Below are positions 1 through 64,000 of a stretch of DNA of 64,000 nucleotides, in pieces. Origin of the DNA: Nitrospirota bacterium (GTDB lineage: Bacteria > Nitrospirota > Thermodesulfovibrionia > Thermodesulfovibrionales > UBA9159); contig CAVOUE010000003.1 of the NCBI GenBank assembly GCA_963699545.1, positions 736,001 through 800,000 of the forward strand. The letters are read 5' to 3'. How positions within the stretch are numbered: the first letter of the stretch is position 1; each line of letters starts with the position of its first letter. The position numbers and the translations under genes were made by a program. The notes beneath the pieces are model-generated. The model saw only the letters and a list, made by a program, of their open reading frames with translations. It did no database searches and was not told the DNA's origin.

Positions 1-2379
1 GCTCGTACGCTGCAGAAACGCAGACAGGAGCAGCGCCAGACCGCACCGTGCTGCCGATCCAGGAGCCGAAGCGGCCGGTGTACAAGGAGCTGGATGTACG
101 GAACGTGAAGATGCCGCCGCACTTTGAGGTCAAGGCGCCCACGGGAGCGCCGAACGTGGTTATCATCCTGATCGACGATCTGGGCTTCGGCGCGACTGAG
201 ACCTTTGGAGGTCCGATCCCCACACCGACGCTCGAGCGTCTGGCCAGGAACGGACTGCGCTACAACAACTTCCATACCACGGCACTGTGCTCGCCGACGC
301 GCGCCGCGCTCAAGTCCGGCCGCAACCACCACACCGTCAACATGGGTTTCATCACCGAGATGGCGACCGGCTTCCCGGGCGCCACCGGCCAGATCCCGAA
401 TGCAACAGCCCCGGTGGCGGAAATGCTGCGCCTGAACGGGTACAGCACCGCGGCGTTCGGCAAATGGCACGAGACCGCTGCATGGGAGACCAGCATCTCC
501 GGGCCCTTCGACCGCTGGCCCACGCACCAGGGTTTGGACAAGTTCTACGGCTTCATCGGCGGCGAGACGAACCAGTGGGCGCCGTACCTGTATGACGGCG
601 TCACCCAGGTCGAACTGCCGAATGATCCGAACTATCATTTCATGACCGACATGACCGACAAGGCGGTGGCCTGGATCAAGTACCAGAAGGCCATGACGCC
701 TGACAAGCCGTTCTTCGTCTACTTTGCGCCGGGCGCGACCCACGCGCCGCACCATGTGCCCAAGGAGTGGATCGCCAAGTGGAAAGGCAAGTTCGACCAG
801 GGATGGGACAAAGTGCGCGAGGAAACCTTCGCCCGGCAGCTCAAAATGGGGATAATCCCCGCAGGCACCAAGCTGGCTCCGAAGCCGGCTGCGATCAAGG
901 ACTGGGACAAGCTCTCCGATGACGAGAAGCGCCTGTTCAGGCATCAGGCTGAAGTGTTCGCCGCCTATCTTGATTACACCGATCATGAGATCGGCCGGAT
1001 GCTCGAAGCGGTCGCGGCGACCGGAGAGGCCGACAATACTCTCGTTTTCTACATCGCCGGCGACAACGGCACAAGCGGTGAAGGCGGCGAGAACGGCATG
1101 TTCAACGAGTACACGTACTTCAACGGCGTCCACGAGAAGGTCGAGGATATGCTGAAGGTGATGGACAAATGGGGATCGCCCGAGACCTACCCGCACATGG
1201 CCGCCGGCTGGTCGGTAGCCTTTGATTCGCCGTTCAGCTGGATGAAGCAGGTGGCCTCGGACTTCGGCGGCACCCGCAACGGCATGGTGGTCAGCTGGCC
1301 CAAGGGGATCAAGGCAAAGAACGAGATCCGCACCCAGTTCAGCCATGTGATCGACGTGGCGCCGACCATCCTGCAAGCGGCCAAACTGCCGGAGCCCAAA
1401 GTGGTTGACGGCACGCCGCAGATCCCTATGGAAGGCGTGAGCCTGGTCTATACGTTCGACAATGCCAAGGCCAAGGAGCGCCACACCACGCAGTATTTCG
1501 AGATCGCCGGCAACCGCGCCATCTACCACGACGGCTGGTACGCGCGCACCATCCACCGCGCGCCGTGGGAGCCCAAGCCGCGAACGGCACTGCGAGAAGG
1601 ATATCTGGGAGCTCTATGACCTGCGCAACGACTTCAGCCTGTCGAACGATCTGGCAGTCAAGAACCCGAAGAAGTTGAAGGAGATGCAGGCGCTCTTCAT
1701 GAAGGAAGGCGAGAAGTACCATGTCCTGCCCATCGATGATCGTGTGTTCGAGCGCCTCAATGGCCAGGCAGTGGGCCGTCCCGACATGATGGCCGGGCGC
1801 ACTTCGATAACCCTGGCAGAAGGCATGACCGGCATGATGGAGAGCGTCTTCCTCAACGTGAAGAACAAGTCCAATACCATCACGGCAGAAGTAGAAGTGC
1901 CGGCAAGCGGCGCGAACGGCACCATCTTTGCCCAGGGAGGCCGCTTTGGCGGATGGTCGTTGTATGTCAAGAATGGCATTCCCGCCTACGACTACAACTT
2001 CCTCGGCCTGCAGCGCTTCTCGATCGCTTCCACGAAGCCGCTTGCTCCCGGCAAGGCGACGATAAAGTTCGACTTCGCCTATGACGGCGGCGGGCCCGGC
2101 AAGGGCGGCATGGGGACCCTGTTCGTGAATGGGGAGAAGGTTGCGGAAGGGCGGATCGAGCATACCCAGGCCGGCATGTTCTCGGCCGACGAGACCGCCG
2201 ACGTGGGCATCGATCTCGGCACGCCGGTGGTCGAGGCGATCGGTTCAGAGACGAAGTCGAAGTTCACGGGCCATATCACGAAGGTGACGGTCGAGGTCAA
2301 GCCGATGAAGGCGTCGGACAAGGCGGAGGCGGAGAAGGGCCAGAAGGAAGCCGCCCGCAAGAAGGCGATGTCGGATTAA
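1..2379 (+). CDS. Arylsulfatase (Cys-type); 5' end lies outside the window; one frameshift near 1590 joins ORF 48..1619 to ORF 1462..2379
   Basis: PNVVIILIDDLG metal motif, CSPTR (CxPxR) formylglycine motif, FGKWH and GDNG. The frame is open from the window edge (SYAAETQTGAAPDRTVLP). The C-terminal WELYDL...DFS and beta-sandwich domain continue in the other frame. Confidence 0.9.
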
Positions 2380-2490
2380 GTTATGGGTGCATTATTTATG
2401 AAAAGGAGGTGAAAGCGAATTCGTTTCGAAGCATGAAGCACTGAAAGCTGCATACAAAAGCAGAATAGGATTTCAATTGAGGAGGAACAC

Positions 2491-4098
2491 ATGAAAACGA
2501 AATGGGCAGTAACGCTCGCCGTGATCATTGTCGGTCTGGTTTTCATCGCCTGCCCGGCATTTGCGGCAGCCAAACCCAACATCGTCATTATCTGGGGCGA
2601 CGACGTCGGTCAGTCCGACATCAGCGTTTACTCGCATGGTCTGATGGGCTTCAAGACGCCCAACATCGACCGCATTGCCAAGGAAGGGATGATGTTTACC
2701 GACATCTATGCCGAGCAGAGCTGCACCGCCGGCCGGTCGTCGTTCATCACCGGCCAGTCGGGCTTGCGCACCGGCAATACCAAGGTTGGTCTGCCGGGCG
2801 CTACGTTAGGGTTGCAGAAGGAAGACCCGACGATTGCCGAGTTGCTCAAACCTCTCGGATATGCAACCGGTCAGTTTGGCAAGAACCATCTGGGTGATCG
2901 CAATGAGTTCCTGCCCACGGTGCACGGTTTTGACGAGTTCTATGGCAATCTGTACCACCTGAATGCCGAGGAAGAGCCGGAACTGCCCGACTACCCGAGG
3001 CCTCCCGCGTTCCCCAACTTCCGCGAAAAGTTCGGACCGCGTGGCGTGATGGACTGCAAGGCCTCGGACAAGGACGATACAACCGTGGAACCGCGCTTCG
3101 GCAAGGTCGGCAAGCAGGTCTGCACGGACACCGGACCCCTGACAAAGAAGCGGATGGTAACGATCGACGATGACATAGCCAACCGGGCGGTGGACTTTAT
3201 CCAGCGGCAGAATAAGGCCGGCAAGCCGTTCTTTGCGTGGGTCAACTTCACCCACATGCACTTCCGTACCCACACCAAGCCGGAGAGCATCGGCCAGTCA
3301 GGGCGTTTTCAGAGCCCGTACCACGACACTATGATCGACCACGACAAGAACGTTGGGCAGGTGCTTAAGGCGCTGGACGATTTGGGCATCGCGGACAACA
3401 CCTTTGTCATGTACAGCACTGACAACGGCCCGCACATGAACAGCTGGCCGGATGGAGCGATGACACCGTTCCGTAACGAGAAGAACTCGAACTGGGAAGG
3501 GGCCTACCGGGTGCCTGCAATGGTGCGCTGGCCGGGCAAGATCAAGCCGGGCAGTGTGTCCAATGAGATGGTCGCCCACCTCGACTGGTTGCCGACTCTT
3601 CTGGCCGTGGCCGGCGACACTGAAGTTAAAGATAAGCTGCTCAAAGGCTATAAGGTCAGGGACATGACTTACAAGGTCTATCTCGACGGCGACAACCTCG
3701 TGCCTTACCTGACCGGTAAAGCCGAGAAAAGCCCGCGGGACTCGTTCTTCTACATTAACGACGACCAGCAACTGACAGGTCTGCGCTACGACAACTGGAA
3801 GTTCGTGTTTATGGAGCAGCGGGTTGAAGGGACTCTGCGTATCTGGGCAGAGCCATTCGTCACATTGCGGGTGCCGAAGATTTTCAATCTCCGCACCGAC
3901 CCGTACGAGCGCGCTGACATTACCTCGAACACATACTACGACTGGCTTTTGGAGCACGCCTTCCTGTTCGTGCCCGCACAGAACTACGTGGGCCAGTTCC
4001 TGATGACCTTCAAGGACTACCCGCAGCGGCAGAAGGCGGCCAGCTTCAACTTGAATGAAGTGATGGATAAGCTGAAGGAAAGCGGCGGGTCAAAGTAA
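2491..4098 (+). CDS. Arylsulfatase, secreted
   Basis: Signal peptide, KPNIVIIWGDDVG, SCTAGR active-site motif, FGKNHLG, STDNG, FNLRTDPYE; RBS GAGGAGG upstream. Confidence 0.9.
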   Translation: MKTKWAVTLAVIIVGLVFIACPAFAAAKPNIVIIWGDDVGQSDISVYSHGLMGFKTPNIDRIAKEGMMFTDIYAEQSCTAGRSSFITGQSGLRTGNTKVGLPGATLGLQKEDPTIAELLKPLGYATGQFGKNHLGDRNEFLPTVHGFDEFYGNLYHLNAEEEPELPDYPRPPAFPNFREKFGPRGVMDCKASDKDDTTVEPRFGKVGKQVCTDTGPLTKKRMVTIDDDIANRAVDFIQRQNKAGKPFFAWVNFTHMHFRTHTKPESIGQSGRFQSPYHDTMIDHDKNVGQVLKALDDLGIADNTFVMYSTDNGPHMNSWPDGAMTPFRNEKNSNWEGAYRVPAMVRWPGKIKPGSVSNEMVAHLDWLPTLLAVAGDTEVKDKLLKGYKVRDMTYKVYLDGDNLVPYLTGKAEKSPRDSFFYINDDQQLTGLRYDNWKFVFMEQRVEGTLRIWAEPFVTLRVPKIFNLRTDPYERADITSNTYYDWLLEHAFLFVPAQNYVGQFLMTFKDYPQRQKAASFNLNEVMDKLKESGGSK

Positions 4099-4123
4099 GG
4101 TCTGTAAAGCCGACGCTAACCAT

Positions 4124-4155
4124 CTGCGGCCGACTGTATCCTGCGTCGGCCGCAG
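4124..4155. terminator. Intergenic stem-loop (11-bp perfect stem, no U-tract)
   Basis: CTGCGGCCGAC-N10-GTCGGCCGCAG between the sulfatase and HAD genes. Confidence 0.55.
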
Positions 4156-4174
4156 TATGGGAGAGGAGTATTAG

Positions 4175-5839
4175 ATGAAATCAAATCGCACTTATTTTAG
4201 ATTAAGCCGTTTGGCAGCTTTGACTCTTTGTGTACTGCTGCTGGCAGTCGTTGGGGCGTACGCCCAGAAAGACCCGCTGCCCTCATGGAACGACGGCAAG
4301 GCCAAGCAGTCCATCCTCGACTTCGTCGAGAAGGTGACGAAACCCGGCTCGCCGGATTTCGTGCCTGTCCCCGAACGCATCGCCACGTTTGACAACGACG
4401 GAACGCTCTGGTGCGAGCAGCCGCTGCCCGTTCAATTGTATTTCGCGCTCGACCGTGTGAAGGCGCTTGCGCCGCAGCATCCGGAATGGAAGGACAAGGA
4501 ACCGTTCTCCTCGCTACTCAAGGGTGATTTGAAAACCGCGCTCGCCGGCGGCGACCACGCGATCCTGGAACTCTTCATGGCCACGCACACGGGCATCACC
4601 ACGGCAGAGTTTGAGACGATCGTCAAGGACTGGATCGCGACCGCGAAGCATCCGAAGACCGGGAAGCTCTACACCGAGATGGTCTATCAGCCGATGCTCG
4701 AAGTGCTCGCCTACCTGCGGGTGAATGGTTTCAAAAACTTCATCGTCTCCGGCGGCGGCATCGAGTTCATGCGCCCGTGGACGGAGAGGGTTTATGGCAT
4801 CCCGCCGGAACAGGTCATCGGCAGCAGCATCAAGACAAAGTTTGAACTGCGCAACGGCAAACCCGTCCTCGTGCGTCTGCCGGAATTGAACTTCAACGAC
4901 GACAAAGGCGACAAGCCGGTTGGCATCAACCTGCACATTGGCCGCCGTCCTATCGCTGCCTTCGGCAACTCCCGTGGCGACAAAGAAATGTTGGAATACA
5001 CGCAGGGCGGCAGCGGCCCGCGGGTCGAGCTGCTGGTGCTGCACGATGATGCGACGCGCGAATACGCCTACGGTCCGGCCCTGGGATTGCCCAACCCCAA
5101 ACTTGGTGCCTTCACTCAGGAGCTTTACGAGCAGGCGAAGAAAGATGGTTGGACCGTGGTCAGCATGAAGAATGATTGGAAACAGGTCTTCCCGTTCGAG
5201 CAGGCCCCGGTTACGGCCATTGACATCTTGCTGGAACCGGATGCCACGATGCTCCAGCATTCCGCCGACAACAACGCGCGCCTTCTCGCGGTCTTCCCGA
5301 AAGGTTTCGCCCTGGATGCGACGCATCGTCCGCACATCACGATGATTCAGCGTTACGTCCGCACCGCCGACCTCGATCAGGTCTATGCCGCCGCCGGCCA
5401 GGTTCTCGCCCGCGCCAATGTGACCGGAATGAAGCTGGAGGCCTTCAAATACTACTACATCCCAAGCAAGGCCATTGGCTTGGCGGGCATTGTTGCGAAG
5501 CCGACGCCTGAATTGCTCAAACTGCAAGCGGACCTGATTGCCGCCGTGGCTCCGTTTACGGTGGAAACCGGAGACTCGTCCGCGTTCGTCACAACGCCCG
5601 ATGATCCGATCATTGACCCGATGTTGATTGAATACGTTTCGACGTTTGTTCCGAAGGCTTCCGGCGAGCATTTCAATCCGCACGTGACCACCGGCGTTGC
5701 CCTCCGGGAATACCTCGACCAAATGCTGGCCGAACCGTTTAAGCCGTTCACCTTCTCGCCCGCGGGCGCGGCCGTTTACCAACTCGGCCAATTCGGCACG
5801 GCCGCGAAGAAACTCAAAGAATGGGATTTGGAGCCTTGA
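4175..5839 (+). CDS. Secreted HAD-family phosphatase fused to a C-terminal 2H-phosphoesterase (2'-5' RNA ligase-like) domain
   Basis: Signal peptide; DPLPSWN; HAD motif [15 protein letters not shown], FGNSxGD. The C-terminal ~200 aa has two HxT motifs (PHITM, PHVTT). Confidence 0.8.
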
Positions 5840-5856
5840 GGCATCGAACGGCTTCG

Positions 5857-6249
5857 ATGAAAAAGTTACTCACAATGACAGCAGTGATTGAGTTGGGAGC
5901 CGGCCTAGGGCTTGTAGTGGCGCCATCGGCACTGGTATCGGTGTTGATCGGCGCATCACTCGACACGCCCGGCGGGTTGGTCGTCGGGCGTTTGGCCGGA
6001 ACAGCGCTGCTTACCCTGGGTATCGCCTGCTGGCTCGCGCGTCACGACGGGCAGGGCCGTGCAGCGACAGGGTTGGTTGCAGGGATGTTGCTCTATAACC
6101 TCGGTGCCGTCGCAATCCTCGCTTTTGGAGGTCTCGGCTCGGGGCTGGCCGGTGTCGCCTTGTGGCCGGCAGTTGTCCTTCACGCGGCGATGGCTGTCTG
6201 GTGCATCGTGTGCCTTATGGGAAGACCAACAAAATTCAGCAGTACATGA
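5857..6249 (+). CDS. Small 4-TM membrane protein, unknown function
   Basis: Hydrophobic ORF from ATG 5857 ([17 protein letters not shown]...). Confidence 0.7.
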
Positions 6250-6276
6250 ACAAGAAACGGCGAGAGTCCTCGTTTA

Positions 6277-6675
6277 TCAGGCAAGGGTGACAAACCCCTG
6301 CTCTTTAAAATGGTTATCAAAGGCAAAAACAGATCTTATTCCCGAGGAGCGCATGAACTCGAAGCTGACACAGTCCACAAGACTGAGCGAGCGTCTGGAT
6401 GCGGACAGAAGGGCGGAGATGCCGGAGCGGTGCATCTCCGGGGAAACAAACTCAACATTGATAAGCGGGAGGATATCCTCTTGAAATCCCCGCACGGCAT
6501 CCACGCCAATGCGATTCTGCAAAAGGGCAAAGGTTTCTACGAGGATGTAATTGCTGGTAACAAGGGTATGCTCGGCCCCGAGAAGATCAGTCCATGCCTT
6601 CTTCGCCTTGTGATGATTGGCATCATCCCTGTCGAGCAGGGCATAGAAAGCGGATGTGTCGATGAAGATCCTCAT
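6277..6675 (-). CDS. vapC: PIN-domain toxin (VapC family)
   Basis: IFIDTSAF, LVETF, SLVDCVSF and FAFDNHF PIN motifs; overlaps the upstream antitoxin by 4 nt. Confidence 0.9.
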   Translation of the reverse strand: MRIFIDTSAFYALLDRDDANHHKAKKAWTDLLGAEHTLVTSNYILVETFALLQNRIGVDAVRGFQEDILPLINVEFVSPEMHRSGISALLSASRRSLSLVDCVSFEFMRSSGIRSVFAFDNHFKEQGFVTLA

Positions 6676-6920
6676 CTACGGAATGCTTCCGCAAGGTATT
6701 TATCGTGTTTTCTCGAAACATCGCGCTTTCCGGAGCTGAATTTGCCGACGATCTCAGTCGCTCTCTTGCGTCTCTCTTCGGGCTCAGCCGCAGTGCCTGA
6801 TTTGATCATGGCATTAACAGCACGCCGTATTAGCTCGGCGCCTGACACGTGCCGTGATGCGGCCATTTTCTTAATGACCTTTACCTGTTCTTCCGTCAGT
6901 TGTATCTGTGTTCTGACCAT
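6672..6920 (-). CDS. vapB: CopG/RHH antitoxin (VapB-type)
   Basis: MVRTQIQLTEEQ...SGAELIRRAV ribbon-helix-helix; DVSRKHDKYL tail; RBS GGAGG. Confidence 0.85.
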   Translation of the reverse strand: MVRTQIQLTEEQVKVIKKMAASRHVSGAELIRRAVNAMIKSGTAAEPEERRKRATEIVGKFSSGKRDVSRKHDKYLAEAFRR

Positions 6921-6932
6921 TGAAGCCTCCTA

Positions 6933-6981
6933 TGATTACAGTTTTGATAACATGATAACATACCGAAGAAATGATGGTCAA
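6933..6981 (-). promoter_or_regulatory. vapBC promoter with tandem 8-mer repeats (putative antitoxin operator)
   Basis: Minus strand TTGACC-18-TATCAT with an extended TG. TGATAACA occurs twice (6945-6960) and TGATTACA once (6933-6940). Confidence 0.55.
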
Positions 6982-7206
6982 GAAGGACGGTGGTAAGTGA
7001 CTAAGAGTCAAGGGACGAGACGGGGGTTGAGACATGTTACAATGTTGCAGTAACTTTGTGGATGAAGTTGACACCGGACATTCAGATTGTCAGGGGTGCG
7101 CAGAAGGAGAACCGCCAGTGTTGAGACTGCCCTGCAATGATGCGATCATAACAGGCGCGCTTTTTTTAGGAACCTGTCATCTTAAAAGAGGAGGGAGACG
7201 CTTCAC

Positions 7207-8682
7207 ATGAGCAGGAAAAAGATCATCCTGATTACCGCGATCGCCGTTGTGGTGGTATTCATTGCATTGTCCATTCCCGGCAAGGATATTCCTCAAATGA
7301 GCGGAGCCGGGAATACCCCTTTTGCCTGGAACCGGAATCAAATGTGGCAGGCCCTTGAAAGCAGCTTTCGGGATGCCCGCACCGTCGGATGTCCAGGCAT
7401 TGAATCCGGGATAAGGACGCGCCTTCAGGAAGGGGACCGGCAGCTTGCCGTAATGGTCCGGCAGCAGTTTCAGGCCACTGACCCTTTCTTTGAAGGAGTG
7501 GAGAAGAATCTCTTCAGTTTGGGACCGCTCGTCGCTGCCTGTCCGGAAAAGATAGACAAGTATACAAAGCTTGTGACCTCTCTGCGGGATGAGGTGAAGC
7601 TGCAATCAAAGACATGGGATGTCCGCGACAGGAACGTGCGCGACCGCCTGTACCGTTTGCTATACGGGGGCAGGGCCGCTGTTGAGGAGGTCATGCTGCA
7701 GGCGTCGACGGTCTCACTGCCCATGGTCGTCCATGGCCGGAATGAACCGTCCTCCACTCCGTCTTTCACTCGCTCAGGGGTGGAGTTTCACAGTGGTGAC
7801 ATCCTTGCATCGAGGGGAGGCGCTCCCACTTCAGCACTCATAGCCCGGGGCAGCGATTATCCCGGGAACTTCTCTCATATCGCGCTTCTCTATGTGGATG
7901 AGGCCACGGGCACGCCGAGCCTTATCGAGGCTCACATAGAACGTGGAGTCGTACTATCAACACTCGATGAGTACCTGAAAGATGTGAAGCTCCGCATCAT
8001 GGTGCTGCGTGTCAGATCTGATCACCCGCTCCTGGCGAAAGACCCCTTGCTTCCCCATCGCGCCGCAAAGAAAGCCTATGATGAGGCGAGGCAGCGGCAC
8101 ATCCCCTATGACTTCGCAATGAACTTCCGTGAGCCGTCCGAGAGATTTTGCTCCGAGGTGGCGTCTCACGCATATAGTTCGCTTGGAGTGACCCTCTGGA
8201 ACATAATAACTACGATGTCGTCGCCGGGACTTGTGAACTGGCTGGCTGAGTTCGGTGTCCGTTATTTTGAGACGCAGGCTCCTGCCGACCTGGAGTATGA
8301 TCCCCAGCTCGTGGTGGTGGCGGAATGGCGGGATATGGGCGCCCTCTGGGACGATCACGTGGACAACGCGGTCACGGACGCGATGCTTGAAGGCGCCGAC
8401 CGCGGTGACCGCCTCAGCTATGACTGGTATCTCCTTGCACCGGCCCGGATGGTGAAGGCATACAGTGTGGTGTTGAACCTCTTCGGCAAGGTCGGTCCTA
8501 TCCCTGAGGGCATGGACGCCTGCACCGCCCTGAAGAGCGAGTGGCTTGACAAGGTGCATAAGAAAACAAAGCGGAGAGTTCTTGCAGCGGCAGGCTCATT
8601 TCAGCAAAAAAATGGATACCGCCCGCCCTACTGGGAACTGGTGAAGATGGCTGAGCAGGCATACCGTCAGAACTCACCGTAG
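7207..8682 (+). CDS. YiiX/YebB-like permuted papain-like (NlpC/P60) hydrolase with N-terminal membrane anchor
   Basis: SGDILASRG...GNFSHIAL (His) precedes PYDF...FCSEV (Cys), the permuted catalytic order. Confidence 0.75.
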   Translation: MSRKKIILITAIAVVVVFIALSIPGKDIPQMSGAGNTPFAWNRNQMWQALESSFRDARTVGCPGIESGIRTRLQEGDRQLAVMVRQQFQATDPFFEGVEKNLFSLGPLVAACPEKIDKYTKLVTSLRDEVKLQSKTWDVRDRNVRDRLYRLLYGGRAAVEEVMLQASTVSLPMVVHGRNEPSSTPSFTRSGVEFHSGDILASRGGAPTSALIARGSDYPGNFSHIALLYVDEATGTPSLIEAHIERGVVLSTLDEYLKDVKLRIMVLRVRSDHPLLAKDPLLPHRAAKKAYDEARQRHIPYDFAMNFREPSERFCSEVASHAYSSLGVTLWNIITTMSSPGLVNWLAEFGVRYFETQAPADLEYDPQLVVVAEWRDMGALWDDHVDNAVTDAMLEGADRGDRLSYDWYLLAPARMVKAYSVVLNLFGKVGPIPEGMDACTALKSEWLDKVHKKTKRRVLAAAGSFQQKNGYRPPYWELVKMAEQAYRQNSP

Positions 8683-8687
8683 AGCGA

Positions 8688-8987
8688 TCACCGGAAAAAC
8701 AAGTTCCCGTTAATGTCGACGCATGTGTCCCGCACGTAGTCGTTGTCGTGAAAACAGCCGATACACCTCCCCCGGCAATCAAGATACATGGAATTGCAGA
8801 CTTGGGCGCCGATGACGACATCAAAGACCATAACGGTTCCCAAATTCCACTGGCTCCCCGCCGCGTAACACTCGACGGATATGCCTTCATCGGCAGACAG
8901 GGGCGCTGCCATGCCTATCAGCGCCAGCAAGAACAAGACGGTCATCCCCGGTATGACCCGCAGCCTGCGAAGAGTGTGTCTCTTCAT
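8688..8987 (-). CDS. Small secreted 6-Cys protein, unknown function
   Basis: Signal peptide followed by a ~65-aa mature part with six Cys; RBS AGGAGG. Confidence 0.65.
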   Translation of the reverse strand: MKRHTLRRLRVIPGMTVLFLLALIGMAAPLSADEGISVECYAAGSQWNLGTVMVFDVVIGAQVCNSMYLDCRGRCIGCFHDNDYVRDTCVDINGNLFFR

Positions 8988-9015
8988 TGTTGCCCCTCCT
9001 GTGTAAACTATCCTC

Positions 9016-9447
9016 TCATCGAACGGACGATTTCTTCTCCTGCTTCTTCCCCGTTGTCTCTGTCAGTTTCTCCTTGCATGCCGGAGAAAGTTCAGCGGCA
9101 TGTCCCTCCAGACATTGAGCGATGCGCCCTCCGCCGGGCTGAATATCTTTGCAGAATTTCCTTACGTCTTCCGCACATGCCTGCTGAGCTTCGTCATATT
9201 TTCTCTTCAGCTCCGTGAACTTCTCCCTGCATTCGGCGGACAATTCCTTTTCATGTGCCTTCAGACACTTGGCAAGGCGACCCTCTCCGGGTTTCACGTC
9301 CTTACAGAACCTGGCAATTTCCTCGGCACACGGACGTTGCTCTTCGGCATACGCATTCATCCATAGCCCGGCGCTTCCGCACAGCAGGGCAAGGGCGGGG
9401 GCAAGCAACAACCCTTTCATCCTCAACAGCCTCACGATCTTCCTCAT
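9016..9447 (-). CDS. Secreted cysteine-rich repeat protein (Cys_rich_FGFR/GLG1-like, two repeats)
   Basis: Two tandem units, CAEEIARFCKDVKPGEGRLAKCL...LSAEC and CAEDVRKFCKDIQPGGGRIAQCL...LSPAC. Confidence 0.8.
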   Translation of the reverse strand: MRKIVRLLRMKGLLLAPALALLCGSAGLWMNAYAEEQRPCAEEIARFCKDVKPGEGRLAKCLKAHEKELSAECREKFTELKRKYDEAQQACAEDVRKFCKDIQPGGGRIAQCLEGHAAELSPACKEKLTETTGKKQEKKSSVR

Positions 9448-9568
9448 CTTTCCTCTTTGTCTATTGCATTGTTCGGCATTGTCCGGCGTCCCGGTGTTTG
9501 CTATTAGGCATAACAGAGTGAGCTTAAATTACCACTGCTCATCCCGGAAACAGAGCGCAGGAACTCTT

Positions 9569-10273
9569 CTACTCTCCGAGATCGGGCCTGTAGAGCGTTA
9601 CAAGCCGGGAGACCAGCACCGCGATAAAGAAAACTCCGGTGATCCCCTCCAAAATGGCGAGCGAGCGTGCTAAACCGGAAACCGGAGTGATATCTCCAAA
9701 TCCAATGGTGCAAAGCGTGACAAAGCTGAAATAAATGAAATCAGGAGCATCCTTTGCCGCTGGTGATGACGCGGCACTGCCGGTTGAGAAGGCCTCCGGC
9801 TGGAATTCGAATACCAGCCCATAGAGGGAAGCCCAGGCAAGCCCGATCAACAGGTAAACGCTGACTGCTCCATAGATCTTGTCTTTTGTGACCTCCCGGC
9901 CACGCAGAACGTATCCCAGTATCCGTATAAGCGTGAAGACATAGAACGCCGCAAGGGAAAGTATTACCGGAAGATCGAAGGACAGCACAGTAGGAATATC
10001 GAGGCCGGGCGGGCGAAAAATCATCGTTGTTCCCGCCAGGAGCGTGTTGAGAATACCGATCGAGACCGCGGTCGCGATATGTCTCTTCGAGTCACCGACC
10101 GCGTATACTCCGGTGATCAGCGTCATCGTATTCAGCGCCAGGATCAGAAGGGGTCTTTCGGTGACATAATGATAGGACAACAGGAGAATTATCAGGAAAA
10201 GCATGAGGAAGTGACAGCGTTCCTTGATCCGCCTGGGAAATTGCTGGGTTTCCACCTTCCGTTCCTCTGTCAC
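9569..10273 (-). CDS. Potassium channel family protein (Ion_trans_2)
   Basis: YFSFVTLCTIGFGDITP pore/selectivity-filter motif; multiple TM helices. Confidence 0.85.
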   Translation of the reverse strand: MTEERKVETQQFPRRIKERCHFLMLFLIILLLSYHYVTERPLLILALNTMTLITGVYAVGDSKRHIATAVSIGILNTLLAGTTMIFRPPGLDIPTVLSFDLPVILSLAAFYVFTLIRILGYVLRGREVTKDKIYGAVSVYLLIGLAWASLYGLVFEFQPEAFSTGSAASSPAAKDAPDFIYFSFVTLCTIGFGDITPVSGLARSLAILEGITGVFFIAVLVSRLVTLYRPDLGE

Positions 10274-10428
10274 CGTCTTTTCCCCATATCTTCAATTATA
10301 AGGTCTCTTTCTGTTTTTGGCAAAAAAGATGGCTTTCTGGAAAAAACAACTACAAAATAGTAATATGGATAGGCAGCCAAGCCATAATGAAGAATAATCC
10401 TTATCATCGTCAAAGGGAAGTGAACGTT

Positions 10429-12879
10429 ATGCGGCCAGTGAACTGGCTTTCCAGGGGGATTGAGGACAATTGCTATGCAAAGCGGAAGCCGAAGGGCCTT
10501 TTAGCCGTCCGCTGCTGGCTCTGTCTCATCATGCTGCTGGCTTTTGTTTCGGTTGCATCCGGTCAGAAGCTTCCTTTTCTCAGTCCAAAGAGCGAAACGA
10601 ATCCGACGTCACAGGGAAAAGTCGCTCTCCCGGCAACCGAGGAAGAAATTGACAAAACCATAGCCCAGCTCGAAACCCGGCTAGCGGAGGTCCGTCAGCT
10701 GTTCAGTGCGGCAACCGAGGTGTTCAGTGCAGAACACGCGGGTCTGCTCGCGGCAACATCCGATGAACTGCGGAAACGCCGAAAGCTCTTGAGCGAACAG
10801 GTGCTTACCTTGGACAAGGGTGTGGAAGTCTTGCGGGAACTGAAGGAAATACGAAAAACAAACCGCGAACGCGCCGCGGAGATGAAGGCCTGGCAGGGAT
10901 TCGCCGAGAAGCCTCCCTTTCCCATTTCCTTTCTCGACAACCTGCGCGACATCATCCTGGCACAGAAGCTCGACATTCAGACACTTGAAATGAGGCTCTC
11001 GGTCGCAAAAGGTGATCTGCAGAACTTTTCCAAAGGCCTGAAGGAAAGCCAGAAAGACGTTCGTCTTGCAGAGGAACGCCTTGAGAAGAGCAAAGGGACT
11101 TCCACAGAGGCCCGGCAGCGCTGGCTGCGTGACATGGCGCAATTGCAGAACGACCTGAACGAGGCCGGGACCGCGTCATCTGAAACCCAGCGGCTTGCCC
11201 TGGAAGAGGCCCTCGCAGGCCGGAGAGAGTTTATCGGATTTCTCGAAAAAAACTTGGCTGTTGCGGAAAGGCTTTCTCCCCTCTCGAAGACGGACCTCGA
11301 TCTGAAACTTCAGGAGCTGGACGGACAACGAAGGGCGCTAGATACTGAACTCGGTCAGGCCCTGAAAAAAAAGATGGATGTAGAGAAGATCCTGCGGCAG
11401 ACCCGTGAGTCACTGACCGCTGTTCAGGAAAAGTTTGATCCGGGCCGGCAGCCCACCGCAAAGCAGCTCAACGAGTTGAGCCTCCTCCAGTCCCATATTG
11501 CAGCGCAGGAGATACTCGCCGAGACCACGAGCGCGACCGTCGAGATTCTGAAAGGCTTGATCCGGTTGGTGGATACCGCTCAGACGATATGGGAAGACCG
11601 TTATTGGCTTATCAACAACCATGACCTCATGAAGATCAGGGAAAAGTCCGACCAGCTCCTGCAGACACTGAACGGGATCCAGCTCTGGAAAAAATTCATC
11701 CAGAACAGGCTGTCGAACTGGGTTGCCCTCGTCCAGAGCCAGAGAGAGAAGATCGAAAAGACGGACAGGACGGAGACAGAGCGTCAGGATGACCGCATCA
11801 TTCTGAATGCCTACGAGGAACGCCAGGCGATGCTTTTGAGGGGTTCTGAGTCTCTCACCCGTATCGAACGGCTCGCGAACCGGCTCGATGCCGAGCTTAA
11901 GGAGCGGCAGCAGCACGCGCCTCTTCAAGGCCGCCTGAAAGAATCGCTCACGATTGCCTGGTCCTTCGTGAAAAAGATCTGGAATACCGAACTCTATGTG
12001 GCTGAGGAGACGGTTATTGCCGAGGGCAATAAGATCGTGAAGCCCATCAGTGTCACCCTGGGAAAGGTGCTCCAGGCACTCTTGATCTTGCTTGCGGGCA
12101 CATGGATCGCACGCTATCTTATGAGGCCCATCAGGTGGGTGATCATGAGGACGTTCGGAAAGGATGAAAGCGCTGCAGGGCAGGTGAGCAAGATGGTGTT
12201 TTCCCTCTTGCTCATCGGGGTCATTGTTTTCTCCCTCGTCTCTGTGAATATCCCTCTGGCGGTATTTGCCTTCCTTGGCGGCGCGCTGGCCATCGGTCTC
12301 GGTTTTGGGGCGCAGCACCTCATCAATAACTTCATCAGCGGATTGATCCTTCTCTTTGACCGTTCCATCCGGGTGGGAGATGTGGTCGAGGTGGACGGCG
12401 AGGGAGGGAGGGTGACCGCCGTCGGAATGAGGAGCTCCCTCATCAAGCGTTTCGACGGTGTGGAACTGCTGGTGCCCAATAGCCATTTCCTTCAACAGAA
12501 GGTGACAAACCGGACGCTCACGGACAACCGCGTGCGCTACTCAATATCTTTGGGCGTTGCATATGGCTCTCCCACACAGGAAGTATCGAAACTCATTGTA
12601 AAGGCTGTCCAGGACCACGGCCTTGTGTTGAAGGACCCTCCGCCTGTCGTACTGTTCGAACAATTTGCCGATAGCGCACTCACCTTCTCCGTCTATTTCT
12701 GGCTTCACCTGGAGCCTGACAGAGACAACCGTATCATTTTGAGCGATATACGTCACCACATTACTACGCTCCTCGGTAAGGCCGGGATTGTTATCGCATT
12801 CCCGCAGCGGGATGTACATCTCGACTCGGCAAGACCGATAGAGGTCAAGGTCGTCCCTTCGGGAAAGAACCCTGATTAA
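10429..12879 (+). CDS. Large MscS-family mechanosensitive channel with periplasmic coiled-coil (MscK-like); start codon uncertain
   Basis: GGALAIGLGFGAQHLINNFISGLILL..RSIRVGDVVE, VPNS and IAFPQRDVH motifs. Confidence 0.9.
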   Translation: MRPVNWLSRGIEDNCYAKRKPKGLLAVRCWLCLIMLLAFVSVASGQKLPFLSPKSETNPTSQGKVALPATEEEIDKTIAQLETRLAEVRQLFSAATEVFSAEHAGLLAATSDELRKRRKLLSEQVLTLDKGVEVLRELKEIRKTNRERAAEMKAWQGFAEKPPFPISFLDNLRDIILAQKLDIQTLEMRLSVAKGDLQNFSKGLKESQKDVRLAEERLEKSKGTSTEARQRWLRDMAQLQNDLNEAGTASSETQRLALEEALAGRREFIGFLEKNLAVAERLSPLSKTDLDLKLQELDGQRRALDTELGQALKKKMDVEKILRQTRESLTAVQEKFDPGRQPTAKQLNELSLLQSHIAAQEILAETTSATVEILKGLIRLVDTAQTIWEDRYWLINNHDLMKIREKSDQLLQTLNGIQLWKKFIQNRLSNWVALVQSQREKIEKTDRTETERQDDRIILNAYEERQAMLLRGSESLTRIERLANRLDAELKERQQHAPLQGRLKESLTIAWSFVKKIWNTELYVAEETVIAEGNKIVKPISVTLGKVLQALLILLAGTWIARYLMRPIRWVIMRTFGKDESAAGQVSKMVFSLLLIGVIVFSLVSVNIPLAVFAFLGGALAIGLGFGAQHLINNFISGLILLFDRSIRVGDVVEVDGEGGRVTAVGMRSSLIKRFDGVELLVPNSHFLQQKVTNRTLTDNRVRYSISLGVAYGSPTQEVSKLIVKAVQDHGLVLKDPPPVVLFEQFADSALTFSVYFWLHLEPDRDNRIILSDIRHHITTLLGKAGIVIAFPQRDVHLDSARPIEVKVVPSGKNPD

Positions 12880-13020
12880 AATATCTTAATCTTGGTTTTT
12901 GTTGTTGTGGTTCACACAGTGACATGATATCATTCTTGAAGGAAGTCGACTTATCACATGTCCGACCGCTCTCTGAAATAGGTTCTCTTATTGACAACAG
13001 AGCACAGCAAGGAGGATGCA

Positions 13021-13728
13021 ATGAAAGTGAAGTTAAGAAATGTATCAGGCTTGGGAGTTTCGGTAAGTGCAATTCTGTTCGTTGTTCTCGCCCTCTTCAC
13101 CCTGAATGTTCCTGCGGTTGCATCGGACCACGATGATGCCCAAAGCATCGTCGACAGGGCGCGTGTCACCTTCGAAGACCTGATGCGCGACCCAAACTAT
13201 ACATGGCTTCACAGTCACCTGAAGGAGGCGAAAGGCGTCCTGATCTTTCCCCAGGTGCTCAAGGCAGGTTTCATCCTGGGTGGCTCGGGCGGCACAGGGG
13301 TCCTCGCGGTGAGAGATCAGAGGACAGGGGATTGGAGTCAGCCGGCCTTCTATACCATCGGCGCTGTGAGTTTCGGGCTCCAGATCGGCGGTGAAGCGGC
13401 GGAGGTTGTCATGATGGCCATGAGTCAGAAGGCGATTGATTCTCTCTTTGCCTCTTCGGTGAAGCTTGGCGCAGATACCTCCATCGCCGTCGGTCCTCTT
13501 GGGGGCGGCGCAAAGGGGAACATCACCGCTGACTTCATTTCCTTTGCAAAGTCCAAAGGGCTCTACGCAGGGTTGAACCTGGAAGGCTCGGTAGTGGATG
13601 TGAGAGACAGCATCAATAAGGCTTATTACAGCAGGGACGTAAGGCCGGTGGAGATCATTGTGAAAAAAGAGGTCAGCAACTCAGGGTCGGCCGCTCTTCG
13701 TGCAGCGCTGAAAAAGGCGGCCAGGTGA
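13021..13728 (+). CDS. Lipid-binding SYLF/Ysc84 domain protein
   Basis: Signal peptide; AKGVLIFP..KAGFILGGSGGTG; SFGLQIG; SKGLYAGLNLEG. Confidence 0.85.
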   Translation: MKVKLRNVSGLGVSVSAILFVVLALFTLNVPAVASDHDDAQSIVDRARVTFEDLMRDPNYTWLHSHLKEAKGVLIFPQVLKAGFILGGSGGTGVLAVRDQRTGDWSQPAFYTIGAVSFGLQIGGEAAEVVMMAMSQKAIDSLFASSVKLGADTSIAVGPLGGGAKGNITADFISFAKSKGLYAGLNLEGSVVDVRDSINKAYYSRDVRPVEIIVKKEVSNSGSAALRAALKKAAR

Positions 13729-13760
13729 TCTGCGCTCGGTTACGAGCGTAAGGATCACCT
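13723..13760. terminator. Stem-loop after the SYLF gene
   Basis: AGGTGATC-TGCGCTCG-GTTA-CGAGCGTA-AG-GATCACCT. Confidence 0.5.
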
Positions 13761-13788
13761 AGAGAAAGGTGGAAAACAAGCCTGTCCA

Positions 13789-16043
13789 ATGAGAATGTGT
13801 CCGGAAAGGGATAAAGCGTTGGGAAAGATCCGGGGCATCTTCTGCCTCTTCCTGCTCGTTTCTGCTGCGGGATGGATCACCCCGTCCGGGGCGGAAGCCT
13901 CGGAGGCGGAGCGGGCGAAACGTCCGAAGGTCGGTCTCGTGCTCGGCGGTGGCGGGGCAAAGGGCGCTGCTCATATCGGCGTTCTGAAGGTTCTGGAAGA
14001 GCAGAAGATCCCTGTCGATTACATCGCGGGTACCAGCATGGGCGCGATCGTTGCGGCCCTCTATGCATCAGGCCTTTCTGCCGGCGAGCTCGAAAAGGTG
14101 ATTACCGCAATCGACTGGAAAGATGTCTTTTCGGGCAACCCGGACCGTCGGGACATCGACTACCGACGGAAAAGGGAAGACTACGAGATCCTGTACCGGT
14201 CTCTCTCTGGGCATCAAAGACGGCAAGCTGGTCATGCCCAAGGGCCTCATCAAGGACCAGAAGGTGAATGTGCTCTTCGAGACGCTCATGCTCCACACTT
14301 CGGATATCGATGATTTCGACAAGCTGCCGATCCCCTACCGGGCCGTTGCCACAGACCTCGAAACCGGTGAAATGGTGGTGCTCAAGGAAGGGCGGCTTGC
14401 TGATGCTGCACGGGCCAGCATGTCAGTGCCCAGGCGCATTCCCCCCTGTTGAACTGGACGGCAGGCTTCTGATCGACGGTGGCATCGTCCGGAACGTCCC
14501 CATCGACATCGTGCGGGACATGGGAGCAGATATCATCATCTGCGTCGATGTCGACAAGCCCCTGGCGACGAGGAAGGACCTCGGCATGAAGCCTTTCGAT
14601 CCTGAACCAGATGATCGACATCATGATGAAGAAGAACGTCAAGGAGCAGATCAAAACCCTCGGCCCGAAGGATGTCTATATCAATCCCGATCTTGGAGAG
14701 CTCAGTTCCAGGAGATTTTGACAAGGCTGCAGAGATCTCCCGTCTCGGGGAAAAGGCTGCCCGGGAAAAGATCGATAGCCTGAAGAGATATTCTGTTTCG
14801 GACAGCGAATACGCTGCTTTTGCTGCGCGCCATCACCGCGAACAGATGAAAGAGGTGAAGATCGCCTCGGTGAAGATCGAGATAGAGGGAGAGACGAATA
14901 TCTCGCCGGAGGTCGTAGCAAGCAGGCTTTCAATAAAACCCGGTGACACGGTTGACATCGAGAAGCTGAAGCATGAGGCCGGCATCGTATACGGCACAGG
15001 CGATTTCGAGCGCGTCGACCTGAATGTGAAAAGACAGAGGACGGCTACGAACTCAACGTAAAGGCGAAGGAAAAGTCCTGGGGGCCGAATTACCTCCGCT
15101 TCGGCATGGCACTGGAGAGCAATTTCGAAGGAGCGAGCAGCTACAACATTCTTGTGGATTACACGCGGCGGTGGATGAACAGCCTGGGCGCTGAATGGAA
15201 GACACAGGTCAATCTGGGTAACCCGATGGGTATCTACTCTGAATTCTACCAGCCTCTTTCTCAGGAGCGGCTCTTTTTCATATCCCCGCATGTTCAATGG
15301 AAGCAGGAGCCCTATGATATCTGGGTCGGCAAAGACAGGGTGGCCCAATACCGCGTAGTAAGCTATCAAGGTGAGATTGATTTAGGCATCCAGCCCTGGA
15401 TGTATGGCGAAGCAAGGGTCGGCCTTCAGTTCGCCAAATTCAGGGCGAACCAGAGGATCGGTGACTTTGACCTGCCGGAAAACCATGCAACGCGCGGTGC
15501 CATTGTCGCCGGAGCAAGGCTTGATCAGTTAGACAATGTGAATTTTCCCCAATAATGGGTATCTGGCACAGGTCAGGTCCATCTCTTCCCTGAAAGCCCT
15601 TGGCTCGACTGACGAATACTACAAGGTCCAGGGAGCCATCTTGGGCGCAGTCACCTTCGGAAAGCAGACGGTTCTAGGATCCCTCTCAGCCGGAACGCAT
15701 ATTGGCAATGATCTTCCCTTCTATGATCAGTTCAGCCTCGGCGGGTTATTCAATCTTTCCGGGCTTCTATTCCAACCAGATCTATGGGCAGCATATGGCG
15801 CTCGGAAGGTTGATCACCTACCATAGGGTGGGTACGTCGTTCATCGGCGACCTTTATCTGGGCGGGTCAATCGAAAGCGGAAATGTCTGGAATGATGACG
15901 ATAAGTTCGATCTCAGCAAACTGCGTCTGGCCGGAAGCGTCTTCGTCGGATACGATACGATCTTCGGTCCTCTGTACCTTGCCTTCGGGCATGCTGACGG
16001 AGGGTACAATGCCGGGTACTTCTATCTCGGCAGGACGTTTTAG
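13789..16043 (+). CDS. Patatin-like phospholipase + POTRA + Omp85 barrel (PlpD/type Vd-like), split by several frameshifts
   Basis: GGGGAKG, GTSMG nucleophile elbow and DGG in successive frames, then a POTRA-like segment and a barrel ending ...FYLGRTF. Confidence 0.8.
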
Positions 16044-16046
16044 TGA

Positions 16047-16256
16047 GGGCGGTCCCGCCGCAGAATCGTCTGGACAGGGTACGCGAGAGGATCCCTCAAC
16101 AGTGTGATGACCACCACATACCATTCCCCGAAAGGGAAGGTCCAGTTCGAGCTCTGGGTGACGGGGACGGTATCCTCCTTCGCCTTCAGGAACCTGGAGG
16201 CACTGGGCATCAGGGTCACACAGGACGTCGATACGAATGGCGAGTTTATGGATTGA
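16047..16256 (+). pseudogene. Probable C-terminal remnant of a hypothetical protein gene
   Basis: Open frame directly after the TAG TGA of the patatin gene: ...IVWTG...KVQFELWVTGTVSSFAFRNLEALGIRVTQDVDTNGEFMD*. It reads like a protein C-terminus and has no RBS. Confidence 0.4.
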
Positions 16257-16335
16257 GGCTTGTGAGGATGCTCTTTATCCACTATAATTCATTTAGGTGG
16301 TTATTCATCAAATCGCTGGCAAAGGAAACAACTCA

Positions 16336-16977
16336 ATGAGAACACGAGTTCTGCTGTTACGGTGGTTGACCCTGCTTTCTGCAGTGGCGGTGTTTTCCTG
16401 CGCCACGCCGAAGGCTGAACTGACTTCTGTCTGGAAAGATCAGACCTATCAGGGCGGGTACTTCAAGAAAGTACTCGTGATCAGTGCTGCCCGAAAGGAG
16501 ACCATCAGGAACTTTTCAGAGGATGAGTTCGTGAGGCAGCTGAAAGGGCGCGGGACTGATGCGATCGCGAGCTACACGATGATCCCCTTTGAGAAGATGA
16601 TGGACAAGGTCGTCGTCGCTGAAAAGATAAAAGGATTGGGGATCGGGGGTATTCTCGTGACGAGGGTGCTCTATACGCTGACCGACGCTCCCCCCCTTCG
16701 CAAGCAGCCGAACTGGAATGAGTTCTATTCGGACAGTTTCGGCAACGATGACCGGGCGGGCACCGGGCCCCCCGGCAGCCAGGGACTCACCGGTCCCAAG
16801 ATATCCCCCGGGAAAATGATGGCGCGTATCGAGATGAATCTCTATGAGACCGGGAGCGAGAAACCTGCCTGGTCAGCCTCATCTGATATTCCTGTGAAAG
16901 ATGATCCCAGGGACGAGATCAGGGCATTTGTCAGTGTTGTGCTTCAGGAGCTGTCTCGGGAGCGGCTGATTCCGTAG
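16336..16977 (+). CDS. Lipoprotein, unknown function (DUF4136-like)
   Basis: Lipobox VFSC; LTSVWKD..Y.G..FKKVLVI; ExNLYE...WSA. Confidence 0.7.
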   Translation: MRTRVLLLRWLTLLSAVAVFSCATPKAELTSVWKDQTYQGGYFKKVLVISAARKETIRNFSEDEFVRQLKGRGTDAIASYTMIPFEKMMDKVVVAEKIKGLGIGGILVTRVLYTLTDAPPLRKQPNWNEFYSDSFGNDDRAGTGPPGSQGLTGPKISPGKMMARIEMNLYETGSEKPAWSASSDIPVKDDPRDEIRAFVSVVLQELSRERLIP

Positions 16978-17176
16978 AGTGAAACAGGACGAAGCCATGA
17001 ATGCCTCAGGGGCGATAATTGCGTGGGCCTGGAAGGGAAGGCAGAGGAGAATTGAGAGAACATTTTATTTTGGTTCGTGGTTGATGATCGCAACCCGGCG
17101 TGAAGGGGGTGAGACTGGGAAAGGCCTTTTTTGTTATTGCGGTGAGGTTCCAAAAAATCATGCGGGAGGTGTGGAG

Positions 17177-17866
17177 ATGCAAATGAAAGCTGCAATGAGA
17201 GTGTTCATGGTCGTACTTGCCGTGTTCTCCCTGAGCGTTATGTTCGGATGTTCCGGCATGGAATTCGCGCCCAAAGACCCTTATCCGTACTGGTACTATC
17301 CCAAGGAGCTGCCGGAGGCGGGCAGGGCTATAGCTGAGGCGCGTCAGGCCGGCAAGGACAAACAGTGTCCTGCAGAATTCGAGGCTGCAAGGGATTTGAA
17401 GAAGAAGGCCTATGAGGTGTACGCTACATGCAGGACGCAGGAGGCGATCGCCCTGGCCAAGGAGGCGACTGCGAAAGCAAAGGCCCTTTGCGGGCAGAAG
17501 GTCGTGGACAGGATGACCTTGCATGTCAACTTCGACTTTGACAAGTCTGATATCAGACAGGCAGATGTAATGCAGTTGCAGAAGGCCGTCGCCTTCGTCA
17601 AGAAGTACCCCGGTTCCCATGTGAAACTGGAAGGGCATACCGACGGTAAAGGGACCGAACAATACAACCAGAGACTTTCTGAAAGAAGGGCGGAAGCGGT
17701 AAAGCAGTACCTCATTAAAGAGGGTGCTGTTAACAAGACCAAGATTACCGCAACAGGCTATGGCAAGACAAAACCCGTTGCGCCGAACACGACAAAAGAC
17801 GGTAAGGATGATCCTGAAGGACGGGCAAAGAACAGGAGAGTCGAGATCCTTATCATGGCTAAGTAA
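17177..17866 (+). CDS. OmpA-family lipoprotein
   Basis: Lipobox MFGC; VNFDFDKS, LEGHTD..G..YNQRLSERRA and NRRVEI. Confidence 0.9.
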   Translation: MQMKAAMRVFMVVLAVFSLSVMFGCSGMEFAPKDPYPYWYYPKELPEAGRAIAEARQAGKDKQCPAEFEAARDLKKKAYEVYATCRTQEAIALAKEATAKAKALCGQKVVDRMTLHVNFDFDKSDIRQADVMQLQKAVAFVKKYPGSHVKLEGHTDGKGTEQYNQRLSERRAEAVKQYLIKEGAVNKTKITATGYGKTKPVAPNTTKDGKDDPEGRAKNRRVEILIMAK

Positions 17867-17890
17867 GTCGTGTAAAACAAAGTGAAATTC

Positions 17891-17925
17891 GCCGGGGGAG
17901 GGTGGATTGATCCTTCCCCCCCGGC
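17891..17925 (+). terminator. GC-rich stem-loop after the OmpA gene
   Basis: GCCGGGGGAGGG...CCTTCCCCCCCGGC. Confidence 0.5.
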
Positions 17926-18054
17926 GGGCTCATCGAACAGGCCACGGGCTCGTCAGCCATGGCAAGCATTTCACCTCATGTCCCTGGGGGGAGTACGCTT
18001 TTGTGCGGACCGCGATGTATATCCCCCTGCTCGACCGAACCTCCAACATTTATC

Positions 18055-18112
18055 TTGACAAACATATTCACCGAGGTTATGATTTAGTCATCTAATGGTC
18101 AGACCATCAGAT
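18055..18112 (+). promoter_or_regulatory. Sigma70 promoter followed by a FadR-family (LldR/PdhR-type) operator
   Basis: TTGACA (18055-60), 17 bp, TATGAT (18078-83). Near-palindrome ATCTAATGGTCAGACCATCAGAT (18090-18112) with core TGGTCAGACCA. Confidence 0.75.
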
Positions 18113-18200
18113 TGATTGGCCAACAGGGAAGATGTACCGTTTTGTGGATAGGATGTTCGCAGCCGTGAGATCAGAAAGCATTCATCAGGAGGTTCTGTTC

Positions 18201-18359
18201 ATGGAAAAATGGAGATGCATGACGTGCGGCTACATCTATGACCCAGAGGAGGGTGACCCTGATTCCGGCATAGAGTCTGGAACTCGATTTGAGGAGTTGC
18301 CTGACGACTGGGTCTGTCCGAGATGCGGGGTGAGCAAGGAAATGTTCGTAAAGCTATAA
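18201..18359 (+). CDS. Rubredoxin
   Basis: 52 aa, [10 protein letters not shown]...[20 protein letters not shown]. Confidence 0.95.
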
Positions 18360-18373
18360 CAGACGGATGGGTC

Positions 18374-20512
18374 ATGCAGGAGCCGGTAATGGCGGTTGAT
18401 CTGGAACTTACCGTAAGCGAAGCATTTATCGAAGATGTCGGACAAGGATGGGCGCGTCTTGATGCAGATGATATGAAGACGCTGAGCGCGACGCTGGGTG
18501 ATCTCGTCGAGATCTCGGGCAACCGAAAGACCGTCGCGCGTCTTACCGCGACCTCCGACCAGGACAGGGGGAAGAAGGTCATTCTGATCGACGGTCTTAT
18601 CAGGGAGAATGCGCAGATCAACGTCGGAGAGAAAGTGAAGGTTTGCAAGATCCTCCGTAAGACCGCAACAGGTGTTGTCCTGTATCCTTTGGATATCGAT
18701 GGTCCCCTCCCCGGTGACGCCGAACTGGAGTACTTTGGAAAGGTACGACAGGGGCTCCCCATTATCTCTGGTGACAAAATCAATGTTCCGCTGTTTGGGG
18801 GAAAAGACCGTTTCTTCAGGGTGGAAGGAACATCGCCTTCCGGAGGGGTGATCATTAGCCAGCGTACCAAGTTCCTCTTGCAGAGGCCGGACTATTCCCC
18901 GGAGAGGGGTGCGAAGGTCTCGTATGAGGATATAGGGGGGCTTGAGAGAGAGCTGAAACTCGTGCGTGAGATGGTGGAACTCCCCCTGTACCACGCGGAG
19001 GTGTTTGAGCTTCTGGGGATCGAGGCTCCCAGGGGGGTGCTCCTCTACGGTCCTCCCGGCACGGGCAAAACGCTTATCGCGAAGGCCATTGCCGGCGAAA
19101 CAAAGCTCCATTTCATAAAGGTCGACGGCCCTGAGATCATTCATAAGTTCTACGGGGAGAGCGAGGCGAGGCTGCGGGAAATCTTTGAGGAGGCATCGCA
19201 GAATGCGCCGAGCGTTATCTTTATCGACGAGATAGACGCCATCGCTCCGAAACGTGCAGATGTTCTTGGGGAAGTGGAAAAGAGAGTCGTGGCGCAGCTG
19301 CTGGCACTCATGGATGGTATGGTCTCCAGGGGGCATGTGATCGTGGTCGGTGCGACCAATATTCCTGAGATGATAGATCCAGCCCTCCGTCGCCCGGGGC
19401 GATTTGACAGGGAGATCGCCATTCCCGTTCCGAATGAGGGGGGACGGCTCGCTATCCTGAAGGTTCACAGCCGGCGCATGCCGCTCTCACCTGACGTGAG
19501 CCTCGAACGCCTTGCCCAGATCACCTATGGTTTTGTTGGAGCTGATCTGGAGGCATTGTGCAAGGAAGCAGGGATGGTGACGCTGCGGCGATACCTCTCC
19601 CTCTGCAGCAACGGTGATTTTGATTTCAGGAGCACCCCGGAACATCTTCGTATTACCATGGAGGACTTTCTGAAGGGCCTCCGCGAAATAGATCCCACCG
19701 CGACCCGTGAGTTCTTCACCGAGAGGTCCACGGTGAAGTGGAAGGACGTGGGCGGCCTCAGGGAGATCAAGGAGACCCTCGTTTCCGTAGTGGAATGGCC
19801 GTACAGATATCCGCGCCTCTTCGCGGCGGGCAAGGTCTCGCCTCCCAGAGGTATCTTCTTTGCCGGCCCGTCAGGAACCGGCAAGACACTTATGGCAAAG
19901 GCCCTGGCAGGTGAGACGGGGCTGAATTTCATCTCCCTGAGCGGACCGATGCTTTTCTCGAAATGGCTGGGGGAATCGGAAAAGGCTCTTCATGAGGTTT
20001 TCAAGAAAGCAAAACAGTCCGCGCCCTGCATACTCTTTTTTGATGACATAGATGCCCTGGTGACCAGACGGGGTATCTCCGGCGAGAGCGGGGCGGCAGA
20101 ACGCGTGTCGAGCCAGTTCTTCAACGAGCTGGACCGGTTGAGCGATCTTTCGCAGGTTATCGTCCTGGGAGCCACGAACCGCGAGGATCTCGTTGACCCT
20201 GCCCTGCTCCGTGCGGGACGCCTTGATTTTATCCTCAGATTCCCGGTTCCAGGTGAGGAAGAGAGATTAGAAATATTCAGAGTGCATACGGAAGAAAAAC
20301 CCTTGAGTGCTGATGTGGATCTGAAAAGACTGGCCGGCGAGATGGAAGGGATGGTTGGTTCTGATATAGCATCTGTCTGCAAACGGGCTGCCATGTCGGC
20401 TATTGCGGAGATGATCGGTACGCCTCATGAGGGAACCCCGGAGAAACTCTCAGTGTCCGCAGCTCATTTCATGGCTGCCGTACGTGAGGTCAGGGGCCAG
20501 AATGAGAGGTAA
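18374..20512 (+). CDS. CDC48/VCP-family AAA+ ATPase (N domain + D1 + D2); alternative start at 18389
   Basis: N-domain [48 protein letters not shown]; second ring [28 protein letters not shown]. Confidence 0.92.
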
Positions 20513-20513
20513 T

Positions 20514-21223
20514 ATGCTGAAGGCGGTCGAAAAAAAGCGGGCATATGAGGACATCGTCAGGCAGATCTTCGACCTCATCGAGAAGGGAAGGCTGAAGAAA
20601 GGCGACCAGCTTCCGACCGAAAGAGAACTGACGGATACCTTCAAGGTCTCCCGCGCCACCGTGCGGGAGGCGATCCGCACCCTGGAATCCATGAGACTTG
20701 TGGAGAGCAGGCAGGGCAACGGCACCTATGTCCTCGCCTCAAGCGAAGAGACCCTCGTGCAGCCTTTGGCAGCAGCCCTTTTCTCTGAGAGGGACGACCT
20801 CATCGACATCTTTTCGCTCCGCAGGGTCATCGAGCCGTATATCGCTCAGCTTGCGGCATCGTATGCGACGCGTGACGAGATCAAAGAGCTCGAAGAGATA
20901 GTGCAGGAGCAGGAAAGATTCTTGAAAGTGGTTCAAATATGATGAGGACCGATTCCGCCTTCCACAGCAGTCTCGCCGGAATGACGAAGAACCGGATACT
21001 GGAACGTCTTCTGCTTGCCATTGTTGACCTGTTGGCCCAGACCCGTGAAGAGTACCTGCAGAATGAGGAGCGGGCGCACAGCTCTCTTCGCGGGCATCAG
21101 AAAGTCCTGTCGGCTATTAAAGATGGTGATTGCGCCGCTGCCAGGGAGGCGATGCTCCATCACCTGGACAGCGTAGAGGGGCTCATATTCAAGAAGAAAA
21201 AGGGAGGTGGGAGATGCGAATAG
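20514..21223 (+). CDS. FadR/GntR-family transcriptional regulator (copy 1); frameshift near 20915-20940
   Basis: wHTH LPTERELTDTFKVSRATVREA...G.GTYV plus FCD domain D.AFH...N; collinear with copy 2 once one base is restored. Confidence 0.88.
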
Positions 21224-21263
21224 TGTCGGGTCGGGCATAGGGATTATTTTACATTGTTTAAAC

Positions 21264-21280
21264 GACCGGTCTTACCGGTC
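21264..21280. promoter_or_regulatory. Palindrome upstream of the oxidoreductase genes, candidate second FadR-type operator
   Basis: GACCGGT-CTT-ACCGGTC; the core GGTCTTACC resembles the PdhR/LldR-type box. Confidence 0.5.
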
Positions 21281-21300
21281 AACACTGAGGAGGTATGCTA

Positions 21301-21939
21301 ATGGCCAAAATTCACGAAATAACGGTATGGACGCGAGGGGTGCTCATGGACAAGGAAGGCCGTGATATTGCAAGCGCTTTCGGTGATGCGGTTGCAATGG
21401 AAGGCAAACACGTCCAGGTATTCGACAACTATGAAGACCTGCCGGACCGCGTGCTGGTCACTACCCGGAAATATGTCAGGGTCAGCGACGAAGAGATCGA
21501 GCACAAGTATGTATACACCAATGACCATCCTGAAGTGGTTGTTGTTGCCGAACCTACCATAGTCAAAGGGATCAATGTGCTGAGGGGCATGCAGGAAGGC
21601 GGTCTTTTGCTCATCAATACCAACCGCCCGATCGATTACATGCTCAAGTTCATTCCCAACGCTGATCTGCTCGGCGCCATTGCCACGGTGGACGCGGACG
21701 GAATATCCGGAGTGCGGACAGTTGACTTCTCGGGGTCTGAGGGCGGCGTTGACTCTGTTGGAGTCGGCGCCGGCATCGCGGCCCCCATCGTCGGCGCAAT
21801 GGCAAGGGTCACTGGCATGGCAAAGAAGGAGAATCTTGCCAAGATCGTCAAGGATGTGGCAGGAATGGAAAGGGGATACAACGAGGTGAAACTGCAGAAG
21901 TTCCGCAAGGCCCGCGCCGAGTACTCATGGGGCGGGTAG
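21301..21939 (+). CDS. Oxalate oxidoreductase-like 2-oxoacid:ferredoxin oxidoreductase, gamma (domain III) subunit; alternative start at 21295
   Basis: EITVWTRGVLMDKEGRDI, NYEDLPDR, SGSEGG and GAGIAAPIVGA closely resemble the N-terminal part of the Moorella OOR gamma/delta subunit. Confidence 0.85.
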   Translation: MAKIHEITVWTRGVLMDKEGRDIASAFGDAVAMEGKHVQVFDNYEDLPDRVLVTTRKYVRVSDEEIEHKYVYTNDHPEVVVVAEPTIVKGINVLRGMQEGGLLLINTNRPIDYMLKFIPNADLLGAIATVDADGISGVRTVDFSGSEGGVDSVGVGAGIAAPIVGAMARVTGMAKKENLAKIVKDVAGMERGYNEVKLQKFRKARAEYSWGG

Positions 21940-21983
21940 GAAACAGCAGAGAGCGTAAACAAAAAGGATACAAGGAGGATACT

Positions 21984-22337
21984 ATGTCCAAGAAGCTTCC
22001 AGAATTCGGGACGATCAATGTCCCACACGACAGGTCAGTACCCTTCGGGGCGGTCACACCGGCCCCGGTACACCAGCAGGATCTTTTCATGACCTCGAAC
22101 TGGCGGATCGTCCGGCCTGTTATCGATGATGAAAAGTGCACACGCTGTCTCACCTGCTACATCGCGTGTCCCGATTCGTGCTGGTCATACAATGTAAAAG
22201 AAGACGTCATGGAATGGAACGAAAGCTTCTGCAAGGGCTGCCAGATCTGCATCAAACAGTGCCCTTCCGATGCACTGAGCGCAGTTGCTGAACTTGATTT
22301 TGAGGACGGTGTGGTCCGTCTCGAAAAACCCTTTTAG
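21984..22337 (+). CDS. Oxalate oxidoreductase-like delta subunit (2x[4Fe-4S] ferredoxin domain)
   Basis: Own RBS (AGGAGG); TSNWRIVRPVID; CTRCLTCYIACP and CKGCQICIKQCP; ELDFED. Confidence 0.88.
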   Translation: MSKKLPEFGTINVPHDRSVPFGAVTPAPVHQQDLFMTSNWRIVRPVIDDEKCTRCLTCYIACPDSCWSYNVKEDVMEWNESFCKGCQICIKQCPSDALSAVAELDFEDGVVRLEKPF

Positions 22338-22355
22338 GGAGGAGGAGAAAATACT

Positions 22356-23543
22356 ATGGCTCACGAAAAGATGTTAACCGGCTGCTCTGCAGCAGCCCAG
22401 GCTCTGAAGCTTGCGGAAGTGGAAGTGATCTGCTCCTATCCGATCCGCCCTTATACGGCGATCATGATGGAGCTTGCCAAGATGGTCGCCAATGGCGAGC
22501 TGGACGCGGAATTCGTGCACGGTGAAGGTGAGCATGCACAGCTGTCCGTGGTGTTGGGCGCCTCTGCCTGTGGTGCGCGGGCCGTAACAGGAAGTGCAGG
22601 GGTGGGAGTCACCTATGCCTTTGAATTATACAGTCCTGTGGCAGGGGGCCGTTATCCCCTCCAGATGACCATCGCCGACCGTACGCTCGATCCTCCCGGT
22701 GATTTCGGTTCCGAGCATACCGATGCGATGTCCACCCGGGACCAGGGTTGGATCCTCGGCTGGGCCTCCAGTCCCCAGGAGGTATTTGATAACACACTCA
22801 TGGGCTACCGCATCGGGGAGGATCCCCGTATCATGCTCCCCCAGATGACCTGTCAGGACGGGTATTTCATATCCCATATCCCGGACAAGGTGAAACTCGC
22901 GGACCTGAAACAGGTTAAGGAGTTCCTGCCCCCTTACAGCGCTCCCCATCCTCTCAGCACGACATGCCCCGTGTCCCATGGTCCACAGATCAGACCGGAC
23001 CAGGGAGCACCTATGGATGCCCAGAGAGCGGCGACCTTCCTTGAACTGCCAAAGGTCATAAAAGAGGCAACGGAGGATTTCAACCGTATCTTCGGACGGA
23101 ACTATGCCCCGTTCCTCGAAAAGTACAAGCTCGAAGACGCTGAGATAGCGTTCTTCATTCAGGGCGCCCATGCCAACACCTGCAGGAGGGCGGTAGATGC
23201 ACTCCGCAAAAAGGGCGTGAAGGCAGGTATGGCACGTCCCCGCTGGGTCCGTCCATGGCCTACCCGGGAGATCGCAGAGGCCCTGGGGCATGTCAAGGCT
23301 GTCGGAAGTATCGAGACCAGCACATCCTACGGAGGGGCAATGAGAGGTGGCAACCTGATCCATGAGCTCCGCGCCTCCCTGTATGACCTGGACGAGAGAC
23401 CCCTTACGACATCTTTCATGGCCGGTCTCGGTGGTGAAACTATATGGCCCGAGGATTTCGAGTTCATGGCAAAGGTCCTCTCGCAGATGATCAAGGAGAA
23501 GAGGACCAGGAAGTACGTGTACTGGATAGGCTTCGAAGAATAA
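22356..23543 (+). CDS. oorA: Oxalate oxidoreductase alpha subunit
   Basis: 395 aa; YPIRP (R31), GEGEHAQ, DR109TLDPPGD116FG and GPQ211I are the oxalate-binding signature of Moorella thermoacetica OOR. Confidence 0.88.
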   Translation: MAHEKMLTGCSAAAQALKLAEVEVICSYPIRPYTAIMMELAKMVANGELDAEFVHGEGEHAQLSVVLGASACGARAVTGSAGVGVTYAFELYSPVAGGRYPLQMTIADRTLDPPGDFGSEHTDAMSTRDQGWILGWASSPQEVFDNTLMGYRIGEDPRIMLPQMTCQDGYFISHIPDKVKLADLKQVKEFLPPYSAPHPLSTTCPVSHGPQIRPDQGAPMDAQRAATFLELPKVIKEATEDFNRIFGRNYAPFLEKYKLEDAEIAFFIQGAHANTCRRAVDALRKKGVKAGMARPRWVRPWPTREIAEALGHVKAVGSIETSTSYGGAMRGGNLIHELRASLYDLDERPLTTSFMAGLGGETIWPEDFEFMAKVLSQMIKEKRTRKYVYWIGFEE

Positions 23544-23572
23544 AACTCAATTGATGACACGGAGGATAATGA

Positions 23573-24565
<993 letters not shown>

Positions 24566-24610
24566 TTGTAGTATCATGGGAAGAAGGCTGTTCGGCAATG
24601 GAGGGGGTGA

Positions 24611-24683
24611 TGTCATTGCAGGGAACGATACGATCGAAATGCAAAGAGAGATCGCCTCGCTCCCCCGCAGTGGCTCTGTGACA
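24611..24683. repeat. Degenerate REP-like palindromic element
   Basis: TGTCATTGC...GAGATCGCCTCGC...TGTGACA with TGTCA/TGACA ends, between oorB and tctC. Confidence 0.4.
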
Positions 24684-24772
24684 GAAAACGGCGCAGCGCC
24701 CTGATGTTCCCGTGCACTGCGCAATGCGGATCGTCTCTTGAGGAAAGAGATGAGAGAAAGGGAGGCAAGGTC

Positions 24773-25765
24773 ATGGAAAGAACATTCTCAGGATTGAAAA
24801 TCGCTCTGGGTCTGGTTTGCTGTCTTGCGCTGTTTATCGTTTCAATCGGAACAGCAACCGCCTGGGAACCTACAAAGCCTGTAGAGTTTATTGTCCCTGC
24901 AGGAACCGGCGGTGGCGCTGATGTTATGGCAAGATTTGTCAGCCCGATTATAGAGAAGTATAAGTTATCACCAAAACCCTTCATCGTTATAAACAAGTCA
25001 GGTGGAGCAGGAGCAGAAGGAATGCTCTATGTAAAAGGAAAGAACAAGGATCCGCACGTGATCATCATAACGCTGGACAACCTGTTCACGACACCGGCAG
25101 CGACCGGGGTCCCGTTCAACTGGAAGGATCTGACATCAATTTCGCGACTTGCTCTGGACTATTTTGTTCTCTGGGTAAATGCGGAATCCCCGTACAAGAC
25201 TGCCAAGGAGTATCTGGACGCGGTGAAGAAGCAGCCGGGCAAGTTTAATATGGCGGGAACGGGAACAGCGCAAGAGGACCAGATAATCACGGTCATGCTG
25301 GACCAGACCTTTGGGACGAAGTTTTCTTACGTACCCTTCAAGGGCGGAGGTGAAGTGGCAGTCGAGCTGGTGGGTAAGCACGTCGACTCAACGGTGAACA
25401 ACCCTGCTGAGGCGGTAAGCCACTGGAAGGCGAAGAGGCTGCGGCCGCTGGCGGCGATAGACCATCAGCGTATCGACCTGCCTGACTGGAAGACCATCCC
25501 GACCATGAAGGAGGCGACCGGCGTGGACATGAGCTATCTCATGCTCCGGGGAATATTTGCTGCACCCGGAATCACGAAGGAACAGCAGGATTTCTATGTG
25601 AACGTAATGAAGAAGGTGACCGAGACGCCAGAATGGAAAAAATACATATCGGACATGGGGCTGAAGGGAGCATTCCTTTCAGGACCTGAGTATGTGAAGT
25701 GGCTTGAGGAGAAGGAGAAGATGACGAAGGACCTGATGTCAAAAGGGGGTCTGCTCAAGAAGTAA
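24773..25765 (+). CDS. tctC: Tripartite tricarboxylate transporter substrate-binding protein (TctC/Bug)
   Basis: Signal peptide; PTKPVEFIVPAGTGGGAD..AR, NKSGGAG and YVPFKGGG. Confidence 0.92.
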   Translation: MERTFSGLKIALGLVCCLALFIVSIGTATAWEPTKPVEFIVPAGTGGGADVMARFVSPIIEKYKLSPKPFIVINKSGGAGAEGMLYVKGKNKDPHVIIITLDNLFTTPAATGVPFNWKDLTSISRLALDYFVLWVNAESPYKTAKEYLDAVKKQPGKFNMAGTGTAQEDQIITVMLDQTFGTKFSYVPFKGGGEVAVELVGKHVDSTVNNPAEAVSHWKAKRLRPLAAIDHQRIDLPDWKTIPTMKEATGVDMSYLMLRGIFAAPGITKEQQDFYVNVMKKVTETPEWKKYISDMGLKGAFLSGPEYVKWLEEKEKMTKDLMSKGGLLKK

Positions 25766-25777
25766 TACAAACAGCAT

Positions 25778-25827
25778 CCTGAAGCGAGGGAGCGGGATCA
25801 TCGTCTCGCTCCCCGCCAGGTTTTCTT
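25778..25827 (+). terminator. Stem-loop with U-tract between tctC and tctB (partial terminator or mRNA stabiliser)
   Basis: GGGAGCGGGA-N6-TCTCGCTCCC followed by ...GTTTTCTT. Confidence 0.55.
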
Positions 25828-25854
25828 AGTCAGGCATGTCAAAGGGGAGGTTAC

Positions 25855-26331
25855 ATGCGAAAGGCTGAAATATTTGTTGCCCTGCTGTTGTTGTCTATAG
25901 GGATCATTACTCTCGTTGATTCTGTGAGGCTTGGTTTCGGATGGGGAACGAGCGGTCCGGAATCCGGGTTTTTCCCTTTCTATCTGGGATTGGGCCAGGT
26001 CATATGCTCTGTCCTCGTCTTGCGTAACGTTATCGAGAAGTACAAGAAAGAGGGAGCGAGGAAACGTCTCATGCCGGAAGGGGCGTTAAAGCCGATCCTC
26101 TGGATCTTAGTCCCGGCAACAGTGATGATCGTGATCACAGAATTCGTGGGGCTCCACATCGCAGCTGCCATTTATCTGGCGTTTTACATGCGCGCTTCGG
26201 AAAAGGTGGGGTGGATCACAGTGATACTTGTCAGTGTTCTGGTGCCCGCAGGGCTCTATATAGCTTTTGACAAGCTGTTCCTGGTCCCTCTCCCCCAGGG
26301 GTTGTGGGGTGCTAAACTGATACCATTCTAA
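25855..26331 (+). CDS. tctB: Tripartite tricarboxylate transporter small membrane subunit TctB
   Basis: 4-5 TM helices; GPESGFFPFY; FDKLFLVPLPQG. Confidence 0.88.
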   Translation: MRKAEIFVALLLLSIGIITLVDSVRLGFGWGTSGPESGFFPFYLGLGQVICSVLVLRNVIEKYKKEGARKRLMPEGALKPILWILVPATVMIVITEFVGLHIAAAIYLAFYMRASEKVGWITVILVSVLVPAGLYIAFDKLFLVPLPQGLWGAKLIPF

Positions 26332-26361
26332 AAAAGGCTATCCGAAAAGGGAGGAACGTAC

Positions 26362-27864
26362 ATGGGAGCAGATATTAATAATCTGATAATGGGCCTCGGC
26401 GTTGCACTACAGACCTACAACATCATGATTGCCATTATCGGACTTCTTCTCGGAATCATCGTCGGAGTGCTGCCCGGCCTTGGCGGGGCAAACGGCGTGG
26501 CCATACTTATACCCGTCGTTGTTTCGATGCCCGCTACCACGGGGGTCATTCTTTTATCGAGCATATACTGGGGTGCTCTGTATGGCGGAAGCATCACCTC
26601 AATCCTTTTTAACATACCCGGTGAGCCGTGGTCAGTGGCGACCACATTCGATGGTTACCCCATGGCGAAGAAAGGAAAGGCCGGGATGGCGCTTGTCCTC
26701 GCTTTCCTTTCCCATGGGGTAGGGGGGCTTTTCGGCGTCATCATGCTCACCTTCTTTGCACCCATCATCGCAGAGTTTGCCCTGAAGTTCGGCCCTGCTG
26801 AGATCTTTGCGGTCATGGTCCTCACCTTCAGCGCATTTGTCGGACTGGGCGGCAAATCCCCCCTGAAGACCGTGGCGTCCATCCTGTTCGGTTTCATCCT
26901 GGCGGCAATAGGTATGGACATTGTGAGCGGGCAACTCCGCATGACCTTTGGCTCTGTGGACCTCATGGGAGGGTTCAGCTTTATTGTGGCAGTCATCGGC
27001 CTCTTTGGTCTGGGAGAAATATTTCTCACCGTTGAGGAAGGACTGAAAATGGAAGGGGTCAAGGCCAGGGTCGGCTTGAAGGATATCTGGGAAGGGATGA
27101 AGGAGTTGGTCCGCTACCCGAAGGCTCTCATTATGGGTACTCTCATTGGATGCTGGATGGGACTCAAGCCCGGGGGCGCAACCCCTGCCTCTTTCATGGC
27201 GTATGGCTTTGCAAAGCAGTCGGCGAAAAATAAGGATGAATTCGGGAAGGGGGCTTCCAATGGCATCATCGCCCCTGAGGCAGCGGCCCATGGCGCCGGA
27301 ACCTCTGCCACACTCCCCATGATCACCCTGGGAATCCCCGGTTCCCCCACCATGGCGGTCATTATGGGCGGGCTCATGATCTTCGGTCTTCAGCCCGGGC
27401 CGATGCTCTTTAAGGAGCATGCCGATTTTGTCTGGGGGCTTATTGCGAGCTGCTGGGTAGGAAATTTCATCGGGCTCTTCCTCGTCATGGCCTTTGCACC
27501 GATTTTTGCTGCTATTCTCAAGATCAGGTTCGCCATCATCTTGCCGATCATCGTGTACGTCTGCGCCATCGGCGCCTATGCGGTGAACAACAGGATGATC
27601 GACGTCTATTACATGATGATCTTCGGTGTGCTGGGGTATCTGTTCAAAAAACTGGATTATCCGCTTGCGCCTATGGTGCTCGCGCTGGTGCTGGGTGATA
27701 TGGCCGAACAGGCGATGAGGCAGGCCCTCATCATGGGACAGGGCAATCCCCTTGTCTTCTTCAGGCCTCCCCTTGCACTGCCCATTATGATCGTGGCGCT
27801 GATCATCTTCTTCTGGCCCGTGATCTCCTCGGTGAAACAGAAGTTGATGACGAAGAATGCGTAG
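26362..27864 (+). CDS. tctA: Tripartite tricarboxylate transporter permease TctA
   Basis: GVLPGLG, NIPGEP..ATTFDGYPMA and LGIPGS..MAV..G....GLQPGP. Confidence 0.93.
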   Translation: MGADINNLIMGLGVALQTYNIMIAIIGLLLGIIVGVLPGLGGANGVAILIPVVVSMPATTGVILLSSIYWGALYGGSITSILFNIPGEPWSVATTFDGYPMAKKGKAGMALVLAFLSHGVGGLFGVIMLTFFAPIIAEFALKFGPAEIFAVMVLTFSAFVGLGGKSPLKTVASILFGFILAAIGMDIVSGQLRMTFGSVDLMGGFSFIVAVIGLFGLGEIFLTVEEGLKMEGVKARVGLKDIWEGMKELVRYPKALIMGTLIGCWMGLKPGGATPASFMAYGFAKQSAKNKDEFGKGASNGIIAPEAAAHGAGTSATLPMITLGIPGSPTMAVIMGGLMIFGLQPGPMLFKEHADFVWGLIASCWVGNFIGLFLVMAFAPIFAAILKIRFAIILPIIVYVCAIGAYAVNNRMIDVYYMMIFGVLGYLFKKLDYPLAPMVLALVLGDMAEQAMRQALIMGQGNPLVFFRPPLALPIMIVALIIFFWPVISSVKQKLMTKNA

Positions 27865-27876
27865 GATAGGTTCACC

Positions 27877-28051
27877 GTGAAGTTCTTGATCACCGGCGGT
27901 GCAAGACCTGTTGGTCGAACCCTGACCTCTCACTGTCGGAAAAAGGACATCAGGTGAGGGTGGTGGACAAGAATGCCGGTACACTTCAGGGCTTACTCAC
28001 AAGAACGTAGAGATGGTCATGGGGAAGGTGAAAGACCACCCATTGGCATAA
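27877..28051 (+). pseudogene. Degenerate 5' remnant of an NAD-dependent epimerase/dehydratase (SDR) gene
   Basis: GTG start MKFLITGGARPVGRTLT, then after a frame slip LSEKGHQVRVVDKN: the start of a Rossmann fold, truncated just before the ATPase gene. Confidence 0.6.
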
Positions 28052-28067
28052 ATAGGCAGGAGGTTTT

Positions 28068-30785
28068 ATGGTAAACGGAATCTGGCATTCAATGGAGGCA
28101 GCACAGGTCTTAAAGGAGCTTGATACTGATATCCATCAAGGTTTAACAGAGGATGAAGCTGCAAGGCGTATCGAAAGATACGGCTATAATGAACTGAGAA
28201 AAGAAGACAAGGTTTCGCCGTTCACCATTTTCATAAACCAGTTCAAGAATTACCTTATCATTATCCTTCTCATCGCAACTGTCCTTTCTGCAGCAGTTGG
28301 TGAGGTGGTTGATGCTATCCTGATACTGGTAATAGTTATATTCTGTGCAGTATTAGGCTTTGTCCAGGAGTATCGGGCAGGACGTGCCCTTGAGGCACTG
28401 AAGAAGATGCTTTCCCCTACCATAACGGTACTCAGGGGAGGGAAAGAGGAGGAGATTCCATCAAAGGATCTTGTCCCTGGTGATATTCTGCTCCTCGAGG
28501 CAGGAGATAAGATACCTGCTGATGCCAGATTAGTAGAAAATCATTCCTTAAGGTGCGATGAGGCTCCCCTCACTGGAGAATCCCTTCCTGTTGGTAAAGA
28601 TATAAAGTCAGTGGTAGCAGATGCACCTGTAGGTGACAGGAAGAACATGGTCTTTACCGGAACTACTGCCACTTATGGCAGGGGTAAGGCAACCGTCACG
28701 TCAACAGGTATGCACACGGAGTTTGGAAAGATCGCCGAAGAGGTGATGGCGGCAAAGACAGAGAGGACGCCCCTCGAGAAGAGGACGGAAGAGATAGGGA
28801 AATGGCTTGGTATAATCGCCATCGGCATCTGCTTCCTCGTTGCGGGGATCAGCATAGTAAGGGAGCTTATGGGCGGTGGGAGGGTCGATCTGACATTCAT
28901 AATAACTATGGTAATGTTTGCGGTATCGCTTGCTGTCGCTGCAGTCCCTGAGGCACTTGCTGCCATTGTTACAGGCGCCCTCGCAATCGGTATGCACCAG
29001 ATGGCAAAAAGGAATGCCCTTGTGAGGAAGATGCCCGCAGTGGAGACCCTGGGCTGCACCACGGTGATATGCTCGGACAAGACAGGGACGCTCACAAAGG
29101 GGGAGATGACGGTAAGGAAGATGTTCACCATGGGTAAAACGATTGAAGTTACCGGTGCAGGATATGCACCTGCAGGAGAGTTTAGAGGATCAGGACCAAT
29201 CGATATATCAAAAAGTAACTCCTTTCAGATGCTGCTTAAAGGCGGGATATTATGTAATGACTCAGACCTTCATGAGAAAGAGGGGAAATGGCTCATTAAG
29301 GGAGACCCCACAGAGGGTGCCCTTGTTGTAGCAGCTGCAAAGGCAGGCATGCATATACATGAGCTGAGGCTCGAAAACCCCAGGGTAGAGGAGATACCCT
29401 TCAGCTCTGAGAGGAAGAGGATGACCACCATCCACCAGATGGAGGATGGCAAAAGGATGGCCTTCCTGAAGGGTGCTCCTGAAATAGTCTTTGAGAGATG
29501 TTCTCATATATTGGAAGATGGCGGGATGAGAAAGCTTAATGATTCTGATAAGGCTCAGATTCTTAAGATGAATGAAGGGATGGCCAAGGATGCATTGAGA
29601 GTTTTGGGAATAGCCTATAGAGACGTCCCTGATGGAATCGCCTATTCAGAAGATGCTGTTGAAAATGATATGGTATTCGTCGGCCTTGCAGGTATGATGG
29701 ATCCGCCAAGAGAAGAAGCGATTGAAGCAACAAAGGTATGCAAACAGGTAGGCATTAGACCGATTATGATTACAGGAGATCATAAACTCACAGCAGTAGC
29801 CATTGCAAAGGAGATCGGTATTTACAGAGAAGGAGATATGGTGCTCGTAGGTGAGGAATTGGAAAAGATGTCTGATGAGGAATTCAGGAAGGTTGTGGAT
29901 AGGGTAACTGTCTATGCCAGGGTATCCCCTATGGATAAATTGAAGATAGTCAAGGCATGGAAGGCTAAGGGCGAGGTAGTAGCGATGACCGGAGATGGTG
30001 TGAATGATGCACCTGCACTCAAACATGCTGACATCGGGATAGCCATGGGTATATCAGGCACAGAGGTGACAAAAGAGGCCGCAGATATGGTCTTAAGTGA
30101 CGATAACTTTGCAACGATAGTAAAGGCCATCGAGCTTGGAAGGTGGATATATGACAACATAAAGAAATACCTTTCTTACCTGGTCAGGTGTAACATCATA
30201 GAGGTATCGGTCATAGGAGGGGTCGTTTTGATTATGGGACCTGAATATCTTCCGCTTTCGGCAGCAGCCATACTGTATATAAACCTTGTGACCGACGGAC
30301 TTCCTGCCCTTGCCTTAGGGGTTGCACCACCTGAACCTGATATCATGGAAAGACCGCCGAGACATCCGAACGAAAGTGTCTTTTCATGGGATGTGAATTT
30401 CTTTATAGTCCTTGCCTTCTTGCTGGCAACACCTTTCTTCTACTTCCTCTTCTTCCATGACCTTGGTGAGATACAGGAGGCGAGGACAGAGATATTCTTT
30501 GCCTTTATAATACTGGAGTTTATCTTTGCCTTTAACTTCCGCTCGCTGAGATATACGGTTTTAGAGGCACCTCCGCATAAATGGCTTGTGCTTTCGATCA
30601 TTTCGCAGATTGTTCTGACGGTAATACTAATCCAGATCCCTGCTATCCGTGATGCCTTCGGGATAACAATACCTTCGACATCAGACCTTACGCTAATCAC
30701 GGGCTTCGGGTTTGCCGTATTTATCCTGATGGAGATTATGAAGGTAGTTCTGAGGAAGAAGATGCAGGTGGGAAAGCTGAGCTGA
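28068..30785 (+). CDS. P-type IIA (SERCA-like) cation-transporting ATPase, probably Ca2+
   Basis: LTGES, AAVPEAL, DKTGTLT, KGAPE, TGD and GDGVND; TM5 CNIIE, TM6 INLVTDG and TM8 Glu. Confidence 0.92.
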   Translation: MVNGIWHSMEAAQVLKELDTDIHQGLTEDEAARRIERYGYNELRKEDKVSPFTIFINQFKNYLIIILLIATVLSAAVGEVVDAILILVIVIFCAVLGFVQEYRAGRALEALKKMLSPTITVLRGGKEEEIPSKDLVPGDILLLEAGDKIPADARLVENHSLRCDEAPLTGESLPVGKDIKSVVADAPVGDRKNMVFTGTTATYGRGKATVTSTGMHTEFGKIAEEVMAAKTERTPLEKRTEEIGKWLGIIAIGICFLVAGISIVRELMGGGRVDLTFIITMVMFAVSLAVAAVPEALAAIVTGALAIGMHQMAKRNALVRKMPAVETLGCTTVICSDKTGTLTKGEMTVRKMFTMGKTIEVTGAGYAPAGEFRGSGPIDISKSNSFQMLLKGGILCNDSDLHEKEGKWLIKGDPTEGALVVAAAKAGMHIHELRLENPRVEEIPFSSERKRMTTIHQMEDGKRMAFLKGAPEIVFERCSHILEDGGMRKLNDSDKAQILKMNEGMAKDALRVLGIAYRDVPDGIAYSEDAVENDMVFVGLAGMMDPPREEAIEATKVCKQVGIRPIMITGDHKLTAVAIAKEIGIYREGDMVLVGEELEKMSDEEFRKVVDRVTVYARVSPMDKLKIVKAWKAKGEVVAMTGDGVNDAPALKHADIGIAMGISGTEVTKEAADMVLSDDNFATIVKAIELGRWIYDNIKKYLSYLVRCNIIEVSVIGGVVLIMGPEYLPLSAAAILYINLVTDGLPALALGVAPPEPDIMERPPRHPNESVFSWDVNFFIVLAFLLATPFFYFLFFHDLGEIQEARTEIFFAFIILEFIFAFNFRSLRYTVLEAPPHKWLVLSIISQIVLTVILIQIPAIRDAFGITIPSTSDLTLITGFGFAVFILMEIMKVVLRKKMQVGKLS

Positions 30786-30841
30786 CTATACACTTATTAA
30801 ACATAATTACAAAGAACAATTAATGGAGATAAGGAGGTTGT

Positions 30842-31321
30842 ATGTACAAGAATATTCTGTTACCGACGGACGGCTCTCTCCTCTCAAAGAAAGCGATAGA
30901 AAGCGGCATCTCGTTTGCGAAAGCCATCGGTGCCAAAGTGGTAGGACTCTACGTCAGTCCGAAGCTCTCCTTTCATGATATCCTGGAGATCCATGAGGAT
31001 GAGGAGCTCTGGGGACTGAAAGAAGCGGAGAAGGCGAAGAAGGCGCTGAGTCATTCTGAAGAACTGGAAAGGTCCATGGCCGGGAGGTATCTTTCCTTTA
31101 TCAAGACGAAGGCGAAGAAGGCCGGTCTGGCATGTGAGACGCTCCATCTGTCAGGGGAATCTCCGGCAGACGGGATCGTGAAAGTGGCAGCGGAGAAACG
31201 CTGCGACCTTATCGTTATGGCATCCCACGGCAGGACGGGGATATCAGGGGCGCTGCTGGGAAGCGTTACCCGGAAGGTCCTCGGCACCTCGAAGGTCCCT
31301 GTGCTCGTCTGCCGCTCTTGA
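30842..31321 (+). CDS. Universal stress protein (UspA family)
   Basis: YKNILLPTDGS; DLIVMASHGRTG....LGSVT.KVL...PVLV. Confidence 0.92.
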   Translation: MYKNILLPTDGSLLSKKAIESGISFAKAIGAKVVGLYVSPKLSFHDILEIHEDEELWGLKEAEKAKKALSHSEELERSMAGRYLSFIKTKAKKAGLACETLHLSGESPADGIVKVAAEKRCDLIVMASHGRTGISGALLGSVTRKVLGTSKVPVLVCRS

Positions 31322-31507
31322 AACGGACAGTGAGCGGATCTCCTATGATATGCCGTGCTGCGGGGTTAAACGGCAAATATCGTAATAAAAATAATTCATT
31401 GCATTGGGAGTCTGGCGGTCTTGCCGCAGGGTTCTTTGTTCTGGTATACTATTTGCCATTTTGTACGTACACCGATATGGTGACGCCCGAAGAACTGGAG
31501 GATTCAC

Positions 31508-32572
31508 ATGCCAAAAACATATAAGATAGCGGTCATTGGCGGTGACGGGACAGGGCCGGAGGTTGTTGCGGAAGGGATGAAGGTACTCAATGCCGCTTCC
31601 GGCACATTCGGCTTCAATCTGGATTACACCCATTTTGATTTCGGCGGTGAGCGGTACCTGAAGACCGGTGAACTCCTTCCCGAAAGCATCTTTGACGATC
31701 TGAGAAGGTTTGATGCCATCTATCTCGGCGCCATCGGTCACCCGGAGGTAAAGCCGGGTGTTCTCGAAAAAGGGATACTCCTCAGGATGAGGTTTGAACT
31801 GGACCAGTATATCAATCTCCGTCCCGTGAAGCTCTTTCCGGGTGTTGACTGCCCCCTGAAGGATAAGAAACCGGAAGATATCGACTTCGTCGTCGTGAGA
31901 GAGAATACCGAAGGACTCTATACCGGCGCCGGGGGATTCCTGAGGAAAGGCACCCCTGATGAGATAGCGACCCAGGTCTCGGTGAATACAAGGAAGGGCG
32001 CCGAAAGGTGTATACGGTTCGCCTTCGATCTTACCAGGAAGAGAAACAAGACAAACAAACTCACCCTCTGCGGAAAGACCAACGTCCTCACCTTTGCCTT
32101 TGATCTGTGGGAAAGGACCTTCTATGAGGTAGGGAAGGAATATCCCGGGATAAAGACCGATTATGCCCACGTGGACGCCATCACCATGTGGTTTGTGAAG
32201 AATCCCGAGTGGTTCGATGTGATCGTCACGGACAATCTCTTCGGCGATATCATTACTGACCTGGGCGCCATGATCCAGGGAGGGCTCGGTATCGCAGCGG
32301 GAGGGAACATCAACCCTCAAGGTGTCTCGATGTTTGAGCCCATGGGCGGGTCAGCGCCAAAATACAAGGGACAGAACGTCATTAATCCCCTTGCAGCCAT
32401 TCTCGCTGCCGGGATGATGCTCGATCATCTTGGAGAAAGCAGGGCGGCCGGTGCGGTAGAGAAAGCGGTGATGGAGCTTACGGCGACAAAGATCAAAGGT
32501 CTCGCTGCCGGCAAAATGGGCTATTCGACGACCGAGATCGGAGATATGATCGCCGATATGGTCGGGAGATAG
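31508..32572 (+). CDS. leuB: 3-isopropylmalate dehydrogenase
   Basis: [38 protein letters not shown] and FEPMGGSAP. Confidence 0.85.
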
Positions 32573-32634
32573 AAGACGCGAGAAAGAGAGCACCTTGACG
32601 GAAAGTCCTTAATTTTTTTATCAGGAGGTTTTTG

Positions 32635-35303
32635 ATGGCGAGGAAGGCAAGTAAGTTCGTTTATTTCTTTGGGGGAGGGAAAGCTGACGGGAACGGTAAG
32701 ATGAAGGACCTGCTTGGGGGCAAGGGGGCAGGACTTGCGGAGATGACGAACCTGAAGATCCCGGTTCCTGCCGGTTTCACCATTACCACGGCGGCGTGCA
32801 ACGAATTCTTTACGAATAAGAAGAAATATCCCGCCGGCATGTGGGACCAGGTCTTGGTGAACCTCAAGAAGATCGAGAAGGCCATGGGAATGAAACTGGG
32901 GGACAAGGAGAATCCTTTGCTCGTTTCCGTGCGGTCGGGCGCAAAATTTTCGATGCCCGGGATGATGGACACAGTGCTGAATCTCGGACTGAACGAGACC
33001 ACGCTGCGGGCGCTCGTCAGAAAGACCGGCAATGAACGGTTTGCATACGATGCGTACAGACGGTTTATCACCATGTTCGGAAGCATCGTTATGGGGATGG
33101 ACAGACAGGTGTTCGAAAAGGCTCTGGAGAAGATGAAGGAGATAAAAGGCGTTCACCTTGATACCGAGCTGGCAGCTGAAGACCTTAAGGAGCTCGCGGA
33201 GAAATTCAAAGCGATCTATCGGGCCGAGACCGGGACCGGGTTCCCTGATGATCCTCTTGAGCAGCTTAAGCTCGCGATCAACGCGGTCTTCGGATCATGG
33301 TTCGGTGACAGGGCGGTCAAGTACCGGAAGCTGAACGGAATACCGGAAAATCTCGGGACCGCATGTAGTGTCCAGGCCATGGTCTTTGGAAATATGGGGG
33401 ACAATTCAGGGACAGGCGTCGGCTTTACAAGGGATCCCTCCACCGGGGAGAAGAAGTTCTTTGCAGAATGTCTGATCAATGCCCAGGGTGAAGATGTGGT
33501 GGCGGGCATACGGACGCCGCTCCACATCGATGAACTGAAGAAGAGGTTGCCCGGCGCATATAAGGAGCTTGACGGCATTTACAAGAAGCTTGAGAAGCAT
33601 TACACGGATATGCTTGATATCGAGTTCACCGTTCAGGAAGGCAAGCTCTATATGCTCCAGACAAGGGTCGGGAAGAGGACTGCTGCGGCAGCGCTCAGGA
33701 TCGCCATCGATATGGTCAAGGAGAAACTTATCGACAAAAAGACAGCGGTCATGAGGATAGACCCGGATCAGCTCGACCAGCTCCTCCATCCCACCATAGA
33801 CCCCAAGGCGCTGTCAAAGTCGTTGCCAAAGGACTTCCCGCCTCGCCCGGAGGGCCGCGGTGGGCAAGGTTGTATTCTCCGGCGGACGATGCCGAGCAGT
33901 GGGCGGCGAGAGGCGAGAAGGTCATCCTGGTCAGATCCGAGACATCTCCTGAGGATATAGGGGGTATGCATGCGGCGCAGGGGATACTCACCGCCAGGGG
34001 CGGGATGACCTCTCATGCAGCGGTTGTGGCAAGGGGAATGGGGAAATGCTGCGTGGCCGGCTGCGGGACGATAAATATCGGCGAAGATCTGAAACATTTC
34101 GTTGTGGATAGCCATATCGTTAGGGAAGGTGAGTTCATATCACGCTCAACGGGTCCACCGGTGAGGTGATCCTTGGTCAGGTTTCGCTCACACAGCCCGA
34201 GCTTACCAGGGACTTCGGCACGATAATGAAGTGGAGCGATGAATTCAGGAGGATAGGGGTGAGGGCGAATGCCGATACACCGGCTGACGCCCGTCTGGCA
34301 AGACAGTTCGGTGCAGAAGGCATAGGACTGGTGAGGACAGAGCATATGTTCTTTGAGGGCGATAGGATAAAGGCGGTCCGTGAGATGATCCTTGCCGACG
34401 ACACTGCCGGGCGGAAAAAGGCGCTCGCAAAGATACTGCCGATGCAGAAGGGGGACTTTGTCGGGATATTTACCGAGATGAAGGGATTGCCGGTGACCAT
34501 ACGGCTCCTTGACCCGCCGTTGCACGAGTTTCTCCCCAAGACAGACGAGGAACTCGAACTGCTCTCAGAGGGATATGGGTGTTACCATTCGAACGGCTCA
34601 AGGCGAGGAACAAGTCGCTCCATGAGTTTAACCCCATGCTTGGCCACAGGGGGTGCAGGCTTGGCATCACCTATCCTGAGATCTATGAAATGCAGGTTCA
34701 GGCGATCATCGAGGCGGCCTGTGAGGTTGCGAAGAAGAAGATAAAGGTCATTCCCGAGATCATGATCCCGCTGGTTTCTGACGTGAGGGAACAGGAGGTT
34801 ATGCGGGAGATGACGGTGCGTATTGCCGAAGAGATCATAAAGAAACATAAGATAAAGATTCCTTACACCGTGGGAGCGATGATCGAGATCGCCCGCGCTG
34901 CCCTGACCGCGGATGAGATCGCAACCCAGGCAGAGTTCTTCTCGATGGGCACGAACGACCTTACCCAGACCACCTTCGGCCTTTCCCGCGATGACGCGGG
35001 CAGGTTCCTCCCCTACTATATCGAGAAAGGGATACTCCCGGATGATCCCTTTATCACCATTGACCGCAAAGGCGTGGGCGCCATGATGAGGATGGCGGTG
35101 GAAAAGGGAAGAAGGGTCAGGAAGAACCTGAAGATAGGGATCTGCGGGGAGCAGGTGGATACAAGGTCAGTGGAGTTTTGCGACGAGATCGGACTCACCT
35201 ATGTGAGCGCTTCACCGTACCGGTTGCCGATTGCCCGCCTTGCGGCGGCACAGTCGGCCTCAAGAAGAAGATGAAGAAGGACCTGAGCAAGGCGTCGGTC
35301 TAA
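32635..35303 (+). CDS. ppdK: Pyruvate, phosphate dikinase; several frameshifts after ~33800
   Basis: [48 protein letters not shown] (phospho-His), RTEHMF and GTNDLTQ across ORFs 32632, 33870, 34166 and 34579. Confidence 0.93.
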
Positions 35304-35327
35304 CGAGCCGAGAGCTGTCAATACACT

Positions 35328-35364
35328 GAGCGGGCGCGGGGGGTGATAACCCTGGCGCCCGCTC
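35328..35364. terminator. Putative bidirectional terminator between convergent ppdK and ggt
   Basis: GAGCGGGCGC...GCGCCCGCTC 10-bp stem. Confidence 0.65.
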
Positions 35365-35379
35365 TTCATTTAACATCCT

Positions 35380-37171
35380 TCACCATCCCATGGCGTAGCC
35401 GGTTTCCATTCGCGGTGATGCAACCCCTGACAATACGCCGCTCTGCATGTCGAACCTGATCCCGACCACGCGGCCATTGCTCCAGTCGCCGGCAGTCTGG
35501 ACCTGATGTCCTTTCTCCCGAAGGGCAGAGAGCACAGACTCCTCAACGCGGCCTTCGATCACAAGGCCGCCAGGCTGAGCGCCGTGAGGATAGAACGAAC
35601 TGGGGAAATGGGTGGAATGAAAATTTGGCGCATCCACTGCAGCCTGCATATTCATATTGAAATCGATGCAATTTAAGAAGAACTGAAGCGTCCACTGGTC
35701 CTGCTGATCCCCTCCGGGCGTACCGAAGACCATGAACGGCCTGCCGTCCTTAAGCACGAGGGAGGGAGTAAGCGTTGTGCGCGGGCGCTTCCCCGGCTGG
35801 AGGGCATTGGCATGTGCGGGATCAAGATGGAAGACCTGCAAACGCGTTCCTAACGGGAAGCCCAGACCTTTCACGGCAGGAGAGCTTGCGAACCAGCCTC
35901 CGCTGGGTGTGGCGGCCACCATGTTTCCCCACCGGTCAACTACATCCAGATGCGTCGTATCTCCGGTATATACTTTTGGATCACCCTTCCTGCTCTCCGG
36001 CTCATGGGAGGGCGCGTTGCCGGGGCGGAGCTCCATTGAGGCGCGGTCGCGGTCGATCAGTTCCCGGCGCTTCGCTGCATAGTCTTTCGAAAGCAGTATA
36101 TTCAGAGGCACGTGGATAAAGTCCGGATCGCCATAATACTTCTCTCTGTCCGCAAAAGCCAGCTTTGAGGCCTCGACAAGAAGATGGATATACTCGGGAG
36201 AATTGTGGCCTAAAGAGGCAAGGTCATACCCTTCCAGCAGGTTCAGCTGCTGCAGAAAAACCGGGCCCTGGGTCCATGGACCGCACTTATACACATCATG
36301 GCCCCGATACGTCGCGGATACCGGCTCTTCAACGCGGGCGGAGTAACGGGACAGATCCTCCAGTGACAACAAGCCGCAATAGCTCTTGCCCGAGGCGTCG
36401 GGGAACCTGTTGTCCTGAGAGAACTTCACCATCTGCTCGGCCACCTCCCCCTTATAGAAAAGGTCGTGAGCTGCCTGGAGCCCCTCCCTGCGGCCCTGTC
36501 GCGACGCGCCGTGTTCCGCTACCGCAAGCTTCCTGAAGACATGAGCCAGGTCGGTCTGGACAAAGGGTTCTCCATAATCCGGAACGCGTCCGTTGGGCAA
36601 ATATATCTCGGCGGAGGTGGGCCATTCTTCCTGGAACCGCCGGCCATTCCGCTGGATAGCGAAATGGAGACCCCCATACATCGGGAATCCCCGCTCTGCG
36701 AGTTCAATGGCAGGTTCGAGAACATCCGACAACCGCATCGTCCCAAAAAGTGTCAACGCGGTGATCCATGTCGACATCGCATCCGGGACTGTGGCGGCGA
36801 GCAGCCCGTTCTCCGGGGATAACGTCGAACCCGCTTCCCTTGAACCACTCTATCGTCGCCCTCTTAGGAGCCGGCCCCTGACCGCTCAGGCTGACCACCC
36901 GACGCCCCCCTGCAAGGTAGATGAGGAGCGGGCCTTCTCCTCCGATACCATAAAGGTGGGGTTCAAGCACAGAGAGGGCAAAGCCCATCGCTGCCGCCGC
37001 GTCCACTGCATTGCCTCCGCTTTCGAGGATATGAAGGCCGATGCGGCTAGCGAGGTAATGCCCGCTGGTGACCATGCCGTTCATACCCATGACCACAGGG
37101 CGGGTGGTGAAATCATGGGGGCGGGGAGCGACCAAGGTGCTGAGAATGTCGCCCGGACGGTCAGCGGCCAT
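35380..37171 (-). CDS. ggt: Gamma-glutamyltransferase-family Ntn hydrolase, cytoplasmic; frameshift near 36800
   Basis: FTTRP..GMVTSGHYLA..GGNAVDAA; GDTTHL autocleavage Thr; PGKRPRTTLTP; GTPGGDQQDQ; no signal peptide. Confidence 0.88.
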
Positions 37172-37210
37172 CGCTTCTTTTCATCTCAACGGCAGAAGAG
37201 AAATATCCCG

Positions 37211-37927
37211 TCATTTCTCGCTCTCCCTCCGTCTTCTCTGCTTTTTCCGGAACAATATTCCTTCCACACTTTCCAGGTGACGGCGCATGGCCTGTTTCGC
37301 GGCATTCCCGTCGCCGCGTTTGATGGCGGAAAGAACTTCCTCATGTCCGCGAAGGGAGCCGTGAGCGCGCTCGTCATTCTGGAGGTAGCCTTCACGGGTC
37401 TTGGCAAGAAGGTCGACAATGGCGAGAAGTAAACGTTCCATGACCCGGTTCTTTGCCATCCCGGCAAGGCTGTTATGAAATGCCGAATCGGTCTCGACGA
37501 TATTAACGCCGCCGGCAAGGTCTTTTTCCTGTTTCTGCAGGATATCTTCGAGCTCTTTGATCTCTTCGCGCGTGGCATGTTCCGCGGCAAGCTGCGCTAT
37601 GACGGGTTCGATGATCTTGCGGATGAAGAAGATATCGGCGAGATCGTCCTTCTCGTGAAGGAGGGTTGCGGCCAGCGGCTGCACGAGGGCTTCTTCACTT
37701 GAGGCAAGAACGTACGTGCCGTCCCCCTGTCTGCTCTCCACGAGCCTCATGGATTCCAGGGTGCGGATCGCCTCCCGCACGGTGGCGCGGGAGACCTTGA
37801 AGGTATCCGTCAGTTCTCTTTCGGTCGGAAGCTGGTCGCCTTTCTTCAGCCTTCCCTTCTCGATGAGGTCGAAGATCTGCTTGACAATGTCCTCATATGC
37901 CCGTCTTTTTTCGACTGCCTTCAGCAT
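37211..37927 (-). CDS. FadR/GntR-family transcriptional regulator (copy 2)
   Basis: Intact wHTH + FCD; close paralog of 20514..21223. Confidence 0.92.
   Translation of the reverse strand: MLKAVEKRRAYEDIVKQIFDLIEKGRLKKGDQLPTERELTDTFKVSRATVREAIRTLESMRLVESRQGDGTYVLASSEEALVQPLAATLLHEKDDLADIFFIRKIIEPVIAQLAAEHATREEIKELEDILQKQEKDLAGGVNIVETDSAFHNSLAGMAKNRVMERLLLAIVDLLAKTREGYLQNDERAHGSLRGHEEVLSAIKRGDGNAAKQAMRRHLESVEGILFRKKQRRRRESEK
37746..37880. repeat. 135-bp perfect inverted repeat of 20561..20695 (wHTH-coding part of the two FadR genes)
   Basis: Base-by-base comparison, GCAGATCTTCGACC...GGAATCCATGAG, is identical. Confidence 0.9.
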
Positions 37928-38088
37928 GCTCGATCCTTTACTCGCCCCGGGTCATGGTGTCAGGAGGAGCGCACCATCCGCGAGTTCATCAGTTATTTTC
38001 TCCAACGCGAAATTTCCTCTTGTTACTTTAGCAGATTTGAGGAGCAATGTGTACGTGGCCTTCAAAAGGAGGATGAGGGTAAAAGGAA

Positions 38089-38171
38089 TGGTGCGAGAGA
38101 GGGGAGTCGAACCCCTATGGTTGCCCACTGGATCCTAAGTCCAGCGCGTCTGCCAGTTCCGCCACTCTCGC
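38089..38171 (-). tRNA. tRNA-Leu (anticodon TAG), CCA encoded
   Basis: GCGAGAG acceptor stem, D-loop GGCAGAC, anticodon arm CTGGA-CTTAGGA-TCCAG, long variable arm, GGTTCGACTCC, 3' ACCA. Confidence 0.96.
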
Positions 38172-38177
38172 TGATTG

Positions 38178-38206
38178 ATTGTAAAGGATTTTTGCTGCTT
38201 GGTCAA
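38178..38206 (-). promoter_or_regulatory. Sigma70 promoter of tRNA-Leu
   Basis: Minus strand TTGACC-17-TACAAT, 6 nt upstream of the tRNA. Confidence 0.7.
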
Positions 38207-38310
38207 ATACTCTCAGGGAATGATGTTGTCGAAGGCAGGATCAATCTCTTGTTTCAAAAGATATGACCCTCGCTTCAATAGGTTTCATGATCAAGGTTTG
38301 CACCTTTTTC

Positions 38311-38339
38311 TTGACCCCCCCCTCATTTGTCTTTATAAT
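38311..38339 (+). promoter_or_regulatory. Sigma70 promoter
   Basis: TTGACC-17-TATAAT upstream of ORF 38406. Confidence 0.6.
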
Positions 38340-38405
38340 TCATCAAAAGACCGCGTGCGGCATAAGAATGGCAGATCAGAACATATTGATTGTAAGCGTA
38401 TTGGG

Positions 38406-38795
38406 ATGAGACTCGTTTTTCGCCTTCTGGCCATGTTGGTAGTGGTTCCCGCCACATACTACTTCGTCTACTGGGTCCCGTTTTCGTTTGCCCCATTCCT
38501 TGAACAACGTTGGATACCCAGCATCATCTCTCTGCTCTGTGCGATTGGCGTTGGCTGGTACGTCTGGAAAAGGCTCGGCTCTACTTCAGGGGAGTGGATT
38601 TCGAGCACGTTATCTGGAGCCATCGTGCTTGGCGCTATCGGCTTTTGCGCTGGATTCTTCGGCCCTATTATTTTCACCCCGGGGGCGAATCAAGGCCCAT
38701 TGCTTGGCATTTTCATAACTGGCCCTCTGGGTTTTATCCTCGGAGGGGTTGGTGGCTTTATCTATTGGCTTGCTAAGAGACGGAGAGAATGCTAG
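38406..38795 (+). CDS. Small membrane protein, unknown function
   Basis: 4 TM helices, GFFGPIIFTPGANQGPLLGIFITGPLG; the stop codon overlaps the 68-bp repeat. Confidence 0.7.
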   Translation: MRLVFRLLAMLVVVPATYYFVYWVPFSFAPFLEQRWIPSIISLLCAIGVGWYVWKRLGSTSGEWISSTLSGAIVLGAIGFCAGFFGPIIFTPGANQGPLLGIFITGPLGFILGGVGGFIYWLAKRRREC

Positions 38796-38862
38796 GGACA
38801 CATCCCCATTTTCTCGATAGCCTTTCCCGCGATCGAGACTGTAAAGCGCAAAAAAGTTAAGC
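38795..38862 (-). repeat. 68-bp repeat, left copy (inverted relative to 59944..60011)
   Basis: The reverse complement aligns to 59944..60011 with 9 differences in 69 columns (manual alignment). Confidence 0.85.
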
Positions 38863-38941
38863 TGCCGCGATTTGGATTGAATGCCGGGGAATGCTTCAAT
38901 GAAACCCGGGCATGCGGTATCCGCTCCGTGATAATGCCATC

Positions 38942-40033
38942 TCATTTCCCCGGGATCAGGAAGAAGAGAATCGAAAAGATAAGATAGACCGTCAGGAGTT
39001 GGACGCCCTTATACCAGTGGGTCTTTCCGCCGCTTGCCACAAAGGTGGCGATCAGAACACTCATGAAGACAAGGGTGATCTCTCCACGGGTAAAGGCAAG
39101 GATGAAGGGCTGCGGCGCGGCAAAGAGGCTCAGCAATACAAGCAGCGGCGCCACAAAAAGGGCGATCTGGACGCTGCTCCCGAGGGCTATCCCAATGGCC
39201 AGGTCCATCCGGTTCTTGCGGCCCATCATGACGGCAGAGCCCAGTTCCGCCGCCCCGCCCACCACCGCCAGTACGACGAGGCCGATGAATGTCTTCGATA
39301 TGCCGAGGTCCTTCGATGCTCCCTCTACGGCGCCTACCAGAATTTCACTCATCCACGCAGCCAAAAGTGATGCGGCAACGAGGAGGCCGACTGCCTTTCC
39401 TATGCTCCATTTGTGCTCCTCTTCTTCTGTATGGCTCTGATCTCCGCGGAAAAAGTCCGGATGGGTTTTGATCATGAACAGGAGGCTCAGGGCGTAGCTC
39501 ACCAGGAGGACGATGGCGATGCCAATGTTCAGGTAGCGCTCGTGATGGAGGGTCTCTTCTGTCACAAGGGTATGATACCCGCCCGGCACCATCAAGCTGA
39601 TCACTGCGAGCACCATCATGCTTGCCTGCATCCCCGCTGCACCGCGATTGAACTCCTGAATGTGATAGCGAAACCCTCCAAGCAGGAAGGCCAGTCCAAG
39701 ACCGAGGAGGAGATTGGCCAGAATGGCACCGACAAGCGAGGCACGAACCATGTCGGTCAAACCCGCTCTTAGGGCGACGAAGCAGATGATCAGCTCAGGG
39801 GCGTTACCGAAGGTCGCGTTGAGCAATCCGCCGATCGCGTCTCCGGTGCGGAGAGCGATCTGTTCGGTGGCCTGAACGATGAGGCTTGCAATGGGAATAA
39901 TCGAGAAAGCTGCACAGAGAAAAATGAGGACCGATTTGTCCGGCAGAGCATGTTCCATAAACAGGGTAACAGGAATAAAGACCAGAAGCCAGTTCAGTGA
40001 GGGTTTGAGAAAGCTATTTGCGCTCTTTGCCAT
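38942..40033 (-). CDS. cax: Ca2+/H+ antiporter (CAX/ChaA family)
   Basis: GGLLNATFGNAPELI, GAILANLLL, GGAAE and GSSVQIALFVAP. Confidence 0.9.
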   Translation of the reverse strand: MAKSANSFLKPSLNWLLVFIPVTLFMEHALPDKSVLIFLCAAFSIIPIASLIVQATEQIALRTGDAIGGLLNATFGNAPELIICFVALRAGLTDMVRASLVGAILANLLLGLGLAFLLGGFRYHIQEFNRGAAGMQASMMVLAVISLMVPGGYHTLVTEETLHHERYLNIGIAIVLLVSYALSLLFMIKTHPDFFRGDQSHTEEEEHKWSIGKAVGLLVAASLLAAWMSEILVGAVEGASKDLGISKTFIGLVVLAVVGGAAELGSAVMMGRKNRMDLAIGIALGSSVQIALFVAPLLVLLSLFAAPQPFILAFTRGEITLVFMSVLIATFVASGGKTHWYKGVQLLTVYLIFSILFFLIPGK

Positions 40034-40039
40034 TCGTAT

Positions 40040-40153
40040 TCAATTCTCTTTATCGCCGTCAGCTGTCCCGATGAGCCCCACGTTGAAAAGGAAGACGACC
40101 GCCCCTACAAGGGAGATCGGGTTATAGAATGTCTGAGGGAACAATCTCTTCAC
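40040..40153 (-). pseudogene. 37-codon ORF, probable N-terminal remnant of a membrane-anchored protein (resembles the start of NapC/NirT-type cytochromes)
   Basis: RBS AGGAG, GTG start, MKRLFPQTFYNPISLVGAVVFLFNVGLIGTADGDKEN*. Confidence 0.4.
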
Positions 40154-40238
40154 GATCTCTCCGCTCCTTCATGCGAGAGTAACGTCAAGAAGCCAGCCTG
40201 GAGCAGTCAGACCAGACCCTTGAAAAAAGGTACGCATC

Positions 40239-41739
40239 TCACTTCTGCTCCCGTGATGCCGGCAGATTTACCGGTGCAGAGGAGCCTTGGGCTACCGGTA
40301 CACCACCCGCAGGTTCCGTTGCCAGCCCCTCTGCCTTGACTACCCAACCCCCGCCCATAGCCTTGTATACATTCACGAGGGCCTGGAAGAGAACCCCTTG
40401 CGCTTGCGCATGTGTCAGTTCCGCACTGTAAAGTCTGCTCTCCGCATCGAGCACCTCGAGATAGCTGGTGTAACCGTTGTCATAACGCAACCACGCAAGG
40501 TGCGCATATTGACGAAGGGAGCCCACCTGTTGAACAAGGGTATCCAACTGCTCCCTCGTCCGCTTCTGGTCAACCAGGGCTATCATCCACCTCGCGGAAG
40601 GCCGTCTGGATGGACTGCTGATACGTGAGCAGCGCCTGTTGCTGCACTGCCTCGGCTGACTGCACCTGCCCTGCAATGGCGCCAGCCGTGAAGATCGGCG
40701 CTGTAACCGGGACCGCCCAGCTCCAGGTCTTTGCCGGTCCCTTGAAGAGATCTGAAAGATCATTGCTCGCCCATCCGAACAGCCCGGTGAGAGAGATGCT
40801 CGGGAAATACAGAGCCTTGGCAACACCGATGTTTGCATTGGCAGCGATAAGGTTCTGTTCAGCCTGACGGATATCAGGACGGTTCGCAAGGATGTCCGAA
40901 GGCAGGCCTGGCAGGGACTGCAGGAAGCATAAGTTCATCAATCGTCTTGCCGCGCGCAATGGGGCCGGGGTTGCGTCCCAGAAGCACGCTCAGGGCATTC
41001 TCCTGCTGGGCTGATGAGCTTCTCGAAGAAGGGGATGTTCGACAGGGCCTGTTCGTATTGGGACTTCGCCTGACTGACCTCGACTTCTGAGACAATCCCA
41101 TACTCGAAACGGAGTTTGAAGATGATCGTACGATTCCTTGTAACTCTTTGCGGTCTGCTCTCGTAAGTTCAAGCTGCTTGTCGAGGTCACGGAGGTTGAT
41201 ATAGGAGTTCGCCACTGAGCTGACAAGGGTAAGTATGACTGTTCTGCGTGCCTCCTCGGTGCTCAGGATGTTCGCACGTGCCGCCTCTGTTGCACGCCGC
41301 AGTTTCCCCCAAAGATCGATCTCCCAGCTGCGGCATTGAGGAAAAGCTCGGAACTATTGAACGTCGGGTTCGCCCCGGTGTCTGTCAAGGGGGCTCGGCC
41401 CTGTCAGTTCGCTTACCCGCTGTCTGTCCATAACCCGCACCGGCGCCTATCTGAGGAAAAAGCGCTGCGCGGGTGGTGCCATACTGACCGACGAACTCGC
41501 TCAACCCGTGCGGCAGCTATCTTCACGTCCTTGTTTTCTCTTAATGCCGTCTGGATGAGGTCATTGAGAACAGGATCATTGAACTGTTCCCACCAGGCGG
41601 TATTGGCAACGTCCTTTGCCTCTTTGTCTTCAAAGCGCCATGACTGTGGAGTATCAACTTGAGGGCGCTGGTAGTTCGGTCCCATCATGCAGCCGAAAAC
41701 AAGAAGGGCAAAAAACAAAGAAGCAATAATCTTACGCAT
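40239..41739 (-). CDS. RND efflux outer-membrane lipoprotein (NodT/OprM family), frameshifted
   Basis: Lipobox VFGC..GPNYQRP, WWEQFNDP.L, PSDILANRPDIRQAE, YFPSISLTG and YKAMGGGW. Confidence 0.88.
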
Positions 41740-41754
41740 GACTTTCTCCCTCCT

Positions 41755-44700
41755 TTATCCCGGCATGTCCGGTCGGTGGTGCTCCATGGCCTTCAGCCGC
41801 CCCGCCAGAGGCGGATGGACGCCGGTGTCACCCTTGTGTCCCAGCTTCTCCACCACATAGAAGGTGACCGGGATGAGGAAGATGGCGATGAAGGAGGCCG
41901 CCAGCATCCCGAAGATGACCGTGTATCCCCATGACCTGCCGGGAGATGGCGCCGGCCCCGCTGGCGATGGCCAGCGGCACGCAGCCGAGGATGAAGGCAA
42001 AGGAGGTCATGAGGATCGGCCTGAGGCGCAGTTTGGCCCCTTCCAGGGTCGCTTCCACCAGCGGTTTGCCCTTCTCATACTCCATCTTGGCGAATTCGAC
42101 GATGAGGATGGCGTTCTTGGCCGCCAGACCGATGAGCATGACCAGACCGATCTGGGCGTAGATGTTGTTCTCGAAAGACTCCGAACAGCAGGCCGGCAAA
42201 GGCCCCGGCCACGGCGACAGGCGTTCCGAGGAGGACCGAGAACGGCAGCGACCAGCTCTCGTACTGGGCCGCCAGGATCAGGAAGACGCAGAGGAACGAG
42301 AAGGCGAAGATCGCCATCGGCGACACTCCCTTCTGGGCCTTCTTCTCCTGGAACGACATGCCGCTGTAGTCGTACCCCATCTCCCGCGGCATGGTCTGGC
42401 TGAAGACCTCTTCCAGGGCCTTCATGGCCTGGGCCGAACTGAAGCCCGGGGCGGCCGTGGCGTTGATCTGGGCCGAGCGGTAGAGGTTGAAGCGCATGGT
42501 GAACTCCGGGCCGGTGATGTTGCGGACCGAGGTGAGCGCCGAGAGCGGCACCGTCTTCCCCTCGCTGTTGCGCACGTAGAACTGGCCGATGTTCTCGATG
42601 TTGGTCCGGTAGTCACCCTCGGCCTGGATGTAGACCTGCCACTGGCGGCCGAACTGGTTGAAGTAGTTGATGAAACCGCTCCCCATGAAGCTCTGCAGGA
42701 CCTTATAGACGTCGGCGATGTCGACCCCCTGCTTCAGCACCTTGTCCCGGTCCACATCCACGAACAGCTGCGGCACGGTGGGGAGGAAGGTGGTGGTGAC
42801 CCGGGCCAGCTCGGGCCGCTTTCTGGCCGCTTCGATGAATTTCTGCGTGTTCTCGGCCAGGAAGGCGACGTCCTTGCCGGCCCGGTCCTGCAGCATGAAG
42901 GTGACCCCGCCTGAGGTGCCGACCCCCATGATGGCCGGCGGCGGGAAGGCGAAGCCGATGGCGCCGGGAATGCCGGCCATCTTTTTCGAGATCGAGGCCT
43001 TGATCGCCTCGTACTGCTCTTCCGGCTTCTTCCGCTTGGCCCATTCCTCCAGGGAGATGAAGAAGAAGGCGCTGTAGGTGTTCTGCACCTGGCTCAGCAT
43101 GCTGTAGCCGACGATCGACGAGCAGTACTTGACCCCCGGGGTCTTGGTGATGATCTCTTCGGCCTGGCGGGCCACCTCGCCGGTCCGCTGCAGCGAGGCG
43201 GCGTCGGGCAGCTGGATGCCGGCAAAGATGAAGCCCTGGTCCTCGTCAGGGAGGAAGCCGGTGGGAATGCTCTTGCCCGCAACCCCGGCAAGGACCGTCA
43301 CGCCCAAGCAGCAGGAGCAGACTGGTCTTGCTCTTCCTGATGGCAGCGCCGCAGATGCCGACGTAGCCGTCAGTGGCCCGGCCGAAGACCCGGTTGAACC
43401 AGTCATAGAATTTCTGCAGCGGGCCGGTCCCCTTCTTCTTCGGCTTGAGCAGCAGTGCGCAGAGGGCCGGGGAGAGGGAGAGGGCGTTGAAGGCCGAGAT
43501 GATGACCGAGACGGCGATGGTCACGGCGAACTGCTGGTAGAGCTGTCCGGTGATGCCGGGGATGAAGGCCGTCGGGACAAAGACCGCCGCCAGGATGATG
43601 GCGATGGCGATGACCGGGCCGGAGACCTCCTCCATGGCCTTGAGGGCCGCATCCTTGGGTGACATTCCATGCTCGATATGGTGCTCCACCGCCTCGACCA
43701 CGACGATGGCGTCGTCCACGACCAGGCCGATGGCAAGGACCAGGCCGAAGAGGGAGAGGGTGTTGATGGAGAAGCCGAGCAGCGGGAAGAGGCGAAGGTT
43801 CCCACCAGCGACACCGGCACCGCCAGGAGCGGGATGAGGGTGGCCCGCCACCCCTGGAGGAAGATGAAGACCACGAGGATGACGAGGAGCAGGGCCTCGA
43901 AGAAGGTGTGCTTGATCTCCTTGATCCCCTCGGTGACCGCCAGGGTGGTGTCCAGCGCCACCGTGTAGTCCAGGTCAGGCGGGAAGCTCTTCTTCAGCTC
44001 CTCCATCAGCTTCTTGGTGCCGTTGGCGGCGTCCAGGGCGTTGGTCCCCGGCATCTGGTAGAGGGCGATCAGGGCACACGGCTTGCCGTTCAGGCGTCCT
44101 TCCATGTTGTAGGTCTGGGCTCCCAGTTCGATGCGGGCCACGTCCTTGACCCGGACGATGGAGCCGTCCGGATTGGCCCGCAGCACGATATTGCCGAACT
44201 GCTCCTCGCTCTGGAGCCGCCCCTGGGCCCGGACCGAGTAGGTGAACTCCTGCCCCTTCGGCACCGGCTGGGCCCCGACCTGTCCGGCCGGGTTCACGGT
44301 GTTCTGGGCCTTGACCGCGTTCATGATCTCCGGGATGGTGATGTTGAGCTTGGCCAGCTGGTCCGGCTTGACCCAGATCCGCATGGCGTACTGGCCGGCG
44401 CCGAAGACCGTGACGCTGGCGATCCCCTTGATGCGGGTCATCTGGTCGTTGATGTTGATGTAGGAGTAGTTGGCCAGGAAGATGTTGTCGTAGGTCCCGT
44501 TGGGGGAATAGAGGGCGAACATGATGAGCGGCGACGAGGTGGATTTCTGCCACCGTCACCCCGTAATTGATGACATCCTGCGGCAGCTGCGACTCCGCCT
44601 GGTTCTGCGCGCATCTGGGCGAGGATCTGGTCGGTGTTGGCGTCGGTCTTCAGGTCGAAGTAGTTGTAGAGGGTCATCATGCCCGTTGTTGGCGTTGATG

Positions 44701-44939
44701 GAGTACATGTAGTCCAGGTTGTCGACGCCGGACATCTGCTGTTCGATCGGGGTGGCCACCGACTGCTCCACGGTAACGGCGTCGGCGCCGGTGTAGGTGG
44801 CGTTCACCTGGATCGCCGGCGGGACGATGTTGGGGAACTGGGCGATGGGGAGTCCCGACATGGCCACCAGGCCGAGGATGACCATGAGGATGGAGATGAC
44901 CATGGCCACTATGGGGCGATTGATGAAGAATTTGGACAT
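41755..44939 (-). CDS. HAE1-family RND efflux permease, frameshifted
   Basis: [42 protein letters not shown] and RLRPILMTS. Confidence 0.92.
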
Positions 44940-44945
44940 GGTTGG

Positions 44946-46154
44946 CTACCTCTTTTCAGCCGGCGCCGGAGTGGCCGGTTTCGTCTCGGGCTTGGCCGCA
45001 GTCCCTGGGCCGCCGGCGCTCCGGGCGTCGAACGGCTTCGGGCTGACCGTCATCCCCGGTTTGACCTTCTGGATCCCCTCGACCACAACCTTTTCACCCG
45101 GCTTCAGCCCCTCGCTGATGATCCAGTCAGAGCCGACCTGCTCCGCCACCTTGACCGGACGCGATATCTACCTTGTTGTCAGCTCCGACCACGGCCACCA
45201 GGTATTTCCCCTGCATTTCGGCCACCGCCCGCTGGGGAATCAGGAAGGCCCCCTTTTTTACTGTCATTATGCGCCCGGACCAGGCCATACCCGCCGGGGC
45301 GCAGCATGTTGTTCGGGATTCGGAAAGAGGGTGCCTACCTTGAGGGTACCGGTGGTGGGGTCGACCTGCCGGTCGGCCAGGGCGAACTTCCCCTTGTGGG
45401 GATAGACGCTGCCGTCAGCCAGGATCAGTTGGAGGGGGATCTCTTCGATGTTCCTGTTCCCCTCACGGGCCTTCAGGTACTCCTGCTCGCTGACGTTGAT
45501 ATAGACCTTGATCGGGTTCACCGTGGAGACAGCAGTCAATTCGGTCTGCATGTTCGGACCGACCAGGTTGCCGAGCTGGGCCTTGGCGATCCCGGCGATG
45601 CCGTCAACGGGTGAGGTGATCTTCGTGAAGCCCAGGTTCAACTGGGCATTTTCGACCGCAGCCTGGGCTGCCTGGACTGAGGACCTGGTGGAAAGTTCTG
45701 CGCCGACGGCATCATCCAGGTCCTTCTGGCTCACCGCGTTCTTCTCCGCCAGAGGTCTGATGCGGGCCAGATTGGCCTTTGCGGTGTCATGGCGCGCCTT
45801 CTGCTGGGATAGTTGGCCCTTGGCCTGGTCAAGGGCTGCCTGGAAGGTCCGGGGATCGATCTCGAAGAGTACCTGTCCTTTCTTGACCAGATCACCCTCC
45901 CGGTAGTTCTGCTTGATGAGGTAACCGGTCACCTGGGGGCGGATGACGGCATTGACGTAGCCGTCAAGCGCTCCAACCCACTCCTTGTAGATCGGCACAT
46001 CCTTCTGAACAACAGTCACTACCTCAACATCAGGGGGCGGCGGCGCCGCCTTCTGTTCCTTCTTGCAGCCAGTGAGGAAGAGGGTTGCGCAGATAACGGT
46101 CACTACGGAAAACGGTGTGAGCAACAATACCTTTACATTGTGTTTCAGTTTCAT
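44946..46154 (-). CDS. RND periplasmic adaptor (MFP) lipoprotein, frameshifted near its 3' end
   Basis: Lipobox LTGC; IRPQVTGYL; ITSPVDG; DPTTGT; GLKPGEKVVVEG. Confidence 0.9.
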
Positions 46155-46364
46155 AGAGAGCTCCTCCGTATGAGGTTCAACAGATGTTTCTTAAAAGGAA
46201 AAGTTGATAAACTATACCATGTATTAATCCTGACCACAACAAGAGAGTCTTTTTTCCAGAGACGTTGGCCAAGGATTTAGTCTGCTCTTTCCTTCCCTTG
46301 AGGATGTCTCACATATCCCTGCCCTTCAAGAGGTTGTGTACCTCCCATTTCACTTGCAGGCACT

Positions 46365-46616
46365 TCATACTCTAAATATCCTTTCATGATTATTAGGGAT
46401 GAGGCCCTCCTGCATGAGACCTTCTTCAATTATGGCCAGGAGGGCTTTCCTCTTGTCCACTGTTGCGGGAAATTCTGAGAGGCGCAGCCGGATCTTGTCA
46501 GCATACAGTTCGGCAGTCCCTAAGGCATCATCCAGCAGGACACCTTCTGGTAACAAGCCATGGGCTTCAAGCACTGTCTTTATGTCATTGTCATCAAGTT
46601 TCCACTCATTGTCCAT
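46365..46616 (-). CDS. Hypothetical protein
   Basis: 83-aa ORF with RBS AGGAGG. Confidence 0.6.
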   Translation of the reverse strand: MDNEWKLDDNDIKTVLEAHGLLPEGVLLDDALGTAELYADKIRLRLSEFPATVDKRKALLAIIEEGLMQEGLIPNNHERIFRV

Positions 46617-46678
46617 TATTGCTCCTCCTAAATAATTAAAATTATGTGGGCAAACGTTACCCGAATAATTCTACCACC

Positions 46679-48271
46679 TTAACCTCCGACCAATGCAGCG
46701 GCGATCTGAACGAACAGAATCTTCAGAATGGTCATGGATGGAAAGATCATCGCGTAGCCGACATCGGGCCGGTCGGTCGGCGCAGTGCGGCTGGCAAAGG
46801 CAAGGATGGCCGGGTTGCCGGTGGCGCCGCAGATCACCCCCAGCGCAGTATCGAACGGGAGGCGGAACACCCAGAGACAGATGAACGCGGTGATCAGGAC
46901 CAACGCCAGCGCGATGCTGGCACCGTAAAGCAGAAAGGTGACGCCCGTTGTACCGACGGTGGCAAAGAACTTGGGTCCGGAGGCAATGCCGACTTGGGCC
47001 AGGAAAATGGTCAGCCCGAAATTTCTCAGCACGAGGTTGGCTGATAGGGGCATGGTCCAGACGAAGGGGCCTGTGCGCCTGACCTTTCCGAGGAACAGCG
47101 CGAGAAGAAGCAGGCCTGCCAGGCCGAGCGTAAGCTTGCCCAGGCCGGGAACAGGGAGAGGGATCATCCCGACAAGCAGCCCGAGCGCGGCGCCGATGCC
47201 GATCGAGATGTAGCTGAAATCGGCGGTCCCCTTGATCGAGTCGCCGAAGAAGGCGCGAACCTGCTTGATCTTGGAGCGGTGAACCAGCACTCCGACCCGG
47301 TCGCCGATCTCCAGGATCAGGTCCGGGCTGGGCATCAGATCGCTGTCGCCGCGCCGGACCTGGACGATGGAGCACGCTACGTCTGCCGGGAATTCGAGAT
47401 CGCCGATGGTGCGCCCGACGACGCTGCGTTTTGAAGCGAAAACCCGGATGTAGTCCAGATCCTGGCGGTCGCTGGCGATGGTCCCGGGCCGGAGTTCGCC
47501 AAGCAGGGCGATGGCCTGTTGAAGCGCCGTCTGGTCAGTGGCCGTTGCGAGCAACGCATCCTCCTGGGTCAGTACAAGGCTGTCTGAGGGCAGACGATTC
47601 TGCCCCTTCCTGCGCACCGCAGCGATGGTGACACCGGCCGGCAGTTTAGCGACGAGTTCCGGAAAGCGCACGCCAAAGAAGGCCGGATTGTGCAGCGCGA
47701 TTTCCGCAGTCTCGATCTGCTGCACCGCCGGCTGTTCGATCTTTGGCATGAGCCATGCGTTGAGCGCGTAAATGCACAGGATGGGTCCGGCGACACCGAA
47801 GGGATAGGCGACGCTGTAGCCGACCGCGGCGCCGTCGTTCTTAAGCGCGGCAATGATAGCCTGCAGCGTGGCGGTGCTGGTTCCAGACCCGGCAAAGAGG
47901 CCGAGCGTTTCGTCGATCTGAACGCCGGCCAGGGGCATAAGTGCCAGGGACACGCAACCGGCGATAATGACTCCGAGGGCAGCTGCAGCGTTGGCCTTGA
48001 GGCCCTCGGTGCTGGTCAGGCCCCGGAAGAACTGGGCGCCGTACTGGATGCCGACGCCATACAGGAAAAGGAGCAGGCCGAGAGTACCAAGAAGTGCCGG
48101 TGGCGCGGCCTTTGGCGCGAACCCGCCAATTGCAAGACCGACGAAGAGCACGGCTCCCGAACCGAGGGAAAAACCCTTGATGTTGATCTCACCGACCAGA
48201 TACCCCAGGGCAACCGTCAGAAACAGAGTAAAGAGTGGTTGAGTCTCGAGCAACATCTTTATTCCGTCCAT
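46679..48271 (-). CDS. YidE/YbjL (AspT-like) antiporter with TrkA-C domains
   Basis: Duplicated TM domains (GLLLFLYGVG, YSVAYPFG, CGATGNPA) flanking two TrkA_C-like repeats. Confidence 0.88.
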   Translation of the reverse strand: MDGIKMLLETQPLFTLFLTVALGYLVGEINIKGFSLGSGAVLFVGLAIGGFAPKAAPPALLGTLGLLLFLYGVGIQYGAQFFRGLTSTEGLKANAAAALGVIIAGCVSLALMPLAGVQIDETLGLFAGSGTSTATLQAIIAALKNDGAAVGYSVAYPFGVAGPILCIYALNAWLMPKIEQPAVQQIETAEIALHNPAFFGVRFPELVAKLPAGVTIAAVRRKGQNRLPSDSLVLTQEDALLATATDQTALQQAIALLGELRPGTIASDRQDLDYIRVFASKRSVVGRTIGDLEFPADVACSIVQVRRGDSDLMPSPDLILEIGDRVGVLVHRSKIKQVRAFFGDSIKGTADFSYISIGIGAALGLLVGMIPLPVPGLGKLTLGLAGLLLLALFLGKVRRTGPFVWTMPLSANLVLRNFGLTIFLAQVGIASGPKFFATVGTTGVTFLLYGASIALALVLITAFICLWVFRLPFDTALGVICGATGNPAILAFASRTAPTDRPDVGYAMIFPSMTILKILFVQIAAALVGG

Positions 48272-48394
48272 GAAACCTTCCTCCGACATATGACAGCTAA
48301 CGACAAACTTCCAGAAACGTGCCCCTCAGCATAAAATCAGTATACAAGGGGGAAAAAACTTGTCAAGACAAGAGCCTGTATTTGTCTGTGCGTG

Positions 48395-48423
48395 TTGACA
48401 ATGGGCAGGACTTAAACTATAAG
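48395..48423 (+). promoter_or_regulatory. Putative sigma70 promoter of the DUF3141 operon
   Basis: TTGACA-17-TATAAG. Confidence 0.5.
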
Positions 48424-48528
48424 TATTGTGAATGGACCTATAAGCATATTTTGATATTGAACAGTCTGTAAATTCATTCGATACTGTAAGAAAGAAGACC
48501 CATAATAGGTCTTGGAAAGGAGTAAACC

Positions 48529-50862
48529 ATGAAGGATACCTCAAAGGAGATAGCAGAGAGTCAGAGGCTTTCAGCTAAGGTGAGCCAGCTCTTCCAGAAG
48601 CGGATGCAGCTGGCCCAGAAGCGATTCAACGAGAGAGTCCAGGAAGCATACAAAGAACAGATTGCCGACCTTATCGGCAAGCCGGCATCGCCCTGGGAGG
48701 TCTGGACAAACTGGCTGCAGTATTCAACAGACTTTGTGCAGCGCTCGGTCCTGTTCTGGGACACGATGCGTCAGCGGGGCAGTAACTTTGTCCAGCACGA
48801 ACGGGCCGGCAAGCCACCGGTGCTGCATTTTGACTACGAAATCGTGGTTGATGCCCGCACGTTCGAGCGGTCGGTCAATTATGCCCTTGTGCGGATCATC
48901 CCGCCCGCAGGAGTGACCGTTGATCCGAAGCGGCGGCCATACGTCATCATTGACCCGCGTGCCGGCCATGGTCCAGGCATCGGGGGATTCAAGGACGATT
49001 CGCAGGTCGGTGTTGCGCTGAGGGAAGGGCATCCTGTTTACTTTGTCATCTTCTTCCCTGACCCTGAGCCTGGCCAGACGTTGCCTGATGTGTGTGATGC
49101 CGAGAGGCGCTTTGTACGCAAGGTGAGGGAGCTGCATCCGGAGAGCCCCAAACCGGCAATACTCGGCAACTGCCAGGGCGGCTGGGCCGCCATGATGCTC
49201 GCTGCCTCAGACCCTGATGATACCGGCCCGATCGTGATCAACGGGGCGCCCATGTCCTATTGGGGTGGCGCCTGGAAAGAGGGAGAGGGAGACAACCCGA
49301 TGCGCTACGCAGGCGGGATGCTCGGCGGAACCTGGATGGCCTCTCTTGCCGCTGACCTCGGCAATGGCATATTCGACGGCGCGTATCTGGTCGAGAACAT
49401 GGAGAACCTGAACCCGGCGAATACCTTCTGGGACAAATACTATCACGTGTTTGCCAATGTTGACACCGAGCCCCCGCGTTTTCTGGAGTTCGAGCGGTGG
49501 TGGGGAGGCTTCTATCTCCTCAACCGGGAGGAGATAGAGTGGATCGTCCAGGACCTCTTTGTGGGAAACAAGCTATGGACTGGTGAAGTACGAGCAAAGG
49601 GCGGCAAACCCTTTGATCTGCGCGAGATCAAGTCTCCGATCATCCTCTTCGCCTCCATGGGAGATAACATCACGCCGCCCCAACAGGCCTTTAACTGGGT
49701 GGCAGACGTGTACGGCTCCACCGACGAGATAAAGTCCCGTGGCCAGACGATCGTTGGCCTGCTTCACCAGGATATCGGCCATCTCGGCATCTTCGTTTCC
49801 GGGAAGGTGGCGAAAAAAGAGCATGCACAGATCGTGTCGGTGATGAAGTCGGTCGAGGCCCTGCCTCCCGGGCTCTACGGTATGAAAATAATCGAGTCGA
49901 AGGGTGATGACGGCAAGGTCCATTATGAGGTTGAATTCATCGAGTACCGTCTTGAGGATATAGTGGGCCGCCTGAACCGCCTGAAACGTGTCGACGAGAA
50001 GCCTTTTGAGGCGGTGGCGGCGCTTTCTGACTTCAACCAGCGTGCGTATGAACTGTTTGCGCAGCCCCTGGTACAGGCTTTGTCTACCAAGGTGAACGCC
50101 GAGCTGGCCCGTGACTTTCACCCCATGCGCTTCCAGCGTTGGATACTCTCAGACCAGAACCCATGGCTTTGGTGGCTCAAGCCTACCGCAGAACTCGTGA
50201 AGCAACAACGCAAACCGGCAGGTCCTGACCAGCCCCTTCGAAAGGCAGAGCAGATGGTTTCGGCGTTCGTGAGCGCGTCCTTTGATCTCTACCGGGATGT
50301 CCGTGATGCCATAAGCGAGGCACTCTTCTTTGAGGTCTACGGCAACATGTTCTTGTTGTATATTGCAGACAAGGACGAGGCAAAAGCACAAGAACACCTG
50401 CATGTGCAGGACCCGCGGGAACTGCCGTTTGTCCAGGAGGCGCTCGCGTCTATGGCTGAGGGCGGCTATCCCGAGGCTTTGGCCCGCGTGGGCGCACTCC
50501 TTGCGCGTCATGGGCAGCCGATACCGCTGTCTCTCATGGACCTGAAGGAAGAATTCATCGCAGAGTACCGGGACATCCTCCCTGACATTCCGCGCGATCA
50601 GATGCGCCGCATAAGGGGGGAACAAGACATTATCATCCGCTATGAGCCGGGGAAGGCCCTTGAGACCCTTCCTCAGCTTTTGCGCGACCCGGCAGACAGG
50701 GGCAGGCTGCTGACGCTGTTCGACCGTGTGCTCTCCGACGACCGTATCCATCTGGATGGTGTGACGCCGGAACAGCGCACTATGCTCAAGCGGATCCGGG
50801 AGGTCCTTTCTGTCAAGGCTGAGGAGATGCCGCGCCTATTGAATAAGGGGGTGATTTCATGA
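48529..50862 (+). CDS. DUF3141 protein (PHA synthase-like alpha/beta hydrolase)
   Basis: DPRAGHGPGIGGFK; GNCQGG (Cys), GDNITPP (Asp) and GHLGIF (His). Confidence 0.85.
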   Translation: MKDTSKEIAESQRLSAKVSQLFQKRMQLAQKRFNERVQEAYKEQIADLIGKPASPWEVWTNWLQYSTDFVQRSVLFWDTMRQRGSNFVQHERAGKPPVLHFDYEIVVDARTFERSVNYALVRIIPPAGVTVDPKRRPYVIIDPRAGHGPGIGGFKDDSQVGVALREGHPVYFVIFFPDPEPGQTLPDVCDAERRFVRKVRELHPESPKPAILGNCQGGWAAMMLAASDPDDTGPIVINGAPMSYWGGAWKEGEGDNPMRYAGGMLGGTWMASLAADLGNGIFDGAYLVENMENLNPANTFWDKYYHVFANVDTEPPRFLEFERWWGGFYLLNREEIEWIVQDLFVGNKLWTGEVRAKGGKPFDLREIKSPIILFASMGDNITPPQQAFNWVADVYGSTDEIKSRGQTIVGLLHQDIGHLGIFVSGKVAKKEHAQIVSVMKSVEALPPGLYGMKIIESKGDDGKVHYEVEFIEYRLEDIVGRLNRLKRVDEKPFEAVAALSDFNQRAYELFAQPLVQALSTKVNAELARDFHPMRFQRWILSDQNPWLWWLKPTAELVKQQRKPAGPDQPLRKAEQMVSAFVSASFDLYRDVRDAISEALFFEVYGNMFLLYIADKDEAKAQEHLHVQDPRELPFVQEALASMAEGGYPEALARVGALLARHGQPIPLSLMDLKEEFIAEYRDILPDIPRDQMRRIRGEQDIIIRYEPGKALETLPQLLRDPADRGRLLTLFDRVLSDDRIHLDGVTPEQRTMLKRIREVLSVKAEEMPRLLNKGVIS

Positions 50863-52253
50863 GCTCCTTCACGAATGTAATATTTGACGAGATAAAGGTT
50901 GGTCAGTCGCTCACCGTTTCGCGTACCATCTCCCGGACCGATGTCGAGGCCCTGACCCTCGTATCCGGCGATATCGATGAAGCCCATATCGAACAGGAAT
51001 CGGGCCCGGACCATATCCCCTCCGCCGAACCGGTGGCAGCGGAAGCGTTGTTCTCGTACATGCTCAACCGGCGGCTGCCCGGACCGGGAACCATCATACT
51101 CTCTCACAACCTCATCTTCCGCGGACGCGTCGCGATGGGCGATACGCTCGCGGTTACCGTTACCGCGAAGGAGAAGAGACCTGAGGGCAATGAGATCGTG
51201 TTCGACTGTAAATGCACGAGCCAAACAGGAGAAGTGATTGCATCCGGTACAGCTACCGTTGCTGCCCCAGTGAAGCGAATCAGTTACACCGACCTCGCCA
51301 CACCTGAGGTCATCTTCCGCCGGACTGACGTCTTCGCCCGCCTCATAAAAACCTGTGAGGGGATGCCCCCGGTGGTCTGTGCCGTCGTGTACCCCTGCGA
51401 TCACGATTCCCTTCTTGGCCCCCTTGAGGCCGCAAAGCGCAAGTTAATTGACCCGGTGCTGGTCGGGCCTGAGGCGAAGATCCGTGAGGCAGCGAAGGCC
51501 GCGGGTGCGGATATTTCCCGCTGTCGTATCGTGGACACCGAACACAGCCGTGCCGCTGCCGAGAAAGCGGTGGCCATGGTGCGTGCCGGTGAGCTGGAAG
51601 CCCTTATGAAAGGGAGCCTCCATACCGACGAACTGATGGGTGCTGTGGTGCCCTCTGCAACCGGGATTCGCACAGCCCGCCGTATCAGCCACATCTTTGT
51701 CATGGACGTTCCGACCTATCCGCGCGTTCTGCTGGTGACGGATGCCGCCATCAACATCGCACCCGGACTCAAGGAGAAGGTGGACATCGTCCAGAACGCC
51801 ATTGACCTGGCAAAGATCCTGGGGATCGATGAGCCAAAGGTCGCCATACTCTCTGCGGTTGAGACGGTGAACCCTGACATCCCTTCCACCCTCGAAGCCG
51901 CTTCCCTGTGCAAGATGGCCGACCGTAAGCAGATCACCGGCGGCATCCTTGACGGGCCGCTTGCCTTCGACAATGCCGTGAGCGAGCAGGCAGCCAAGAC
52001 AAAGAAGATCGATTCCCCTGTGGCAGGGAGGGCCGACATCCTGCTGGTGCCGGACCTGGAAGCGGGCAACATGCTGGCGAAACAGCTCCAGTATCTCGCG
52101 GGGGCAGACGCGGCAGGTATTGTCCTCGGCACCCGTGTTCCTATTGTGCTCACGAGCCGGGCCGACAGCGTGCGCACCCGACTCGCATCCATTGCGGTAA
52201 TGGCCCTGGTAGCCCATGCGAAGCGTCGTGCGGTGCCAGGCCAGACCATATAA
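50859..52253 (+). CDS. pta: Bifunctional MaoC-type enoyl-CoA hydratase / phosphate acetyl(butyryl)transferase
   Basis: N-terminal hot-dog domain SGDIDEAH, LPGPGT; C-terminal MKGSLHTD, TDAAINIAP, DGPLAFDNA and LTSRAD. Confidence 0.88.
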   Translation: MSSFTNVIFDEIKVGQSLTVSRTISRTDVEALTLVSGDIDEAHIEQESGPDHIPSAEPVAAEALFSYMLNRRLPGPGTIILSHNLIFRGRVAMGDTLAVTVTAKEKRPEGNEIVFDCKCTSQTGEVIASGTATVAAPVKRISYTDLATPEVIFRRTDVFARLIKTCEGMPPVVCAVVYPCDHDSLLGPLEAAKRKLIDPVLVGPEAKIREAAKAAGADISRCRIVDTEHSRAAAEKAVAMVRAGELEALMKGSLHTDELMGAVVPSATGIRTARRISHIFVMDVPTYPRVLLVTDAAINIAPGLKEKVDIVQNAIDLAKILGIDEPKVAILSAVETVNPDIPSTLEAASLCKMADRKQITGGILDGPLAFDNAVSEQAAKTKKIDSPVAGRADILLVPDLEAGNMLAKQLQYLAGADAAGIVLGTRVPIVLTSRADSVRTRLASIAVMALVAHAKRRAVPGQTI

Positions 52254-52262
52254 GGAGGTCAT

Positions 52263-53441
52263 ATGACAGATGCGATTGCGGTACTTAACGCAGGCTCTTC
52301 AAGCATAAAGTTCTCGCTTTTTGTCCTTCGCGACAATCAGGCGGAGCTCCTTGCCCGCGGCCAGACCGAAGGCATTTACGCGGCTCCGCGTTTTGTGGCA
52401 AAGGACAAAGACGGCAAGGTCATGGATGAAAAGTCATGGCCGGAGGGAACAAAGCTTGGCCATCATGGGGCAATCGACCATCTGTTCTCGCATGTGCGTG
52501 AGAAATTCGCCGACTACTATCTGCTGGGCGTTGGTCATCGTGTGGTGTGCGGAGGTCTTGATTACACCCAGCCGGTACGCGTGAATCCGGAGGTGATGGC
52601 AAAGCTTGAGAAGCTTGTCCCATTGTTCCCGTTGCACCAGCCGCACAACCTGGCACCTATCAAACTTCTTCTGGAGCGTCGGCCGGAGCTGCCCCAGATC
52701 GCCTGTTTCGACACCTCATTCCACCGCACGAATCCTCATATTGCGCAGCTCTATGCGCTCCCCATGGAATACGCAGAGGAAGGGGTGGTGCGCTATGGTT
52801 TTCACGGTCTGTCCTATGAATACATCGCATCGGTGCTGCCGAAGTTCGATCCCGAGGCAGCTTCGGGCAAGACTGTTGTACTACATCTTGGCAATGGTGC
52901 AAGCATGTGCGCATTGGAGAGCTGCAAGAGTGTCACGAGCACCATGGGGTTCAGCGGTGTGGAGGGCTTGCCCATGGGGACGCGAAGCGGCGCTCTTGAC
53001 CCGGGAATCCTCCTGTACCTTATGGATGGACGTGGCATGGACGCACGGGCCATTGAGAAGCTGATCTACACCCAGTCCGGCCTTTTGGGCATCTCGGGCA
53101 TATCGAGCGACATGCGTACGCTCCTTGAAAGCAAGGAGCCAAGGGCCCGGCTGGCCGTTGATCTTTTCCTGTATCGCATCAAGCGGGAGATGGGCTCGCT
53201 CGTCGCGGCCCTTGGCGGAGTCGATGCGATTGTGTTCACAGGCGGGATCGGCGAAAACGCTGCGCCAATCCGCGAGCGCGTCTGCCGCGATGCATCATGG
53301 CTTGGCGTAGAACTTGATGCCGATGCGAATGCACGGGGAGGGCCGGGCATCAACACAGCCAAATCGCGGGTTGCGGCATGGGTAATCCCGACCAACGAAG
53401 AATTGATGATCGCACGCCACACCAGGCGTGCGCTCGGATGA
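52263..53441 (+). CDS. ackA: Acetate/propionate kinase
   Basis: LNAGSSSIKF, GHRVV, FDTSFH, RYGFHGLS, HLGNGAS, FTGGIGEN and PTNEE. Confidence 0.93.
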   Translation: MTDAIAVLNAGSSSIKFSLFVLRDNQAELLARGQTEGIYAAPRFVAKDKDGKVMDEKSWPEGTKLGHHGAIDHLFSHVREKFADYYLLGVGHRVVCGGLDYTQPVRVNPEVMAKLEKLVPLFPLHQPHNLAPIKLLLERRPELPQIACFDTSFHRTNPHIAQLYALPMEYAEEGVVRYGFHGLSYEYIASVLPKFDPEAASGKTVVLHLGNGASMCALESCKSVTSTMGFSGVEGLPMGTRSGALDPGILLYLMDGRGMDARAIEKLIYTQSGLLGISGISSDMRTLLESKEPRARLAVDLFLYRIKREMGSLVAALGGVDAIVFTGGIGENAAPIRERVCRDASWLGVELDADANARGGPGINTAKSRVAAWVIPTNEELMIARHTRRALG

Positions 53442-53454
53442 AGGAGAATATGCT

Positions 53455-54238
53455 ATGACATCGGAAGTCCCATGCTCTGTTCTCAAGGGTAAGAAAGCTT
53501 TGGTGGCCGGCATCGCGAATGAGCACTCGATCGCGTATGGGTGTGCGAAGGCCTTCAGGCAGTGGGGCGCTGACCTTGCGATAACCTACCTCAACGAAAA
53601 GGCCAAGTCATTTGTCGGGCCGCTGGCAGAGGAGCTTGGGGCGAAGATATTCATGCCCCTCGACGTATCAAAGCCCGGAGAGCTGGAAACCCTGTTCGAA
53701 CGAATCGAAAAGGATTGGGGTCATCTCGACATGCTCGTCCACTCCATGGCGTTTGCCCCAAAGGATGATCTCCAGGGAGGGCTGCTCAACTGCTCTGCCG
53801 AGGGTTTTTCCAAGGCGATGGACATATCCTGCCACTCGTTCATCCGCATGGCACGGCTTGCAAGTCCGCTGATGAAGGACGGCGGAACACTCTTTACCAT
53901 GACCTTTCATGGGGCCCAGAAGATCGTCCCCAACTATAATGTAATGGGGCCGGTAAAGGCGGCCCTCGAGTCGGTCTGCCGCTATCTCGCATATGAACTC
54001 GGGCCGCGGAAGATACGCGTGCATGCGATCTCGCCGGGTCCCCTCAAGACAAGGGCTTCTTCAGGCCTTAAGGACTTCGACCGTTTGGTGGATGAGGCGG
54101 CAGCGCGTGCCCCTCTTGGCGAGCTCGTCGACATCATGGATGTTGGCTATGCCTGCGCCTACCTCGCATCCCCATTTGCTCGCCACCTTACAGGACGAGA
54201 TACTGTACATTGATGGTGGTCTGAGTAGTATGGCCTGA
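53455..54238 (+). CDS. fabI: Enoyl-ACP reductase FabI-like; frameshift in the last ~15 codons
   Basis: GIANEHSIAYG, YNVMGPVKAALE and ISPGPLKTRA; ends YIDGGLSSMA in another frame. Confidence 0.88.
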
Positions 54239-54347
54239 TGGGAAGGTGGTCATTCCGGGACACAGAGGAGCAACGGATGGCTGGACGGCGAATGACCTGG
54301 TGTGTTCACAAAGAGGCAGGGATTCTCATAGGATGAAATTATAGATG

Positions 54348-54887
54348 ATGACGAAAGATGACATCATTAACTACCGGGTGACTGAACAGCTCCGTGACCA
54401 GCGGTCGATCACGGTCCGGGCAATACGGCCTGATGACAAGGGATTGCTCCGCGAGGCCTTCAAAGATTTGGATGAAGAGAGCATCTACACGCGTTTTTTT
54501 GCGTCCAAGAAGGAGTTGACCGAGAAGGAATTGGCATGGGCAACGGAAGTCGATTTTATCCTGAACATTGCTCTTGTCGTCTGCATTGAGGAAGGTGATA
54601 GGGAACGGATCATCGGGGGCGGGCGCTACCTCGGCGCTCCAGGATCGGACCCCCCGACCACCGCAGAGATTGCCTTTTTGGTGGAAGAGGACTATCATGG
54701 TCTTGGAATAGCGTCGATCCTGTTGAAGCACCTGGTGCTGATCGGTCGGGCACAAGGCATTCTCCGTTTTGAGGCGGAGGTGCTTCCCCAGAACAAGGCA
54801 ATGCTCAGAGTATTTCAGCGGAGCGGCCTTTCTGTCACTACGGTGCCGACTGGCGATTTAATGCATGTAACTATTCTTTTGCAGTAA
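54348..54887 (+). CDS. GNAT N-acetyltransferase (Pat/acyl-CoA synthetase-associated type)
   Basis: VRAIRPDD, ESIYTRFF, AEIAFLV...HGLGIA and N.AMLRVF. Confidence 0.85.
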   Translation: MTKDDIINYRVTEQLRDQRSITVRAIRPDDKGLLREAFKDLDEESIYTRFFASKKELTEKELAWATEVDFILNIALVVCIEEGDRERIIGGGRYLGAPGSDPPTTAEIAFLVEEDYHGLGIASILLKHLVLIGRAQGILRFEAEVLPQNKAMLRVFQRSGLSVTTVPTGDLMHVTILLQ

Positions 54888-54931
54888 AGCGGAATAATAG
54901 AGAGGGAACGTAAGATTTCCGGAGGGACACG

Positions 54932-56024
54932 ATGATGAGCACACAGAACCGGATCAACCAGGATGTTACGCGCACGACGCTTGCAGTAGTATTCATCGGC
55001 ATCCTTATGACCGCAAGCATCTGGATACTGCGGCCCTTCATCACCTCGATCGTCTGGGCCACGATAATCGTTGTGGCAACATGGCCGATCCTGCTCAGGC
55101 TTGAGGCGCGGTTCTCGGGCCGAAGGGGTTTGGCCGTGGCGGTGATGACCGCCGCGATTCTGCTCATTGTCTTCATACCGATGGCGCTTGCCATTCTCAC
55201 CATCCTCGGGAATGCTGAGGACATCGCTGGCCGGATAAAGTCACTTGCCGGGTTGGCCCTGTTACCGCCGCCGGAATGGCTCGAACGCATTCCTCTGGTC
55301 GGTGGAAAACTCTCTGACCGGTTACGCGAATTTGCCGCCCTCAACCCTGAAGAACGTTCGGCCATGGCTGCTCCCTATGCCCGGAAGGCCCTCCAGTGGT
55401 TCCTGGCACAGGCCGGGAGCGTCGCTGCCATGATGCTCCAGTTCCTGTTGACCGTGATCATCTCGGCGGTCATGTATGCCGGAGGCGAGAAGGCTGCTGC
55501 CGGGGTCCTCGCCTTCGCGAGACGCCTCGCGGGAAAGCGGGGAGAAGAGGTAACCGTCCTCGCTGAAAAGGCGGTCAGAAGTGTTGCGCTCGGCATTGTT
55601 CTTACTGCTCTCATACAGACCGCTCTCGGTGGCGCCGGGCTGGTTCATCTCGGGCGTGCCGGCTGCGCTGTTACTGACCGCAGTGGTCTTTATGCTCTGT
55701 CTGGCACAGATTGGCCCGGTACTGGTACTGGTCCCTTCGGTGATATGGCTTTACTGGAAGGGAGACCCTCTCTGGGGTACCGTTCTCCTGATCTTTTCGA
55801 TCGTCGCTGTCACCATCGACAATGTCATCCGTCCCATTCTTATTAAGAGGGGGGCTGACCTGCCGCTGATCATGGTCTTTGCCGGGGTCATTGGTGGCTT
55901 GATCGCCTTTGGGGTCATCGGTCTCTTTATCGGGCCGGTGGTGCTTGCAGTCACCTATACCCTTCTGAAGGCCTGGGTCTCCGGAAGTGATCAGGAGGAT
56001 AGGGCAATCGCTTATGATGAATGA
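54932..56024 (+). CDS. ydiK: AI-2E family transporter YdiK; frameshift near 55645
   Basis: LRPF...WA..IVVATWP; IDNVIRPILI..GADLPL...GVIGG; GLFIGPVVLA. Confidence 0.85.
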
Positions 56025-56165
56025 GTCTCGATGTGGCAAGCAGTGGAAGGTCTTACTTCCCCGGACTCATTGTCCTACGACATGAAGAAGGGCTGGGAAC
56101 TGCTATCCCCGTCCGAGAATAAATGATACCGCGTATAAGAACGGGCGGTCAGAGGAGGTTTACAA

Positions 56166-56525
56166 ATGGCCTGTGAGATCATCAAAATTACAGACTCGGT
56201 TGTCCATGCCCGCATTCGGGACGTCATGCAGATAGCGGACCAGAAGATGCTGGAGTCCGCTGCCATGGAATTGATCAGGAAGGGCAGGAAGGTGAGACTC
56301 ATTGCGATTCTGGAAGACTTCAAGGGGTGGGAGAAGACGGAAGCCTGGGGCGACGTCGGCTTCATGACGAAGCATGGTGATGATATCGTCAAGATGGCGA
56401 TCGTGGGCGATGAGCGCTGGAAGGACGATGCGTTCCTTTTCGTAGGAAAGGGGTTAAGGAGCACAAAGATAGAGTTCTTCCCCTCATCTGCGTTGAAGAA
56501 AGCCGAGGAGTGGGTGAGCGCGTAA
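56166..56525 (+). CDS. STAS/SEC14 (SpoIIAA-like) domain protein
   Basis: GRKVRLIAILEDFKGWE...KMAIVGDERW...IEFF. Confidence 0.82.
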   Translation: MACEIIKITDSVVHARIRDVMQIADQKMLESAAMELIRKGRKVRLIAILEDFKGWEKTEAWGDVGFMTKHGDDIVKMAIVGDERWKDDAFLFVGKGLRSTKIEFFPSSALKKAEEWVSA

Positions 56526-56575
56526 GCGATGTGGCATGGCCTGCCCATTATAACGGGAGTAATAAAGGAGGTTTC

Positions 56576-57800
56576 ATGAAGCGAGGAAGAGTCTTTACCC
56601 ATGCAGTGCGTTGGTTGCTCGTGGTTGTTATGGTCTTGCCGCCATGGGCTTTTGCGCAGGATACCGGGGGCGCGCCTTCTGCGGCGTTTTCCAGGGAACA
56701 GCTTGAACAGATACTGGCGCCCATAGCGCTCTATCCCGATGATTTGATCGTACAGATCCTGATGGCATCGACCTATCCCATTGAGGTTGTGCAGGCCGAC
56801 CGCTGGGTCAAGAAGAATAAAGACCTCAAGGGCGATGCGTTGACCGAGGCCCTTGAGAAAGAGGATTGGGACCCCAGCGTTAAGTCCCTGGTGAACTTTC
56901 CCCAGGTGCTTTCAATGATGAGCGAGAAACTTGACTGGACCCAGAAGCTAGGAGATGCGTTCCTTGGACAGGAGAAGGACGTTATGGACACGGTCCAGGT
57001 CCTCCGTAAGAGGGCGAAGGACGCGGGCAATCTGAATACGACACAGGAGCAAAAGGTGGTCGTTGAGAAAGAGACCATCATCATCCAGCCGGCCAATCCC
57101 GAGGTCGTCTATGTGCCCACCTATAACCCGACAGTGGTGTACGGTGCATGGCCGTACCCTTCGTATCCACCGTATTACTACTATCCGCCGGGATATGTGC
57201 CGGGAGCAGCGCTGTTTTCCTTTGGTGTGGGACTTGCCGTCGGTGCTGCCTGGGGTTATGCCTGGGGCGGGGCAAACTGGCACGGAGGTGATGTGAACAT
57301 AGACTCAACAGGAACAGAAACGTCAACCGCAATATCAATCGTGGAAAATCGATGCGCAGCAGCGAGGCCAGGGCGGCCAGGGGAAGTGGCAGCATGACGC
57401 GAGCCACAGGAAAGGTGCTGCCTACCGTGACTCCGGAACGGCAAGGCAGTTCGGACAGTCATCCTCGACGGCCCGCTTGAGGCGCGAAGCGCACGCGGGT
57501 ATGGTGAGAGTCGCGCACATGCGCAGACAAGGGACTTCAGAGGCGCCAGAGGCCGGGGCGGGGGCGGCGGGCGAGAGAGCGCCTTCGGCGGTGCCGGCAA
57601 CGGCGGCGCTGAACGCTCGGCAAGTCAACGTGGCCAGGCCAGCCGAGGTGAGAGCTTTGGCGGAGGCGGCGGAGTCTCGCAGCAGCGGTAGTTTTGGGGT
57701 GGAGGCTCCCGGGCGGGGTGGTGGCGGAGGCTCCCGGGCGGTGGCGGGGTTGGCGGAGGTTCCCGCGCGGGAGGTGCGTGGCGGAGGAGGACGCAGGTAG
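56576..57800 (+). CDS. DUF3300 protein with Gly/Arg-rich tail, frameshifted in the tail
   Basis: EQLEQILAPIALYPD.L..QILMASTYP, WDPSVKSL, LGDAFL.Q and YVPTYNP..VYG.W; ends GGGGRR*. Confidence 0.85.
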
Positions 57801-57858
57801 GATGCCAGCTACAGAAATTTGCAGAACTTACCGCAAGACTATAGGGAGGAGAAAGAGC

Positions 57859-58833
57859 ATGAGATTGATGAGATCACATAAAAATAGATTTTTGTTTTTC
57901 GGAATGGCTGGTTCATATTATCGTGCATGGCGGTGGTGGCTTTCTCGGCCCCGGTTTCGGCTGCTGCCAAAGGAAAGCAAAGGACCTTTGCTTACTCCGG
58001 AAGATGCAGTGAAGGCCCTTGTGGATGCGGTAAAGACCAATAACACCAAGGAGCTTCTCGCCCTTTTCGGTCCCGGATCAGAATCGATAGTCTCTTCCGG
58101 TGATGAAGTGAGAGACAGGGCAGGAAGGGATCGCTTTGTCAAGCGCTTTGAGGAAAAGAACAGCCTTGAAAAACAGGGTGATAAAAAAATGGTACTTCAG
58201 GTGGGAAGCGATGATTTTCCCTTCCCCATTCCCATCGTGAAAAAAGGGACGACATGGTATTTCGACACGAAGGAAGGGAAAGAAGAGTTGCTCAACCGGA
58301 GGATAGGCAGGAACGAGCTTAATGTGATTAATTCGCTCGGTGCATTTGTTGATGCACAGCGTGAATATGCTTCTAAGGACCGCGATGGTGACGGGACAAT
58401 GGCCTTCGCCCAGAAATTTTGGAGCAGCAAGGGCAAGCATGACGGTCTCTACTGGGAGGCAAAAGAGGGTGAAGGGGACAGTCCTCTCGGTCCCACTGTT
58501 GCTAAGGCATCGGCCATGGGCTACACGACAAAGGGGACGAGCGAAAAGCCCGCACCTTACCAGGGGTACTATTTCAGAATCCTCAAGGCACAAGGTCCTC
58601 ATGCAACCGGCGGGGCATATGACTATGTGGCGAAGGGGAAGATGATACTGGGTTTCGCCTTCCTTGCGTACCCTGCGAAATATGGTTCTTCAGGAATCAT
58701 GACCTTTGTCGTGAACCAGGAAGGGGTAGTCTATCAAAAAGACCTGGGGAAGAATACCGGGAAATTGGCAAAAGCTGTAAAGAGATATGATCCTGACAAG
58801 ACCTGGAAAAAGGCGGAGGAAGAAAAAAAGTGA
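57859..58833 (+). CDS. DUF2950 protein (probable compensating indels in the signal region)
   Basis: TPEDAVKALVDA, FPFPIPIVK, NRRIGRNEL, DGLYW, PYQGYYFRIL and YGSSGIMTFVVNQEG. Confidence 0.85.
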   Translation: MRLMRSHKNRFLFFGMAGSYYRAWRWWLSRPRFRLLPKESKGPLLTPEDAVKALVDAVKTNNTKELLALFGPGSESIVSSGDEVRDRAGRDRFVKRFEEKNSLEKQGDKKMVLQVGSDDFPFPIPIVKKGTTWYFDTKEGKEELLNRRIGRNELNVINSLGAFVDAQREYASKDRDGDGTMAFAQKFWSSKGKHDGLYWEAKEGEGDSPLGPTVAKASAMGYTTKGTSEKPAPYQGYYFRILKAQGPHATGGAYDYVAKGKMILGFAFLAYPAKYGSSGIMTFVVNQEGVVYQKDLGKNTGKLAKAVKRYDPDKTWKKAEEEKK

Positions 58834-59178
58834 GTTCTCACGTGTCAGTTCTATCAGGCAGGAGGACAAAGACCTGAACGAGTAGAAGAATCGAACCATT
58901 CGTGGAAGTATGAGCGGTATTGCGCAGTCGATGAAAGAAGAGTGCGCGAGGGCGATACAACCATAGGGCGTTTAGAATATACGGCTGTTCGTAGTCGATC
59001 CGTCTTTTGGTAGTTGCTACCACTTGGCCAGTCGGAGAAGAGTCAGGAAGGGTCTTGTCTGCAATGTACACCCGATATAAAACACCATGGATGTCATTCA
59101 GAGGATGTTGCTGATCATACGTATCATAGTCCTGCCGTAAGCGCAACGGATCTGCCATTGTCTTCTCAGTGGAGAGCT

Positions 59179-59511
59179 TCAGAACAGAAGCGGTTTGAAC
59201 TTGGCGAGAATTGTTGCAACAGATGTCGGTGAAATGCGGTCGACGATCTTCATTTTTCGAGCCTGCCAGTCGATAGAGCGGATCTGGTCGGCGATGGCGA
59301 CCCCAGAGGTCTTCTTGGCACCCTCAAGGCTGACTTCAAAAGGATATCCTTTGACACTCGTCGTGATGGGACATACGAGGCAGAGACCGGATGCCTTATT
59401 GTAGAGTTCGGGCGACAGAACTACAGCCGGTCTATATCCTGCTTGCTCGTGTCCTAATGTGGGATCAAAACTCAAAAGGATGATATCTCCGCGGTTGGGA
59501 ACTGCCCTCAT
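59179..59511 (-). CDS. mazF: MazF/PemK endoribonuclease toxin
   Basis: PNRGDII...FDPTLGHEQAGYRPAVVLS, CPITT and DQIRSIDWQAR; TGATG coupling with mazE. Confidence 0.93.
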   Translation of the reverse strand: MRAVPNRGDIILLSFDPTLGHEQAGYRPAVVLSPELYNKASGLCLVCPITTSVKGYPFEVSLEGAKKTSGVAIADQIRSIDWQARKMKIVDRISPTSVATILAKFKPLLF

Positions 59512-59753
59512 CAAATAAGCTCCTTCCCAACAGGACGTCCGAAGTCAATCTCATGATGTCGGTTCTGAGGGGTAATCTTTTTCACAAGCTCCTTTAAGGA
59601 ATACTCCTTTTTCCCCACCGGCTTGATCATTATCCCCTCATCGGCTTCATCAATCTCAATGACAGAGTCAACGCAGATCCCAGCCCTCTTAGCCAGGGCT
59701 CGTGGTATCCTCACGCCGATACTATTGCCCCATTGAGCGGCCTTCGTAATCAT
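59511..59753 (-). CDS. mazE: MazE (AbrB-type) antitoxin
   Basis: QWGNSIGVRIP...YSLKELVKKITPQNRH.EIDFG.PVGKE. Confidence 0.92.
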   Translation of the reverse strand: MITKAAQWGNSIGVRIPRALAKRAGICVDSVIEIDEADEGIMIKPVGKKEYSLKELVKKITPQNRHHEIDFGRPVGKELI

Positions 59754-59789
59754 AGACACACCTCCTGTGTACGGTTACTCTGAAAAGTA

Positions 59790-59808
59790 GTATATCCCAT
59801 GGATATAC
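59790..59808. promoter_or_regulatory. Palindromic mazEF operator candidate
   Basis: GTATATCC-CAT-GGATATAC just upstream of the mazE RBS. Confidence 0.65.
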
Positions 59809-59943
59809 AAAATAACAAGATCCTTGGCGAGGCATACACCTGAGAACCAACACAAAAAATATATTGAAATTATTGAGGAATACTGGTACAAATATGCATG
59901 GTTGAGTGTTATATGGATGAGACCACCCGTTGTTATTTTTCAC

Positions 59944-60011
59944 GCTTAACTTTTCTTACGCTTTATGGTCTTGATCGTGGGAAAGGCTATCGAAATAATG
60001 GGATGTGTCCC
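59944..60011 (+). repeat. 68-bp repeat, right copy
   Basis: GCTTAACTTTT...GGGAAAGGCTATCGA...GGGATGTGTCCC, inverted homolog of 38795..38862. Confidence 0.85.
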
Positions 60012-60053
60012 CAGTATCTTTACTAACCAAATCCCTTTCCAGAGCGAATAGTA

Positions 60054-60710
60054 ATGGTTTCGCGGCGATTAGCGTCCGGTGATGGAGAGAAGGTCAACTG
60101 GAGCGGCAGGATAATGTCGGTCCAGCCACGGATTGGCCTAATGCGTTCATTTGACCAAAGGAGTCATAGCTATCTTGGGTTCATTATCGGGATTCAAGGG
60201 GTTGTTGAGCCGACAGAAAGGGCTTTCGAGGTCGCCATCGGCAAGGGAGCACATGAAAAACACCAGTTTCGGATCGATGACCATGTGAGCGGAAAATCGC
60301 GACTCGTGAGAGACCCTCGGACCGAGGTTGCACAATTCTATAAGACCAGTGAGTTGAGAGTATTGGAGCGTGGATCCCGCTCGGACGACCAGCCGCCTCC
60401 TTGGCATGATATTCCTCCGGCGTTGGAAGTATATCGTCAGAGGGGACACCGAAGACTGGATTTCAGAACCTACGAGGCTAAATGCAGGAGCTGTATGTGG
60501 GGATGTCGCATGGCTGTGGAGATCATCATCGATCAATGGAACCCGGGAAAGAAGAAATATCGGCTTGAGACATTCTGCTATGGTCCTAAGTTATGTCTAT
60601 TCTACAAGGCTGGGCCGACTCGAAAGGTTCCGGGCCGACGTGGAATGACTTGGGAGGAAGAAGACTGGGTGGACGAAGATGCTGTTTCTCACAGAGGAAT
60701 GGATGAATGA
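60054..60710 (+). CDS. Hypothetical protein with C-terminal Cys cluster
   Basis: 218-aa ORF; CRSCMWGC and CYGPKLC (possible metal site). Confidence 0.7.
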   Translation: MVSRRLASGDGEKVNWSGRIMSVQPRIGLMRSFDQRSHSYLGFIIGIQGVVEPTERAFEVAIGKGAHEKHQFRIDDHVSGKSRLVRDPRTEVAQFYKTSELRVLERGSRSDDQPPPWHDIPPALEVYRQRGHRRLDFRTYEAKCRSCMWGCRMAVEIIIDQWNPGKKKYRLETFCYGPKLCLFYKAGPTRKVPGRRGMTWEEEDWVDEDAVSHRGMDE

Positions 60711-60811
60711 AGGGATGCACTCATAACACCTGAAAGTCCTCACGTCAGCTATCTCTTCAAGTGTTTCTATTTCCGATAGTAATGTTGAGAGTCAGCAGGA
60801 AAAAGAAAACC

Positions 60812-60975
60812 GGGATGTGTCCCCAATATTTTCCAAAGACCTGACCGCAATATTCTAATACAGGTCTACTTGTGGAAGGGGACAACTTTCTTCTCCTTAA
60901 AGCCCCCTCTTTTGTCCACCTGAGTATTTGCCAAAAAAATGACTTGAGCAATGGAAAAGGGGACAGGCTGCATTT
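60812..60975. repeat. Cluster of short REP-like motifs
   Basis: GGGATGTGTCCCCA (identical to 60000-60013), AAAGACCTGACC, AGGGGACA and AAAAGGGGACAGG. Confidence 0.45.
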
Positions 60976-61164
60976 CTGGCAATTACCTAGTTGTTTCCGC
61001 TCGTACACTTCAGCCAGGTCAAAATACTTATAGGCGTTTGTTACTGTGAGCAGTCATTCTGCGCGACCCACTAATAAACAGATATTTAAAAAAGAAGCTT
61101 TGCCATGCGTGTTGATGGGGTAGCCAATTCAACCGCAATTCCAGGTGGACGGGGCACTATCCGC

Positions 61165-61792
61165 CTACCAGAGGCCTGGGAGGAGGCGGTGGCGCACTAT
61201 GGCGGCGTAGGCAGACCATCCGGCATCTTGAGAGAGTATCCGCTCCTCGGCATGGATGCGGTAGAGCAGCGACGCCCACCCCGCCATCACCAGCAGCGCA
61301 GTGCCGAAATTCCATTCCTGAAGGTTGTACCCGATGTCCGCAAGCACGTAGGCCAGATACATCGGATGACGCACGAGCCGGTAGGGGCCTCTCGTCACCA
61401 GACCCCGCAAGGCCGGGAAGACCCCGAACCGTCTGCCCAGGCTGAGGAGGCTGGCAAGGCTCAGACACGCCGCGAGCGTCACGAGGACAAGCCCGCCCGC
61501 TGGCCACGCAGGGTCGCCGGGCACCCACCGAAGATACACCACCTGGGCGTACGGGTAGGCATACGCTACGACGACAGCTGCGCTGGACGGCAGCGAGTGA
61601 TCCTGTCACCTCAGGCGGACGCCGCGTGAGGGCGATCCCGAGAACCAGGAGGTGCTGTAAGACGTAGATCCAATCTACGATCGTGAAGGTGGGCGTCAGG
61701 AGAAAGAGGAGGGCAAACTCCACCGATGTGACACCGAACAGGAGGAAATCGCCGAGCCTTCGCCCGGATATTCCGGAGACATGCGGCCTCAC
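61165..61792 (-). CDS. Isoprenylcysteine carboxyl methyltransferase / PEMT-family membrane protein, frameshifted
   Basis: GLVTRGPYRLVRHPMYLAY...RIHAEERIL...Y...VRHRLLPG. Confidence 0.8.
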
Positions 61793-61947
61793 TTCAATAG
61801 TAGGACAGCATGATTCTTTTCATAAGTATCGTATGCAATCTCAGTCTGAAGAGTATCGGCGTTCCCTTGGCGATCTGAGGTGACCGGCAGCTCTTTTTGT
61901 CTCGCTGCTCACGCTTCTTTGCAGCGCAGATCGTGTACTGCCACAGG

Positions 61948-62529
61948 CTAGTTAAGTTTAGAATCCTTGTAGTATTTTGTGCCTTTTGCCGTGACCTCGG
62001 CAGCCAGTCCGGTATCGGTGAGCTGATACATCCACACACCAGGAGACACAGAGGTCGCTCCAGTCAGGGCGCCTCCCTTCTCTCCGGCCTTTGCTGACGC
62101 GGTCGCCTGGCCGCCAAACTCCCACCCCTGGTTAATGAAATTACTCAATGCCTGCTCTGTCTCAAAGACGAATACGACGCTGAACTTCTTGACCCCTATG
62201 CCAAGGCCTGCCTGGATTTCCGCCATCTTCATGAAGGTCTCCTTTTTGCTGGCCCTGTTTACCGCTAAACCGCTGCCTGAACCGCTGCCCGCGAGAAATA
62301 TCTTCATGCCAAAGTTACTGAAGACGGCATAGCCTTTTGCGTTCTCGACAGCAGCCTTTGCGCCCGGCTGGATGCCATAAAGCTTGTTCAGCGTCTGTTG
62401 CGCCATTGTGCGAATCTCCCGGCGTCTTTCCTCATTCTTGTCTGCTGCCAACGCGAATGAATTGAGCCCGACTACTATCAGGGTAACAGCGATACACCAT
62501 CCTGCGATTCTCATCTGATTTCGTCCCAT
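61948..62529 (-). CDS. SYLF/Ysc84-related secreted protein
   Basis: Signal peptide; AKGYAVFS; FMKMAEIQAGLGIG; GWEFGGQA; KGTKYYKD. Confidence 0.8.
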   Translation of the reverse strand: MGRNQMRIAGWCIAVTLIVVGLNSFALAADKNEERRREIRTMAQQTLNKLYGIQPGAKAAVENAKGYAVFSNFGMKIFLAGSGSGSGLAVNRASKKETFMKMAEIQAGLGIGVKKFSVVFVFETEQALSNFINQGWEFGGQATASAKAGEKGGALTGATSVSPGVWMYQLTDTGLAAEVTAKGTKYYKDSKLN

Positions 62530-62688
62530 GATTCTATCTCCTTGAGCAATTGTCTTTTGATTTCCTTATAGCACTTCGCTTGTTCGTTGTCAATTCCATG
62601 GGTTTTGATACAATGACAAATAGGGAACAGACAGCATGAATTTTTGTGGCCTTGATGTCGAAGGGCGGAGTCTCAGAAGGAGAAGAAC

Positions 62689-64000
62689 ATGAATAGTGGC
62701 GCAGAAAAAAAGAGACTTGATGAGGCACGGGAGCAGGGGGTTTTGTGGAAGCAAGTGGGGGCCATACCTCAGTGAACGGCAGTGGGGTACGGTGCGCGAG
62801 GACTATAGCGAGGGGGGTGACGCATGGAATTTCTTCACCCACGATCATGCCCGCTCGCGCGCCTACCGCTGGGGCGAGGACGGCATCGCCGGCATTTCCG
62901 ATGACAAAGCAGCACCTCTGCTTTGCGCTGGCCCTCTGGAACGGGAAGGACCCGATCCTCAAGGAGCGGCTCTTCGGCCTCACCAACAGCGAGGGCAATC
63001 ACGGCGAGGACGTCAAGGAATATTATTTCTATCTCGACAGCACGCCGACCCACTCCTACATGAAGTATCTCTACAAGTACCCCCAGTCGGCCTTTCCTTA
63101 CGCCGACCTGGTTGAGACGAACCGCCGGCGCAATCGCGGAACGACATGGAGTATGAGCTCCTCGACACCGGCGTCTTCAATGACGACCGCTACTTCGACG
63201 TCTTTGTTGAGTATGCCAAGGCAGGTCCGGAAGACATCCTGATAAAGATCACGGCAGCCAACCGGGGACCGGAGGCGGCAGAACTGCACCTCCTGCCGAC
63301 GCTCTGGTTCCGGAACGACTGGGCGACGTGGATCGCCGAATCCAACAGGGCTGCCGAGAAACCAGACCTCAGGCAGATCACCCCCTCTCAATCCCCCCCT
63401 TACCAAGGGGGGGCAAAGGGGGGTATGAGCGCGGTCGCGGCAACGCATTCACTGCTGGGTGAATTCATTTTTTCCTGCGAAGGCGAGGTGCCGCTGCTCT
63501 TCACCGATAACACAACGAACAACGAGCGGCTCTTTCCCGGCCTGCCCAATGACAGCCCGTACGTAAAGGACGGGATCAACAACTGCGTGGTGCAGGGCAA
63601 TAAGGCTGCAGTGAATCCCGAAAAGCAGGGCACCAAGGTCGCGGCACACTACCAGGTCAAGGTCGGCGCCGGTCAGACCACGGTGGTCCGCCTGCGGCTG
63701 TCCAAACAGTTCTCCGAACCAAGAAGGGGCGGTAAGCCCTTTGGAAAGGATTTTGATGCAGTCTTTGCTGACAGGCTTCGCGAAGCCGATGAGTTTTACA
63801 AGTCTGTGACGCCGCCATCAGTGAGTGAAGACGCTGCAAACGTCATGCGCCAGGCCATCGCCGGCATGCTCTGGTCCAAGCAGTTCTTCTTCTTCGACGG
63901 TGACAACTGGCTGGACGAGCACCACTCCAACCCTCTCCATACCGGATATCGAAACGCCCGGAACTCGGAGTGGTTCCACATGCTGAACGAGGACGTCGTC
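62689..64000 (+). CDS. GH63/MGH1-like glucosidase, frameshifted near its 5' end, runs off the window
   Basis: [59 protein letters not shown] and [13 protein letters not shown]. Confidence 0.85.
63378..63424. repeat. Palindromic C/G-run element inserted in frame in the glucosidase
   Basis: ACCCCCTCTCAAT-CCCCCCCTT-ACC-AAGGGGGGG-CAAAGGGGGGT, translated as [16 protein letters not shown]. Confidence 0.7.

Follow-up and report, generated by a model that had tools for sequence, protein, structure and literature searches.

A probable anaerobic oxalate-oxidation operon in a member of the Thermodesulfovibrionales, with a CDC48-like ATPase and a candidate TctCBA oxalate importer

We propose that a gene cluster from a sulfate reducer of the Thermodesulfovibrionales probably forms an operon by which oxalate is oxidised anaerobically, under repression by a GntR/FCD regulator, with TctCBA as the importer and a CDC48-like ATPase as an accessory factor. 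The cluster lies in the 64-kb window, by which we mean the whole stretch of Nitrospirota bacterium DNA that was analysed (64,000 nt), and runs co-directionally on the + strand from a promoter to a universal stress protein (USP) gene (18055-31321). The gene order is promoter, palindromic operator, rubredoxin, CDC48-like ATPase, GntR/FCD regulator, four oxalate oxidoreductase (OOR) subunits, TctCBA, P2A-type ATPase and USP. Every element named in the first-pass annotation was found on this strand, at the coordinates listed in Table 1; the program-made open reading frames begin too far 5′ for rubredoxin, CDC48, delta and TctC. What is new here is the partnership of CDC48 with OOR, the exchange of one transporter for another and the four-subunit form of OOR.

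Table 1. Features of the oxalate locus, with coordinates in the window and supporting matches
Feature	Coordinates	Strand	Evidence
Sigma-70-type promoter, TTGACA-17-TATGAT	18055-18083	+	scores 11/12; top site within 17500-33000
Putative FadR/GntR-type operator, perfect palindrome ATGGTCAGACCAT, core TGGTCAGACCA at 18096-18106	18095-18107		only exact copy in the 64-kb window
Rubredoxin, 52 aa	18201-18359	+	PF00301; NF045768 94.7 bits vs cut-off 90
CDC48/VAT-like double-ring AAA+ ATPase, 712 aa	18374-20512	+	CDC48_N, CDC48_2, two AAA and two AAA_lid_3 domains
GntR-family regulator, FadR (FCD) subfamily	20514-21223	+	GntR HTH and FCD; two frames, 20514-20942 and 20939-21223
OOR gamma subunit (domain III)	21295-21939	+	5c4i_B residues 12-208, E 2.9e-58; NF045790 235 bits vs cut-off 230
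OOR delta subunit (two [4Fe-4S] ferredoxin domain V, 111 aa)	22002-22337	+	5c4i_B residues 225-315, E 5.6e-26
OOR alpha subunit	22356-23543	+	5c4i_A E 2e-143; NF045791 558.5 bits vs cut-off 500
OOR beta subunit (TPP and proximal cluster)	23573-24565	+	5c4i_C E 6.1e-150; NF045792 564.7 bits vs cut-off 590
TctC periplasmic binding protein, candidate oxalate receptor	24773-25765	+	PF03401 107.7 bits; open frame from 24704
TctB small membrane subunit	25855-26331	+	PF07331 63.8 bits
TctA large membrane subunit	26362-27864	+	PF01970 472.6 bits
P2A-type cation ATPase, probably Ca2+; lineage-specific neighbour	28068-30785	+	Listeria LMCA1 6zhf, E 7e-197
Universal stress protein, lineage-specific neighbour	30842-31321	+	PF00582 117.5 bits

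Of the related OOR loci, which number at least 539, the 80 closest were compared with this one; the sequence records label these 80 as Nitrospirota, Thermodesulfobacteriota, Acidobacteriota, Methylomirabilota, Betaproteobacteria and Myxococcota. Within these 80 closest loci the alpha gene is accompanied by gamma (73/73), delta (75/75) and beta (68/70), gamma and delta are two separate genes in 74/74 loci, and CDC48 (54/59) and GntR (59/69) stand upstream of the OOR genes. The co-occurrence predicted by the first-pass annotation is thus found for CDC48 and the FadR-type regulator, both of them conserved parts of the OOR module, and fails for the P2A-type ATPase, the USP and rubredoxin, as set out below. 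Rubredoxin occurs only in three of the 80 closest loci (L002, L003 and L057, the three closest Nitrospirota loci) and would be a recent first-gene addition within this clade. In Moorella the OOR locus, as we understand it, likewise has a GntR regulator along with an AAA ATPase and an MFS carrier.

We found that the alpha and beta subunits match the OOR structure 5C4I, and that alpha retains oxalate-specific residues such as had been claimed for the four OFOR subunits. The alignments to the Moorella enzyme give identities of 63% (alpha) and 72% (beta). Aligned to 5c4i_A, alpha, which was also recovered by a profile search of its own genome (NF045791, 558.1 bits), keeps Arg31 in YPIRP, Arg109, Asp112, Asp116 and Phe117, and the substrate-contact and plug-loop residues are all invariant across 12/12 aligned homologues. 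PMC5020499 describes Arg31 in YPIRP (which replaces Thr), Arg109 and Asp116 as distinctive of OOR. Beta falls short of its NF045792 cut-off, yet scores far above the next family (PorB, 322.7 bits). Delta, whose start was set from the homologue alignment within an open frame beginning at 21927, reaches 104 bits with NF045790 and covers model positions 197-316 only. We conclude that, judged by its sequence, the curated family models and its active-site residues, the enzyme is an oxalate oxidoreductase. By homology and active-site residues, the four subunits would convert oxalate to two CO2 without CoA, and two low-potential electrons would pass via three [4Fe-4S] clusters to an acceptor, either ferredoxin or, possibly, the rubredoxin encoded alongside.

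Both the promoter and the FadR-type operator that had been proposed upstream of these genes were seen. Promoter-like sites overall occur at chance level (14 found, 12.4 expected). An exact TGGT-N3-ACCA within 400 nt 5′ of CDC48 was found in 19/53 related loci, against 0.0075 expected per locus, and with one mismatch permitted in 27/53, against 0.10 expected; conservation of the operator, whose core keeps its position in those 19 relatives, exceeds chance. We take the operator consensus of the FadR subfamily to be T.GT-N3-AC.A, which TGGTCAGACCA near the promoter fits. The regulator gene is broken as assembled, by a one-base gap: its halves share one frame in 64/65 related loci, and the contig of a relative has one extra base after 20918. 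This gap is probably an assembly error. The regulator would sit on the palindrome just 3′ of the promoter and let go once its ligand is present, placing the operon under GntR/FCD repression with oxalate as the probable inducer.

CDC48 is a near-constant but non-obligatory companion of OOR. The copy in the window, which is the only full-length CDC48 of its genome, misses the TIGR01243 cut-off by 0.25 bit (802.4 vs 802.65) and has aromatic pore loops in both rings. A CDC48 homologue at E <= 1e-80 was not found in three of the five OOR genomes that lack an adjacent copy. One of those three (L014) is labelled in its record as a chromosome-level assembly. Across the OOR-linked CDC48 set the Walker motifs of D1 and D2 are intact, with pore loops FY or YY in D1 and WL or WV in D2; the D2 Walker B has DD instead of DE in the window and in 2/48 scored relatives. 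No conserved C-terminal tail of the proteasome-docking type, as we assume that motif to be, was seen in the OOR-linked set.

Most likely, this double-ring unfoldase would assemble, repair or clear the Fe-S/TPP enzyme. CDC48 could instead serve the regulator, for instance inducing the operon through unfolding of the repressor, or be a general proteostasis factor that travels with the island, which we consider unlikely. The CDC48 stop (20510-20512) nearly abuts the GntR start at 20514, but GntR is absent or moved in four loci where CDC48 still adjoins OOR (L064, L067, L071 and L080) and is kept in three where CDC48 is absent (L014, L072 and L076), so that the two vary independently. A role apart from OOR would fit the absence of CDC48 from three OOR genomes and the CDC48 paralogues of the same phylum that serve another client, gas-vesicle clusters, which indicate that the family has been re-used; however, OOR-linked copies are 62-83% identical across phyla, compared with 50-52% for the non-OOR paralogues of the same phylum. 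If the enzyme is its client, this near-constant association of CDC48 with a catabolic enzyme would supply a concrete client for bacterial CDC48 homologues.

The first-pass annotation had read the whole run, including the P2A-type ATPase and USP, as one unit for growth on calcium oxalate, with the pump expelling the Ca2+ that is freed or enters as the mineral is consumed. We consider this improbable. A P-type ATPase was found in 2/49 loci with room for one, the nearest relative (L001), which retains the same order, and an unrelated member of the Thermoanaerobaculia (L041), in which a P2A-type ATPase (44% identical) lies 1.1 kb past TctA; a single locus independent of the window lineage is about what chance would give in a genome with several such pumps. 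The ATPase is missing from the close relatives L003 and L057, and the USP occurs in 6/80 of the closest loci, at varying positions. Together with the three rubredoxin loci, these counts leave the calcium-detoxification reading weak.

The ATPase itself carries DKTGT at residue 337, TGES and GDGVND, with Glu in M4, N..E in M5, N..TD in M6 and Glu in M8, at ion-site positions that we took from SERCA. Its closest relative of solved structure is the characterised Ca2+ pump LMCA1, which speaks for calcium, but it scores below both curated Ca2+-pump cut-offs (TIGR01522, 678.3 vs 798.3 bits; TIGR01116, 643.4 vs 703.4 bits). Ca2+ pumps typically carry Gly at the third position of the M4 motif; the motif here is PEAL. 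A Ca2+/H+ exchanger gene follows at a distance of 8 kb (38942-40033; TIGR00378, 313.7 bits vs cut-off 211) but was found in 0/80 of the closest loci. G+C falls from 0.53-0.56 in the operon to 0.48-0.49 over the ATPase and USP, a one-mismatch near-operator 5′ of the ATPase is not conserved in L001, and another ATPase with USP genes no more than 3 kb away is present on contig C5 of the same genome. A binding protein that takes up free oxalate would, moreover, import no Ca2+. No terminator-like site was found in the 203 nt that separate TctA from the ATPase, so that read-through is possible and the ATPase and USP may be transcribed from the operon in this genome. The calcium pump looks like a chance neighbour outside the conserved module. 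Of the complete module for uptake, oxidation and Ca2+ detoxification that had been envisaged, the enzyme, the TctCBA importer candidate, CDC48 and the FadR-type regulator are supported, and the detoxification part is not.

Among the 80 closest of the at least 539 loci, 64 had at least 1,400 nt after the beta gene, and in this slot we found an MFS carrier in 40, TctC in 18, both in none and neither in 6. The MFS scan took in 40 of 41 proteins (L022 was left out), and each of the 40 hits the oxalate/formate antiporter model TIGR04259 at E <= 1e-60, which we take to be the OxlT type of Oxalobacter formigenes. The close relatives L002 and L003 are among the loci with an OxlT-type MFS in the slot. 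In the present locus PF03401, PF07331 and PF01970 all score above their cut-offs, in the order C-B-A. A profile search of the same genome found no OxlT-type MFS (best 56 bits vs cut-off 335), which makes TctCBA the likely oxalate importer; the genome has two TctC genes only, the second 23% identical. The TTT importer is thus a good candidate for the oxalate uptake system, as had been suggested. TctC would take up free periplasmic oxalate and TctBA would move it inward, standing in for the OxlT-type carrier that most related loci hold at the same position.

OOR-linked TctCs are 69-90% identical across phyla. A 71% identical TctC also lies behind a divergent OFOR (G034; alpha 35% and beta 48% identical), so the TctC clade may not be strictly oxalate-specific. 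We know of no TTT system for oxalate, and the portions of the literature covered by our search yielded neither a C2 dicarboxylate as a TTT substrate nor a functional link between oxalate and TTT systems. The swap from OxlT to a binding-protein system suggests that the host is adapted to free oxalate at very low levels, which would be expected beside calcium oxalate; a weaker form of the earlier ecological idea thereby survives without a calcium pump. It is very improbable that another small 2-oxoacid or dicarboxylate (for instance glyoxylate, oxamate or mesoxalate) is the substrate of enzyme and transporter, or that the enzyme is mainly reductive, with the oxalate label carried over from Moorella: beta below its cut-off, a gamma/delta split unlike the Moorella architecture, the TctC of G034 and the lack of a known oxalate member among TTT systems would be in keeping with this, but the identity of alpha and beta to a characterised enzyme, the invariant substrate-contact and plug-loop residues and the OxlT-family transporter next to OOR in 40/64 loci argue against it.

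The genome that carries the operon encodes dsrA (530 bits vs cut-off 393 in a profile search) and AcsB/CdhC; oxalyl-CoA decarboxylase was not found in it (best 209 bits vs cut-off 739). Electrons from oxalate would go into sulfate reduction, and the CO2 could enter the acetyl-CoA pathway. Oxalate makes up a major pool of plant, fungal and mineral-bound carbon; little is known of what becomes of it under anaerobic conditions outside the gut, and to our knowledge OOR has been studied in one acetogen only. The expectation of an OOR in a lineage distant from Moorella was borne out. That OOR is essentially a Moorella enzyme holds for its biochemistry and not for genomes: close homologues are encoded by at least 539 species genomes, and many of these are labelled in the records as wetland, sediment and groundwater sulfate reducers and syntrophs, and NCBI annotation already labels non-Moorella relatives as oxalate oxidoreductase. 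This spread suggests that one-step oxalate oxidation may be a common anaerobic trait. More tentatively, and less likely than not, CDC48 might be a dedicated "OOR activase", comparable to Rubisco activase, that spends ATP to reshape or pull out enzyme caught with dead-end TPP adducts or damaged clusters, and combined with the first TTT system for a C2 dicarboxylate it might form a mobile oxalate module across many phyla of wetland and sediment anaerobes.

Several characterised systems can be set beside the locus. The neighbouring ATPase matches LMCA1 of Listeria monocytogenes (6zhf) over its full length, sharing DKTGT, TGES, GDGVND and the M6 NLVTD, and differs in the PEAL of M4 and in scoring below the PMR1- and SERCA-type NCBIfam cut-offs. 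With archaeal VAT and eukaryotic Cdc48-p97 the CDC48-like protein shares the N domain (CDC48_N, CDC48_2), two AAA rings, Walker A in both rings, Walker B in D1 and unfoldase-like aromatic pore loops; here, however, the protein is bacterial and its gene lies inside a catabolic operon. TctC is distant from the solved TTT receptors (4x9t, BugE 2dvz, BugD 2f5x and the terephthalate receptor TphC 7ndr), the best match being 4x9t (E 1.8e-30). Where most relatives have the OxlT-type antiporter after beta, this locus has TctCBA, a binding-protein-dependent secondary transporter that would be expected to have higher affinity and no formate exchange. The OOR of Moorella thermoacetica (PDB 5C4I, 5EXD, 5EXE) is alike in having TPP together with three [4Fe-4S] clusters, aligns end to end in alpha and beta, and is identical at Arg31 of YPIRP, Arg109, Asp116 and the plug loop. 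In contrast, chain B of the Moorella enzyme is a single 315-residue fusion, whereas here domains III and V are on separate genes of a four-subunit enzyme, delta has an extra conserved C-terminal tail, and the host is a sulfate reducer rather than an acetogen.

All elements that the first-pass annotation had claimed for the locus were found in one uninterrupted co-directional run on the plus strand (18055-31321), with genes assigned through Pfam, NCBIfam and PDB sequence searches. Gaps between genes measure 1 to about 70 nt, save those between the beta gene and tctC (about 207 nt) and between tctA and the ATPase gene (203 nt), and no terminator-like site was found in either of these two. Because leuB (NF002898, 545.7 bits vs a cut-off of 393) and then pyruvate phosphate dikinase (PPDK) come next, we place the end of the unit at the universal stress protein (USP) gene. 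Promoter-like sites as a class occur at chance level (14 found vs 12.4 expected). An Rfam scan of 17000-41000 found no riboswitch, its sole match being a tRNA gene that lies, with a Ca2+/H+ exchanger gene, 7-9 kb past the operon.

Features of the locus and their recurrence among the best 80 of at least 539 related loci; denominators below 80 count loci with enough flanking DNA
Feature	Position	Strand	Recurrence	Remark
Promoter TTGACA-17-TATGAT	18055-18083	+		11/12; top sigma-70-like site in 17500-33000
Perfect palindrome ATGGTCAGACCAT	18095-18107			12 bases downstream of promoter; sole exact copy in window
Rubredoxin	18201-18359	+	2/58, plus L003 at locus edge	only L002, L003, L057
CDC48-like N-D1-D2 AAA+ ATPase	18374-20512	+	54/59	upstream of OOR genes
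CDC48 D2 Walker B	20021-20044			reads DD; residues about 550-557
GntR-HTH/FCD regulator	20514-21223	+	59/69	break within about 20905-20940
OFOR gamma	21295-21939	+	73/73	
OFOR delta	22002-22337	+	75/75	
Delta tail G-V-x-R-L-x-K-x-F	22311-22337			
OFOR alpha	22356-23543	+		
OFOR beta	23573-24565	+	68/70	
TctC	24773-25765	+	18/64	directly 3' of beta
TctB	25855-26331	+		
TctA	26362-27864	+	14/53	
One-mismatch operator site	27912-27922			
Type-II P-type ATPase	28068-30785	+	2/49	L001 82%, L041 44% identity
USP	30842-31321	+	6/80	anywhere in locus
PPDK	32623-35241	+		four frame segments
GGT-family gene	about 35380-37093	-	8/80	within 10 kb of OOR; two frame segments
Second regulator	37211-37927	-		upstream of GGT-family gene
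tRNA	38092-38171	-		
Ca2+/H+ exchanger	38942-40033	-	0/80	TIGR00378 313.7 vs cut-off 211

The alpha and beta subunits align over their full length with chains 5c4i_A (E 2e-143) and 5c4i_C (E 6.1e-150) of the Moorella thermoacetica oxalate oxidoreductase (OOR), and the next solved relative, a PFOR, is far weaker (1.5e-56 and 1.4e-76, respectively). Passages of PMC5020499 attribute oxalate recognition to a Thr-to-Arg change in the YPIRP motif together with Arg109 and Asp116. Aligned to 5c4i_A, the window's alpha subunit retains Arg31 within YPIRP, Arg109, Asp112, Asp116 and Phe117, and 12 of 12 aligned homologues share all five residues. Alpha exceeds its NCBIfam equivalog cut-off (558.5 vs 500), gamma exceeds that of the NCBIfam "delta" model (235 vs 230) and beta falls slightly below its own (564.7 vs 590). 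The 5c4i matches, the oxalate residues and the alpha equivalog score bear out the OOR assignment made in the first-pass annotation, and the case for the predicted identity of the enzyme is strong. The delta subunit has two CxxCxxCxxxCP motifs and an extra conserved C-terminal tail (alignment A5), which reaches past the C-terminus of the Moorella chain.

One genome per species was scanned by pattern, giving at least 596 stretches, of which at least 539 are confirmed relatives; the best 80 of these, used throughout, represent the nearest relatives and no random sample of the at least 539. Neighbours were counted by tblastn of the window's proteins on the 80 loci, using only those with enough flanking DNA. 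The gene combination that had been supposed to accompany OOR proved to recur in part: CDC48 and the GntR regulator recur, TctC is present in 18 of 64 loci, and the P-type ATPase and rubredoxin are rare. No gene upstream of CDC48 is broadly conserved among these best 80 of at least 539 loci, and we therefore take CDC48 as the start of the conserved module. We regard the putative calcium pump, USP and rubredoxin as local additions. In 19 of 53 loci of the same set, the operator core TGGT-N3-ACCA stands no more than 400 nt upstream of CDC48 (background 0.0075 per locus); allowing one mismatch raises this to 27 of 53 (background 0.10).

Several other genes were seen near OOR in this best 80 of at least 539. 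In 24 loci, the window not among them, an NAD-dependent epimerase/dehydratase-family gene lies 3' of the transporter, MFS or Tct (e.g. L006:13637-14647, L041:15576-16529), and tblastn gave no match to a remnant of it between TctA and the ATPase of the window. ThiC (thiamine pyrimidine synthase) stands 3 kb downstream of OOR in seven loci (e.g. L010:15010-16272), which would fit a TPP enzyme. OOR-beta is followed in two Betaproteobacteria MAGs (L067, L071) by another, distantly related OFOR gene set (28-33% identical), and CDC48 is downstream of both sets, not upstream.

Clustering of open frames in the best 80 of at least 539 loci revealed two alternatives in a single slot 3' of beta. Of the 64 loci whose sequence extends 1400 nt or more past beta, 40 carry an MFS protein of about 430 residues and 18 carry TctC, with both in none and neither in six. 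All 40 MFS proteins scanned, out of 41 (that of L022, ending at a contig edge, was left out), matched TIGR04259, the oxalate/formate MFS antiporter family (E ≤ 1e-60), and those of L002 (405.7) and L003 (351.6) exceed its cut-off of 335. The slot varies even among the closest relatives, with MFS in L002 and L003 and TctCBA in the window, L001 and L057. An OxlT-type gene is absent from the window's genome (best 56 bits vs the TIGR04259 cut-off of 335), which has only two TctC genes, the other copy being 23% identical. Across at least four labelled phyla in the same set of loci, OOR-linked TctCs share 69-90% identity. Mainly because of this positional replacement of an OxlT-type MFS, we infer that TctCBA is a candidate oxalate importer. 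As a caution, no tripartite tricarboxylate transporter (TTT) substrate of the oxalate kind is described in the literature searched. A second caution for this reading comes from genome G034, where a TctC stands beside a divergent OFOR: on one short contig (C112, L086) the OFOR (alpha 35%, beta 48% identical) is followed by TctC (71%) and TctB. Another short contig of G034 (C9, L087) encodes a CDC48 that is 57% identical, and the G034 set may represent a sister family of OFORs linked to CDC48 and a TTT.

The CDC48-like ATPase has an N domain, two Walker A motifs and the aromatic pore loops FY (D1) and WL (D2), a pattern retained across the OOR-linked set. Processive unfoldases, archaeal VAT among them, show this pattern. 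The protein is the sole full-length CDC48 of the window's genome, and eight of 201 genomes in a sample of the window's phylum encode such a protein, with the OOR-linked type only in the window's genome and in G127 (70% identical, OOR adjoining). Four others (50-52% identical) occur in gas-vesicle clusters (L081-L084, in G035, G184, G142 and G039). These clusters comprise Hsp20, an ArsA-like ATPase, CDC48, GvpL/F (with a DnaJ domain in one copy) and a GvpN-like AAA protein. Since an OOR-linked type stands against gas-vesicle-linked paralogues, the CDC48 family appears to consist of client-specific modules. With moderate confidence, we propose that the client here would be OOR itself, CDC48 acting in assembly, repair or removal of inactivated enzyme. 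In five OOR genomes no CDC48 adjoins the locus. Two of them encode a homologue elsewhere (51-53% identical), and the other three, of which one is labelled a chromosome-level assembly, yielded none at E ≤ 1e-80; this speaks against an obligatory role. A modelled complex of the N domain (residues 1-190) with OOR gamma and delta, built on alignments A3-A5, is neutral on binding (score 0.00, mark 0.32). The DD of the D2 Walker B was considered as a family trait and rejected, as two of 48 scored relatives read DD and all others DE.

The first-pass annotation had gone further and read the locus as a complete unit for oxalate uptake, oxidation and Ca2+ detoxification. The ATPase is nearest to the Listeria Ca2+ pump LMCA1 (E 7e-197) and has the DKTGT, TGES and GDGVND motifs and the NLVTD segment; however, it scores below curated Ca2+-pump cut-offs and its M4 segment reads PEAL. 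Ca2+ is the likely ion by these comparisons, but comparative evidence leaves the ATPase untied to OOR. Only one of its two occurrences in 49 loci (best 80 of at least 539) is independent of the window's lineage, the close relatives L003 and L057 lack it, and G+C falls from 0.53-0.56 to 0.48-0.49 over the ATPase and USP genes. Contig C5 of the same genome carries another P2-type ATPase (44% identical), again with USP genes no more than 3 kb away. Between the operon and the Ca2+/H+ exchanger lie leuB, PPDK, the GGT-like gene, the second regulator and the tRNA, and the exchanger is absent from all 80 of these loci. On this evidence we consider a unit of uptake, oxidation and Ca2+ detoxification improbable, and the claim of a complete module is not supported; the conserved OOR module would begin at CDC48 and end without a calcium pump. 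Control of the ATPase by the operon's operator was also considered, on the strength of a one-mismatch site before the gene, and was dropped: the window holds 22 such sites vs 18.7 expected, and the site is not retained in L001.

The two halves of the regulator lie in different frames, and 64 of 65 relatives (best 80 of at least 539 loci) have a single frame. A related strain's metagenome contig has one extra base after 20918 and is open there. PPDK and the GGT-like gene are also split, as are, elsewhere in the genome, AcsB/CdhC and a P-type ATPase (C4:198822-199293; C3:805842-808447). Such breaks in several conserved genes suggest that the cause is probably indels in the assembly and not decay of the genes. 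A search of public sequencing runs listed no RNA run with the locus and no run with at least half of its sequence words, the best share being 0.12 (wetland, soil and sediment metagenomes). The second regulator is an intact paralogue (HTH half 84% identical, FCD half 72%), with no TGGT-N3-ACCA site upstream. The adjacent gamma-glutamyltranspeptidase (GGT)-family gene has counterparts within 10 kb of OOR in L003, L005, L008, L009, L011, L012, L014 and L015, those of the Desulfobaccales loci standing immediately 5' of CDC48. HpxW, an oxamate amidase, was a candidate identity for the product of the window's gene and was dropped: among solved structures its nearest relatives are ordinary gamma-glutamyltranspeptidases (6j3a, E 5e-118), with 5hft, an oxamate amidase structure, ranking low (2.5e-21).

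The closest of the best 80 of at least 539 loci are labelled Nitrospirae/Thermodesulfovibrionales MAGs (L001 96%, L002 95%, L003 93% alpha identity); others are labelled Syntrophales, Syntrophobacterales, Desulfobaccales, Desulfomonilaceae, Thermoanaerobaculia, NC10/Methylomirabilota, Betaproteobacteria, Myxococcales and more. Many of these relatives' proteins are already named oxalate oxidoreductase in public databases. As OOR-alpha exceeds the cut-off in only three of 201 genomes in the phylum sample, the window's own included, and between-phylum identities are 77-88% in the best 80, the module is patchy and was probably spread horizontally. The window's genome (3.04 Mb, 13 contigs, 87% complete) encodes dsrA (530 bits vs 393) with dsrB adjoining, as well as AcsB/CdhC, and no oxalyl-CoA decarboxylase was found in it. 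The literature searched on oxalate in Thermodesulfovibrio, on Moth locus tags and on OOR in metagenomes contained nothing relevant. Neither the proposed CDC48-OOR partnership nor TTT-mediated oxalate transport is described in the literature searched, a body that stops short of the primary OOR papers, and both are worth following.

In the Moorella OOR a single 315-residue chain comprises domains III and V, whereas the window and 74 of 74 related loci (best 80 of at least 539) have two separate genes; a four-subunit OOR is thus the norm for this large clade. We suggest that the locus is most aptly classed as a variant of a known system that combines a four-subunit OOR, a putative TTT importer replacing the OxlT-type carrier, and a predicted CDC48-type unfoldase as conserved partner.
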